Part shown: positions 1 to 64,000 of the stretch, one piece after another
Layout of the letters: the number at the start of each line of letters is the position of its first letter
How positions within the stretch are numbered: position 1 is the first letter of the stretch
From: Takakia lepidozioides
Taxonomy: Eukaryota; Plantae; Bryophyta
Assembly: GCA_030704615.1 (NCBI GenBank)
Contig: CM060731.1
Location: 20,522,001-20,586,000, forward strand
DNA: 64,000 nucleotides
Reading direction: 5' to 3'
Made by a program: the position numbers and the translations under genes
The notes under the pieces: model-generated
What the model was told of the DNA's origin: nothing
The model's input: only the letters and a program-made list of their open reading frames with translations
The model's database searches: none

Positions 1-3000
1 CTGCCAGCTGCAGCATGGATGTTTGATATAGCACCACATAAGTCGTGGCATCCTGTTCATCCCACTTGAGGATAGATGTTGCCACATATTGAGCCATCTC
101 CACATTGCCATGGATTCTGCAGGCACCAAGCAAGGCCTTGCACACCACAACATCTGGATTGATTGGCATTTTATTAATCAGGTCCACTGCCTCATCCAGT
201 TGTCCCGCATGTCCGAGAAGGTCCACCATGCAGCCAGAGTGCTTTACTGTCAGATTGATACCATGATCTTCACTCAGGGAATCGAAGTAGCATCTTCTTT
301 CATTCAATAGGTCAGTGTGGCTGCAGGCCGAGAGAACACATATAAAGGTGATACTGTTTGTGTTGGGCGTTAGACCCTTTATTTTGCATTTGTTCATACA
401 TCTCAACAGCCTCCCTGCCATACTCATGCGGAGCATATGCTACAATCATGGTCCTCCATGAAACCACATCATGTTGTGTCATATTGTCACCTGCCAAATG
501 CGGCGTAGATGTTGGATAGCAGCACATAAGCTGCATGGTGGTTGGGATCGCACTTGAGAAGAGATTTGCTGCATGTTTGCTACCTCCACATCCCCATGAA
601 TTCAAGCAGCAGCAAGCAAGGTCCCCCAAACTAGAGCATTTGGTTCAATTGGCATTTTGTTGATGAACTCTTCTGCCTCATCTCATCGGCCTACACGGCC
701 AAGAAGGTCCACAATGCAGCAAAAATGCTCCACTGTAGGAGTGAGGCCGTGATCTCTACTCATGGAACCAAATAAGTGGTGGCCTTCATCCACCAGGCCT
801 ACATGCCTACAAGCAGAGAGAAGAGAAATGAAGGTGATACCATCTGGCTTCAAGCCTTCCTGCTGCATCTGTTCAAATAGTTGGAAGGCCTCTGTACTAC
901 ACCCATGCTGAGCATATCCTGCAATTATGGCATTCCATGCTTGCTGAACCATATTTTCAAACACTTGACGTGCATCGTGAACACTCCCACATTTGGCATA
1001 CATGTTAACAAGGACATTATCCAAGTTAATATATGACACAACCCCAGCTTTGTTAATATCAGCATGGACCTGCGTGCCCTTTTCCAGGGCCCCTAGACTG
1101 GCACATGCATTGACAACGGAAACGAACGTGACCCTGTTCGGTGTCATCGCGTCCAGTTCCATTTGCTTGTATCTTGAAAGCCTCTTCAGCATAGCCATGC
1201 TCAGCATATCCTGTAATCATGGCATTCCATCTCGATCAGGCATTATGTCGAAAACATGACGTGCATCTTTTCCGCTCCCACATTTGGCGTCAAGAAGGTT
1301 GTTCTCCACTTTAATATCTTGCAATCATTGCACTCCATGAGGGCTTCACCACTTCCCCCATCAATTTGTTCATAGGTCTCCAAAGCCTCCATCCCGTGCC
1401 CCTGCTGTGCATACCCTGCAAGCATAGCGTTCCACGACACCACATTTCTTTCAACCACAGTGTTGAAAACTCCCTTCGCATCCTCGATCCACCCACATTT
1501 GGCATATGTCCATCAGGGCAGTGTTTCAGGATGAATGTGCTGCAATTCCAGCATTGACGATGTCATCACGGACCTCTTTCCCATTTTCCAGGGCTCCCAG
1601 GTTTGCACACACATTGCAACCTTGGTACAATTCGAGCTTTGATGATGTCACCATGCACCCTTTGCCCTTTTCCAGGGCTGCCAGGCTTGCACAAGCATTG
1701 CAAACGCACACAAACGTGATGTGGTCGCACTTCACCCCTTACCCATCATTTGCTCATAGGTCTCCAAGGCCTCCATCCCGCGCCCCTGCTGTGCATATCC
1801 TGCAAGCATGGCATTCCATGACACCAAATATCGTTCAGCCATACTGTTGAACACTTCATCCGCATCTTTAATGCACCCACATTTGGCATACATGTCCACG
1901 AGGGTATTGTTCAGAATCACATCTGGTACAATTCCAGCTTTGGCGATGCAACCATGCATCTCTTTGCCCTTTTCCAGGGCTGCCAGGCTTGCACACAAAC
2001 TGCAAACGCACACAAACGTGATGTGGCTTCACCCCTTCCCCCATCATTTGCTCATAGGTCTCCAAAGTCTCCATCCCACGCCCCTGCTATGCATACCCCT
2101 GCAAGCATCGCATTCCACGGCACCACATCTCGTTCAGCCATGGTGTTGAAATTAACTCCCTTCGTATCCTTAATGCACCCACATTTGGCATACATGTCCA
2201 CCAGGGCAGTGTTCAGGATGACATCAAGTACAATTCCAGCTTTGGCGATGTCACCACGGACCTCTTTCCCTTTTTCTAGAGCTCCCAGGCTTGCACGCGC
2301 ATTGCAAACACAAACAAATGTGATGTGGTTGGGCTTCGCCCCTTCGCACAACATTTGCTCCTAGGTCTCCAAAGCCTCCACAGAGAGCCTGAGAGCGCAA
2401 AACAGGCTGAAATAGGTCGACAAAAAAGGTGCCCTCACCACATTGTCCTTGCTTTTCCAGGACTCCCAGGTTTTCATACGCATTACAAACACAAACAAAT
2501 GTGATGTGGTTGGGCTTCACCCCTTCGCGCAGCATTTGCTCATACATTTTGAATGCCTCTGTACCAGATCCATGTTGAGCATATCCTGCAATCATTGCAC
2601 TCCATGAGGGCTTCACCACTTCCCCCATCATTTGTTCATAGGTCTCCAAAGCCTCCATCCCGTGCCCCTGCTGTGCATACCCTGCAAGCATCGCGTTCCA
2701 CGACACCACATTTCTTTCAACCACAGTGTTGAAAACTCCCTTTGCATCCTCGATCCACCCACATTTGGCATATGTCCACCAGGGCAGTGTTCAGGATGAA
2801 TCTGGTGCAATTCCAGCTTTGATGATGTCACCATGGACCTCTTTCCCATTTTCCAGGGCTCCCAGGCTTGCACACACATTGCAACCTTGGTACAATTCCA
2901 GCTTTGATGATGTCACCATACACCCCTTTTCCCTTTTCCAGGGCTGCCAGGCTTGCACAAGCATTGCAAACGCTCACAAACGTGATGTGGTTGCATTTCA

Positions 3001-4232
3001 CCCCTTCCCCCATCATTTGCTCATAGGTATGATCCAAGGCCTCCATCCCGCGCCCCTGCTGTGCATACCCTGCAAGCATGGCGTTCCATGACACCAAATC
3101 TCGTTCAGCCATATTGTTGAACACTCCCTCCGCATCCTCAATGCTCCCACATTTGGCATACATATCCACGAGGGTATTGTTCAGAATCACATCTATACAA
3201 TTCCAGCTTTGGCAATGCAACCATGCACCTCTTTACCCTTTTCTAGGGCTGCCAGGCTTGCACACGCACTGCAAACGCACACAAACGTGATGTGGTCACG
3301 CTTCATCCCTTCCCCCATCATTTGTTCATAGGTCTCCAAGTCCTCCATCCCACGCCCTGCTGTGCATATCCTGCAAGCACCACGTTCCATGACAATAAAT
3401 CTCGTTCAGCCGTATTGTTGAACACTCCCTCTGCATCCACAATGCTTCCACATTTTGCATACATGTCCACCAGGGCAGTGTTCAGGATCACACTTGGTAT
3501 AGTTCCATCTTTGGCGATGCAACCATACACCTCTTTGCCCTTTTCCAGGGCTGCCAGGCTTGCACACGCATTGCAAACGCACACAAACGTGATGTGGTCG
3601 GGCTTCACCCCTTCGCACATCATTTGCTCATAGGTCTCCAAAGCCTCCATCCCACGCCCCTGTTGTGCATACCCTGCAAGCATCGCGTTCCACGACACCA
3701 CATCTTGTTTAGCCATTTGAAAACTCCCTTCGCATCCTTCATGCACCCACATTTGGCATACATGTCCACCAGGGCAGTGTTCAGGATGACATCTGGTACA
3801 AATCCAGCTTTGACGATGTCACCATGGACCTCTTTCCCCTTTTCTAGAGCTCCTAGGCTTGCACACGCATTGCAAACACAAACAAATGTGTTGCGGTTGG
3901 GCTTCACCCCTTCGCACATCAATTGCTCGTAGGTCTCCAAAGCCTCCATCCCGCATACTTGCTGTGCGTATCCTGCAATTGTCGCACTCCACGACACCAC
4001 ATCTCATTCAGCCATAGTGTCGAACACTCCCTTTCCAACCTCGATGCACTCACATTTGACATACATGTCTAGCAGGGCAGTGTTCAAAATGACATCGGGT
4101 ACAATTCCAGATTTGACGATGTCACCATGCACCTCTTTGCACCTTTCCAGGGCTGCCAGGCTTGCACACGCATTGCCAATGTAAACAAACTTTATGCGGT
4201 TGGGCTTCACCCCTTCGCACATCATTTGCTCA
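1..4232 (-). pseudogene. Degenerate PLS-class PPR array with E-domain remnants (RNA-editing-factor family)
   Basis: Repeated P/L/S motifs (SWNAMLAGYAQQG..EALETYEQM..EGVKP.HITFVCVCNACASL.ALEKGKEVHG.I.KAGIVPDVILNTALVDMYAKCG). E-domain starts at ~750-650 (HFCCIVDLLGRVGR*) and ~310-1 (GCMVDLLGHAGQLDEAVDLINKMP..ALLGACRIHGNVE). Many frameshifts, stops and internal deletions; no introns. Confidence 0.92.
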
Positions 4233-4409
4233 GAGGAAGTGCTGATGTAAAGATGTGAAGACCCAGTTGCATCTGTCAAAGTCCCTTTGGAGTGAAAGTA
4301 GGTGACCAAAATGATAAAACGGCAGGAGGTCACCTGACCTCACAACAGAGCACAAACTCTTCATAAGTGCGTGCTTGTGTAGCATGACTTCCCTGTTTCA
4401 AGTCCAAGC

Positions 4410-5262
4410 TTATGACTTCCCACAACACCTGCAACAGAACTGCCTCACGGCCAGCTTATTGCCAGGCTACACCATGTTTGATAGTACTACTTGCTTTGCT
4501 TTAAGTTTGAAATTTGACTCATCTAGCCACAAAATCCATCTGTTTAAGTATGAGTGTGCGATAAAGCAGCCAGAAACATTGCTTCTCTCCGCCTTACGAC
4601 ACTCCCATTGGAATGGGGCAGGGAGATGAGAGGAGATGTGAAAAGAGCGAGAACCCACCTCTTGTACTTCTTTCCAGAGCCGCATGGACAAGCAGCATTT
4701 CGACTCAGTTGTCCACTTTTTTCAAGATTCACAGATGCTGCCGCATTCCAGCGACCCCCCATCAACTCTTCCACCTTCACCAACCAACAAATCCATGGTG
4801 TCAACCTCAGGCCAGACCCTTCATCTCCCAGCTATGGCCACCTTATATTCAAGGTATAGGGACAAATATATTTCATCATTCAAGGTATTAAAAGATGGTA
4901 GGAAACAGGCAAACAGTGGAAAGCCATTGGTGGAAAGCCTGATGCCCCTTGCTTACTTTCTGAAGACCTCGTGTCCTCACCTGCAAGCCGGACCGTCCAG
5001 TATGCAGCCCTCTTTAACTGTTTACCACTTCTGAAGGTTGGTGCTCTCATTAAACATTGAAACAGACTTTCCTGTTGTAGCAACCAAATTCAGATGTAAT
5101 GAAAAAGCATACCAAAGGGTCATGTCGGGCTAGGGATCGAAGAATCCGCTCCTGTCTCTCAAGGGATTTTACAGCTGATACTTCACCCCCTCTGGGCAGG
5201 CCACGTCCAAACGTCATTAGACTTCCAAACTGGCGTGCCTTCTTCAACTCATCTGCAAAATT
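4410..5262 (-). pseudogene. 3' fragment of a SEC-C motif protein (Arabidopsis At3g04950-like)
   Basis: Exons read FADELKKARQFG..ERQERILRSLARHDPL (~5262-5113), VEELMGG..NLEKSGQLSRNAACPCGSGKKYKR (~4775-4659) and, across a GT-AG intron, CCGKS* (4428-4410). No 5' exons are present; the fragment abuts CACTA subterminal DNA. Confidence 0.75.
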
Positions 5263-5479
5263 TGTACAACACAAAGAACAAAGAAAGATTCACAAATCGA
5301 GTACATACTTGTACTAAACCGGTTATTGGGCTAATTTCCAACCTTTGACCGTCGTGGCTGCAAACTACAGGATTGGGCTCTCAATCTGGCATCTTCAAGC
5401 ACTCATTGAAAGAAGACATAAAATTTCTTGCTTGTTTGATCACTGTTACTCTTCCCACGAAAGACTTACATTCCCGGCG

Positions 5480-6331
5480 GAAACCATCGGCCAGACCCAT
5501 AGGGGGTCGCTGTGAGTATTTTTGCAAAATATTTTTGGGGTGCTATCAGCGCCTCCTTGGGGTCGGTACATGTCCCTACGCTAATTACCCGACGCTATTT
5601 AACAGCGCCCCCTAGGGAGACTGCTGCTGTTTTTTTTTTTTTTTTTTTTTTTTTCATGTTTGTGTGGGGTGCTACCAGCGACTCCCTGGGCGTCGGTTCG
5701 AGCTCCCAAATATATATTGGGGTGCGCGTGGCGACTACTTAGGGGTCGTAGTCAGCTGTTTAGTTATCTGTTAATAGCGATTGTAGAGAAGTCGGTAGGA
5801 TACCGTCCATTCAGGGGTCGGTTACGGGTTTCCTGCTAAAAAATCAGACTTCAAATTGAAATTAAATAATTAAAAATCAAACTCAGAACTTTAATAATCA
5901 AATTTCCCCGTTAAAGCGACGCCCAGGACAACGGTAGACAATGTATATATTTGGTTGGCCCGAAGGTCGTTTGGGGTGAAAAAACCCTAATCCGACCCCA
6001 GAGGGGTCGGATGGGGACCGTCGCAGGAAGAAACCGACAGGAAGTCAACCCCGTGGTATTAGCGATGCCAGGGGGTCGGTCCCAATGACTTAGTCATTTT
6101 GGGATCCTCATTTTGCAGGGATTTCAATATAGCGACCCCTCAGGGTCGGTATAATACCGACCCCTGAATAGCGACCCTCTTGACGTCACTAATAGCTCGC
6201 CTCCGCACCCCTTGATGGTGAAGCAGGATTACTCTTAGTTCTCTCGCTTGAACTTGACGAATCCGGGGTTGCACGGTGCCGCGCGCGCCCCGGGCCGTGG
6301 GCTTCGTAAACCCCCCCTTTTTGCAGTAGTG
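5480..6331. mobile_element. CACTA (En/Spm) element right end with subterminal repeats
   Basis: Terminus ...TTTTTGCAGTAGTG ends at 6331 (reverse complement CACTACTGCAAAAA). It is preceded by >10 direct/inverted copies of (A/C)(G/C)CGACCCC / GGGGTCG(C/G)T at 5500-6180, several in hairpin pairs. No matching left TIR found in the window. Confidence 0.8.
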
Positions 6332-9075
6332 GTAATGATGATCTCAAGGGGCTACCTACCTTCGACTGAAATTTAAACTGAGGGCGGGAAACCTACATTT
6401 GAACAATAAACAGATGCAGAGAGGGAGAGGTATGTTACACTACTAGTGTGAGCCCCTCACAAAGATAGTATCTGTTCCCTTTTGCTCTGCCCAAATTAGG
6501 CTGGGGTCTATGGCCACAAGGCACATCTTGAAAAATCCGATAGTTCATTATCTATAATAATATCCTAATTTAATTTTCAAATGAAAATGAAAACATAACA
6601 TTTATGTCGATAGAAAATAAATAATCTGTTCTAAGTATCTCCACAGAACTTTATTTTATATTTTAAGGATCAGAGTCATACAATGATTAAGCGAGTCAGC
6701 ATTTAGTAGGTGTTAGTGACCATTCTTATGTTTGAGGGGAATATTTCCTTAAGCCCTTCCTATTTTAGGATACTTCAAACTTTACTTTCAGTATTCAATG
6801 AGAGGAATGTTCTAAAAACTACGGTCATAATTTCCTAGAATACTTCTATGTACTCCCAAACAAAGTCTGCTCACACCAAATAATTTAAAACATTTGATAG
6901 TACTCTCAGGATCCAAATTCTAATTTTCTAAGGCCTCTCATTTTTAAATAATTGGGAGTTTAAGTCTCATGTGTGGGCCAGGCAGACCCGCCTTTCCCCG
7001 CCCTTCGGTCTGCTCGCCACGCCAGTCTGCTCAAGGTCTGCTCTCCGCGCCGCAACCCGCCTTGGGACTTAGAAAATTTTCCGGGAAACTCGCCCACAAA
7101 AAAATCATCATTAATGCATATTCAGCAACAACTAGAGTTAAACCTGCACCCACTTGGACACCACTCTATGCACCTAACCACCACACTACCCACTACTTGC
7201 TACAATATCAACAAACTTTTTATCCCTTATTCTAGAAAACTGCCCGCAGCCGGGGATGGTGGACCCACCTGTGCAGTAGACCATGTGCATCCGTAGACCC
7301 GGGCCGGGTCAGGTGGCGGCAGGGCCACCCGAAACTACCCCCAGCCCGTACTATCCAGGTCCCACGTGAGCCTTAAACTCCCAATTATTCAACAATGATA
7401 AGCTTTTCTAAGGGGCCTGCTTGCAAAGCCCACCAAAGAGAGGCAGAATTGTAAAATCTATACCCCTTACCCTCTATATATACTGTTTTATGGCGGTAGT
7501 GGAGCGCCTCGTCCTCGCCCACTCCTCTGGAATTCTCTAGAAATAGACTGAGGGCCCATCCTCCTACTTCTATGCTGGCCTGGGCGTACATGTGTCCACC
7601 TATCTTGCCACATCCCATGCCGTGCTAAAAAAAAGCTGTTGCATGCACTCCTACCTGCGAGCCCATTGGCCACTCAACCACCTTAGAGTACATGTGTCTA
7701 CCTCCCATCAACCCACCTTTCTTCCTCTCCAAGCCTCCCGCGGTCCCACGCGATTGGCTGTTCCCACAGTGTCCGATTTTTCTTACCTTCCGAAACTGCC
7801 CGACTGAATGGGGGTACGTAGTGCAAATGATAGTTATCATATTTTCTTGGATAAAAAGTGCCTACACTGTCCTACATTAGTTAAATCGAAAAACCGGGTG
7901 TCGGAAAAGCAAAACTCCAGAAATTTGAACCAACAATTATTTTTCTTACCATGCACTGTCTTATCATTTAAACTACCCCATTCTATATACGATGAAGCGT
8001 ATTTAAGAGAATATATATATACATTGTCGGAATTAAAGAAATTAGAAAAAATGCATTTAGGAAAGTTAATTATTCCAGGAGAGGTCCGACGAACAGCATA
8101 GGCACCTATGGTAACCATTTTCCATTCAATTAGAAATGGTTTTATGAGCTTATTAGAAAAATAAATTTTACAAAAATGCTACAATACCAGCCTTCATTGT
8201 ATTTTTATTTTATTATTTTTTATTATTTTTTAAGAAAAAAAGAAATAGACAAATGTTTTTAATATTATTCAAAAGTAAGTAAATAATAATTTACTATATT
8301 CCATGAATAATAGACCCCACACAGCTAGTAACGTTTGTAAAAATGGAATAAAATTAACCCCTAAACGACGACGTGACCCGAATCGGGTCACGTCAGTCGT
8401 TTGCCACGATCCACCTTTTGTGGATGTGAGTGGATGGAAGTGAGTCCCCAAGGTAAAGTGAGGGGTTAGGGAGAAGCACACGTGGGAATTTAAAGCGCCC
8501 TGAAATATTAAAAGCTCTGCTCTTAGAATTTTTCAAAGTGCAAGGGGTCTTGAAATCCAGCGTTGACTTGCCTAAGTGGCAGGCCAAATGAGGAATCTTG
8601 AAAACAACATCTAGGGCTCGAATTTTATTAAAATGCCAAATTTTTCTGACAAGGCACTATGTAACTAATTAGAAAACAGATATCACATCATGGCTGTACT
8701 TGGGTGAGAAGCCAAACCATGATAATTTACCCCCCAGATTTCACATACAAAGCAGCCTATTTGTATTTTTGGAGTTTTGATTTACTTTTTGGGGGAGAGA
8801 GTCCCTTTGATGCCGTATAATCAGATTATGGAGGGTATTTGCCTCAAAAATTTCAACTGGACACTTGAATTTAATGGTCAAACCATTGCCATGCAATTTT
8901 TGAGTGGGCTTCAAAAGTTCACAATAGTATTTTGTCATAATCTACCCATTCCAACGGTGGATCTTCCTGATTTTCTGGGGGTAGATGAATGTGGTAGTCA
9001 TGAATGCATTTGTAAGGTTCAAATTTCTGGATGATTCAGGGTAGCAAGATAAAGCTCAAGAGAGGTAGGTATGTA

Positions 9076-9252
9076 CTAGATAGTGGGCTGGGATTGGCAT
9101 ATTATGCCTCCCAGTCAGCCGTCATTCGAGCCTGGGCCAACGGCTCAATGTGAGGCATAATATGCCAACCCAACCATTATCTGGCGTGAAGGATGTTTGG
9201 CCCGGGCTCGCCTGACAGCTCACTGGGAGGCATAATATGCCAATCCTAGCCC
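9076..9252 (-). repeat. Long imperfect inverted repeat; possible Helitron 3' end (hairpin + CTAG|T)
   Basis: 9085-9140 pairs with ~9197-9252 (about 55-bp arms, few mismatches). The left arm contains its own hairpin CTGGGA-tt-GGCATA-t-TATGCC-TCCCAG. On the minus strand it is followed by CTAG|T at 9079-9075. Confidence 0.5.
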
Positions 9253-10060
9253 TTATTTGGCGTAAAGGATTTTTGGCCCGGGTTATGCGAGGCCTGTGAT
9301 TGGCTGCAGGCCATAATGAGCTGCTAAAGGTCAAACAGCCAATTATGGCAGTCAAATTACCGATTATGAATGCAGAATGTGTCGGCGCCGTGGAACGACC
9401 ATCTTCTGTATTTTAATTTGCCTCAAAAAAGGCATAATCTGCCCCCAATTTGGTTACATACACTTTTGGGTATGGCCCACCAAAAGACGTCTCGTCCTTT
9501 AAGGTTAAGAGCAACCTTCCATATACCCGGCCCACCGTTTAAGGGAGGAAATGGACAAAAATGGCCGGGTATACTTCTCACTTCCATGTATGGAGGCGGC
9601 AGGGCCGGGTGCCCAGTCCCCGGTTTTGTAGCGCCGATAAAATGGGATGGGAGCTTGGCGGACGAGCTTGGCGAATTGATTGCAGTATGTAATTGCCACG
9701 TCACATTAAAGTCTCTCTTTACCTACGTTGTCCTCTACCACCTCACGCTAAAGTAAAAAAGAGCACCCGGTCGTTGAGCTCCACATAGAACTAGAACTGG
9801 CGCTCAACAACCCGGGCTATTTCTCCAAGCCCTCCGCACACTCCTCTTTTTGCGGGCCGGACTGCCGGGTTTCCATGGGCAGCTGCAAAGTGCCCCCATG
9901 AATCGCCCCCGGGATTAACGAGGCGTGAGTGGTTGAAATAGCATATTCCTTAAGGGGCGCCCCCACGGATCCGCCCCTTACTAAGGGGCGCAAAAAAGCC
10001 GTCCCTTCACAAGGGGCAATCGGGTTTCAGGGCGCCCCTAACTGACACCCTTGTCTTTTC

Positions 10061-10496
10061 CAGTGTTGTACTGGTATCAGTTTTAGGACATATTACACTG
10101 GTCCTGATAATCGCAAAACTTTCATACCAGTCTGGTCTATAAATAGATGTATTTTTTTTTCCAGATACTGGTATGAGTATGAGTATCATGACCACAATAC
10201 CAGTTGGTATGAGATATCAATTCTGGTATCATTCCAAAGCCATCATTGAATAAGTTTATCAAATAGCAAGTATCAAGTGAAAAAAAATACAATACAATAA
10301 ATAAATAAATAAATAAAAGTACAAATATGTAGGCATATGTACACATAAAGTATTATAATACACATACCAGAGTAAATGAGGAAGACGCCGGTGGAGTACT
10401 AGTATTGTGGCTAGTGTGAAAAAATTGATACCAGCCTGGTCTATCTAATACCAGTGCATATACATGTGCAATACCCTATATACCGGTACAACACTG
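10061..10496. mobile_element. hAT-family MITE (436 bp)
   Basis: 17-bp TIR CAGTGTTGTACTGGTAT / ATACCGGTACAACACTG (1 mismatch). Perfect 8-bp TSD GTCTTTTC at 10053-10060 and 10497-10504. Internal ATACCAG/CTGGTAT subterminal motifs. Confidence 0.93.
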
Positions 10497-10759
10497 GTCT
10501 TTTCCTACAGCGAGGCCCGCAGGCTTACTGAATACCATTGCTTTCCATCCAAAGTAGGTTAGATTTCAGGAGAGGGAATGATTTTTGACATTTCATCCAA
10601 AACTTATATTAATTATATCATGGGCCCACAGCAATTGGTGCCAAAGATTTCTAAAGGGGGTGAATGGAAATGTGTGAATTAAATATTGATGTATGATATT
10701 ACAAAACTGATCTTCGAATTTACTAGTTATTAAAATATTGAATGCTTGTTGAAATACCC

Positions 10760-10890
10760 ACTGAAATATTAAAATACTTGCTGAAAAACTGGCTGAAAAT
10801 TTAATATACTTGCTGAAAAACTGGCTGAAATACTGAAATACTTGCTGAAAAACTCGCTGAAATACTGCATACTGAATATTGAAATACTGT
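10760..10890. repeat. Minisatellite, 32-bp period, ~3-4 copies
   Basis: ATACTTGCTGAAAAACT(G/C)GCTGAAA at 10774, 10806 and 10838. Confidence 0.8.
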
Positions 10891-11587
10891 ATTCAGTCGT
10901 CATTGTCTATACAAAAAGGTGAAACATTGTTCCTCAACATTCCTCGAAAAAGTACCGAGGTCGGTGGGACAACAAAACATTCATTTATGCACAGCTTGAG
11001 ACATTGGAACTTGGATTCACCTGCAATCTCAACATTGATCTAGTAAGACCAAACAACAGTTGTGAGCTCTCCAAACTCTGCAAGAACAAGTACTGGAGGT
11101 GAAATTTAACAAAGAGGATATAAGTGTGATTATCTAACCGATCAATCGAAGACCTTCAGTTCCAATTTTGACCATGACCATCTACCATCAGTCTTGAGCA
11201 AAATTCATTCATGAACTGGAAAGGCACCAAAGAAAATGAATTTGTGATGGTGTTTTACCTCTAGCCCCAAGCTTTCCTCAGAGGAAAGATGATTGCAACG
11301 GTTCCAAATTTTCCCCCACCAGGAAACTAGGACACCAGGTGCCCTGAACTCAAGTGGTGGGAGGCGATTTCGACTTCTCTGTAGCTTTGTGGAGAGAAAG
11401 AAAGGAGGTCATAACATGCACAGGAGGCCCAAATTCCTATTATATGGAGGAGAACATATGAGAGAAAAATAGCACAACAGACAGGTGTAAAAGTTTAGAG
11501 TAACCAGCAGATGTTGAAAGATGGGAAGCACATGATTAAAGAACAACAATCCTTTATTTAAAAGGAGAGAATGTGGGGTGACAACAC

Positions 11588-11688
11588 CTCATCAAGAACA
11601 TAAATTGTGGCAGAAACGTAGTCAAGTTGGCGAGCCCCATGATTGGACACCATGATGCCTGCAACTCCAGCATGCAATGCGAGTGTCG
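11588..11688 (-). pseudogene. Isolated exon of glycolate oxidase / FMN alpha-hydroxyacid oxidase
   Basis: AG|..[34 protein letters not shown]|GT contains the SNHGxRQLD signature with intact splice sites. At most a degenerate upstream exon remnant (~11790-11830) is present. Confidence 0.85.
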
Positions 11689-12529
11689 CTGCACTCATGC
11701 ACATGTTTCTCATTTCAAACGCAATCAAGAACGAGACTCCAATGCTCATTCCCAAAAATGCACCCAAAATAGCTAATGACCACCATTACAAGGCCTAGCA
11801 TGCCTTAACCAGAACCAATTTTGAAATCATTGAAAAAACAGAATACTCATACGTTGTCTATTGTATGGACCATACTATACGGGACATTCAATATTAGGAT
11901 AAGCAGACCCTCACCGTCTCTGAGGGGATGTTTGGGAATGTGTGATCTCTCTTCTGAACCTCTCAGGCAAGAAAGGATATATGTGCCTGACAAGTGGCAG
12001 TTTGTGAATGGTGCATCAAGCTTCTAGGCTGGACCTAGTTGCTTTAGGTACTTTCAGCACACACTTGCATGTTTTAATCATACAAGATTGGATTGATGTG
12101 GCCTGCATGTGGAACATAGTGGTCTCATTGCCACATTTGCCAGTCAGCCTGAGATAGAAAGCTTTCAGTTGATACCATACCAGAAATTAAGGGGGGTGCC
12201 TTGGCTACAAAAAGATTTTCATGCCTTAAAATGGAGGAACTGTTGGCAACCTTGAAATCTAAAGAGGAACATCAACCATTGGGGACTACATACATAAGAC
12301 CTACCTCGTGCTCCAATCACTCGCAACTTCATGTATTCAGAGAATACCCTGGACAATGTAAAGTAAGATACAAGAGAAGGGGAGAGAATGTACTCATAAG
12401 ACGTAATGAAGGGAAGCTTCAGTAACCTGACAAGTCCAAATTGTTTTTATGATGACAAAAGATGGACACTTGAGAAACAGATGGAAGAGAGAACCGTTGC
12501 AGCACTTACAATGCAGTTAGGGGAGCCAC

Positions 12530-12960
12530 CATGGCTCTCAGCATTGCAAACGCTCACAAACGTGATGTGCTCATGCTTCACCCCTTCCCCCATCATTTGC
12601 TTATAGGTCTCTAAAGCCTCCATCCCGCGCCCCTTCTCTGCATACCCTGCAAGCATCGCACTCCACGACACCACATCTCGTTCAGCCTGCATAGTGTTGA
12701 ACATTCCCTTTGCATCCTCGCTGCACCCACATTTGGCATATATGTCCACCAGGGCAGTGTTCAGAATGACATTTGGTAATCTGACGGGCATTCACCTTTT
12801 TGCCTCGGTTGTGGGGTCAGAAAAGTATTCATTCCACAACTTCTCCTCAATTCTGCTACCTGTTTTTGGATACTTTCTTGTTGTCACATTGGCAGTATCG
12901 TGTCAAGAGACTAGATTCACTCAACCGGCTAACTTGAAGAATTCAACATGGAAATTTAGG
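12530..12960 (-). pseudogene. PPR fragment fused to a fragment of unidentified domain X
   Basis: 12530-12780 encodes PLS motifs (NVILNTALVDIYAKCG..RDVVSWSAMLAGYAEKG). 12781-12960 is clearly homologous at DNA level to 55360-55560, 54240-54450 and 56160-56350. Confidence 0.8.
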
Positions 12961-13713
12961 TTTTACATGTGGGTCTTACCCAATCAGGTACATTCAAGTT
13001 AGCATTTAAGTGGGGGAGGATTATGTGTTTCATGTAGGTATTATCTAGTGGAGGTATATCAGGATCTTACTCATTTTTGGCGCCAATGCGTGGTACTCTC
13101 CCTTATAGGGAGGAGCCAATAAAATTAAAAATCTACAGAGGCTGTCGGAAAGCAACACCGCACTAAATATCGACGGCATCCAGCGCCCCGATAAAGTGCA
13201 GAGCTGATCGCGACACGTGCGTGCTATACCAAGGCCCACACGCGGGGCCAGGCCGCAAGTCTCATCCAAGTGCGCACCCCCACATCCGAATATTTTTCAT
13301 CGCGACTTCGTCAGTCGTGGGTGGTGGGGTCCGTTCACACCGCCGCCCACTGTACTGGAAACGTATCGGTGCAGCACGACTGTGCGGAGACGTGGAAGTC
13401 AACGGAGAAAATGTGGTCAAAGGACCTTACACCGTGTCAAGGCGCTGACTGGTGGGTTGTGCTGAGTCATGCTCCCTTCCTCTTAAGTATGTTGTGCCAA
13501 AGCAAAGCAAAGCAAGAGAGCGGAATGCCGTTTGAGGCTTGTTTGTAAATTCCAATATTGGAGCAGCTGAGCCGCGGTGATCGTGACCGCGCGGCGTCTC
13601 GCTCCGCGAGGTCGCTCCCCCAGCCTTGCCCGCCGTTCCCACAGCCGGCCTATTGCTTCCAAGTTCCAATCGAAAATTCGTTTTCTGTCTGTGCACGAAG
13701 GCCATCCGCAATC

Positions 13714-15000
13714 ATGGCAGGTGGAGCTCCAACTGTTGGGAAAATTTCTGTGAGCAACATTCCCACAGGCAGGAAGGTTTTGTTCCCACTTGCGCTGGTG
13801 ACATCGCTATTTTTCCTGTGGGGCTTTGCGTATGGATTGTTGGATGTGCTGAACAAGCATTTTCAAGAGGTTCTTCACTTGAGCAAGGTCAAGTCCACCG
13901 GGCTGCAGGTGGCCTACTTTGGTGCATACATTGTGTTCCCGCCACTGTTTGGTCAACCAATCGTGCGGAAATTTGGATACAAAGTCTCAATTCTAACCGG
14001 CCTGATGCTCTATGTCGTCGGAGCTCTACTATTCTGGCCGTGCGCTCAATACAAGACCTTCGCAGGCTTTGTTGTTGCAACGTTCGTCATTGCGTGTGGC
14101 TTATCAAACCTTGAAGTAGCAGCGAACACCTACGTGACTGTCTTGGGGAGCCCAAAAACAGCCACATTTAGATTGAACTTTTCTCAATCTTTCAACGGTT
14201 TGGGAAGCTTTATTGGGCCTCTGATAGCATCAAAGTTTTTCTTTAGTGCCGGGAATTCAGGAGATCTCAATTCCGTTAAGTTCATCTATCTTGGAATCGC
14301 TTGCGGCGTCTTCACCGTGGCAGTTTTGTTCTTTTTTGCCAGCCTTCCTGAGATTTCAGATGACGACATGTCTGAGCAATCAGATCTTCCAACGGAGCCG
14401 CTCATGAAACAGCCCCATTTTCTTGGTGGAGTGTTGGCACAATGGTTGTACGTTGGTTCGCAGGTCACGGTGGCCACTTTCTTCATCAACTTGGCCAATG
14501 AAGATGGTATCAAATCCGATTCAAAAGCTTCCCAACTGCTCTCTTACTCTTTGATTCTCTTCACCGTCGGCCGTTTCTTCGCCACATTCTTGTTGAAGTT
14601 CTTCCAATCAAGGTACATTTTGGGAGCTTATGCTGTTCTATGCACCACACTGTGTGCGCTTTCCGCTGGACTGCATGGAGTCGGAGGTACCGTATGTGTT
14701 ATGGTGCTCTTTTTCTTCATGTCCTGCATGTACCCAACGATCTTCACGCTGGCGTTACAAGATCTAGGAGGGAACACCAAGAGAGCGGGGTCCTTTGTCG
14801 TCATGGGCGTCGGTGGTGGTGCCATTTTCCCTCCAACTCAAGGCGCTATTGCAGACAAAGCAAGCACCAGGATCAGCCAGATTGTTCCTACGTTGGGGTT
14901 CTCTTACCTAATTTTCTATGCGTTTCTCCTTGCCAAAGGCCCAACTCCTCCACAGAGTGATGACCTTGAATCCAAGAATCACCTTGAATCCAACAGTTAG
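13714..15000 (+). CDS. fucP: MFS L-fucose/glucose-galactose:H+ symporter (FHS/FucP family), fungal-type, intronless, 428 aa
   Basis: Intact single-exon ORF from ATG 13714 (MAGGAP..). About 12 hydrophobic segments. Family motifs LVTSLFFLWGFAYGLLDVLNKHFQ, LEVAANTYV, RLNFSQSFNGLG, QWLYVGSQV, SCMYPTIFTLA, VMGVGGGAIFP. Confidence 0.88.
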   Translation: MAGGAPTVGKISVSNIPTGRKVLFPLALVTSLFFLWGFAYGLLDVLNKHFQEVLHLSKVKSTGLQVAYFGAYIVFPPLFGQPIVRKFGYKVSILTGLMLYVVGALLFWPCAQYKTFAGFVVATFVIACGLSNLEVAANTYVTVLGSPKTATFRLNFSQSFNGLGSFIGPLIASKFFFSAGNSGDLNSVKFIYLGIACGVFTVAVLFFFASLPEISDDDMSEQSDLPTEPLMKQPHFLGGVLAQWLYVGSQVTVATFFINLANEDGIKSDSKASQLLSYSLILFTVGRFFATFLLKFFQSRYILGAYAVLCTTLCALSAGLHGVGGTVCVMVLFFFMSCMYPTIFTLALQDLGGNTKRAGSFVVMGVGGGAIFPPTQGAIADKASTRISQIVPTLGFSYLIFYAFLLAKGPTPPQSDDLESKNHLESNS

Positions 15001-15914
15001 ATAGTTTTTGGAAGTTATTTGTAGCACTTGCAAGCCGTGGGCAGTCCCCTTGGGATTATACACTTCTGATCTTGTTATGGTCAATCAATGGAGGCTGCTG
15101 ATGCTTCTGAATGTATCATGTTCTACAGTCCAATGTACAATAATGAAGTTGTGCAATTCAATCAAAATTCTGGAACTTTGAAATAACTATCGCAGCAAGA
15201 GATCGTGCCCAGCTATATTTCAAAGAGTCTACAGGGTGACGGGGCTTGTCGCTTCATATGAACCTGGAAATTAGGATTATGAGAGACGTCTCACACAGAA
15301 GCCATAGCTGCAAATACTACTGAAGAATTAATTCTAGAAATCGATGAAGCTGACGGCGTTATACTGGGTGGAAACGTGTTGTACCCTTCACACCATAGGT
15401 AGATTGTGCCTTGTAATGGAGTAACAACTGACAGATCATGGGGTGTAATTTCTGGTCAATAAGCATGCCCAGCAGAGGCTCCTAAACTGCCGCTCCATCA
15501 CTATGTTGGGGAGGCGTATGGTGAGGCCTACAAGCTAGATGGCCGTGGGCGGGCAAGAGCCCCAGCAGCAACCCACCATACCCAGCGGGGAGTAATGGCG
15601 CCAGGCTGAGGCGACAGGGGGTCCCGCCACCTGCCCACCAGTTGTCATGACATGTGAGGCTGATCCTGATAGGGTGCGGGAGAATGCCGCACGAATGGGC
15701 CGAAATTTGGTGAGGCTCACCATTTTGAAGCGCCAGAGAGTGCTACTGGGGACGCGCGATCTCGTCCTACATCGCAGGCCACACGCTATTGTGAAGATAG
15801 AGCTCAGGGCTATGGAATCTTGAATAGAGTAAAGCCCTCGTGGTAAGACTTCACCTAATACAAAAAGCCCATAAAAAGTTTTCCTTCAAGGCGGAGCTGC
15901 TCATAATTTGTCAT

Positions 15915-15995
15915 AGCAAGGTATAGGTTGTATACCCTTGAGAACAAGTATGTAATCGTCGGCAGAGATGTTGTATTCAATGAGTCCAAGAACTT
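15915..15995 (+). mobile_element. Tiny Ty1/copia pol remnant
   Basis: Reads RYRLYTLENKYVIVGRDVVFNES, matching the copia post-integrase motif GYRLYD..KKVIVSRDV.F.E. Confidence 0.5.
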
Positions 15996-17070
15996 TCATA
16001 AGGAAACAGTTGTTCCAAATCACTGGTATTTAAAAAAGTCAAAAGTAAATTACAATCTAACTGTGGGGCCAAATACTTTGTTCTACAGACATCTGAGCCC
16101 GATGGAAAACTTTGCACAAAATGCATTTGTCAAACCATTCCTTTTCGTGCCCACCCACCTATCTATGGCCCTTGCATAGGCAAATTAAACTCCCACACAA
16201 GAGTGTACTATCTCTCTCTCCTGGAAGTCCAACAGCTGACAGGAGCCTTGGCCAGGTTGAGATGAAACTTGTTCGTCACTCCTCGTCCCCATTTTCTGTT
16301 CCATCCAAGGTCTACAGCCAAGAAGTTACAACAGACAAAAGTATAGTGATGTGAGAGCCTAGTAAACTCTGCACAAACTCCCTGAACTCCATAACAGATT
16401 CTCCCCCGTATCCCCCAAGAGCACATCCAGTAAGAAGATGTCTCGTTGTTGAACTCTTAGCTGACCTCCTTGGCCAGCCACTCTTCTCATGAACTGCATG
16501 GCTCCCTGTCCTGCAGAGACACGGTTGATGAGTTTAGCTAGCATATCCAAACTCTAGCATTGAACATCTGACAGACAAACCTCTCCTTGAAGAAATCCAT
16601 TGTGTTGTCATTGAACCTATACTTTTAAATGCCCCACAACTGTTGACAAGACTCTGTATATTGCCATTGCTGTCTCCCCAAAATTCCTAATAAAAGTTGC
16701 ACAGGACAATCAGACGAAGAAGGCACTCACACAGTTTGTAAGTACACAGATGCCATACCCTTCTTGCTAATGACCTGCACGATACATTAGGGTTTGAGTT
16801 TGACACAAAGTTGGGTGACAAACCAGTAAAAAACTGCCATAATTCTTCCACAGCGAATCATCCCATCTGGGGAATGAAATTCATTTCAGCAGGTCTCAGA
16901 TAATTTTCATTGACCAAACCAAGAAAGAGAAAATTAAAATTAAGGAGGGTAATTTCTCTGCAGTACCCACCACACTCTAAGTGCTACATGAATTATCTGG
17001 TTGTTTCAGCTTACCAGTTCATATGTTTCAGTATTGTCATAAACTGACAATCTGGAATAATTTCTTGAGC

Positions 17071-19424
17071 TCATGCCACTGCAATAAGGGCGTCCATTGC
17101 TCCCTTTTGTGGCGCTGTTTTCTGTGGAGGTGGTGGGTCTTGAAAGTCCTCCTACAACAAGCGCAAATAAACAAGTACAAATTTAAGGCCAGCAAGGTAC
17201 ACCAAAGTAAAACATTCACGACAGATCCTTAACTAATGCATTATGAATGGAGAGAAACAAAGGACAATCCACCATTTTACAGTACTGGCAACACAAATTT
17301 GCAGAACATTATTCAACTGAAAGTCAGAATAAAATAAGTACCCTTCTCCATTCAATAATTAATTAGTGAATGGTCAAGGCAGGGAAATGAAAATGGCAGC
17401 CAATGGGATGGGGTATTTGGGGGGCATGAGGCGCAGTGTCAATGCTTCCACAAGCGCCAACAGAGGTGCAGCGTGAGAAAGTGCCATGTTTGCAAGCACT
17501 CGCAAGCAACAGGAAAGGAGGGATGTGAAGCTTCTAGAGAAGTGTGCCCCTTCCCTTCATCTGGAGGGCTCAGGGACAGCGCTGCCTCATTTCCTTTTGT
17601 GAGAGACCGAAAAGTAAAGGTAGGGGAGTGGGTGAGAGATCGTGAGGGAGAAGCGAGGGGAGAGGGCAACAGACTGAGAGAGAGGGTCTAGTAGATAGTA
17701 AGTAGGGGGAAGTTAGTAACAGCTCTACCATTAGCTAATTAATACAATATCTCATGAAACATCCAGACACAGTTGATCTGTCACCTATTGCCTCCGACCA
17801 CAAAATGGACGTCATCTCAATCATAAGGCCAACCTCAGACAAGGGCTGGAATTGGGTTTGAACCCAAGATTACCCATATTTAGTGAAAGCTATAGGCCGG
17901 ATCTAAGGCCCTCACATTTGTACGGTAGACAGGTATTTCTCACATTGACAAACATGTGTTATTAAGTGGAGAAGAGGATTGGCTACAATGAAAAATTGGT
18001 GCTAGTTTTTGGGTCAAAGGTAACTAACCACATTGTAGATCACAGTGATGAACAGAGAGCAACTGGGGCAGCGTGCAATCTCTTCTCCAATTTTCAGGTC
18101 TTCCTGCCAAGCATAAGATACCATCACATGAAAAGATCCATTATCCTGAAACTTCTGAAGCTGACCGGACAAATATCTCTGACTGCATGTCCTTCTCGAG
18201 CTTAAACAAGACAGGCTGGAGGTTGAGACTGAAGAACATCTCTTCTCCCTCTACTGCAAATTATAGGGCCACTACTGCACTTTTAAACAAAGCACATCCT
18301 GACATAGGTGTTCCATTCAGAGGATATCGCAAGATATTTACACGAGGCTCTCCACCGTAGAGAATCTTAAAGCTGAATTGTAGTTTTCTGGTTGTGCTGG
18401 TGGTTTTTGGGGCCCCATTTTTCTTCTGTCTTGTTTTCTACTTTCTTTGACCCATGCTTTCCCTAGACATTATAAAGTTTATGTCTTTCTTCCGATGAGC
18501 CAACTACAGATCATTTCTGACATAGACCAATCATCAGGAGATTCGCTGATAATCGTCCGGAAAAGGTCAGTACCTCACAGCACTTGAAACTACCCACATA
18601 ACTGCCCATGATTCTATGCAGCTTCCCAGTGAAACACTCTGCATATGCTGAAAGAACCTACCAGAGAACACCAACAGCATTGTGCTTAGTTTAAATCTAA
18701 CCTTGTCGTTTTGCTCTTTTAACTACAATTTCCCAAGGACCAACTTCCAAGTTCGGCGACTAAGCAGATCAACTATCAAATGGATTCAAAGTAAGTTCTT
18801 ATGTCAAGCACTCTCTGGAACCAAAATAAATAATTGAACTTTGACCGCAGTTATCCTCTTAAGCATTCCGTGTAGTGGGGCTTCCTAAGGGAGGGAAAAA
18901 ATTGCAGAGTGTTTCAATTTAGTTCACCATCACTCGGTAGCAGCATTAGAACCGACCATATTAAACGGACAGCCGTTACTCCTCAGCAAAGTACCAAAGA
19001 AAATACCATAGGGTTGTTCAGCTATTTCCGTACAATCCCTGGTGCGGAAAGCATGACTTTCATTCCAGAAAGCTAGGTGGACATGTATTCTGGCAGAAAA
19101 CGGCTTGACGCTTCGCATAGTGTGTGAGAAACTCTTCACGCCTACTGAGCTAATAGGAATAAATGATTCAAACCCTAGTTTCACACCAAGCTCCTCGAAT
19201 TCACTCGAAAACAAGAGTTCCTTGATGATCGGGCTGCTGCTGACAGTATGCAGTCTCGTTCTGCTTGCACGTTGTTTTGATCTATCATGGCCTAAAAAGA
19301 AATACGAAATCTAAGGGACTACCTTTGTGATTTGAAAAAGGTCACCACAGGGGCAGGGATACGTGAAGGCCTGCAGCTCATCGCTCCACTCCATATCCTC
19401 GATCTCTACATCGTCGTACGACAT
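17071..19424 (-). CDS. DPH3: Diphthamide biosynthesis protein 3 (CSL zinc finger), 3 exons, 85 aa
   Basis: Exons 19424-19323 (MSYDDVEIEDMEWSDELQAFTYPCPCGDLFQITK), 18103-18029 (EDLKIGEEIARCPSCSLFITVIYNV) and 17151-17071 (EDFQD..IAVA*). Both introns are GT-AG, phase 0. Not visible in the ORF track. Confidence 0.96.
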
Positions 19425-19727
19425 TCTTTCTTCTCTCTCCTCTTCTCCTGTACGTTTCTATCACTCCGCTGCGTCTCCCACCCCCTTCCTCTTCTTATCA
19501 ATTCTCCTCTCTCTCACCCACTGAGAAATCTCTCTCTTTTCCTGTAGCCTGCTGTGCACTGCACTCTCTCTCCCCTGTTAAGCCCTAACCCTACTCCGTT
19601 TGTATTGTTTCCGTTTCTATTTTCCTTTTACTATCGTTATTTTTATGTAACGGAATAATGGTCGGTAACAATTATAGTGTAAGGGGCCCATTGTGTTTGT
19701 CAGGAAAGAGTTGTGGTCGCTAGAGCG
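19425..19727. promoter_or_regulatory. Shared bidirectional promoter/5'UTRs of DPH3 and REV1
   Basis: Only ~300 bp between the two divergent ATGs. CT-rich tract, telo-box-like CCCTAACCCTA (~19583) and site-II-like GGGCCCA (~19684). Confidence 0.65.
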
Positions 19728-22700
19728 ATGGCGTCTCCCCCTCCGCCCCCTCCCCATCAAGAGGACTGCGAGGTCTCCAGCAAGGGATCACGAAAAAGGA
19801 AAATTGGGGAGGAACCCAAGCTCGGCATGTCGTGGGGTGCGCAGTCTTACAGCGCGGAAAAAATCAGCGGCATCAGAGAGAAAGAAGGCGGCACATCGGA
19901 CTTCGGAAGGTGCTGGCCCTCTCTCTGTTTTCATTGTCATGATCGTGCAAAAGAACTTCAATTAGCCTGGATAATTCGGCTGAAATACATGGATTTGGAG
20001 CTTATTTGGAGCTGAATGTTTTTGGGTGGTAGTGCCTTGGTCAATCACCCGGAGTTGATGCTTCCAGTGCAGTCATGGAATATTTGCAACAAAATTTATC
20101 GTGGATTGTTTCATGCGTCTAATAAAACTTTCGAGTCAAATCGATTCGACCCTTTTCAGTTTAGTTGAGTCCAGTCGTTCTGTCTTTGAAATCCCAGCTG
20201 TCAATTTAGCTTGTTTCCCATGCTAAATGTATCCGTCCATTGAAATTGTGGGGCCAGCTGGGTGCCTAACTGGTTGAATGACAGTTCAATGCACGTGAGA
20301 TATTTTTGGCATATGGGATTCGTGGTCAGATAAGATTGTCAAGGAAAATTGGGTTGTGCCCCTGGTCTTCGGGAGAGCAGATATATGGCAGAGAAGCGGC
20401 ACAAACTACACGTTCAATATCAGGCGGATTCTTCCAACAAGCTTCTGAGGTAGGCCAATTTAGTCTGGAAATGGCAATCGCACCTCATTAACTTTCTTAA
20501 GGTTACATGTTCTCAGGGTGCTGGAAGTATTTGGAAACCGTACTCAGAAATTTGGGATCTCATTAGTCCCTTGGGGCATTGGTGGACTCGCTGGACCAAT
20601 AGATACATATTACAGAAGACAGGAGCTGTTTACTTCCTGCTATTTGTGGCAGAGAAACCTGGCTATTGGAAATGGTCTGACAATATGTATGTTTTTTGGT
20701 GGTGAAAATGCAGCTGTGCTATAGCAGCTGCGGCAGCCCAGCATTCAAAAGAATGCCAAACTACTCTCAATGACAATACCAGAAATCACTTGTTGAAGGG
20801 AGTGTCAATCTGGGTGGACGGCTTCACTATACCCTCCCATCAGGTCCATCTCTCCCTGCTCTGACTGTTTCTTCTCTTGGTGCCACCTATTCCATTAGAA
20901 GTCACTGTATCCTGGCATGGGCAGGCATGAATGCAGGGTTCTATTAGTATAAGTGAATGCCATAATAGTAATGCTGATTGTTTTGGAAGAGATGAAGATA
21001 CACTGCGAATAATAGCAATCTATGCTAAGTTGATGTGATGTGTTATTGAAACCCTCTCATTGTGGGTAAATCCATGTAATAGCTATCCATGCCCACATCA
21101 GTAGTATTTGTTCTCAGGGGTAAAGGGGCAGCAGTCTGCAGATGCAAGCGGGATGTTGTCTCAAAAGTTCATAATTGCTATTCTATGAAGTGCAAATCGT
21201 CCAGTACATAATGGAACGCATGCTATGCAACATGGACAACAATGGGCTCATGAAAACCTACGTAATTAATCATTTGACTTGACTCACCAATTAAATGCCA
21301 ACATATTTTCTTGCAGGAGCTGCGGCATCTAATGCTTTGCTATGGGGGAGTGTTTGAGAATTACTTCAGAAGGGACCTGGTTACTCACATTATCTGCAGC
21401 ACTCTTCCTGACAGCAAGATCAAAGACCCCAGGTAACCTATGTTTTTCCTCCCTTTTCCTTTGCACATCTGGTGCTGTGCCAGGCTACCTTTGTTTGACT
21501 CCCACTCTTTTTCTCTATTTGTTGCCGTGTCTGATGGGAAGTTTCACAGCTCTATCCGTCTTTTGAAGGTCCTTGAGTCGCGGATTACCCATTGTGAGGC
21601 CTGAATGGATTGTGGACAGTATTGCTGCTGGTCGACTCCTTAATTGTAAGTGGGCTTCTCCAATGACTGGTGTTCTTAAACTTTGTGATTTGGAGAGCGG
21701 AGAGATATGTTAGACTGGGGGATTACGTCAGATAGGTCTTCTGGGATACTGCAACAAATCACAGCTGGTGATGTCGTCAGGTCTTTCATTGAGATTGTTC
21801 AGTGATCCAAGAACATGTCATCATGGCTGACTTGTATGTGAAGGGGGGGGCTACCAACCACAGCGCATTGCGTACGAACATCCTAACCAGCGCACTCTCT
21901 CTGGTTCATATTTCACTCCAAAGCTGAATGTTGAGCCATCTTCAACCTCAATCATTGAAGGAACTTCAGGGTTCTTCCAAGCTATAGACATGGAACCAGT
22001 CTGTCCTCAAGAGGAGATCAGAGTGGAAAGCAGAGAGGAACTGCAGAAGCCGTCAGAGCATCTACAAACAAAGGCAGAACCAACTGTTGTTAGCTCAGCT
22101 GATCGAAGGGCCGCAAGTGGGCAAGTGGACCAAGGAGATGGCGCAGGTCAGTATATCAAGTTGGCCTGTCTCTTGAAACCAAAATATATTGGGGGTTTGG
22201 TTAGGGTACCCCTTCATTGCCAATCACGTTTTAATATTAAGGTCTTTGATATGCCTGTTGGCCTCGCCAGTTCGGGCAGATGGGGTCACCCTGCAACCCA
22301 TCCTGTTAATAGATCTGTTCGCCTCCCGCTCCGGTAGAGTGTCCGCTCTCAAGAGTTTGCTCTGCAGATCACTGGTCCACTCTACATGTCAGGAGTCCTT
22401 GCTCAGAGATAACAATCAGTGTTGAGCAGATAAACCAAAAACAGTCCGTTGCTGAGCAACTTGGGCTCTTGGAGCAATAGGTTAACTGAAGGTTTCAAAT
22501 GTGAGATTATCAGGAAATTTGCATTGTTATTTCTAACAATGAAGTAGGTGACAATTTGCACAGCAGATGCACCTGGACATCAGTCTTTCCCTCCAGAAAG
22601 AGACAGATTGTTACAGAAAACTCAAGCTCATACAGACATCTTTGCCGAAGGAGAGGATAGGCCAAGCTCCTCAGTGCCAGGAGGGAGAGAGAGAGATGTG

Positions 22701-25700
22701 AAGAACTCAAGCATGGTTGCAAACAGCAATAAAGGGATAGGGGGACATGCTCGAGCTGCTGTCAAAACCCATTCGACACTGGGCGACTCGAATTTTGTTC
22801 AGAATTATTTTAAGGCAGGTTGCTTTTGCTATTATTCTCTTGCACTGTGGTCACCCATTGCCCATCATCACAAGCTAACACTGGGCTAGCATGGGATGGA
22901 TAATGGATGCAGTTTTCAAGGCTCCATTTCATAGGAACATGGCGAAATCGATATCAAGGGCTTGTTTGGGGCTTGGGGAAATCTGAACACGCAGAAGTAC
23001 TGGACCATGCAGCCAACAAACCTACTTCCAGGACCAACCGTGCAATCATCCACATTGACATGGCAAGAGTTGGATCTTCAATAGATGGTTCAATCATATT
23101 TAAACACTACATTTGGTTCTTATTTTTTGGTAAATGTGCATTCTTTGAAGTGAACCTTAGTACTATGTGTAAAAGGGATTGATCTGAAATAACAATTAGT
23201 GGTCACTGGAAATTTGCCATGAAATTTTGATTTGTTTGTGGTGGTGGGACGGGTAGGATTGTTTCTTTGTGGCTGTGGTAATCAGAGATCGTCAAGAATT
23301 GAATGGCAGACCTGTGGCAGTTTGCCACTCCAGTAGTGCTCAGGGCACTGGAGAAATATCATCGGCAAACTATCCAGCAAGAGCTTTTGGTCAGCAATGT
23401 TGTTTAATCATTTACATTGTCTTTTGTCTGGTTTCATTCTTGGAATGGTATGTTGCTGTAATTTTCTTCCTCTTGCAACTGAGGAGCAAAACTATATCTT
23501 GGAATCCACTAAGTCGATCCCTTGTATATTCTGAATTGTTGAAAGGAGAATTACTCTTGCTGAGGAACAAACTCTTGTGTAACCTGACTTGATTGTTGAT
23601 GGCATTGGCTTGCACCTGGACTTCCAGGGATTCGCTTATTCTGTGGACCTACATGGCAGGGACCAGCATAAAATTCCCTTGTTGATTAGCAGTGAAGAGC
23701 TTGCTAAAGTTACTCTCAAGGAGTTATCGCTGAACAGTTTATTTATGAATGTCAGGAGTAAGAGCAGGCATGTTTGTTCGTGACGCAAAGGCACGCTGCC
23801 CAAATCTGGAGATAGTCCCGTATGACTTTGAAGCGTATGAGCAGGTTATATTCTTTCTTTGTTATTTGTTATCTTCTTTCTTTTATACCTTGAATCTGCT
23901 ACGATAGGGCAAGTGTACATCACATTGTTGACGTAATCAAAGCCTCATTGATTCCAGTTACATAGTAGGGAGGAACAATGTGTCTCTACAAGTTTCTATC
24001 CTTTTGTATCAAGACTGGCATCATCAGGAAAGAGTAGAAGCTGATTGGTGGTGGTGTTGAAGCAGGTGGCAAAGCAGGTTTATGATATATTGCATCATCA
24101 CTGTCGAAGAGTACAGGCAAGTACTATTACTGCCTAATTTCTTTGTTCACACACACAGCAGATGTGAATGACCCCAATGACTTCCATGTCGTAGCAGATA
24201 TCTGCTACGATATGTAGATCTTAGATCTGCTACGGTATGTAGATTCCATGTCCCAGATATCTGATATCTCCTGGGAAGACATTATGTGCGCACCGAAATC
24301 CTTAGCAGGTTTAACTGCCTTTAGCAAAGTACTCACAATATGAATGCTATTTGCAGGCAGTCAGCTGTGATGAGGCATTCTTGGACGTGACAGAGCAAGG
24401 GGATGCTGTTGACATTGCAAGCAGCATACGGCAGCAGATCTTTGAGGCAACCAAGTGCACTGCAAGTGCTGGAATTGCTGGAAACATGCTGTTAGCCCGC
24501 CTTGCAACACGCAAGGCAAAACCCAATGGCCAATTTTATATTCCACCTGAGGATGTATTTTCCCTTCTCCTTTCATTCATTTGGGTTGAAAACTTGTGTC
24601 TTCCTAGCCCAGTATTGTTACTTCAACAAACAAGGTCCAATTACTCCTTCATCTTAAAGGATGTGAAATTTGTCACTCTTTTGACCCTTCCATGCCAAAA
24701 TTGTGGAGGACTACTCTCCAGGGATGGAAGGGCTTAGCGTTGACACTTACAAATACTTTCATGAACAGGTGGAGCAGTTCATAGCAGATCTAGCAGTGGA
24801 GGATCTGCCAGGTGTTGGATGGGCGCTGCAAGAGAAGCTACATTTGCAGAAGCTTTACAAGTGCACTGATCTGCGAACTGTATCCAAGGTGTGTTTTTAA
24901 CACACCCATACTGTTGTGGTGCACACCTGCTAAACCTTTCAAGGTGTTATGGGTTGTGGCACTCATAGATCTGAAGTGTGCACTGCTACTGCATTGTGAT
25001 CCTTTAGGACTATTGTAAATGTTGTGGTCATATCTACAACTAAATGAGCATACTGGAAAGGCATCTTCTGTGGCTTTTTCTGGTGATGTGGGTAGCAGAT
25101 GTGTGGACTGGCAACAACCAAGCTATGCTTCATAGTGAAGATGCCTGTAAGGAGCACTTGTCGACCTATTTTGAGAAGCATTGTGAGAATGTTGTTGACA
25201 GGAGGTGCTTCAGAGAGAGGTCGGAATGAAGACAGGTGGCATGTTGTGGTCCTACTCCCGGGGGATTGACCTGCGCCAAGTCCAGCCTGCTCAAGTAATT
25301 TCACACCTCAGCAACCTAGGGTGGGTTTACTGCACAGCCAGAGAGAAGCAACCATGGCTGTTGTCATGTTCAGGAGCCAAGTACTATCACCTAGAACTAG
25401 CCCACCCCCGACCGGGGGCTGTACCTGGAAGCCAGGGAAAGTGGCTCTTGTTGGCTGGATTCTTCTCTCTCTCCCACCTAGAACTACTGTTAGGGGTCCA
25501 ACTTAAACTGATGACTTGCTATCTTGCCTTAGGGTGTGGGTGCAGTCTATGCAGCAAAGGCAGTGTTTGTCTGTCTTGTGAACTTGTTTTTTTCAATTGT
25601 TGTAACTTGTGAGAATGCTCAGTGAATCATGTGGGCATTTCTCTGTCTTGTTAAGGGCTTGCTGGCGTTTTGTGTTAGTCTCCACATGGAGAGGTTATGG

Positions 25701-28700
25701 CTGTATAGTGGTCATGCAATTGGAGTTGAAGCTCGAGGTTGGAAGCTTGGCAGGGACGTAAGTCAATTGGAGCAGAAGTGAATTGGGGGGTGCGTTTTCA
25801 ATGTCCTGAGGATGTAAGGCTTAACTTCTCCTCTTCCCTTTATTGCCCTGGTATACTGTGTGCTTCTTGCTTTGCATTGCTTCTGGTTGTAAGAACCGTT
25901 CTCTCACAGCTTCCTAGTTTCAGCCAAAGGTTTGGCAGTGTTTATGCACCCCCTTCATTGATGAGGAGGTTGATGGACCCTCTTTTAGCATATTTGCTAA
26001 AATTGCTGGGGGTTTTGTGCCAGTCAATCCTCCGCTTTTAGATTTCCTGAGTTCCTTTTCCATTCTGGGCATCTCTCCAAACCTTGTTAGGTTGTCAATG
26101 TTGATATTGGATGTCACGAGCAATGGTTTTAGTGCACCTCTGATACACTTATTACCAATTGTGAGGAGAGCATGCTTTCAAACCAGTGGTGAAAAGTGAC
26201 AGATGCAAGCTGCTGCGTGATGAGCGAAAGAAAGCTAACGTTGCAGTGTGTGCTTGGTTCTTACTATGAATTGGTTCTTATCTGAATTGTGATGCAGGCT
26301 CAACATTTTCTGTTCACACTAAGCAATGAAGTATCAGCACGCCTGCACAGTGCTGCTGCCCGGGGTCGGACCATTACACTTAAGGTTGGTAGAAGACACA
26401 ACATTTCATAACTTCTGTACTGCAATCATGAACTGAGCCATACCTACTAGTTACTCTGCTCTCAAAAGTAATGCCTGCTCTGCACTGGATTGAGCTCCTG
26501 GAACAATATTATCAGACCTTTTCTGAACTGGGAATTCTCTCTATTGTTGCATGTGTCTGTTTGATGGGTCTAGGTCAAGCGGCGCAAGGAAGGAGCGGGA
26601 GAGCCACCCAAGTTCATGGGATGTGGTCATTGTGACAATTTTAGTCGTTCAGAAACGGTAATTCTTTTGTTGAGGGTGTTAGCCTTTGTCATTTGTCCTC
26701 ACTTACAGAGATGATGTGAGGCGGAGTTCATGCTCCTAGTTTCCATTACACTGCTCTGATGTTGTTGGGCCAGGTCTGCCGGGGGAATATGCGTAGGCTT
26801 CACATAAGTTGATCATCATACAACATTGGGCAATCAGGGGGCTCTTATTCACTAGCTGCATTTAGAGCCCCCCCAGCCAGATTTACGAAGAAAGCTAGGT
26901 CTATAGTTGTACCTTCATGATAAACAGGCACATGGATTTGTGACTGGTTTAGATGATGGTGACATGGGCATACCTATAGTGCCCTCTGTGCTTGGCTTTT
27001 CATAGCTGACTTTGCAAACTCGGTGCAGGTTGCATATGCCACAGATAGTGCGGAAGTTCTGCTACGAGTGAGCCAGCAGATTTTTGCCCTTTTTAACCTG
27101 GGTATGTCATTCAATGTGCTCTTGTTCGTTTAATATCTCTGCGAGGAATAATCCACCAAGTAGAGTTGATTGACTTACCAGTATGAAGTCGTGAGTCAAC
27201 ACAGAGTTTGGTTGTGCTCCATGTGACAAGCTCTGGTTCTGTGTTATATTAACCTATGGGTATTCCAATGGTCATTGTAGCTTGACTCTAGCCTCCTGTG
27301 GGACATCTCTGCTGGGAATCAAAGGATCTTCAGGTATCATTGTCACTTGGTTGCCCCAAGTGTATATTGTCATTGTGTAAGTTGATTTGGACAAATATGC
27401 TTTGGAGCATTTGCTGTGATATGTACAGTAGGTCCACATCCTGGATATCATCTTGTCTCAAACTACTTTGTAGGGTGCAAACTACTTTCGTCCAAAATCC
27501 AAGGGTGAAATGGATAAGGACTTTAAATTATGCTGGTTTGGTCTACATGCAGAGTTCATTATTTAGAAGAATATGATTACTTGGCATATTGCTGGTGACT
27601 TGTAATTTCCACCTTGTACTACTACAACTCCTTGGTGGTCTATGTGCAGATGTAGCTGAAGTACGTGGGGTCGGCCTCCAGGTGACCAAGCTTGAACCAG
27701 TGACCTCCGGCCAAGCTTCTATAAGTATGCTTGTTCACCTGGTGTGGCTGTGATGATAAGAACTCGGCAACCTGCAGAAATTGTCAAGACTTAAATCATT
27801 GGCCCCCAGATTCATGTTCTATTGTATACCGCTTAGCCAATTCTGTAGGTAATTGTCACAATGTTAGCTGCATATGCCTGTCTTGAAATGAATTGTAATA
27901 CCAACAGACGTTCCTCATTCAAGTGGAACCTGGAATCCTTGTATTTTCCTATGAGGCTCTATTATGAATCATTTTTTATCAATGTGGCGGATGCAGGTGG
28001 CCACGGGCAACAGCGAGCACTTGAATCGTGGTTAGCTCCGCCAAGTAAGTCAGCTTCCGTGCAAGAGATCCCTGGAGTTGAAAACCAGACCAGTACACTG
28101 GATGGTAAGCCGGTAGCCACATCAATCCAACCAATTGTCCAATGCCGGAGTAACGAGGATTCAAAACCTCTTCCCATTCCCTCATCAGAAACAGCAGGGT
28201 TACAGTTTTCAGGTATTTGTGGTTTTTCCTCATGATTAGCATATGCTGGTATCATACAGGGCATGTTGCATGAAGTGTAGGAGATAAAAATCTTCTGATT
28301 TTGTTGTACTTGGCAAACATACAGAAACAGTTACATCCGAGGTGCAGCCAGGCGACCAAAGAACTCCCCAGATGGATGCACAGAATAGGAACTCTGTAAG
28401 AGTAAATGGTGGGGTAAACAGGATGGCTCAATCCCACTGGAAGGGAAAAGGTAAGAAACCAAAAAGTACGCCACTTGGATTACCTCCTGTATCAGAGATT
28501 GACTCAGCTGTTCTGGCATCTCTGCCTCCTGATATTCTAGCTGAAATTCAGGAAGCTTATGGGGGTCAGCTTCCTTCTCATGTTTTACCTCTTTCAAAGT
28601 CCAGGCATATGGGAGAATCAAATATAGCTGGCCCAAGCAAGGCTGAGCACAGTAGTATGCCCGGCCCAATATCCGATATGAATACAAAGGCAAATCAAGT

Positions 28701-30854
28701 TCCAAAGGTAGAAATAATGGCTGAGAGGATGAAGTTGGACCTTGCCGGACAATGTGATACTCATGGGAGCATGAGCAATCAGGCTTTGAAAACAGTCAAG
28801 CAGTCACCAGCATCTGAAAAGGATTTGGAGATAATGGCACTGCCACCAGCTTCGCAGGTAGGTCACCCTCTCTGTTATTTGCATGCACTAGATTAACAGA
28901 TTACCTTTATCAGGTTGCAAGGCTGTTTGTAGAATTCAGCTCACTTAGTTGGTCAGCCTCTTCTGTAATATCACCTTCTGTAGTCCCTAGGGGCTCCTCC
29001 AACCAGTCTTAGTATGCGATATGTGCACCTTGCCAAGTCTATTTGCCATGTCTGACTAACTCAGTACAAAACCTGAGCTGACAATGCATGTTATAACTGG
29101 TTGTACAATTTGAGGCACGGTGCGGGATTTTTGTGAAGAAACTTGTCATGATTCTACAGTCAGTGTAGACCAACTGATCAAACCTGCTATCATGGCAGTT
29201 GACTGTTCCATGTGCATACCTTTCTGTGCCTTTGACACTGAAGCAATATCTCAATCTCCCAGCCCCAAAAGCATGTGGCTATTGCCGCCACCCTGCCACC
29301 TTTCTTAGCCTAATGATGTTTATCTGAGCTCTCCAGCGAAGTGAGTAAAATCTCATATTTCCTAGTGGTTGTAGTTGGACCCGTCTGTTATGTCGGCACT
29401 TCCATTGTCAATGCGGCGTGAGATTGAAGGAGAGTACAAGTGGCAAGTGCGTGACAGGAGTGCAAGGGTCACTCTGGTTCGCAAGCATGTAAAGCAAGAA
29501 GAGACCAAGGTCTCTAAATGTCTTATTGAATCGAGTTCATCTGAGCCCATAGAGTTGCCAATCATTCAGCAAAGCAGTGAATCATCTCGATTCCATGACC
29601 TTTGGCTTGGGTCTCCGCCCAAGTGGGTCCACCTTTTCAAGGAGAGTAATGCTGCAGGTCAGTGCTGGCTTTGTGAGCTTGTGTATCCATGCTTATCTTT
29701 TCCCCACATGGCCCCATTTCACAGTTGTGATTCCTACGAGGGGTTTAATAGGAGTGTTTAGTTAATAGTATTTTAATGCGATAACTGCTTCCGTGAATGA
29801 ATTTTGTAGGTCTTCACATATATGAACTGGCTGACAGAAGTCTCTTCGTCAATGTTCCAGGCTCCAACATTCTGTGGGTTCTTTCAGAACTATACTCGAC
29901 GGTATCGTCATCCAAGTCTTTATCATCCATTCTTCTGTCTCTAAGTCCCCATGTTGCACAAGATGATTGCAGCTCTGGAAGAGAGGTATGCAGGATGGTA
30001 ATCAACAGCTGTGTGGAGTTGGTGAAACAGTATGCCCAAGTTACAGTGTGGCAGAATTTGGAAGAAGTATACATGGTTCTTCGTCTTATCAAGAGGTAAT
30101 TCTCACCTTCCTCTTTCCACCTCAAACAAACACCCCCCATGCTACACACGTTGGGTGTGTTATTATGTAGAGCCACAGGGAGGTTCTAAGGTCAGAACAC
30201 CATACAATTATGAGGGTCTCCTGAAACTCCCTATGAAAATGATGTCTCGCTTTGAGGTGCTGTAAACAACTCAGATTGTGGAGTGCCACACAAATAAATT
30301 GGATTGCTATGCTGCAGGTTTGGAGCTAAGTCCCAACTGTGGAGGAGTGTAGAGGATCACGCAGTGCCTGCCATTCAGGTACTGACTTTGGCCCTTGTTG
30401 CAGATTTATGGGATATATCACTGTGAGGTGATAGCAGGCTGTTTACTTCAACATCCTCCAAAGTTGACCTTCGTTGGGATTTGCAATGAATTTGGTTAGA
30501 TTTTGAGATGCTTTTACAAGCACAACCCATGCTAAGGCCAAGGTGTCTGTTAGAAAGTGGTTGCTAGGGCATTCTCACTGCAATTTTGCTCGGCAGTCTC
30601 CAGGCATTGGAATGAAGTCTGGCAGTGTTTAAGGTGCTTTTGTAGCATCGTTGTGTTGAGACTTTGATCATGATGTTGATTTGGTGTACTGTATTGCAAT
30701 GCCTCGGGGGAAGCAAAGGCTATAGAAGTATATGTAATCTAAATCGCTTTTTCTCGTGTTCTGAAACTTTCAGATTATGATGAGTAGTGGAAACCCTGAA
30801 CTGTGATTGTAGGTGATTGTTGGAGATTGTTATGGAGGTCATCTTGCCACCTAG
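19728..30854 (+). CDS. REV1: Y-family translesion polymerase / dCMP transferase REV1 (multi-exon)
   Basis: BRCT (GVSIWVDGFTIPSHQ|ELRHLMLCYGGVFENYF..THIICS), SRLHFIGTWRNRY, IIHIDM|DCFFVAV, AVSCDEAFLD, SAGIAGNMLLARLATRKAKPNG, RKSIGAEVNWGVRF, KFMGCGHCD, UBM-like LPP.SEIDSAVLASLP repeats, C-terminal NLEEVYMVLRLIKR. Last exon 30813-30854 VIVGDCYGGHLAT*. Confidence 0.96.
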
Positions 30855-32441
30855 TGCTGCAGAACACAAGGGTCTCCCTACTTTGCTCAACCGATAATCA
30901 AAGAATATTATCTGTGAATGCAAGTTCAAACTCGGAAAAAAGCAAAGGATCTCTCGGGACCTTGAATGCTTCTGTCTGCCACACCGAAATTGTAACACAC
31001 AAACACATTGAGGCCCTTGCCTCGGTGGGGCCCTGCAAAAGCATGCTACTTTGTAAGGGTTTGTAGTATAGTGTACCAAAATTAAAAATTGCCAAAACAG
31101 ACATTTTGAGATAACCCAATACAAGTTTTGTTACATCAGTCAAGGGTGGGAATTATGAATATATGGTTGATGGTGGGGAGAGCTGATGTTCAACTTTGAG
31201 AGTTGGGTTTTAATGATACCTTTTTTAAAGGCCAATTTCCAATGGTTCGATAATCTACTGATGAAGAGGGTGTCGTTTTGGTAGACATTCATGATTCACT
31301 ACTATCTTACTCTTTTTATTTTCCCCACTTTACACTCACCACACTAAGACTAAGAAGCGCCTGAAATCCGGTAGTGGTTGTTGTTCATTGGATTAATTTG
31401 CTCATTTGTTGTGCGGATATTGAAGTTATCTTGAGTTTGGTGGACCTGTAACTCGGGTTTCATTTGAGTACACACGGAAAGTAAAGCCAAACAGAGGGTG
31501 AGTATCCCAAACCCGGTATGAGTAAGTGAAATTGCCTGCTCCTTGACATTCTCAAAAGTTCAGAGGGGTGCGCTCCTCACACCCGTGCAGCCCGGCAAAA
31601 CGCAAACCGGGTATGAAACTCCTTTGACCCCTAGTTTTGGTGACGAAAGGAGTTTCATCCTGTCTTCTTTCCCAAAGTATTAGTTTGATCCCCAGTTTTG
31701 CAACTTGTCCCCTATTTTGGCCAAACTGAGGGTCACACTCACCCCCCAGTTTGTGGTACTTTACGGATCACTTTACTAATAGACATGGTCACATGAGTTC
31801 TCAGAAAGCTCAATGGCAGTCCATTATGCTCATATTCCCAGTGGCCAAAAGTTAGGAGGGCCTTTTCTAACATCCCAGCCCTCGGCCTAGCGATCATAAG
31901 AAGAATTGAAGTTACACCATTGTGTTGCCTGGTTGAGCTGATCGGCGCAAGCGATTGGGCTTGGCCTACCATTGAGCACATGGCTAAGTAACTGGTGGAC
32001 ACTTTATTAGACCAAGTTTAGTTTCTGCTCCCATTCTAGGCTGGTTTCATGGTGCCCAGTTACATTTCACTAAGGGAGGTGGCGGAGGGTCGGGTCGGGT
32101 GGTGTCGATAGAAAGAGCCGACTTTTCGCCGGCTGCTGTTGTGGCCGAGCACTGCTATGGCGCAAGAGCAAAGCTGCAGAGCATGGCAGACAGGGAAGCT
32201 GCTCCCTCCATAACAATGCTGAGAGACCTCATGCGAAATTGTAGAAGTATCAAATTCAGAGAGAGGAAGGATGTGATTTTTTATTGAAAATGGTGGTTTG
32301 GCAGATTGTAGAGCACCCAACTGTGGTGTTCTCATGTTGATGAGCATCTTCCCAAGCTGGGTTCGAGCTGCTGAGATTACATATTGAACAAGTTAGAGTA
32401 GAGATTTGCGCAGAACCCAAGAATCTGCTTGAGTTCTAGCC

Positions 32442-35400
32442 ATGAGAGGCGGGCCTGAACGCCGCGCCCTCGCTATCCTCACCAGATCTAGAGGGCCTGG
32501 TCTTTTCTCTCACAGTTTTTCATCGCAATCTTCTTCCGGATTTGGGAGGGGTCGAGGCCGGGGCTTTCCTGGTGACGGCAACGATCCTTTGAAGATTCGC
32601 TTTGGCGCTGGAGGAGAGGGGGGTCAAGGAGTGGGGAGAGGGAGGGGTGCTGCTCCCCCTACTGCACCCCCTACCTCTAATCCGCCTGTCTCTTTGAAGC
32701 AGTTTGTTCCTTGGAAGACTGAGAATGCTGCAGTAGAGAGAGCTTCCTCAAGTCCGCAGGTTAATGAAGTACACATGTATCTTTATCTCGTTTCTTTGCG
32801 CTGTGTGTGCGGGCTCCTTTTCCTATACTCGTTGGTCGAAGTGATTTTCCCTCTCGATATATCTCAGTGCCTCTCTGGCTACTCTTACTTTCGTAGGTTG
32901 GATGCTGAACCCGTGTGAATTTGACATCTTCACGTGCCCACACAGCTCTCTGAAGCGGACCAAAAGAGGGAGGATCGGTTTGATGACGCCGTTGCAGGAA
33001 CGCCAGTCAAGCCATTTGAGGGTTTATCGTCTCATTCGCCTCCCCTTGAAAAGCAAGAGTCGCCTCCAAGCACCATCCAACGTAGTGGTCCAGTGTTGCC
33101 ACATGCCAAAACAGGTACGCATTTTAGCAGTCTTAACACAAAAATTGAAGTATGAGTCTACATATTGTTGAAAGAGAACCCGTTGGTTGATTGTGAGAGG
33201 TCAATCGTTGCTCGACTTCTCAATGACCACCACAGGGTACTAACTTCTGCACTTGAGAGACTGATGTGGGCTCTGTAGCAGGTTATTGTCTTCTTTGTCT
33301 TAGAGTCATGGTTTGCAACCTAATTTATCCTTGCAGTAGATCAGGATTGTATGAGATCAGGGTTTAGGGTTTAGGTTTTAGGGTCGCAAAGCATTTGATG
33401 GAAGAACACTAAGAAATTTGCCAAAATCTAGAGCAATCCTCATTTCTTGAATGCATGTCTCAGGCTATGCATAGAAGGCTGCAAATAGTACTGTTCATTG
33501 ATGGTATTATTGCACTGTCAATTCCATCTAATTTGTCTACGGACACTTTAAAATCCTCTCCCTATGTTCAGCTCTAGGAAAGCAAGGGCATGGCTACATG
33601 TGAGAATTAACAAGGTTAGCTGGTGGCCCAGGAGACGATGGCCTTAGGGGGGCGGGTGATGCTCCCCCAGGGCAAAGAGCATCAAACCTGGGGTTGGTGG
33701 ACAGAGCATCCCCTGATCTCCTCAAAGTCACTGGTCGAGGCATTCCCTTCAATACTGATCGGTCAGTCCCTTTTGGCAAGGACCCAAGAAGTCAATCAAG
33801 AAGAGGAGCTGCAGTGGCAGAGAATTGGGAGACGCGAACACTGCCAAACACAGGGGTGTCCAGTGAACAACAAAGAGCTGGACAAGAGGGAGCTGGGAGG
33901 GGTCTGCCTTTGACTCATGCCCCCTCAAAGGAGCCTGCTGCAACAGTTGGTAGGGGTCACATCCCGCGCTCGTCATCACCAAGAATCTCTGATCGAACTT
34001 CAGGAAGTGAACAAAAGGTTGGAGGGTCTCTCAATGCTGAGAAAACAAGGACAAGCATATGGGGATCTCTTTCTCAGTATCTGGGAGCTCCAAGTAAAAA
34101 ATCGGGGTCTACTGCTGTCTCCGGACCTGAATCAGAAAGGTTGGGGGCAGCTCAGAGCTCCGTCACTCTTCAGTCTCCTCCTGTGCAACAGGCTGCAGAT
34201 TCACCCAAGGCTGGCAAGCAGGTTCTACCCCAGGCTCAAGATCCCATTGAACCTTCAATGCAGAGCTTGCCCCCGGCAGCTGCTGTTGAACCTCCGATGC
34301 AGAGCTTGACCCAGTCGACAGAGCCTCAAAATCAGGCAGCCAGGGCGTCCCAGAGTGTGCCCGCTTCTACTGAGGATTATCAAATCCCTCAAGTCCAACT
34401 GACAGGTACACAGGCTAATCAAGAGGTTGTGAAAAAGGGGAAATTTCAGTAGCCAGGAGGCTTCCTTGTGGGGTCAGTGGTGTGGCGGTAGATTAGGGTA
34501 TTGTCGGGAAAATTATTTGTGCACCCAAGTTTTGGTTATTTATTATCGACAGTTTTCCAGGCAGAAAATGACCTTGACAGGCCTTATTTCAATATATCCA
34601 TCTACCAGCTAATAGGTTTATGTAAGTAATAGGCTTGTTCAGGTTCTATTGGCCTTGCTCCTGTGATCCCAAGTTAGTTCACATTTGGTACCCTCCTGGG
34701 GCTTTTTGGTTGGCACATTTTGCTGTTTGAAAGTTATGGGTTAACGCCAACCTTACAAGTCATCGGCATGGTGCCCCCTATTTGCTGCAGATGAGAGCTA
34801 TGTGGCTATGATGAAATGGCACCACAAAGAAGGTCGTCTTAACGAAGTAGACAGGGTATATGAGGAAATGAAGGCTGATGGGGTCGAGGCGACAGTGCCT
34901 ACCTATAACTTCCTGATTCAAGTGTACAGTCAGACAGGCCAGTTTGACAAGATGGACAAAGTGTACAAGCAGATGCGGGAGGCTTTGACACGAGTAAAAG
35001 CGCCTGTGACAGAACCAAAGAGAGAAGAGACACTGACAAAAGAACAGGTCCCTACCAAACCAGTCATCAGTGCACCTGAAGCTAGCAAGAAAACCACTGA
35101 CATTGTATCTCCAAAAGTGAGACTACCACTTGTGGACGAAGCAAAGGATGATTTTCCCCCCCTGGAAAAGGCACCAGATGTGCAGCTCCAAGCTGTCGAG
35201 GGACCAGTTGCACGGGCTCCCCAAAGTTTCCAGCCAGCAGACACCATGCCTCAGTTTCCTAGGCCTGTGGAACAAGAGTCAAGGCCAGCCATACCATTGC
35301 CAGTACCTGAAGCACACAGTACTGAAAGTGAGAAACCCCAAACCTTAAGCCCTGGACAGCTATTTGCTCAGCGCCTTCAAGAGACCAAGACGTCACGTTC

Positions 35401-37866
35401 ATTTCGGGGTCTGCTTAAGCAACCGCCCCCTGGGGTTCTCTCTGAAGAATCTCAGAAGTTGGCAGAATCTCAACCCTCCTTGCCACCAAACTTGCTGTCA
35501 GGAATCTCCCCAGGTATTGTTGGTGGGGGAGCAGGCCGTGGAAGAGGGGCACCGCAGTTGGTTGATGTTGCTGGAGTGGGAGTAGGTCGTGGACGAGGGG
35601 CACCAGAAGTTTCACCTCCGCAGCCACAGGTTTCTCTAGAGCAGTCACAGGCTTCTACCCCAGGTCCCATCAAATCGACGGCAGCTGAAAGGGAGAAGCG
35701 AAGACAGAAATCACCGCACGCAGACCTCTCAATGGAGCAGAAAAGGGAGCGAGCTATGGCAGTGCTAGAAAAGGGCCTGGGGAGAAGAGAGGCACCTGCC
35801 CCGGTATGAAGCCTGTCAACCTTTCATTCATAGCCTGTATGGTACTTCTGCATTAGCGTCCATATCCTAAATACTGATGTTGGACATTCCACATATATGT
35901 GCAGAAGATGTCACCTCCACGGCCACAGCTTTCAAGAGAAGATGCAGTGCAGCGGGCTATGGCGGTCCTAGAGGAGGGGATTGAAAAAAATCAGGCCATA
36001 GAGGGAGAGAGGCGAAGGAAGGGGGGGGCAGTTGACAAATTCTCAGATGTGACAGACTTTGTTGCAAATAGGTTCCGTAGGAGAGAATCCAATTCTACAG
36101 CTACACCACAAGCGGCAAGCCCACAGAGCCAAAAAGATAGGGCGCAGAGGCAGCCCCGACCAAGACAGCGAAGGTTAATGGATTTTTTGGTTGTAGGAAC
36201 TTAAGTAGATTTTCGCGATGTTCACATCATTTGGTTTTGGTGCACACCACAAACTTTGAAGGTAAACTTTTGTTTTGTCCATCTGCTTGAACAGGCCTAT
36301 GGAAGAGGATGTGCCAGTGATGCCTGCAACTCTGCGAGAAATGACTCCAGAAGAAGAGGAGCACTGTAAGGCACTGGAAGAAGAGGAACAAATCAAGAGT
36401 GCATTGCATACCAAGTTTCTGGTAATTGCTTCATTATCACTATCGTGTGTCTGCGTTACCAGTAGATGGATCTGTCTTGCAGTGGTTGGGACTCCACAAC
36501 GTCACTTTGGCTATGGTATGGGCTACACTTACAGTCACTTTGGACAAATTGACTGAGTCGCGGTGGAGCAGATGGGCAGAACTGAGGCTGGCTTGTATTT
36601 TTATCTAATTGATGTTCTTTACTTGCCCTTAGGTTGCTTTTCCGAGTATGCAGATTGTACTTAATTTGATGACTGTAAGGAGAGGGCTTTACACTTGATA
36701 AGACAAATCTGGCTAGGAATGTCTGACCAGGATAACAGCCCGATTTCCTGAGTGAATGCGTGGTCTGTACAGAACGAAGTCATTTCCTTCACTGTATAGG
36801 TGGTTTCCCGTCCCAATTTTCAACATGAGACTCTGTATTAGACAAAGATAATACTTAAAATGTTTTCTTTTCTTTTTTGACAGCTGGATCTTGAACCTGA
36901 GTATGCAATGGAGAAATTCGGCACAAATCCAGACATTGACGAGAAACCACCCTTGTCACTGGAAGAAACTTTGGAGAGTGTCAAGCGTCATTTGATGCCA
37001 CCGGACATGACTGATGCTGAATGGCAGGTATGTTGATGTTGATGGATTGGCTGTCTGCATCAAACTGAGTCGCAGATCTGGGCTTTTGAAAGGTTCCTGA
37101 GTTGATGCAGGCGGACAAGTGTAATTTTGGTTGGGATCAAGACCATTGTCAAATATGAGATGGATGTACAAACTTTTCTTTGCACTTTCCATTTTGTGGG
37201 TTGAGTAATACAAGAATTGGTAAATTCATGAATCTGTTTTTGTGATGTGGCATAACAGGAAGAAGTACAAGATGTAATTGCAAGGGCACCTTCTCTGGAA
37301 AAGCTTGTTGAGATGTACGCGGGGCCAAGTCGATTGACAGCCCTCCAACAGAGAGAGAAGCTGCAGGCTATCGCCAGTACTCTACCTTCCCATTGTCCAT
37401 CTGAGCTACAAGATTTCACACAGTGTGCCCTTCTCACCCTCCAGGTTTGATGTCCTCTTTAGCTCCAGTTTTTGCTGTATGTATCATCTGTATTCTGGGT
37501 GGCATTGGCTGCACTGTAACAGCAGGTTGCTAAAATACATTCAGTCTTCTGGTGATTACTCACTGTTTAGTGAACGAGCTTGGGGACAAACAGAGGAGAG
37601 AGAGAAGTCAAGATGCCTAGCTGTTGGAGATGCAGGGTGTGTGGTGTTGAACTTACAGGGCTTTTTAAATTTGTACACATAAGACACACATGTCTGGTTT
37701 TGAAAGGGGCCAGGGCCAATCATTATTTGAAGCAAAGGTGGGGCCTATTTTCTGACACGGAAGGGGGCCAATGGGATGTTTGGGCATGCAGAACAATCCG
37801 GGCATGCGCTTCAAGGAGAAGCAGCGTCTGATGAACAACATTGTGTCTGGTCTTGCCTCTTATTAA
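32442..37866 (+). CDS. At1g53645-like mitochondrial (probable mitoribosomal small subunit) protein with GRGRG repeats and two embedded P-type PPR motifs
   Basis: Arg/Ser-rich presequence-like N-terminus, GRGRG motifs and long Pro/Ser/Gln-rich exons. Conserved C-terminal exons LEPEYAMEKFGTNPDIDEKPPLSLEETLE..WQ|EEVQDVIARAPSLEKLVEMYAGPSRLTALQQ..LLTLQ|NNPGMRFKEK..*, with TAA at 37864-37866. Confidence 0.8.
33359..33383 (+). repeat. Short interstitial telomeric repeat (TTTAGGG)n in an intron
   Basis: AGGGTTTAGGGTTTAGGTTTTAGGG. Confidence 0.7.
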
Positions 37867-38989
37867 AAGTTGTCTTCTACTCGGATTTATTTCTTCCACT
37901 CAGACGATTGCCATGCCTCAACGGTCAGTAACTTGGTCTCAGGTTTCCTTAACACGTCCCTTTCCAGATCCTGAGACTGCAGAGCTGGAGACATCTGTGT
38001 TCTCATGACCTTCTTCCTTCCCATAAGTGCATTCGATATTAAGGGATGGCATCATTGTTCTGTGTCATGGCAGGCTTACAATAAATTTTGGCAGTTCTAA
38101 GCTTGGTGCCGGCCACTCTGGCTGTGCCTTGATGAGTGCAAAATTCTCTCCTTTTGGTAGCTAGGGTGCGTTCACTGGAGAGGATCAGCATTTCAGCTCT
38201 GGATCCACAGAAGGTGGAAAAGGGCAAGTGAGTAGGTGGAGAAGAAATGGCAGTTGAAGCTTCCTGCCTGCACAATAGAAGGTTGTCTAAACCATGAGTC
38301 TGGGTCAGGCAGTGGCATCACAATTGCAAAATCCAAATCATAAAATTCCTAAACCAGACAGATTTGACATGCAGGGTTTGTTATTAGAGATAACCAGTCC
38401 ATTCAAAATTTATCCAAACCTCAAAAAGGAAGGACTGCCACAGTAGTTCAGCTTTGTATTTAATGTACTTCAAGCCTGTTGAGCAATGGCTCAAGACTGT
38501 CCTCTTTTAGAGTTCTCTGTTGGTCGGTATGATGAGACGGAAAAGCATTTTCCATCCATGTAAAGTTTACTCACTACTGTAGATTAATTTGTAACCCCAA
38601 GTCTTTGAGCATTGGGCATGGTTGAAATGTGTCTATCTTTCTAAAGTAAATTAGTTTGATCCCTAGTTCAATGAGGTAAAGCATCGGAGACCTCTTTGAC
38701 CTCTCTTTCTGTGTGCTGAGCAGTAGGCTCAGTAAATTCACTGGATGTTAAAGAATCTTTATCTTTATCTTTTTCTAGAGAAAGGGATGATTTATATGTG
38801 TCCTCCTCTTGACCATCCACACCCGCTAACGAAAGAAGAGGGATGTTATAGAGCCCACCCTTGCAAGTGGGTAGTACTTGCAAGGGGAAGAGGCACTAAT
38901 TTTGGTTGGTTTTGTCTCTCTCTCTCTCACAGAGGTTCAAGGAAGTTAGGCAGAAAACTTCCCTGAACTTGTTTCCAGTCTGTGACATG

Positions 38990-39460
38990 GGGGAGGACAT
39001 CGTGGATGACCTCAAGGGTCTACCCACTCTTGGCACTCAGGGCAGGAAGCCTACCTTTGAACAGCAAACAGAAGTAAAGAGGAAAGGGAGAGTGCAATTG
39101 CCCGTTGTGTGGGCAACCTGAAGATAACATTCATTTTCTGATTCACTGTCCGGGGTTCTCTCACCAGAGAGACGCTCTTCTCAAATCTATCAAGGGAATT
39201 GTACTTCTACCTCTGTTTACCAACTTTGAAAGTCTCGAGGCCGAGCCAAAAGCCCGGGCCCTTCTGGGGCCTAGTTATTGGGCAAACCACACACAGCAGA
39301 TTGATGCTTGTGTGAAAGGATTTCTAGAGGATATCTGGAAAACCTGGATCAATGTTTCATTTCAAGGTAAGTCTTACTACCGATGTCAGCCCCTGACAGA
39401 GGTAGGTTCTGTCCCTTTGGGCGCAGGTCAATGGCCACAAGGCTACAGCCAACAACATCT
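38990..39460 (+). mobile_element. 5'-truncated non-LTR retrotransposon (LINE) ORF2 C-terminal remnant
   Basis: CPLCGQPEDNIHFLIHCP (CCHC zinc knuckle) followed by ALLG..VKGFLEDIWK, typical of LINE ORF2 ends. Ends near a short CAACAACA tail. Confidence 0.7.
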
Positions 39461-41367
39461 TATGAGTACATTCTCACAAAGGTTCAAATGTAACTTGAAG
39501 GTGCGTAAAAGCTTATATGTTTTTTTGGCATCCATAGTTGGCTACTAAAACAATCTGTCAGTCTCATTTAGCTTCTTGGGTGGGGTATCTTCCACAAGAT
39601 GATGTTTTGGGTAATGTTTGGGTGTAATGGTGAATAAATGTAAATAGTTGGGCTCTTGATATATCAATCCACCCCCTAGATCCGTTTACATCGGAATGAT
39701 GGATACATGTATATTAAGGAGCCCCAATTCCATTGCCCCACCTAAAACTGTCACCTAAAAAACCCCCATTTTCAACATCAGATCATTGGAAATTTCTTTC
39801 ACCGTACAGACATTGCGACACGACTGGATGAAGAATTGTAGATGGATGATTTGAACTGGTTAGTTGGTGAGTCTTTCTAACTGGCTATGAAGGTTGGAAT
39901 CAGGGCTAGATTGTCTTTTGACCTTACCCTCATCGGAGTAATTTAAGTTACAGGCTCTACAAATAACAGTTCTATTAGGTCGCTTGAGCATTGAAGGGTT
40001 AACACACACTGAAGCAGTGAGGGGGGACAAGCCACAGCAAAATTAATCCATACTTAACCCCTAAGCGCCGGGAGCCAAATTGGAAAACACCCCCAAAATG
40101 GCCACTGTCATGAATAACCTTGTATATGCCAGCGAGAGTTCATCCATTGAATTGAACCGTACTAATTGGTACTAATTGGTTCTTACCTGACCAAATTTCA
40201 GAAAAATGACAGTCAATTTAGGGAGATCATAATAAATTACCATGGTGGATTTATCAAGTCCAAGCAAATGTGGACAAAGAAAAACACTTCAACCAAGGCA
40301 ATTTACCATCACAATTTTTTTTGCTCAATCCCGGACCACCTCAGACAGATTCCTTGCTGGTTAGAGGTACATGCATCTCAAGTTGGCTGCTACTGAAAAG
40401 TCTCCTCCAGAAATTGGAGGACCAAATTCCAAAAAAATCTACTAGCTGGTTTGTATGTGCAATTATGGGGGTGCACTTGGTGTGAACATAGAATGCTGCA
40501 TAGATCTTACACATTGTAATCAAATGCACTTTCCTCTGGTGCAATCCTGCAGTGCCCAAAGGTGAACAGGAATGTGAAATTGTTTTTAGAAAAATCCAAA
40601 TGTACAAATGAGGCTGCCTCAGATTTTGTCCAATTGGGGCGCAGTCCAATTGGGGCGCATTAAATTCCCTCATGCGCAGCTCCCCGCCGTGCTCACTTTT
40701 CCTTCGGCGACTTTTTTCATCCAAGTACATCCACGGAAGCTATCCATGGATGAAAATGGGCCTTTAGGGGTTAATTGGACCCAGAAGTAGACCAGGAGCC
40801 AAATTCAAAACAGGGGTCGCTCCCAGGTTTCCTTTTTTAAAAATAGATATAAAATTTATTTAAAAATAAATAAATATAAATAAATATAAATAAAAAACAG
40901 GAAAGCAAAACACCTTAAATTAATTTAATTTAACTTAATTGTTTTTTAAAACAACAACAACATAATGGATTTTGCTTGCTGATTCTCTCCACTTCGAAGA
41001 GGATTAAGAAACGTGTCTCCCTTCCCAATCTTTCCTGTGGCTGGTTATGCCACAGCATACTGGGTGAGTAGACTTATCTACAGCCAGTCAGAAGCTAGCA
41101 AGCACAACCCATTATGATTTGGAGCTGCACATTGTGGGTATGGAGGCAGCTAGCCCCCAGCCTTAATGGCAGGTTCAGGGCCCATTCCAAGGCACATAAC
41201 AGGCCACGAACTTACTCACATCACTACGTTTCTCAGCTCAAATACTCAAATACATATATGGCTGCAACAGCTCACATGGTCCAGAATCATTCCGCTTCTC
41301 ATACTCCAATGCTCCGTTCTCAGAGTAGAATTTCGCATCCTGGCCAAGTCTAGGAAGTTGAATGATT

Positions 41368-43584
41368 TCACTCCAAGAATTTTCAATCCTTCAAGCAATC
41401 AACAGTTTCTTGGATTACTTCCTCCAATGGTTGGTATGGAAATCCCAGATTCTGCAATTTTTGTGTATTGAGTGTGTAATATGGGGCCCTCGGTGAAGTC
41501 TCGTCAGCACATCTGAACACCCACAACCCGCACACCCAATCTCAACTTCTGGTACCCAGTAGGTCATAACCGGTCCACAGGACAGTGGAATGACTTGCTG
41601 GCAATGCAACAGGTGCAAAAATGGAGGTTGCATATCTCTATGTAGATAGAAAACACCATGTCACGATACTCAGATGACATCAAAAAGAAAGAACCTCCTT
41701 GGACTAGGTGCACCCTGCATAATCCCATGGTATTACAAGGTTGGCAGATCCAATCTCCCAACAGATAGAGGCTATCAAGAGGGGGAGGAGAGAGTGACAT
41801 ACTTGGTGTGAATAGGATATGAGGGGTAAAGCTTGGCAAGAATGGCAATAAAATCAGAAGAACGAAGCACGCGAGTCGAACATATATACCGGCCCCTCGC
41901 ATTTGGATTCTCAAATGCCAAAACATGCGCCAGCGCTACATCCTTCACCCCTACCCAGCCATTAACGAAGTTTGGATATGTCTTTGCAGTCCCTGCAACC
42001 ACAAGCCATGCTTTAGTCCTGTTAAATTCTCCACAACAGTCTTCAAGCATTCCAGCTATAGACATCTTGGCAATAGAAAGTGGCCTAATAAGACTCACCA
42101 GAGAGAAAGTCAAGCAAAATCTCCGTGCTGGTGTTGAGAGAGGATTGCAGAAAGGGGCCACTGACAAGGTGGGGTTGATAACCACCAGGTCCAGGCCCTT
42201 CTCCTTTGCAAAATCCCATGCTGCCTTTCCGCAAGTGTCTTCGACAGTACATACCATTGCTGCACCCCATCCACCTTAACCAGTCAAATGGACGTCCCTC
42301 CTTACTGTCATATGGTTTGAAACGAGATCGACAGGCAGGCAGACAGACCAGACACATGAAACGATGAAGAGACACAACTGCAGGAACAGGATGAAACAGG
42401 CAGACCCAAGGGCACCTTAGTTTCACGGCAATACTCAGCATCACTCCAAACACTCTCGTCGTAGACAGCATTTTCAGCACGGGTGCGAAGGTAGCTGACA
42501 GCTGCCACAGATGATGTCAACACAATACGCTTTGTGCCTGCCTTGGCACATGAATTCAGCACACTCAATGTTCCCTTCACTGCTGGATCAAGCAGCTGCA
42601 CCTGAAACACCCGTCCATAACCCACTGTAGAGATTCAGTCTTTACTGTCCAGTAACCGTCCAGCCAAATCATGCTTCAGTTTCCTAGGATCATAGTTTGC
42701 AACCAAAACCAAATTCACATTGGTACATTGAGATTCACCTACTGACAGGTAACCCTCCCCATGCTCCGCATGATTGAAAGTCCCTAATTACATTATGTAG
42801 CTTAAATCTTCTGGTGCGAAACTGTTCAATGTTCAAGCGACTGATGCTAGTAATGTACATGGGACTCTGGCAGTCTTCAAAAGAAAAACCACACACAGCA
42901 GCAACGTACGAGCAACCAACCTGGGAAGGCATAGGTAGGACAAACCTGGGGATCTGTGATATTCTTTTGAAAGAAGGGAGACGCAGTGTGGAAAACGCAA
43001 TCGGCGCCTTCCACAACTTTATCGAAGCTTCCTGGAGTCAAAAGATCGGCTTCGAACAGCTCCAACCGTTCATCGGCGCCTGGTAACTCACTGATGTGCT
43101 GCGCTTTCTCTGAGCTCCCCCTTCCCCTAATATGTCTCACCCCTCTGGTCGCATGCAGTGAAGACCGGGAATGTACATGTCTAACAGAATGTGCACTGAT
43201 GCAGAAGAATGCGGACTAACGTAGTAGGTTTGCAGCATGGCTCAGAGTGAGTAACACATCCGCGTTCTCAAAATTCACACCATTCAGACCATTCCGGGGA
43301 TTGTACATGATTCACTCACTTTTATAGTTGCAGGAGATACCCAGTGTAATTACCCAAAATGATTCCACTATATAGGCGCTTCCAATAACAAGACCCAAAA
43401 AACATCTCACGAAATCCCTTTGCACTAGCGGAAAACGAGAAACAAGTGAAAGCAGACTTACTTGAATTACTTGAATTACTTGAACAGTGCCGCGCACGTT
43501 GTAGCCACGGTCCAGTAGCAGCTTTACAAGCCAAGCTGCGATGAAGCCCGTAGCTCCCGAGACAACGACTGTGCTTGGAGCCAT
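41368..43584 (-). pseudogene. Cinnamoyl-CoA reductase / DFR-like SDR, 6 exons, disrupted
   Basis: VVSGATGFIAAWLVKLLLDRGY, VFHTASP, LLDPAVKGTLSVL, TSSVAAV, WYVLSKTLAE, WVGVKDVALAH. Lesions: tandem duplication at the exon-1 donor (~43457-43484), 1-nt deletions at ~42227 and ~42168, premature TGA at 41385-41383. Confidence 0.85.
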
Positions 43585-44531
43585 GGCTGGCGGTGCAGCT
43601 GCTAATATCTACTACTCAACTTTCTCCACACAAATACTTCCCAGTACCCACAAACGCCCTCCTCCCGGACAGCTCAATGATGCTTCGAGATTATATTCGA
43701 CACTACCGGCCACAAATAGAGGAGAAGGAAGATGAACATAAACACACTCTGAGTCAACTCTTTAAGTTTACTTAGAACATGTATCTTGTCTCTGGTCACC
43801 TTCCCTACCTTCTTCCTCGCCCTGAATCTTTTCTTGCCCAGTGCTTACTACCTTCGATTTATTCGCCAGTGCTGTTCAATTCTTACGTGGGAACAGTTAC
43901 AAGAGGCAATTTCAATTGGGTCATGTGCAAGGTGGGTGATTTGTCAACTCCAGGGGACCACCCACCGTCTCCTGTCGCAATGAGAGAATCTTCGAGCCCG
44001 ACATGAGCGAGCCTATTGTCCGCATCTGCGAAGGTGGCCTACGTACCTCGGGATGCGTTCTATTGCACTTGAAAGCGGATGCAGTTGGTAGAGCAAGGCA
44101 ATAAGTTATTACTTATTACTAGTTCAGAACTAACATGATCAGTTGATGTGTGATGTAGGGTGGGAGTAATGGGGGGAGGCACTTAGTGCAGGCCCCATGG
44201 CTAATGGGGGGAGGTACTTATTAGGCCCTGACATAGAAGAAGCGATGGAATCCTCTTGCGCCCCACAGAAATATCAAAAGAGAAGAAGCAGCGGACCTAG
44301 TGGACCCAGTAGTTTTCTGTACACTCGCAATGCATCAAGTATAAATCCAGAATTCAAGCATTTACGATAGCGAACAATGGGCGATCTAGGGCAGGGCCTC
44401 GGACAGGAAACTGGTCAACGACAATGGAGTTATGCATTGGTGCCTGCTCAATGGGACCATGACAAAACATCAACCACAATGATGAGAGAAATGGAGAAGT
44501 TTTAGACTATATCCACAACGCGAGTCAAATC

Positions 44532-44813
44532 CAGTGTTGGGCGGTTATTTGATTTCTTTCATAACCTCCTGTTCCGGTTTTCACAAAATCCTAGGATCAA
44601 AGAGTTAATTGTAAAAACCTCAAAGAACCGGCGGTTTTCATCAAATAACCAGCGGGTCTTTGGCGGATCTTTGACGGTTTTCGTAACCGGCAGTTATGAG
44701 CCTTTGCCGGTTCTTTGTTTTTTTTTTAGAACCACGGTTATATATATATATAACCTTCCTGATAACCTCCGGGGGGGTTTGTAGCTGAATCAAAGAACCT
44801 CCCAACAACACTA
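44532..44813. mobile_element. hAT-family MITE (282 bp)
   Basis: Ends CAGTGTTG / CAACACTA. 8-bp TSD GTCAAATC (44524-44531) / GTCAAGTC (44814-44821). Internal AACCG/CGGTT motifs. Confidence 0.8.
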
Positions 44814-46237
44814 GTCAAGTCCCTAACCTTGGAGCAACTTTTTTTTTTTTTTGGGAGAAGGCCTGAGGGAGGCCAAATGTATTGATGATGAGGAAAAAAT
44901 AACCTCACATGACAGGCCATGGAGGCTGAGAAAGGGGACACTGCCCTGTAACTAGGAGAATCCAAAAGACAGGTCCTACTTTGAAAGCTGCTGGAGCAAC
45001 TTTGCAAGGTCAAATGGGACAATCTTCAAAAATAAAATTGAAAACTTTGTTTATTGCTGGAATAACCTCCCTCAAAATTTCAGCTCCACACAAATAGATA
45101 ACGTAAAATTGGTAATATTGCTTCGTGCAATGTGGTCACGATGCCTCCATGATAAAAAGGAATAATTGTGGCTTCGAATAGCATCCAAATCTCAAACACT
45201 GAAAAATCACAACATGATTAGCGATGGTATCTGTCTACTTGTAATTCAAGACTACACTGGGGATACTTTCATCATTGCTTCCATCTTCTTCTTGACAGCT
45301 AATAGAAGGGTTTCAAAATCTTTGGTAACAGCATTAGAACTTGTTGCAACATCATCATGGTGATGCCTTGAAACACCAATAGCTCTATATCTATCATCTT
45401 TTTAAATCTCTCTGATAACCGATCCCCAAACTACACTTGTGAGTATGAGCGCTTGCAATAATCAACTACTCAAGTTATATGCAACCTACTCACTACGGCC
45501 TCTATCAGGCTATGTTATAGGTCGGCACCAACCCCGTCGGTCAAAAATTCCCAGTTAGTTAACCCAGTCAGTGCGACAGAACCAGCTTGGGAGCTTTCAA
45601 TAGGGTGGTTTTGTGTGATGTGCAAGTGGTTGTGTATGTATGGTGTATGAACTTGGTGATGCTACCCTAATATCTTGCAATTGATTGGTGGATTTGTATT
45701 CATGCTCAACAGTAGGTACTCTGTTTGTGGCAAGGCTTTAATTTTCAGAGGGCAAACTCTCTATAAAATAGAATAAAATAGACTTTCTCAAATAAGAAGA
45801 GCATATCTTTATCTTTGGAATTACGAAGATTTGGTGGAAAAAAAAAATGAAACAATTACAAGTTGTCTGCATGTAGAGATTGCCAAAAACCCAATTTCCT
45901 ACTTGAATTTGCCTAAGCAGGTAGAGAATTTTGGCCAAGAAAAAGGGGACACGTCATCAATTTCGATGAACTGACGGGCCTGCTATCGAACACCCCCAAA
46001 ATGGCCAACAATGACATGGGAAATGGGTGGTTCTTATTAGACTACACTGTGGGTTACAAATAGAATATTAACAGGGGTGACATTTCCAAAATGAGGACAC
46101 TAGGAGCGAAGTGCTCATCTCATCCTAAGAAACTAACAGAAATATGTAATGGCAGTACATTAATCCTTCTCTCTGAATTAGAAGCGGGATATACAAGTTT
46201 CACACCAATCAATTCATATAAAACTTTGATGAAGAGT

Positions 46238-46807
46238 TCAACAATGAGGACATCTAAATGGAAACGTTGTTGCTGGAATTCTAAGACAATTTGCGTGATA
46301 CAAACAGCGGCAACGCTGACATTTCATCATTCGAATGTCAGGGTTTTCAGGCATCCTGCATACACAATGTAATGGGTTGTCTCCATGCGAGACTTCGTTG
46401 GTGCGAGTATTAAAATCATAGCGATGGATGTAGACATCGGTACCAATGTTTTGTAGCCGTTTGTATCCTTCGAGATCGTAGACAAAACATTTTCCCACTA
46501 TTTTTGTTATTGTCATGTAGCGATCAGACAACAACAACTCATGTATACCATGATAAGGCCCTCTCCCTTCAGGAGTGTCCTCTGGCCGAACATAGAAACG
46601 AACCCGCAAATTATGTTGTAGTCCAGTGTAATTTTCCCCCAAAAACTCCCTCATTGATTCTACTCGAGCCACCATGACCCTCACATTCCTCAAATCACGA
46701 TTACGGACAACGCCTCGTAAGACGTACACATGGTTACCACACTCTATCAAGTTTGTATTCACTATGGCGGAGTTAATAACTCTGCCCGGGTAGGTTAATG
46801 GGTCCAT
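46238..46807 (-). CDS. Intronless, divergent EBS/SHL-like BAH-PHD protein (189 aa)
   Basis: BAH motifs VARVE, VRFYVRPED..GRGPYHGIHELLLSD, IVGKCFV. PHD C4HC3: CVCRMPENPD..MMKCQRCRCLYHANC..FRCPHC. ORF is uninterrupted from ATG to TGA. Confidence 0.85.
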   Translation of the reverse strand: MDPLTYPGRVINSAIVNTNLIECGNHVYVLRGVVRNRDLRNVRVMVARVESMREFLGENYTGLQHNLRVRFYVRPEDTPEGRGPYHGIHELLLSDRYMTITKIVGKCFVYDLEGYKRLQNIGTDVYIHRYDFNTRTNEVSHGDNPLHCVCRMPENPDIRMMKCQRCRCLYHANCLRIPATTFPFRCPHC

Positions 46808-48105
46808 TATCGTTAGTAGGAAATGAGAATATAAATGATCTTAGAGTTCTTGATTTTAATAGGTTCTTGATATGACTATCATGGTCATGAAGGAGTAGAA
46901 AAATGTGATGTTTTGAGTCCACTCTCTTTGATCGATTTAGTGGAAAACTCTAAATGATTACTTCAAATGTTGCATCATATTTGCAAATTATCTGGCTTGT
47001 GAGTATAATTCAAAGCAATTTGCATGATGTTTTTATAGTCGAGTTTTGAAACAACTCAATGTGTCCATCTTATGTTTCGTTATAATTTGATGCATGTTAA
47101 ATTGAAGAATGATGTTCAAATTAATACACGCATGTGGCCTTCAATACTTATGTATTGTGTCGGACGCTATTATATTCGAGAGAAGTCATGATTGAATGTT
47201 TTGCAAGTAACAAAGACCCATGTTCTCATCTTGAGCTCATTAAGATTTTATATTGAAGCTATCCATGATGGTTTCCTATCCTTCTAGTCTCACATGGGCA
47301 CTACAATCTCGAACAGTCATCAGCAAAGGATATAGTGTATACTCCCATATACCCTTTCGACACGAAAGGGTGTTGTACCCCTTCCAATCCTAACAGCCTA
47401 CGTACAAAATATATTAGTAATAAAAATGACGTTTCAAACCGGTTCAAATGACTTAGAACATATGTAATCATTATGGGTCAAAATGACTTGCACACTACTT
47501 TGTATATGCATGTCAAGTCACCGGCATAGTTAACATTACGACTGGCAGGGCAGATGAAGGCTAACAAGAACATGACCAGAGGAATTTTGCTTCTCTCAAA
47601 AATTGGGATACATTTGGGAAGATTTGGGGGTCCCATGATAAGAATGGTCATTTTTACCTCCCCCAGGTTTTCCCATACAAAGCAACCATTGTGAATTTTT
47701 TGAATTTGGCTCTGGATTGAAACCGGGGTCACAGAGGTTACGCCTATTGGAATACTAATGCCAAGGTTACACTACAAGAGCCTCCCACCAAGAATCGAAC
47801 CCAAAACCTCACCATCTGTAATGCTATGACCTTCAAATCACGCTACCCACCACAACATGGAACCCACTTGGATTCTTAAGTATTTAATTGTGAAACTGAG
47901 GTAAGAGGGGGTGGGGGGGCGGAATTTGACAGGGGCCCGCCGGAGGAGCCCAGGCTGCCAGAATCCGGCGAAAATACCGTCAGATCGCACGCGTCCATTA
48001 AGTTCTTACATTTTTATTTTTATCCTTTTTTTTTAAGGAAATGGGAACAGTTTTAATCAAATTAAATAAACGCATGGAATACATGCGAGCCCTACCTTAT
48101 TGTAG

Positions 48106-49190
48106 TTACAAATCGGTTGTAAAATGATTGACGTAATCTGGAAGTGTGAATGCTAAGTAAATGGGTTTGTGGTCGGTCCAATATGCTTCTTTTGTTCCAG
48201 ACAAACAATGTTGCATAGGTGAATTAATCCATATATGATCTAATTGAGAATTATAGTTTGTTGTAGGTTCATTGAATGTAAGATGAAAGTTGTAGTGTTT
48301 CATGAATGAGTGAAGAGAAACAGATTCTCTATTGGATTTGTGAAGATTGATATTAAAGTCTCCGATAAAAATAGTGGGACAATTTTTCGGTGCTCGATCA
48401 TATAAGTTTTGTAATTTTATAAAATGTTGTGAAAAGAAAGCAAAGGAGGTTTGTATATTGCAATGACATGAATGGCTCTATGAGAATTTGGATTGAAAGA
48501 CGCAGCAATGAATTCTGCACCGTTGTGTGTTTGGATTTCGTAATTTTGAAGCGAGGTGGTTTTATCATATAGAATGGTTGTTCCGAGTCCATCATAACAC
48601 GAGAGTCTTGAAAACGATCATTAGGTGCATATAGTGACCAGTTTTGATTGTTTGGATGTAACGTGTTTCATTTAAACATAATATATGAGATGTTCGTAGG
48701 CTGTAGTCGCTCATAATATCACAATGATGATTGTGCATTGAACGAATATTTAACGATTGAATGATTGCATGCGTGCGAAATAGTAGTTGCAAATTTGGTG
48801 TAGACAAATTCCATTTGGTAGTTGTTTGAAGTCTAATTATTTGGTTACGTATGATGTCATCCACATGGAAATTTTTGTCATGTAATGGAGCTAGGAGATA
48901 TAAGTGTTGTCGTTCTTTTATGCGCGATAAAGTTGTGTATGTCAATCCGTGCTTGTTCATGTTTGTTGGGTCAAATGCAAGACGGTCCATGGTCAGTCCT
49001 TACGCTCTGTGTATAGTACGTGCTGCTGCAAGTTCAATTGGGAACTGGGTACGAGTTATTACGTGGTCAGGATTATCCATGAATTGAATTTCTTTGGTTT
49101 TGGCTGCAATTGGAGTCCAAGATTTACATATGTCACAATTGTTTTGGTATGTGTGAGTAAGAAGCTCGTGTTTCATGTCATATTTGTTCA
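48106..49190 (-). mobile_element. Helentron/Helitron2 remnant: PIF1 helicase C-terminus fused to an APE-type endonuclease
   Basis: Helicase motifs RTQFPIELAAARTIHRA*GLT and GLTYTTLSR, followed by EEP motifs SLNIRS, LCLNET, IGDFN, LDHIWI, TDHKPI. Stops and frameshifts present. Confidence 0.88.
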
Positions 49191-49759
49191 TTAAGAAAAT
49201 ATAACCCTATTTTAACTAATTCTGGACTTTTGGCTTAAATCCGGACCAAACTTAATATGTATTTGAATTAAAATTAATTCAAAATTAATTCAAAATTTAT
49301 TAATAATATCTTGGATAGTAATGTGTGATTGAACTTTGTGAAATTATCAGTGATGTCATACTTGCTTCAAAATGTAACATATAAGATGTCCATTTGACAT
49401 TGAAGTGCTTGTGAAGTTGCAGTGTAACTCAACAATTCATTGAACGTCGACTGGGAAGTCGAATGATGTAATATTACATTATGTTACAATACGATAAACA
49501 AATGTGTCGAATCGAACATGGGATAGACTCATAGTCCATACTTGATATAAGTTGATAGTAATTTTGATTGAATCTTCATGTTGACAAGCACAATATTCAT
49601 AGACAATGCCATTGGAATGATGTTTTGGGTGTGAGAGGGCAGTAAAATATTAAAATAGCGTGAACATTAGGAAGATGACCTACTAGGGCAGTAAAATAAG
49701 GTTTGGGGTGTAACTAGATATATTAAGTGCAATAAGGTCCAAGTTTGTGGTGACTCGGA

Positions 49760-50895
49760 GAAGGGTTTAGGGTTTTAAAGGGTTTAGGATAGGAAAAGGA
49801 GAAACAAATATGGACGACTCTAAACCTCTGTAGAATGTAAAAATGTAAGGGGAATTTGATATCCATGTAATCATTCTATCATACGTTATCCAACTTGAAA
49901 ATTAAAGAAAACATTAAGAGAATGATACAAATTTTACAAGAGGTAACATGGTAGTACAATAAGGTTTGGAGTTTATTATAAGTAGGGTACTACACTAAGG
50001 TTTTGGTATATGGTTAAAAAGTAATGGTTTAGGGTGCTAAGGGTCACGCTTAAGCTTGGGGTAAGGATTATTAAGGGAAGGGTAAAGGGAAAGGTAAGGG
50101 TTTAGGGTTTGGATTTAGGGTAGAAAGGGACAAACAAATATGGAAGACTCACACATGGTAGTACAATAACTTGGTTTGGAGTGTAAGTAGGGTAGTACAC
50201 TAACCTGGTTTTTGGTATATTATGGTAAGAGTACTAATGGTTTAGGGTAGTAAGTGTCAGGCTTAAGCTTAGGGTAAGGATTAAGGCCAGGGTTCAGGAA
50301 TGGGTAAGGATTTAGGGTTTGGATTTAGGTAGTTCAAATGGACAAACAAATATAGAAGAATCACACATGGTAGTACAATAACTTGGTTTGGAATGTAGGT
50401 AGGGTAGTACACTAACCTGGTTTTTGGTATATTATGGTAAGAGTACTAATGGTTTAGGGTAGTAAGTGTCAGGCTTAAGCTTAGGGTAAGGATTAAGGCC
50501 AGGGTAAATGAATGGGTAAGGATTTAGGGTTTGGATTTAGGGTAGTTCAAAGGGACAAACAAATATAGAAGATTCACACATGGTAGTACAATAACTTGGT
50601 TTGGAGTGTAAGTAGGGTAGTACACTAACCTGGTTTTTGGTATATGGTAAGAGTAATGGTTTAAGGTAGTAAGTGTCAGGCTTAATCTTAGGATAAGGAT
50701 TAAGGCCAGGGTAAGGGTTTGGATTTATGGGAGTACACAAAGGTTTTTGGTATATGGTAAGAGTAATAGTTTAGGGTACTAAGTGTCCGGCTTCAGCCTA
50801 TGGAAGGGTTAAGGGAAGGGTAAAACGAAGGGTAAGGATTTAGAGGTTATGGTAAAGATATAAATGGACAAACAAATATAGAAGACTCGCACTCA
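49760..50895 (+). repeat. ~212-bp tandem repeat built from degenerate TTTAGGG units
   Basis: Anchor GACAAACAAATAT(A/G)GAAGA at 50129, 50341, 50554 and 50867, with a diverged copy at ~49801. Units are rich in GGTTTAGGG/GATTTAGGG/TTAGGGTAAGG. Confidence 0.9.
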
Positions 50896-51079
50896 CTAGA
50901 ACCAGACATTGCAAAAAAAACATTTAGACCGGATTGGAAAAGAAAGAATCCAGGGGTTGTGCCAGCTTTTTTTTTTTTTTGTGCATTGTCTGTTTTGTAA
51001 GCCAGAATCCCCCATGTCACGAATATATGTAGATGAACAGAATGTACAGCAGTGCAGAGTCCAACACGACATATAGATG

Positions 51080-51103
51080 AACGTCCACTGCCCACTCGAG
51101 GTT
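51080..51103. repeat. 24-bp palindrome, copy 1 (degenerate, 3 mismatches)
   Basis: AACGTCCACTG-CC-CACTCGAGGTT, flanked by ATG/CAT; ~150 nt 3' of the transposase stop. Confidence 0.75.
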
Positions 51104-53011
51104 CATTGCGACAGAAAAAGAAGACAGGAAGGCCCAACGCAAACACGAAGGGAAAGAAGCGTAAAGAAATTTTTTATTCTTAAAATGAAAGACCGGAAAT
51201 AACCTCAACATTTAGTCCATGGATGGAAAATGGTTCGCAAGAAGGAAACCTTCAGGTATCTGGCTGAAGGTTAGCAACCTCCAAATTCGCGTGCGCCTTC
51301 ACTGCTTCCGCCGCTGTAATTCTCTTGGTGCTATTTCTTGTCGTATTTTCTCGTGGCGGCATTGTCCACACGACATAGTTCACGTGGATCCATTGAGCAG
51401 GATGATGGGTTGTACTCCCAAACTTTTGACCAACAGTCCCTGTACCTCTCAAAGTCTGAGGGGTTACCTCCTTTCTTCGGTCTCCACCACTCTACCTTCA
51501 CTTTCTTAAAATTAGGATCTTCCATTTCTCGGATGACATCTGAAATTGCCATTCCCATTCAGACCGGGCACGTCGTTGGGTCATGAGGGTGAACGAGCAC
51601 AAAAAACCCTTTCTCAATATCCTTGAACGGATTCAAGGGTATCATTGGACGCTCACACCTAGGGCCACGGTAAGGTTCTGGAACTTCATCCTCATCTTCC
51701 ATATCTTCCAGTATCTGTGGCTGGATGCCATCTCTCCGATGGTTTGAGGACCAATTTGTTTTCGGCCAAAATCCCTCAAGAAGCTGAATACGATCCGGAA
51801 TGTCTTGCATTGGCTTATCAAGTTCGGCAAGAATATTTCCCCAGTATTGGTCATATTGTTCCATCACACCCCGGTAATGATCGTCAAGCAACATTTCTTT
51901 GGTCCAAAAATATCTGTATTTCTTAATACCATTTTTTATGAATGACTGTTTTTCTAAGGAGTCGTCATCGACTCCCCATATCGGTCTTCTTGGAACGACA
52001 TCTGGTTCTCCTTCAGGGAGATATGGAGTCCCATCAGGATTGGACTTCCACATCTTAACGCTGGAGTTTGTAGGAAGCCCCTCCGAATCAGTAGCTGACT
52101 TCTTGTACTTCATAACGGGCCAGCCATCCGCATCCTTAAAAAATCGAAAGACGTGCATCTCTGAGATCCCCACCAAAGCCTCATTTCCATCATGAATACA
52201 ACCCTTAACAAACTTCTTGAAGTCGGGAACTTCCTGTGTGATTTGAGGAATGAATTGCATATCTTGGGAGATCATGAATGACCTCATCAAATCCGGAAGA
52301 ATGTAGGTGCTGCGTTCCTTTAGCTTCTTCGAGAGATAACTAAAGAATCCGTCAATATCCTCATGGGTGTGCCCGACCATGAGAAAACCAAGCTGGATCT
52401 CTTCAAAGACATCTTTGGCAGTGAGGAGGGATATGAAAGCAAGCATCCATCTGTTCAGGAGTTGTCCATCTGCAAATAAAGTCGTCTAAGAAGTGGTCAA
52501 GCACCACATTTATCGTGCGGCCTGCAGGGTTTCAGAGCCTCCAAACATCTCGATTTACCTCTCATGAGCGTTTCAAAAAAATCATTTTGAACTTCAATGT
52601 CGAAAATGTTCCTGGATTCCCGGCATGTCGGCTTTTCCAGTTGGCGCAGGCACCGAGCCAGCGACCCAAATGTGAAGTTTGAATTGCCTTTCCAGAACTC
52701 AAGGGAAAATTGAGCGTAAGCTCCGTCTCCGTGTCCGTGTGTAACCATTCCTGTCAATGAAACAGGCAACTGACCCAATCCGGAGACCATCTTGTTCGTC
52801 GTCTGTAGCCTCGGAATAGCCGTTTTCTTATGATCCATCTTATCATGAATAATACATAGGAACTCCTCCGGAACCATAACGGACTCATTCCTCCAGCTAT
52901 GGTACAGCCTTCTGCATGACTCTTGATGCCTCAAGTGCAAATCAAACGTCCGCTTATGTGCGATCTGTTCGGAACTCCTCTTAATCGACTTCTTGATCAA
53001 GTCCTTGAACA

Positions 53012-56000
53012 CACTACAACAGATGAGCGTTTTTATAACTGCACATATGAGTATTTTTTCAGTCCTATATCCGTTCATGACTACATCACTCTGTAGTGAA
53101 AAAAACCCTGTCATAGCGATTAGTCTTTAGGACTGCATTTTGCAAGTCATAGCCGTGACTGCGTGCGTGGCACCTGGAGTCATGCATAAGAGAGTGATGT
53201 AGTCACAACTCTATGACTTACATACGACTAACTATATGACTACATTGTCTGATGAGCGTTACCTACATGGAGAAGCTTTAGAGGAACACGTGCACCACTG
53301 CGCAAGCGACACGTCACGACACCTATTGCACTTTCAGATGTGACATGTGGCACTTAGACATAATATATGACTAGCATATATGGCAGGGTTTATGCCACGT
53401 GTCATCAAGAATGTCTCTGAAAATAATTTAATAGTTATATTTGTAATTTTAAATTCTTAAATTTTTATTTTATTTTTGAAAACAGGGGATAGCAGCTTGG
53501 AAAAATTTAAATGGTATTATTGTTTAATTTAATAATGTTATATAAAATAAAAATAGATTAAATGATTTAAATTCTTCATTACATGGTGAAATTCTGATAT
53601 AAAAACAGAATGGACCCCTCTTACATACTAGCAACCACAAGGACATTCAAAATAGACAAGTACAGGGGAATACACGCCGTGTAAATTATATTACAAAAAT
53701 CCAAATGAGACCAATGTCCCAATGGACACCTCAAAGACCACAAGGTCCAAAAATCCATGCCTGAAAAGGTTCAGTAAGCAAAAATAAGCAAGCCCACACA
53801 TGGGCTGAATTGTTGTAATACTAGTTTGTTCTGGTGCTACTAGAATCAAGGACCCTGTTAAACAGTGCAATAGTTACAGCCGATTTGATAAGAGGGAAAA
53901 ACAGGGTGAAATGTGTTGAAGAATGTGCCTTGATTAACAGTGCCTGATTTGATCAATTGTGCCGCTGCTGCTGCGGCTTCCAGTTGACCATCTACCCATG
54001 CAGGTTTCTTGTACCTATCCTTCCACAGGGAATCATAGGTAATATGGAGCTTGAAATCCGGCCCTCTTGGATGAATCTGGACCCACACATCTATCCCTGC
54101 TCCTTCAGCTATCCATGCCCCTGCACAAATCATGCATGCATCCTCGCCTTGCTGCTAGCAGCTGACAATGACAGCCTAGAATTGCTTGAGCAAACACCCC
54201 AACCCTACTTATCACACAAGTTCCTATGCTGACTTGCGTCTGCTTCCAACATGCATTCACACCTCGATTGTTCCACCATTGACTGAGGTCGGGAACGTAT
54301 TCATCCTAGAGCTTCTCCTCGAGTCTCTGTTATCTATTTATTGATACTTTCCTGTCGACCACATTGGCAGTAACATGTCAAAATCACTCCAAAACTACCA
54401 TAGATCCACCAACGAGCTAACTTGCAGAATTCAACATTAAAATTTAGGGACGACTCTGATAGCAAGGGAAAACAAGATGAAATATGTTGAAGAAGGTACC
54501 TTCATTAGCAGCGCCTTGTTTTATGAATTGTGCTGTTGCCGCTGTTGTTTCCAGTTGACCATCTACCCACTTGTAGCCGCTGTGAGCTATTGAAGAAGGT
54601 GCCCCCTTCCCCCATCATTTGATCATAGGTCTCCATACCATGTCCCTGCTCTGCATACCCTGCAAGCATCGCGTTCCATGACACCACATCTCGTTCAGCC
54701 ATAGTGTTGAAAACTCCCTTCGCATCCTTAATGCACCCACATTTCGCATACATGTCCACAAGGGCAGTGTTCAAAATGACATCTGGTACAATTCCAGCTT
54801 TGATGATGTCACCATGGACCTCTTTCCCCTTTTCCAGAGGTCCCAGGCTTGCACACGCATTGCAAACACAAACAAACGTGATGTGGTTGGGCTTCACCCC
54901 TTCGCGCAGCATTTGCTCATAGGTCTCCAAAGCATTCCTACCACACCCATGCTTGGTAAATCCTGCCAACATTATATTCCACGTGATCAAAGATCATTGA
55001 GACATTCTGTTGAAAACTTCGTAAGCATGCATGCATGATGCTCCTGCACTTAACATACATGTTTGCTCCTGCACCCACATTTTGCATACATGTCCACCAG
55101 GGTATTGTTCAAAATGACATTTGGTACAATTCCAGCCCTGATGATGTCGCCATGGACCTCTTTGCAAGCCCTTTTCCAGAGCTGCCATGGCTGTGTTCAG
55201 AATGACATTTGATACAATTCCCTGCTTCTTCAACTATCCGTGCGTCTGCACAAATCATGCATTCATCTTTGCCTTGCTGCTAGCAGCTCACAATAACAGC
55301 CTAGATACCTAACTCAGCTTATGACCCTAGTTCCTATGTTGAATTGCGTCGATACTCTCTGTAATCTAACAGACATTCACCTTTTTGCCTCGATTGTCTC
55401 ACCGTTAATTGGGGTCACAAAAGTATCCATTCCACAACTTCTCCTCATCTCTGTTACATACTTTCCTGTTGTCACATTGGCAGTATCATGTCAAACTCGC
55501 TGCAAACTAGATTCACTCAACCAGCTAACTTGCAGAATTCAACATGGAAATTTAGGGCCAATTCTGTGATTGGAAAGAGAACCCAGAGGGATGGAATGGA
55601 AGCAGTAGCATGGGTATGTCTCTGATGCATCAACAGACAGCAGTCAGACCAAGTTCTATGACCCAAACCCAGAGTGAGCATAATGGCTTTGTAAGGCCAA
55701 TGCCTACAGGGCATATTCAATACTACAATGAGGATACGCAAGCAGCAGATACCATGTGCAAATCAAAAAACAACAAAAACAGATAAGAGAAGACAGCTCG
55801 CAAGAAACGGATAAGAGGGAAAAATAGGGTGAAATGTGCTGAAGGAGGTGCCTTCAGTAGAAGTGCCTGACCTTATCAATTGTGCCGCTGCTGCTGCCGC
55901 TTCCAGTTGACCATCTACCCATGTAGGTTTCTTGTAGCTATCCTTCCACATGGAATCATAGGTAATGTGGAGCTTGAAATCCAGCCCTCTTGGATGAATC

Positions 56001-57197
56001 TGGACCCACAATCTATCCCTGCTCCTTCAGCTATCCATGCCTCTGACAGCCTAGAATTCTACCAGCAAACACCCCAACCATACTGGTGTGGAGTTCTTCC
56101 CCAAAACACCCCAACCCTACTTATCACAATCTGAAATGCATCTGCTTCTCTCTGTAGTCCAACAGGCATTCGCCTTTTTGTCTCCATTGTCCCACCATTA
56201 ACTGGGGTCGGAAAGTGTTCACCCCAAAGCTTCTCCTCACCTCTATTATATGTTGTTGGATACTTCCCTGCTGCCACACTGGCAGTAACTTGCCAAAGTC
56301 ACTCCAAACCACCACAGATCTACCCAACGACCTAACTTACAGAATTCAATATGCATCTTGCGGCCAAGTCTGATGAGATGGCAACACAGGCTGAAATAGA
56401 TTGAAGAAGAAGGTGCCCTACCACATTGTCCTTGACCTGTCCTGACCCATGGAGGATTTGACCGACCATCAACCTAAAAGGACCTCTTGTGTGTGCTACT
56501 TGTGTCTATAGTCAGGTAATGTCGGATTGGTCTGTGAGATCGAACCACTACGGCGTAGCTGAGTAGTCAGAGATTGAAACACGCCTGCTAAGACCAAGCT
56601 GACTCTCCCAAGAACGGCGAGCTCGCTTCTCCTCGTCTCCTCTCCTCCTCCTCTTCTCCTTCGTGCATCATTTGCTCAATGCCTCCATCCCACGCCCCTG
56701 CATATCCTGCTATCATCGCGTTCCATCCCTCGGCTATGTGGTGTGGCGCAGGAGACAAAAAAAATGCCAAGTCCCAGCCCTCCTTTCTGTTCACGATTAC
56801 CCTAATGGGCAACCTTATTAGCAACTTTTTAACTTTTTTAAACCTAATGGGCAACCTTATTTGCATTATATGTGCCTTCAAAATGACACGTGTAGTGTGG
56901 AGTCGTATAAATAGAGCTGTGAAACCATCTTCAGTCATGGAGTCATAAGATTCCATGAAACGTCGTCCACGTGTAGTCAAACATATCACACTAGTCATAT
57001 AAACCATCCCTGTCATCATGGTCGACAATGTTTGACCAATGCTCCCTAACTTTCCGGAGTCATGTAGTGATATCCATTATTACAAAGTCATAAAACTATG
57101 ACTGCAATGCATTTCAGCACTCTGTAGTCATCTACCTAGTGCAGTTTTTATGACTCCGCCAAAGCCGTAGTCCTAAAAACGCTCATCTCTTGTAGTG
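53012..57197. mobile_element. Non-autonomous Pack-CACTA, 4186 bp, complete
   Basis: 23-bp TIRs CACTACAA(C/G)AGATGAGCGTTTTT. 3-bp TSD ACA (53009-53011, 57198-57200). ATGACT/AGTCAT subterminal repeats at both ends. Removing the element restores the host reading frame. Confidence 0.96.
53860..56730 (-). pseudogene. Cargo of Pack-CACTA: PLS PPR pieces interleaved with ~3 decayed copies of an unidentified ~190-aa domain X
   Basis: PPR at ~54600-55230 and ~56660-56730. Domain X at ~53870-54600, 55240-55560 and 55800-56440 (e.g. AWIAEGAGIDVWVQIHPRGPDFKLHITYDSLWKDRYKKPAWVDGQLEAAAAAAQLI). Confidence 0.8.
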
Positions 57198-57353
57198 ACA
57201 TCTCGCATTCTGTGCACTTAGCAAAGGTGCTTCCTGTTTTCCAAACCTCCACGTTAGGAAATATTCGATTCCGTATACGGCTTATAGCTGGTTGCGAGAC
57301 TCATTTCAAACCGAGCAGTCTGTTTGTCTGCACCCCAACTCCCCAACAATGTC

Positions 57354-57377
57354 AACGTCCACTGGGCAGTGGAGGTT
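57354..57377. repeat. 24-bp palindrome, copy 2
   Basis: AACGTCCACTG-GG-CAGTGGAGGTT inside the transposase intron (57328-57475). Confidence 0.9.
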
Positions 57378-58750
57378 CTACAAAGTGGAAGAACAAGAAA
57401 GCATGATGGCATCAAAAATAATAAAATCATCCACAGTATTTTGAAAAACGAAAGGGGACAACGAATAAAAGTCACCTCGTTGAACTCCTCTCGAATTCTC
57501 TTCCAGTTCATTTCGGGTGGCAAAATTCTCAAAGTATCCCGACGTCCCTTTCCAATGCAACGTGTTTTGTGAGGCATAAGGTCAGTATTGGCATTGATAA
57601 TGGACATAATGTTCCCCTCTGCCTGGAGTGTCCCTAGTCGCGGCCGCTTGACGCCACGATTTCCGTGGAAAGATGACAAACAACCCTCTTTACTGAACTT
57701 TTTGTACTCCATATACGTTGACCTTCCAATTCCGTGTATTATCCACCATGCTTTCTCACAAACATCAACACCTTCTATCGTAACATACCACCTGCGCGAT
57801 GACCCATCCATAATGTGAAGTCGTTTTGAAACATTCAATCCTCTCATCGAATGACGAACACGAACTGCCAAGGTTTTTCTCCAATCAAAATACTGGCAGC
57901 ACTGAAGCTTGCAGCAAGGTTTGCTGCTCACCGACCTCACTTCATCCAAAGTAAGATTTTTCTTGCACTTTTTTTAGTCCTCCATATTGGATGGATTTTT
58001 CTTCATAGTAAAATACATGTATGCTGCTTTCAATATGCCTGTACCATGGTCGTCATTCTCCATATCTCTACATGATCGTAGGAAATTTTCGAGATCAACG
58101 GAGAGTATCCGGCCATTTTCAAGAAGTCTTGTTTTTGTTAACAGCCATTTCACAATCGACATCAGTGAACCGGACTCTCCAGAGATTGTTTTGGTGACCA
58201 GAACCCCAACATCGTCCTCTCCGAGTTTGTCATTCAGAATGATCTCGTTAGGAATGCATGCCTGAATTCGGCCTTTGAACAGGGCGTTTCCGTCCTCCCC
58301 AAGAAGAAGACACTGCAAGTTTTTCCAACATTCTCTCCCCAGACCTGCAGGCAGATCCCCCCCAGTCTCACCATTGGACGGAATATCATTGTTTTCAGAG
58401 CTTTGTCCTTGATAATCACTACCTTCTATGATGGAATGACATCCTGGGTTTCTCGGGGATGATGAATCCACAGTTTCATGCGTGCGAACACAGGACACGT
58501 CCCACACAACTGGAGTCCCAATCGCCTCCTTCAATGTGTCAGCATCCATGTGTCGATAAGGCAGAGGACAGGAGCCGAATGCGTCATCACAAAAGATCAG
58601 GGTAACTGAAATGGTGGACGAACACAAGTGGTGTCCGTAGCAAGTTCCATCCCCAGATACATTCAGGCAATCTCCTGAGGCAACAACTGAAGGAGATCCA
58701 GGAAGTGATAGAAACACCCTTTGGCCTACTTGGAACTCCATGAAGTTAGT

Positions 58751-58774
58751 AACCTCCACTGGGCAGTGGAGGTC
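58751..58774. repeat. 24-bp palindrome, copy 3 (half-site also at 59019-59032)
   Basis: AACCTCCACTG-GG-CAGTGGAGGTC, 10 nt upstream of the probable transposase ATG (58741). Confidence 0.9.
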
Positions 58775-60356
58775 CAGTCAAATCCTATTACTGGACTGAA
58801 GATTAACTGAAGGAAAGAAAGTCTTGCCACCGAAAGGAGAAACTTTTAAGTATAATTTTTTCGACTGTTTTGAATGAGAAAACAATATGGATTGAAAAAG
58901 TAAAGTCAATGTTTGGATCTACACTGGGACTGATAAAAAACAATTGGAATTAAATTGGAGTATGAGGGCGGAGTATAGACTACATCTATCAGAACTGTCA
59001 GATGAAGTCACAAATGCCAACCTCCACTGGGCGTACGTTAGTAGGACTACAAGTCTGGCATCATTATCGTGTGGCTCTGACAGCAGACTTTGGAATAAGC
59101 GTGAAGGATGTCGATTCTGACAAGTGGCCTGGAGAAATGAAGTCAGGCGGCTAATCGCCACAACTAATTCGGGACTGCACATTAATAATCGATCATTATA
59201 ATTAGCTGGGAGGAATCCGGAGGTGAACCATAAAGCACTTTGAGATTGTTCTGTTTGTATTTATCGTGCTGTTACAGTGAATAAAACACTTGGGCAGGGC
59301 GGGGCATTACATGCTGGCGCATTGCATTGGACAGCGAGGGCGGTGCATTACAGGTGGCGGAATGCTCTGTTGTGCCTTGCTTGCTTGCACATGTTTAATG
59401 TAGGGATGGACCCCTCATGTTGGGTATCCCTCGATAAATGGGCAGTCCCTATGGTGGCTCTGGACCTTAAATCGAGGAATGCCCGACACGAGGGGCCATC
59501 TACTATCCTTAAAGCCGTATGTCTGTCAGGGAATATTGACGCCTGGCGGCTAACAGCCGAAAGTAATTGTGGACGGCTCAATATGAGTCAATGATTATAC
59601 AATGTGACGAATCCGTAGGCACAACGTTGTGTCCTCTGGCAGATTGAGTTCGAAACGACTGCCTAGGCGTGTCACGTGGGTGGTCACATGTGCGTTTGGG
59701 GCGTGGGTTAAGGTTTGTTGGTTTCGAATCTATTTTAAGATTTTTGTAAGCGTGAGGGTTGCAGAGTCTGACCAATGGCATCATTACAATCATTTCGTCC
59801 TTTTTTCATTCGTCTATCCAGTCGTCTATCCAAACGTGTGTGCATTCGTGGAACAAAAGTTGAACTAATTTTATCTGTATGGATGGACAGTATTAATGTT
59901 AGTTTGCGTGGATGGGGCAAAACATCCATTTGGGCCGCGCGACCGTTCGATTTCGGACAGAGGCGATGGTTCAGATCATCCTTGAAGGTCGCTTATAAGG
60001 GGTGCGCTCTTTGAGCCCGGCCTTTGGGCTTCCCATTTTCTACGCGTAAGCGCTGCGCGAGTGAGAGCTTAACAGTTGAGAGAGGAGAGCGTGAAAGAGA
60101 AGAGTTTTGGAGCTCGTTTTGCAGCGACTGGACACTGGAGCGTGGAGAGAAAGAGCAGACTTGGCCAAGTGCAGAGAGAGGAGAGGGTGAAAGGTGAGAG
60201 AGTGAAATAGACGAAATTTGAAGAGCGGGGAGGAGAGACCGGACAGTGGCGAGTGGAGATTGATGAGTGTAGAGGCGAGAGCACAGTGCAATTACCGGCA
60301 AGCGGAGGTGCGGAAGAGAGTATCAAACGAAGGACTGTGGTTGCAGGGCCACCAAA

Positions 60357-62032
60357 ATGGCCGGCATAAACAGGTACAACATTAAAAACTCCATCTTTTC
60401 GTCTTATGTTTCACGTTTTGTGTTGGCCTATTCTCAGTTTTGTGTTGGCCCCCTCTCGATTCATGTGGCCTGTTCAAGATTCAATTCGTTTGGATCCTGC
60501 TTCATTCTCTGCTGCACTGCACTGTCTTCAGTGCTTCAGTCCGTGCTTTAGTGCACATTAGGATTCTGTTTCATTGTTTGCTTCAATGTTTGTTTCAATG
60601 CTGTTTCATTCTCTGTCAATTCATTTCACTCCTGCTCCATTTTGTGCTTCAGTGCATTCCTGCGTCATTGTTTTCACTGTTGTTTTTCAATTCACCGATG
60701 GTTTGTGTGGTGGTTTTGTGTGCAATTGGGTTTGTGTGTGCTTGTCTGGTCGATTAGGGTAATGGTTTAGGGTTGCGGGAGATTACCGTGCTGGTTGTAT
60801 TGCTTGTTTTGTTCATTGTGGTGATTTATTGAGGACAATGGTTTCGGAAATGCCTGGATGTTTATTTCTCAACCGTTTTCTTGATCCCCAAATCCAGCGT
60901 TAGTTGATGCATTTCTTCCCATTCAAATTCGATTCTGAATGGAAATTTTCATTTCTTATCCAATTATGTCGAATTCGACAATTCTGAAAAACCACGATAG
61001 CCTAGTCTACTTGTATTCTACAGTAGACATATGCTAACAGTAGGCTTCGTGCAGAGTAGAGTATTCGTAGACCCATATCATGCACATGAGCAACCAGAAA
61101 CTGGAACCTCCACTGCCCAGTGGAGGTTCGCGTGAATTCTGTATGCGGAAGCTGAAAGACATTTTTTTAAAGTAAGGACGAATCGGATAATTACGGGAAA
61201 ATTGAAATCAGTTTGAGACGATGTGGGAAAAAGTGATGGAATCATATGTGTTACATTGTAAGTGTGACACATACTTTCCAACGAGACTGGGATACGATAA
61301 TTGGGAACCTCCACTACCCGATATTTCTTTGGGTCAGCCAGTTACACACTCTGATTAGTTTTTATGTCAGAATGAGAAAGAGGAACGAGGGTGGGGAACC
61401 GGTGTCTGACGATGAGTACAAGACAGCCAGATTAAATTGGAACAAGAGACGGTGTTCGGTAGACGTGATGGAAGCGGACCGTCCAGATAAAAAACATGGT
61501 GTTTCGGAACCAGATAAAAAATCCAGTTGGGGGTCTAGACTCTACCGAGCCGAACAAAGTGTCTGTCAATGACAAAAATGTGACTGTAGAATCCCCGCGG
61601 AACGCATCCGAATCTCCGAACAATACACCTGAAGTCATCTGTAAGGATACCCTGGCGGAAATAAGAGAAAGCGTTCATGTAAACAATGATATCAACGGAT
61701 CTCCTGCCTACTCCCAAGATTATCCGACATACACCCCTTCAAACTATTCTCTAGACACATTGGCGGCGATACGAGTGACCGTTTTTGGATATCCAGCATC
61801 TCTGGGTTACTCGCCAGCATCTCCTGAATCCACATCAGGATCTGAAGGATATTATCTTCCAAACTTCTTCCTAGACACTGAAACGAGCGGGGGAGTCCTG
61901 GAACTACTGGACGTCTCCGGATCTCCAGGGTACTCCCCTGCGTCTCCTGATAGTATCACCAGATCCCCAAAATATACCCCTCCAGACTATTCGCCTGATA
62001 CACTCACATAGATAAGAAAGAGCATTATGTAG
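60357..62032 (+). pseudogene. Element-borne gene for a Ser/Pro/Tyr-rich protein with Pol II CTD-like YSPASP repeats
   Basis: MAGINR spliced (GT 60374 - AG 61370, phase 2) to MRKRNEGG... Frameshift in the A-run at ~61520. ~40-aa repeats opening DTL(A)xIR and containing GSPAYS, YTPSNYS, GYSPASPE, GSPGYSPASPD, YTPPDYSPD. TAG at 62009. Confidence 0.6.
61105..61128. repeat. 24-bp palindrome, copy 4 (perfect arms; half-site also at 61305-61319)
   Basis: AACCTCCACTG-CC-CAGTGGAGGTT inside predicted intron 60374-61370. Confidence 0.92.
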
Positions 62033-62208
62033 TTCTTGGGTATATAATCTAGAATCGTCTGAATATAGTGCGAGAAGTTCCTTAGTATATTTTGGACGAA
62101 TTAGGTTCGAAGATTTCTATTGTAGATTAGTCCTGTTTCAGGATGATGTACTCAATGGCTCCTGAGCCTCATTTTCATTAAAGTTTTTTCCTTCAACATC
62201 TGTAAAAT

Positions 62209-63490
62209 ATGGAGGATTTCCCATTTCATCCAGATTGCGTCCCGGGATTGATTGGAGATATTTGTGGCGCATTCGTATGCCGGAAGTCCTCACATTTCAA
62301 AACTGAGCATACCGCTATTTTTGAGCTTAACCCAGAGGTGACAGATTGGGGCATCGTGCCTGTCGGTACACCTCCTGATCACAAACTGTCTTTTCATTAC
62401 AGAAGTCTTGGAGTAATAACAGACTTAAAATACGCAGAAACTCTCGATATAGAGCTTGAATCTGAAGAGGAAAACCCGATGTTGGTTTTGTTCCTGCATG
62501 CGGATGCGAGAACCCCCAGGACGTTTGGTTTCAAAGTGGAGGTGGGTCGTCTGAACAAGTCGTTGATGAGTGAATGCGTTGCACTGGGTTTTAGATTTCC
62601 AGACGAGGGCTCAGTATTTACAGACGTAGGTTTGTCGAGGGCCTTGAGTATTTTTCTGGATCTTTAGCACGCAATGGGGGACGACATTCGCAAGAAGCGA
62701 GCACTACATGAAGCATCAAAGCCGAAGAAGGGAAAACGCAAGTCGTCGACAGGCGGCAATGATGATAATGAGGCCGGGACTTCCGCAGGAAAGAAGAAAC
62801 AGAAGGAGGATCAGGATCCAGCATTGATGTCAGATAACAAGAGACCTAAAGCTGGGGAGATTTTTGACAATGAAAAATGCGAGAAGATGGAGGAGAGGCT
62901 CACGAAGGAATACAATGATGTATTTCCATTCGGATTCGAGAGTACCTTCCTTGTGAAGGTTTCCATGATGGAACTAGCTCCAAGAAGCATGGTTTATAGG
63001 CCGTTAAATATCAAGCATAAGGACGAAGTGAAAACGCGACTCTTCCAACTTCATTTGTTCGACTCCAAACATCCGGTGTATCTTGCGCCAATCAACCCTT
63101 CCAATCCCGAAAAGATTGCTTCCTCGCGACCGAAGCAATGGAAGGAGATAGACGTATCAAGCTTCTTCGTAATTGATGGACAACACACCATCGTGGCAGC
63201 AAAGTTAATGGACTTCATTTCCTCCCAGACCTCTCTTTTAATGAACCTCCACTGGGCAGTGGAGGTTGGTGTTGAACTACAAAATTGGATATGTCCCCAC
63301 ACTTTCAACTCTCTTACCCATTTTACATTAACTGTAGCAGGAACTTCTCGAGGATCTTGCCGACAGTGAACTGAAGGAGTACTACCGGGAGTGGTCTGCG
63401 AAGATTGTATGGTCTACCGATGAACAAAGGCTCCTGAAGTTGTCAAAGCTCCTCAACGATCCCAATAAGGTGCAAAAGTTTGATACAACA
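62209..63490 (+). pseudogene. Element-borne ParB/Srx-like (DGQH) domain protein
   Basis: ORFs 62209-62667 and 62674-63204 are in one frame, split by a single TAG. Basic NLS-like tract, then YRPLNIKH..VYLAP..FFVIDGQHTIVAAK. Continues after intron 63205-63340 (donor decayed to TT) as ELLEDLADSELKEYYREWSAKIVWS. Confidence 0.65.
63244..63267. repeat. 24-bp palindrome, copy 5 (perfect arms)
   Basis: AACCTCCACTG-GG-CAGTGGAGGTT inside the intron that follows the DGQH motif. Confidence 0.92.
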
Positions 63491-63494
63491 ATCC

Positions 63495-64000
63495 CCTCCC
63501 ACAACCCATCCTTGTGTGTGCGCTGGAAAATTCAAGCTTGCAGTCCGAAATGGGTTGGACGACTTCCTGAAATGGGTCCTTAAGCATTTTGAGGTCTACT
63601 TTTGGAACACTGGACCATTAGAAAATGTCCTGGATATAGGGCTGGCTTTGTTTGGAAGAAGGTTTTACAAGGTCAGGGAATTCAGTAATGAGAACTGCGT
63701 GAAGCATAGACAGACGTTCAGTGCCGAATGGCCCAAATATCCGAAAGCGCCAATATATCTTAAACGTCTCTACGACCTTTTCACTGTAAACGACCCTGTA
63801 GCATACAAATCAAACACACTTCTTATCGACACTGTAGAAAATATGTATAAGTCGTACTTGAACCCAAAGTCGTTCGGTATCTTCCTTCCAAAATATAAAA
63901 CACTCGTCGACCCATACAAGGACACGTTTCTTCTCGATGAACTCAAACTGCACCTGGAAGAGTTGCGGTTATCCGGAAAAGACGCTGATATATTCAATGT
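63495..64000 (+). pseudogene. FCP1/SCP-homology (NIF, HAD-fold CTD-phosphatase-like) domain, N-truncated, open to window end
   Basis: Manual translation: KLAVRNGLDDFLKWVLKHFEVYFWNTG..ENC..PIYLKRLYDLF..YKSNTLLIDTVENMYKSYLNPKSFGIFLPKY..DELKLHLEEL. This matches the NIF pattern RP..DEFL....FEV..WS..LKEL..NTLLIDD.PYK..NP...IF. The DxDxT motif is absent at an out-of-frame junction with the ParB-like gene. Confidence 0.75.

Follow-up and report, generated by a model that had tools for sequence, protein, structure and literature searches.

The 64-kb stretch of DNA analysed here, which we call the window, contains a decayed copy of a large cut-and-paste transposon, in which a DUF7869 (Sola-like) transposase lies head to head with an accessory arm. 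Across the relatives of this element, each subfamily scatters its own palindrome, 18–35 bp long, through the introns, promoters and ends of both genes. The family suggests that a bacterial module for partition and methylation has been rewired in eukaryotes, with the loss of both catalytic motifs.

The element in the window

The features of this copy, by position in the window, are:

49203–49247, plus strand: terminus on the 3′ side of the transposase; the imperfect TIR of the family, with an AAC start and two GGAC boxes
49442–49465: probable decayed palindrome about 240 bp inside the terminus; a weak, 70% match to the family
50022–50714: G-rich, telomere-like 212-bp satellite, subterminal and inside the element; degenerate from about 49,600 to 50,890
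51080–51103: palindrome with 3 mismatches, 3′ of the transposase
51334–53011, minus strand: transposase part 2, the DUF7869 core with a GHTHED motif; PF25273 at E 5e-25 and 5e-4; 46% identity to P0001
53012–57197: nested non-autonomous CACTA element; 29-bp TIR starting CACTA, 3-bp ACA duplication
57198–57327, minus strand: first piece of transposase exon 2, with a C-x2-C motif; severed by the CACTA insert
57354–57377: palindrome in transposase intron 1 (57475–57328)
57476–58741, minus strand: transposase exon 1, N-terminal domains; tblastn matches to L001, L002, L006, L091 and L092
58751–58774: palindrome 9 nt ahead of the first ATG of the transposase
59019–59030: half palindrome at a deletion; complete in other genomic copies
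60357–60373, plus strand: predicted first coding exon of the accessory arm, from GT/AG sites and frame; spliced in frame to 61371
61104–61129: perfect palindrome in the first intron of the accessory arm
61305–61318: half palindrome, missing 11 nt that are present in other genomic copies
61371–62030, plus strand: exon of low complexity, rich in S/P/Y, with YSPASP at 61808 and again at 61931; the window copy has a frameshift near 61534
62209–63204, plus strand: first part of the ParB-like protein; N-terminal region (62209–62667), basic linker, core ending FFVIDGQHT
63244–63267: perfect palindrome in the intron (63205–63340) of the ParB-like gene
63341–63491, plus strand: exon 2 of the ParB-like gene, severed by a deletion at 63491/63492
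63531–64000, plus strand: NIF (FCP1-homology) HAD domain; PF03031 at E 4e-7 (63531–63998)

Where does the element begin? An earlier note on this DNA, made from the letters alone, had drawn it from 50,900 to 64,000. It is indeed one unit, but its start lies at 49,203, as located with a matrix built from 24 related ends, and the CACTA insert splits its transposase. The terminus scores 15.7 with this matrix, about 16 being reached in 1 of 200 shuffles, and an AT-rich site 100 nt inside it scores higher, at 16.9; by eye, the terminus resembles the ends of L001, L002 and L006. A ‘CACTAG’ at 50,895 was rejected as the element end because the family terminus lies at 49,203. Imperfect 28-bp TIRs are present at both ends of L040 and L006, and the window holds one end only (49,203). 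The insertion target was a Helitron-like helicase gene. For Sola1 the target duplication is the 4-bp AWWT (PMC3845634); the window flank, ATAT, fits, the flanks of L040 are ATAT versus TTAT, and many right flanks misfit. The 4.2-kb CACTA insert carries fragments of host PPR genes and stands outside the system proposed below.

The Pfam match bears out the minus-strand DUF7869 transposase that the earlier note had described. We take DUF7869 to be a marker of Sola transposases, and the Sola assignment here rests on that domain. The gene is broken: part 2, which has a short intron near 52,470–52,520, carries a stop at 51559–51561, and exon 1 is disrupted by an in-frame stop at 57974–57976. The window copy shows a methylation-type excess of C-to-T changes (110 vs 47, p 5e-7); it therefore went unprotected, which counts against the anti-silencing role considered below.

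The accessory arm, with a TATA-like box near 59,994, had been read as three plus-strand genes. The arm is real; that reading missed a 152-codon frame at 62209 and did not see that a deletion had fused the ParB-like and NIF genes. The 152-codon frame was itself rejected as a fourth gene: it is the front of the FFVIDGQHT protein, because its stop, at 62665 and private to the window copy, is a sense codon in the other copies. The deletion at 63491/63492 joins the ParB-like gene to the NIF exon, leaving loose ends on both sides relative to other copies. It took out the helical and methyltransferase-like regions, whose intact order is seen in L007, L089 and L092, and the N-terminal motif region of the NIF domain, which continues past the window edge.

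The 24-bp palindrome, AACCTCCACTG-NN-CAGTGGAGGTT, starts at 51080, 57354, 58751, 61105 and 63244. All five copies (5/5) are non-coding and they lie on both sides of the unit, as the earlier note had it; the rest of the 64 kb, with its 49 kb of host genes, has none, and the number expected by chance is 0 (100 shuffles). The decayed copy at 49442–49465 has the position of a subterminal palindrome copy in relatives, which also carry their own palindrome at the matching spot in transposase intron 1.

Relatives of the element

Do these genes belong together? The arm is one multi-copy element, covered evenly, in all 30 bins, by about 1,000–2,000 diverged contigs. The same divergent layout recurs in L089, L091 (Riccia), L092 (Calypogeia) and L032, all found via the transposase alone, L089 and L032 being from moss-type samples. 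With this even cover and shared layout, the co-occurrence of the genes as one element family holds. In L069 the ParB-like/NIF arm terminates in the family terminus, and in L090 a ParB-like gene and palindromes adjoin an unrelated, MULE-type transposase. The domain order in intact relatives is a ParB/DUF3723-like N-terminal domain, a helical middle and a dead methyltransferase fold, then the NIF HAD domain. Near-intact loci lie in Calypogeia fissa (CBCUJL010000001.1) and Riccia sorocarpa (CM100796.1).

We infer a ParB fold for the N-terminal domain. In the ESM Atlas, the features of a homolog, P0130, resemble those of DUF3723 (0.96) and ParB_N (0.91). The fold check called for by the earlier note gave, besides these features, a poor AlphaFold model (P0130:160–379, pLDDT 50) with the order helix-strand-strand-GQH-helix; a fold search with this model returned only helical noise, and the model of the L007 middle exon (pLDDT 33) was unusable. 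Spliced genes were queried exon by exon. The ParB-like core, as single sequences and as alignments A1 and A5, had no match in Pfam, NCBIfam, PHROG or PDB; no DGQHR/DndB-like family of NCBIfam matched at E 1, the Arg of DGQHR being missing, no HTH was matched in the protein, and for the core no close relative turned up among bacteria or viruses. Word-based searches with P0130 and the NIF piece, which reach similar-length proteins only and are no evidence of absence, brought nothing new.

In intact relatives the β-class methyltransferase-like domain matches PF01555 (E 2e-4) and M.RsrI (E 2e-4). Its C-terminal SAM-binding motif I region is present, with an eroded glycine loop, and the catalytic motif IV, (D/N/S)PP(Y/F), is lost, DFS, DTT or DLT standing in its place. 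Judged by these motifs, the β-class N4C/N6A amino-methyltransferase fold of the relatives is catalytically dead. The FCP1-homology domain of the earlier note is real, and PF03031 is matched in L007, L089 and L092 too. In L003, the palindromes end ahead of a CACTA transposase, and the arm there is possibly part of a CACTA element.

How far does the rule of one palindrome per subfamily extend? Among four distant elements with the same head-to-head layout, three clearly have their own palindrome, in line with the earlier note; in L007, which has the whole accessory arm, none was found, and this speaks against the ParB-like protein as binder. At least nine different cognate palindromes occur in the family. 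No palindrome match was found in the JGI metagenomes and IMG/VR, in keeping with the expectation that the palindrome is uncommon outside the family. None of 265 sites falls in coding sequence, although this makes up 27% of the length.

What binds the palindromes?

The arms lack stem-like co-variation, the inner variable pairs assorting freely, C-A mismatches included (Fisher p 0.47 and 0.27); the palindromes therefore look like binding sites for a protein dimer rather than stems.

To our mind the chances are about even that the ParB-like protein binds the palindromes of its own subfamily as a dimer, without classical CTP-gated sliding, and so marks its own copies. The bound sites would keep copies of that subfamily transcribed or unmethylated, by analogy with VANC on VANDAL. 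The protein might also serve, in trans, the palindrome-bearing copies that have a transposase only, and the NIF domain is probably a helper. A broader version can be advanced only tentatively: in seed-free plants, giant transposons from several superfamilies unrelated to one another would share a portable lock-and-key cassette, in which a ParB-derived protein, having given up CTP and methylation chemistry, acts epigenetically and with sequence specificity to activate the long palindromes peculiar to a subfamily, serves transposase-only copies in trans, and recruits a NIF-type phosphatase or pseudo-phosphatase to the transcription machinery. If this were true, the co-evolution of protein and palindrome would yield an orthogonal code usable for targeted de-silencing.

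Might the transposase itself be the binder? The palindromes would then be sites for its N-terminal domains, for self-activation or the gathering of ends, and the ParB-like/NIF arm a separate cargo; we find this possible, if somewhat doubtful. It needs no action in trans. In 29 loci the sequence reaches at least about 5 kb beyond the transposase on its upstream side and has no ParB-like gene; nearly all of these loci have a palindrome, and transposase-only elements of 5.5–7 kb (L001, L002, L006 and most JGI loci) keep 6–13 palindromes, placed in intron 1 and close to either end. Since so many transposase-only relatives keep the palindrome, the binder may be either the ParB-like protein in trans or the transposase. 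Palindrome type also tracks the clades of a quick transposase tree (72 rows, loci under 150 aligned residues excluded). Moreover, binding to clusters of family-specific motifs, with activation of their copies, is described for transposases and TnpA (10.64898/2026.08.24.746577); however, the TnpA motif is a 10-bp asymmetric word, and palindromes appear nowhere in that text (10.64898/2026.08.24.746577). Two further observations speak against the transposase. The MULE-type L090, with its unrelated transposase and its ParB-like gene, has a palindrome whose half-site is 8/10 like that of L089, from the same sample. And in L089, L091 and L092, where 12, about 26 and about 30 palindromes are spread over both genes, most copies are found within the ParB-like gene or close by, a long way from the ends.

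That the palindromes are sites of host transcription factors, collected by the elements for their expression, seems improbable. All elements of the peat-moss-type samples have the same palindrome, and an 8/10 half-site links four palindromes of a single ENA sample, as this would predict. In Riccia, however, a second ParB-like gene adjoins the first and its introns carry a different palindrome; two unlike palindromes side by side disfavour a single host factor, and Calypogeia adds two more that are unrelated. Arms of 11–16 bp are long for a plant factor, and the host genes of the window have none.

The earlier note had itself proposed a CTP-gated ParB clamp that loads at parS-like sites and spreads, with a CTD mimic and a CTD phosphatase tuning RNA polymerase II, which we now hold to be quite improbable. 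The size of the palindrome is parS-like, as the ESM features are ParB-like, and VirB, which has a ParB fold, anti-silences from a palindrome using CTP (PMC10245682). But box II, G-x-R-R, which VirB needs, is replaced by G-Q-H-T/S (or I/M) in the window and in all motif-intact homologs; Arg occurs there only in a separate DGNHR type (L090). The supposed YSPASP-repeat protein has two copies only, 41 codons apart; they differ at silent sites only, which would favour a mimic, but two heptad-like words set apart from each other do not amount to a CTD, and YSPxSP is absent from eight related loci. PF05001 (CTD heptads) reaches E 0.1–0.16, under the cut-off, and no homolog of the S/P/Y-rich exon was found in relatives. 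A NIF domain does follow the arm in L003, L007, L069, L089 and L092; its motif in relatives is nevertheless DVNG, DLNR or DLNK (DxN) instead of the DxDx(T/V) of an FCP1/SCP-type CTD phosphatase. Clamp, mimic and phosphatase are thus not supported.

Finally, it is highly improbable that the palindromes work as hairpins, whether of RNA or of single-strand DNA, or that they are the neutral remains of a tiny repeat spreading inside the element: their location in introns and UTRs, the co-variation of the outermost pair (p 3e-9) and the tandem 28- and 36-bp arrays, a sign of local amplification, would fit, but the free assortment of the inner pairs disfavours a hairpin function, many palindromes have no loop at all, and their sequence, beyond its symmetry, is preserved throughout a transposase clade whose depth exceeds 1 substitution per site.

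Detailed knowledge of how transposons recognise and protect their copies is limited to a few Arabidopsis systems. ParB-like self-binding has so far been a passing prediction for algal elements, and the present family extends the idea to land plants. It also offers material for tests: near-intact liverwort loci, two protein–palindrome pairs in one genome, and natural transposase-only copies.

Comparison with known systems

The motifs of VANC are short words, not long palindromes. VANDAL elements have a Mutator-type transposase, whereas that of the window is DUF7869, and no VANC-type Pfam domain was found in the window. Shared with VANDAL/VANC are an accessory protein encoded by the element and family-specific non-coding motifs, which expand into tandem arrays and vary from one related family to another (PMC5735166).

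With Shigella VirB the family shares a putative ParB-type N-terminal domain and a palindrome, used for anti-silencing instead of partition (PMC10245682), a use that is predicted here. VirB requires G-x-R-R and CTP, whereas this family has G-Q-H-T/S in a spliced eukaryotic gene fused to a dead methyltransferase fold. In the ESM Atlas the ParB-like core comes closest to clusters of DUF3723 (0.96, a similarity of features without alignment), which fungal Starships, also giant mobile elements, carry as a conserved accessory gene (10.1101/2021.12.13.472469). Starships move by a tyrosine recombinase, unlike the DUF7869 transposon described here.

To speak of a new system, as the earlier note did, was an overstatement, the design having already been predicted for algal Sola1 and Plavaka elements. 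In Bostrychia, PAG2/PAG3 of Plavaka elements pair a ParB-like accessory gene with neighbouring inverted-repeat arrays, with predicted self-binding, and the genes ride Mutator elements too (10.1101/2025.02.11.637652). These red algal elements differ in their EnSpm/Plavaka transposase, in the fusion of the ParB-like part to a 2OG oxygenase and in a methylase on a separate gene. Sola1-1_Ec32 of the brown alga Ectocarpus is a giant Sola-type element whose opposite-strand gene joins a ParB-like part to an N4C/N6A methyltransferase, and which is proposed to bind its own sequence and to modify it; neither palindromes nor a NIF gene are described there (PMC12477816). The likeness is one of gene content and layout as described, and the moss and liverwort family differs in its loss of motif IV, in the NIF gene that comes next and in the palindromes, specific to each subfamily, that lie in introns. 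The algal arrangement, a ParB-like part with an amino-methyltransferase opposite a Sola-type transposase and inverted repeats nearby, is met in L089, L091 and L092, and the window has the same layout minus the deleted methyltransferase part.

The element and its decay

How far does the element reach, and which genes belong to it? Pfam matches confirmed two readings of the earlier note, a minus-strand DUF7869 transposase and, at the right window edge, a NIF (FCP1-homology) domain.

Principal features of the window (coordinates; strand; description)
46238-46807; minus; BAH + PHD (EBS/SHL-like) frame, intact, intronless, 189 codons, Pfam
53,012-57,197; non-autonomous CACTA element, 4.2 kb, within transposase exon 2, ACA duplication
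58,741 down to 51,334; minus; transposase, two introns, several stops

The family terminus falls at 49,203 according to a matrix derived from 24 element ends in relatives; at this point a Helitron-like helicase gene is broken by the insertion. The start originally proposed, 50,900, is therefore displaced, but the unit joining both gene sides stands. Given this terminus, a 212-bp satellite is internal to the element. The second end lies beyond the window edge, and no TSD emerged. In several hosts, telomere-like repeats rich in TTTAGGG coincide with such elements or lie close to them (window, 49600-50890; related loci L001, 1217-1325, and L003, 4317-5984). Short, non-coding, MITE-like derivatives carry the family terminus, some with palindromes (L012, 4856-6028; L015, 1870-3082; L006, 37-520). 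The nested CACTA element, a Pack-CACTA-like capture, contains rearranged pieces of host PPR genes as well as subterminal repeats. The BAH + PHD frame, near Helitron-like helicase and endonuclease fragments (48106-49191, minus), may be chromatin-reader cargo of a Helitron-like element. Exons at 24315-24734 and 28288-28893 (plus) resemble, by their motifs, a REV1/Y-family polymerase host gene. To judge by its numerous PPR genes and by the sources of the homologs, the genome belongs to a land plant, probably one without seeds.

On the accessory side, a short plus-strand exon at 60,357 could splice in frame to the S/P/Y-rich exon at 61,371. The interval 58,050-64,000 is evenly covered by up to about 2,000 diverged contig pieces from three DNA runs (two samples), a depth that is not a copy number. 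We conclude from this even cover that the 5' part of the transposase, the S/P/Y exon, the ParB-like gene and the NIF exon are one multi-copy repeat, the single unit that had been supposed. Relative to other genomic copies, only the window copy has the stop at 62,665, so 62,209-63,204 forms a single frame; it alone has a damaged splice donor, at 63,205; and it alone has the deletion at 63,491/63,492, which fuses the NIF exon with ParB-like exon 2. Of the three plus-strand genes first described, the S/P/Y, FFVIDGQHT and NIF parts are all present, but the last two are joined by deletion. These lesions, the transposase stops and the nested CACTA bear out the decay of this copy, whose differences from the others are skewed to C-to-T and G-to-A (110 versus 47, p 5e-7), the bias that methylation leaves in DNA as it decays. 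The NIF part also has a match of about 89% to one possible RNA contig, a weak finding.

Gene layout in relatives

Do these genes travel together elsewhere? Three loci were reached from transposase homologs only: L089 (an ENA sample; transposase 33-40% identical), L092 (Calypogeia fissa) and L091 (Riccia sorocarpa). In 3/3 the transposase lies head-to-head with a ParB-like gene, as the proposed co-occurrence predicts, and in L089 and L092 a NIF gene follows; L032, from a JGI sample, is a decayed version. The order ParB-like then NIF recurs in L007, L003 and L069, and the L069 arm terminates in the family terminus. This is one element family with a conserved layout. In intact arms two parts survive that are missing here: a helical region and an amino-methyltransferase fold of the beta class.

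L007 (514-5221) is a compact, apparently intact ParB-like/methyltransferase-like/NIF arm, with no detectable transposase on its 6.8-kb contig. In L003 (8650-18550) a CACTA gene (Transposase_21/DUF4218) lies convergent to the ParB-like and NIF genes, and the palindromes end before the CACTA part. L090 (5900-19800), from the same ENA sample as L089, has a transposase that we take to be MULE-type from recognised motifs and a weak SWIM match; it lies head-to-head with a second ParB-like type (DGNHR kept, methyltransferase-like part) with its own palindrome.

Palindromes

Five copies of the 24-bp palindrome, which has 11-bp arms and a 2-bp spacer, lie within 51,080-63,267, always in non-coding DNA and on both the transposase and accessory sides, as first noticed; the rest of the window has no further copy, and shuffled sequence none. 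Half-sites at 59,019 and 61,306 are whole palindromes in other genomic copies.

Each subfamily has its own word, as the earlier note had wondered: 10-1-10 in L089 (12 copies spread over both genes), 11-1-11 in L092 (~30 copies, with 36-bp arrays inside introns and ahead of the transposase) and 11-0-11 in 28-bp arrays in L091. An adjoining second Riccia element (L091, 12500-19550), with a ParB-like plus methyltransferase-like gene, has another word, with 16-bp arms and 74-bp repeat spacing, in its ParB-like gene. None was detected in L007.

Of eighty transposase loci in JGI metagenomes, mostly in samples whose numbers we read as peat moss, the greater part falls into a single deep clade (99% SH-aLRT). 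Throughout this clade a single 16-bp core is kept upstream and downstream of the gene as well as in its intron 1, with 342 matches against 7 in shuffles, the loci being mutually related and the counts not independent; 0/265 fall in coding sequence. These subfamily-specific, non-coding palindromes are under sequence constraint. Their inner variable positions in the JGI clade show no co-variation between arms; each half therefore fits the consensus separately, as in a homodimer site.

Most JGI-clade elements measure 5.5-7 kb, and no ParB-like gene is within reach of the transposase at any of the 29 loci whose upstream flank is long, nor in L001/L002 or the first L006 element. The ParB-like arms of L003 and L069 carry the same word as transposase elements of the same samples, and the L090 half-site matches those of Sola-type elements in its sample at 8/10 positions.

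Encoded proteins

Among 1.8 billion representatives, 22 are related to the FFVIDGQHT core, with no close bacterial or viral kin found. A ParB fold is predicted for the core from its pattern of motifs and from features in the ESM Atlas (DUF3723 0.96, ParB_N 0.91), but HMM and structure searches gave no match. ParB and VirB share G-x-R-R, which VirB requires for CTP-dependent anti-silencing (PMC10245682); this family has G-Q-H-T/S there, without the CTP arginines. The methyltransferase fold (PF01555, E 2e-4; M.RsrI, E 2e-4) lacks its catalytic DPPY-type motif and is catalytically dead. The NIF domains have DxN in place of DxDxT/V, which by motif sets them apart from the FCP1/SCP type. The two YSPASP arise from one 123-bp internal duplication, differ at silent sites only and are matched by nothing equivalent at eight related loci; they may be at most a lineage-specific phospho-motif.

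What binds the palindromes?

We suggest that a dimeric, element-encoded protein binds them. The ParB-like protein, which we give about an even chance, is favoured because its gene and the palindromes stay paired across unrelated transposases, and because two protein-palindrome pairs coexist in one genome. It would serve transposase-only copies in trans, and binding would counter silencing, by analogy to VANC (PMC5735166). The main rival is the transposase itself, since transposases can act as sequence-specific activators (10.64898/2026.08.24.746577); we consider it rather unlikely. A host factor is improbable. No better placed is the original proposal of a CTP clamp with CTD mimic and CTD phosphatase, against which stand the missing arginines, the DxN motif and the absence of YSPASP from relatives; a true CTP clamp would more plausibly be the DGNHR-type protein of L090. 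That the palindromes are a hairpin or relic is least likely of all.

Comparison with known systems

Is the system new, as first proposed? Not in kind: a ParB-like self-binding element is already known as a prediction, having been proposed for Ectocarpus Sola1-1_Ec32 (PMC12477816) and Bostrychia Plavaka elements (10.1101/2025.02.11.637652). In the open literature we found no publication on a land-plant form. With the former, the plant family shares a ParB-like plus methyltransferase gene (N4/N6 in Ectocarpus) opposite a Sola-type transposase; with the latter, a ParB-like gene accompanied by inverted repeats, there in arrays. New features are the occurrence in land plants, an intron-wide, subfamily-specific palindrome code, the absence of both catalytic motifs, a partner with a NIF domain, a connection with DUF3723, and dependants that have only the transposase.
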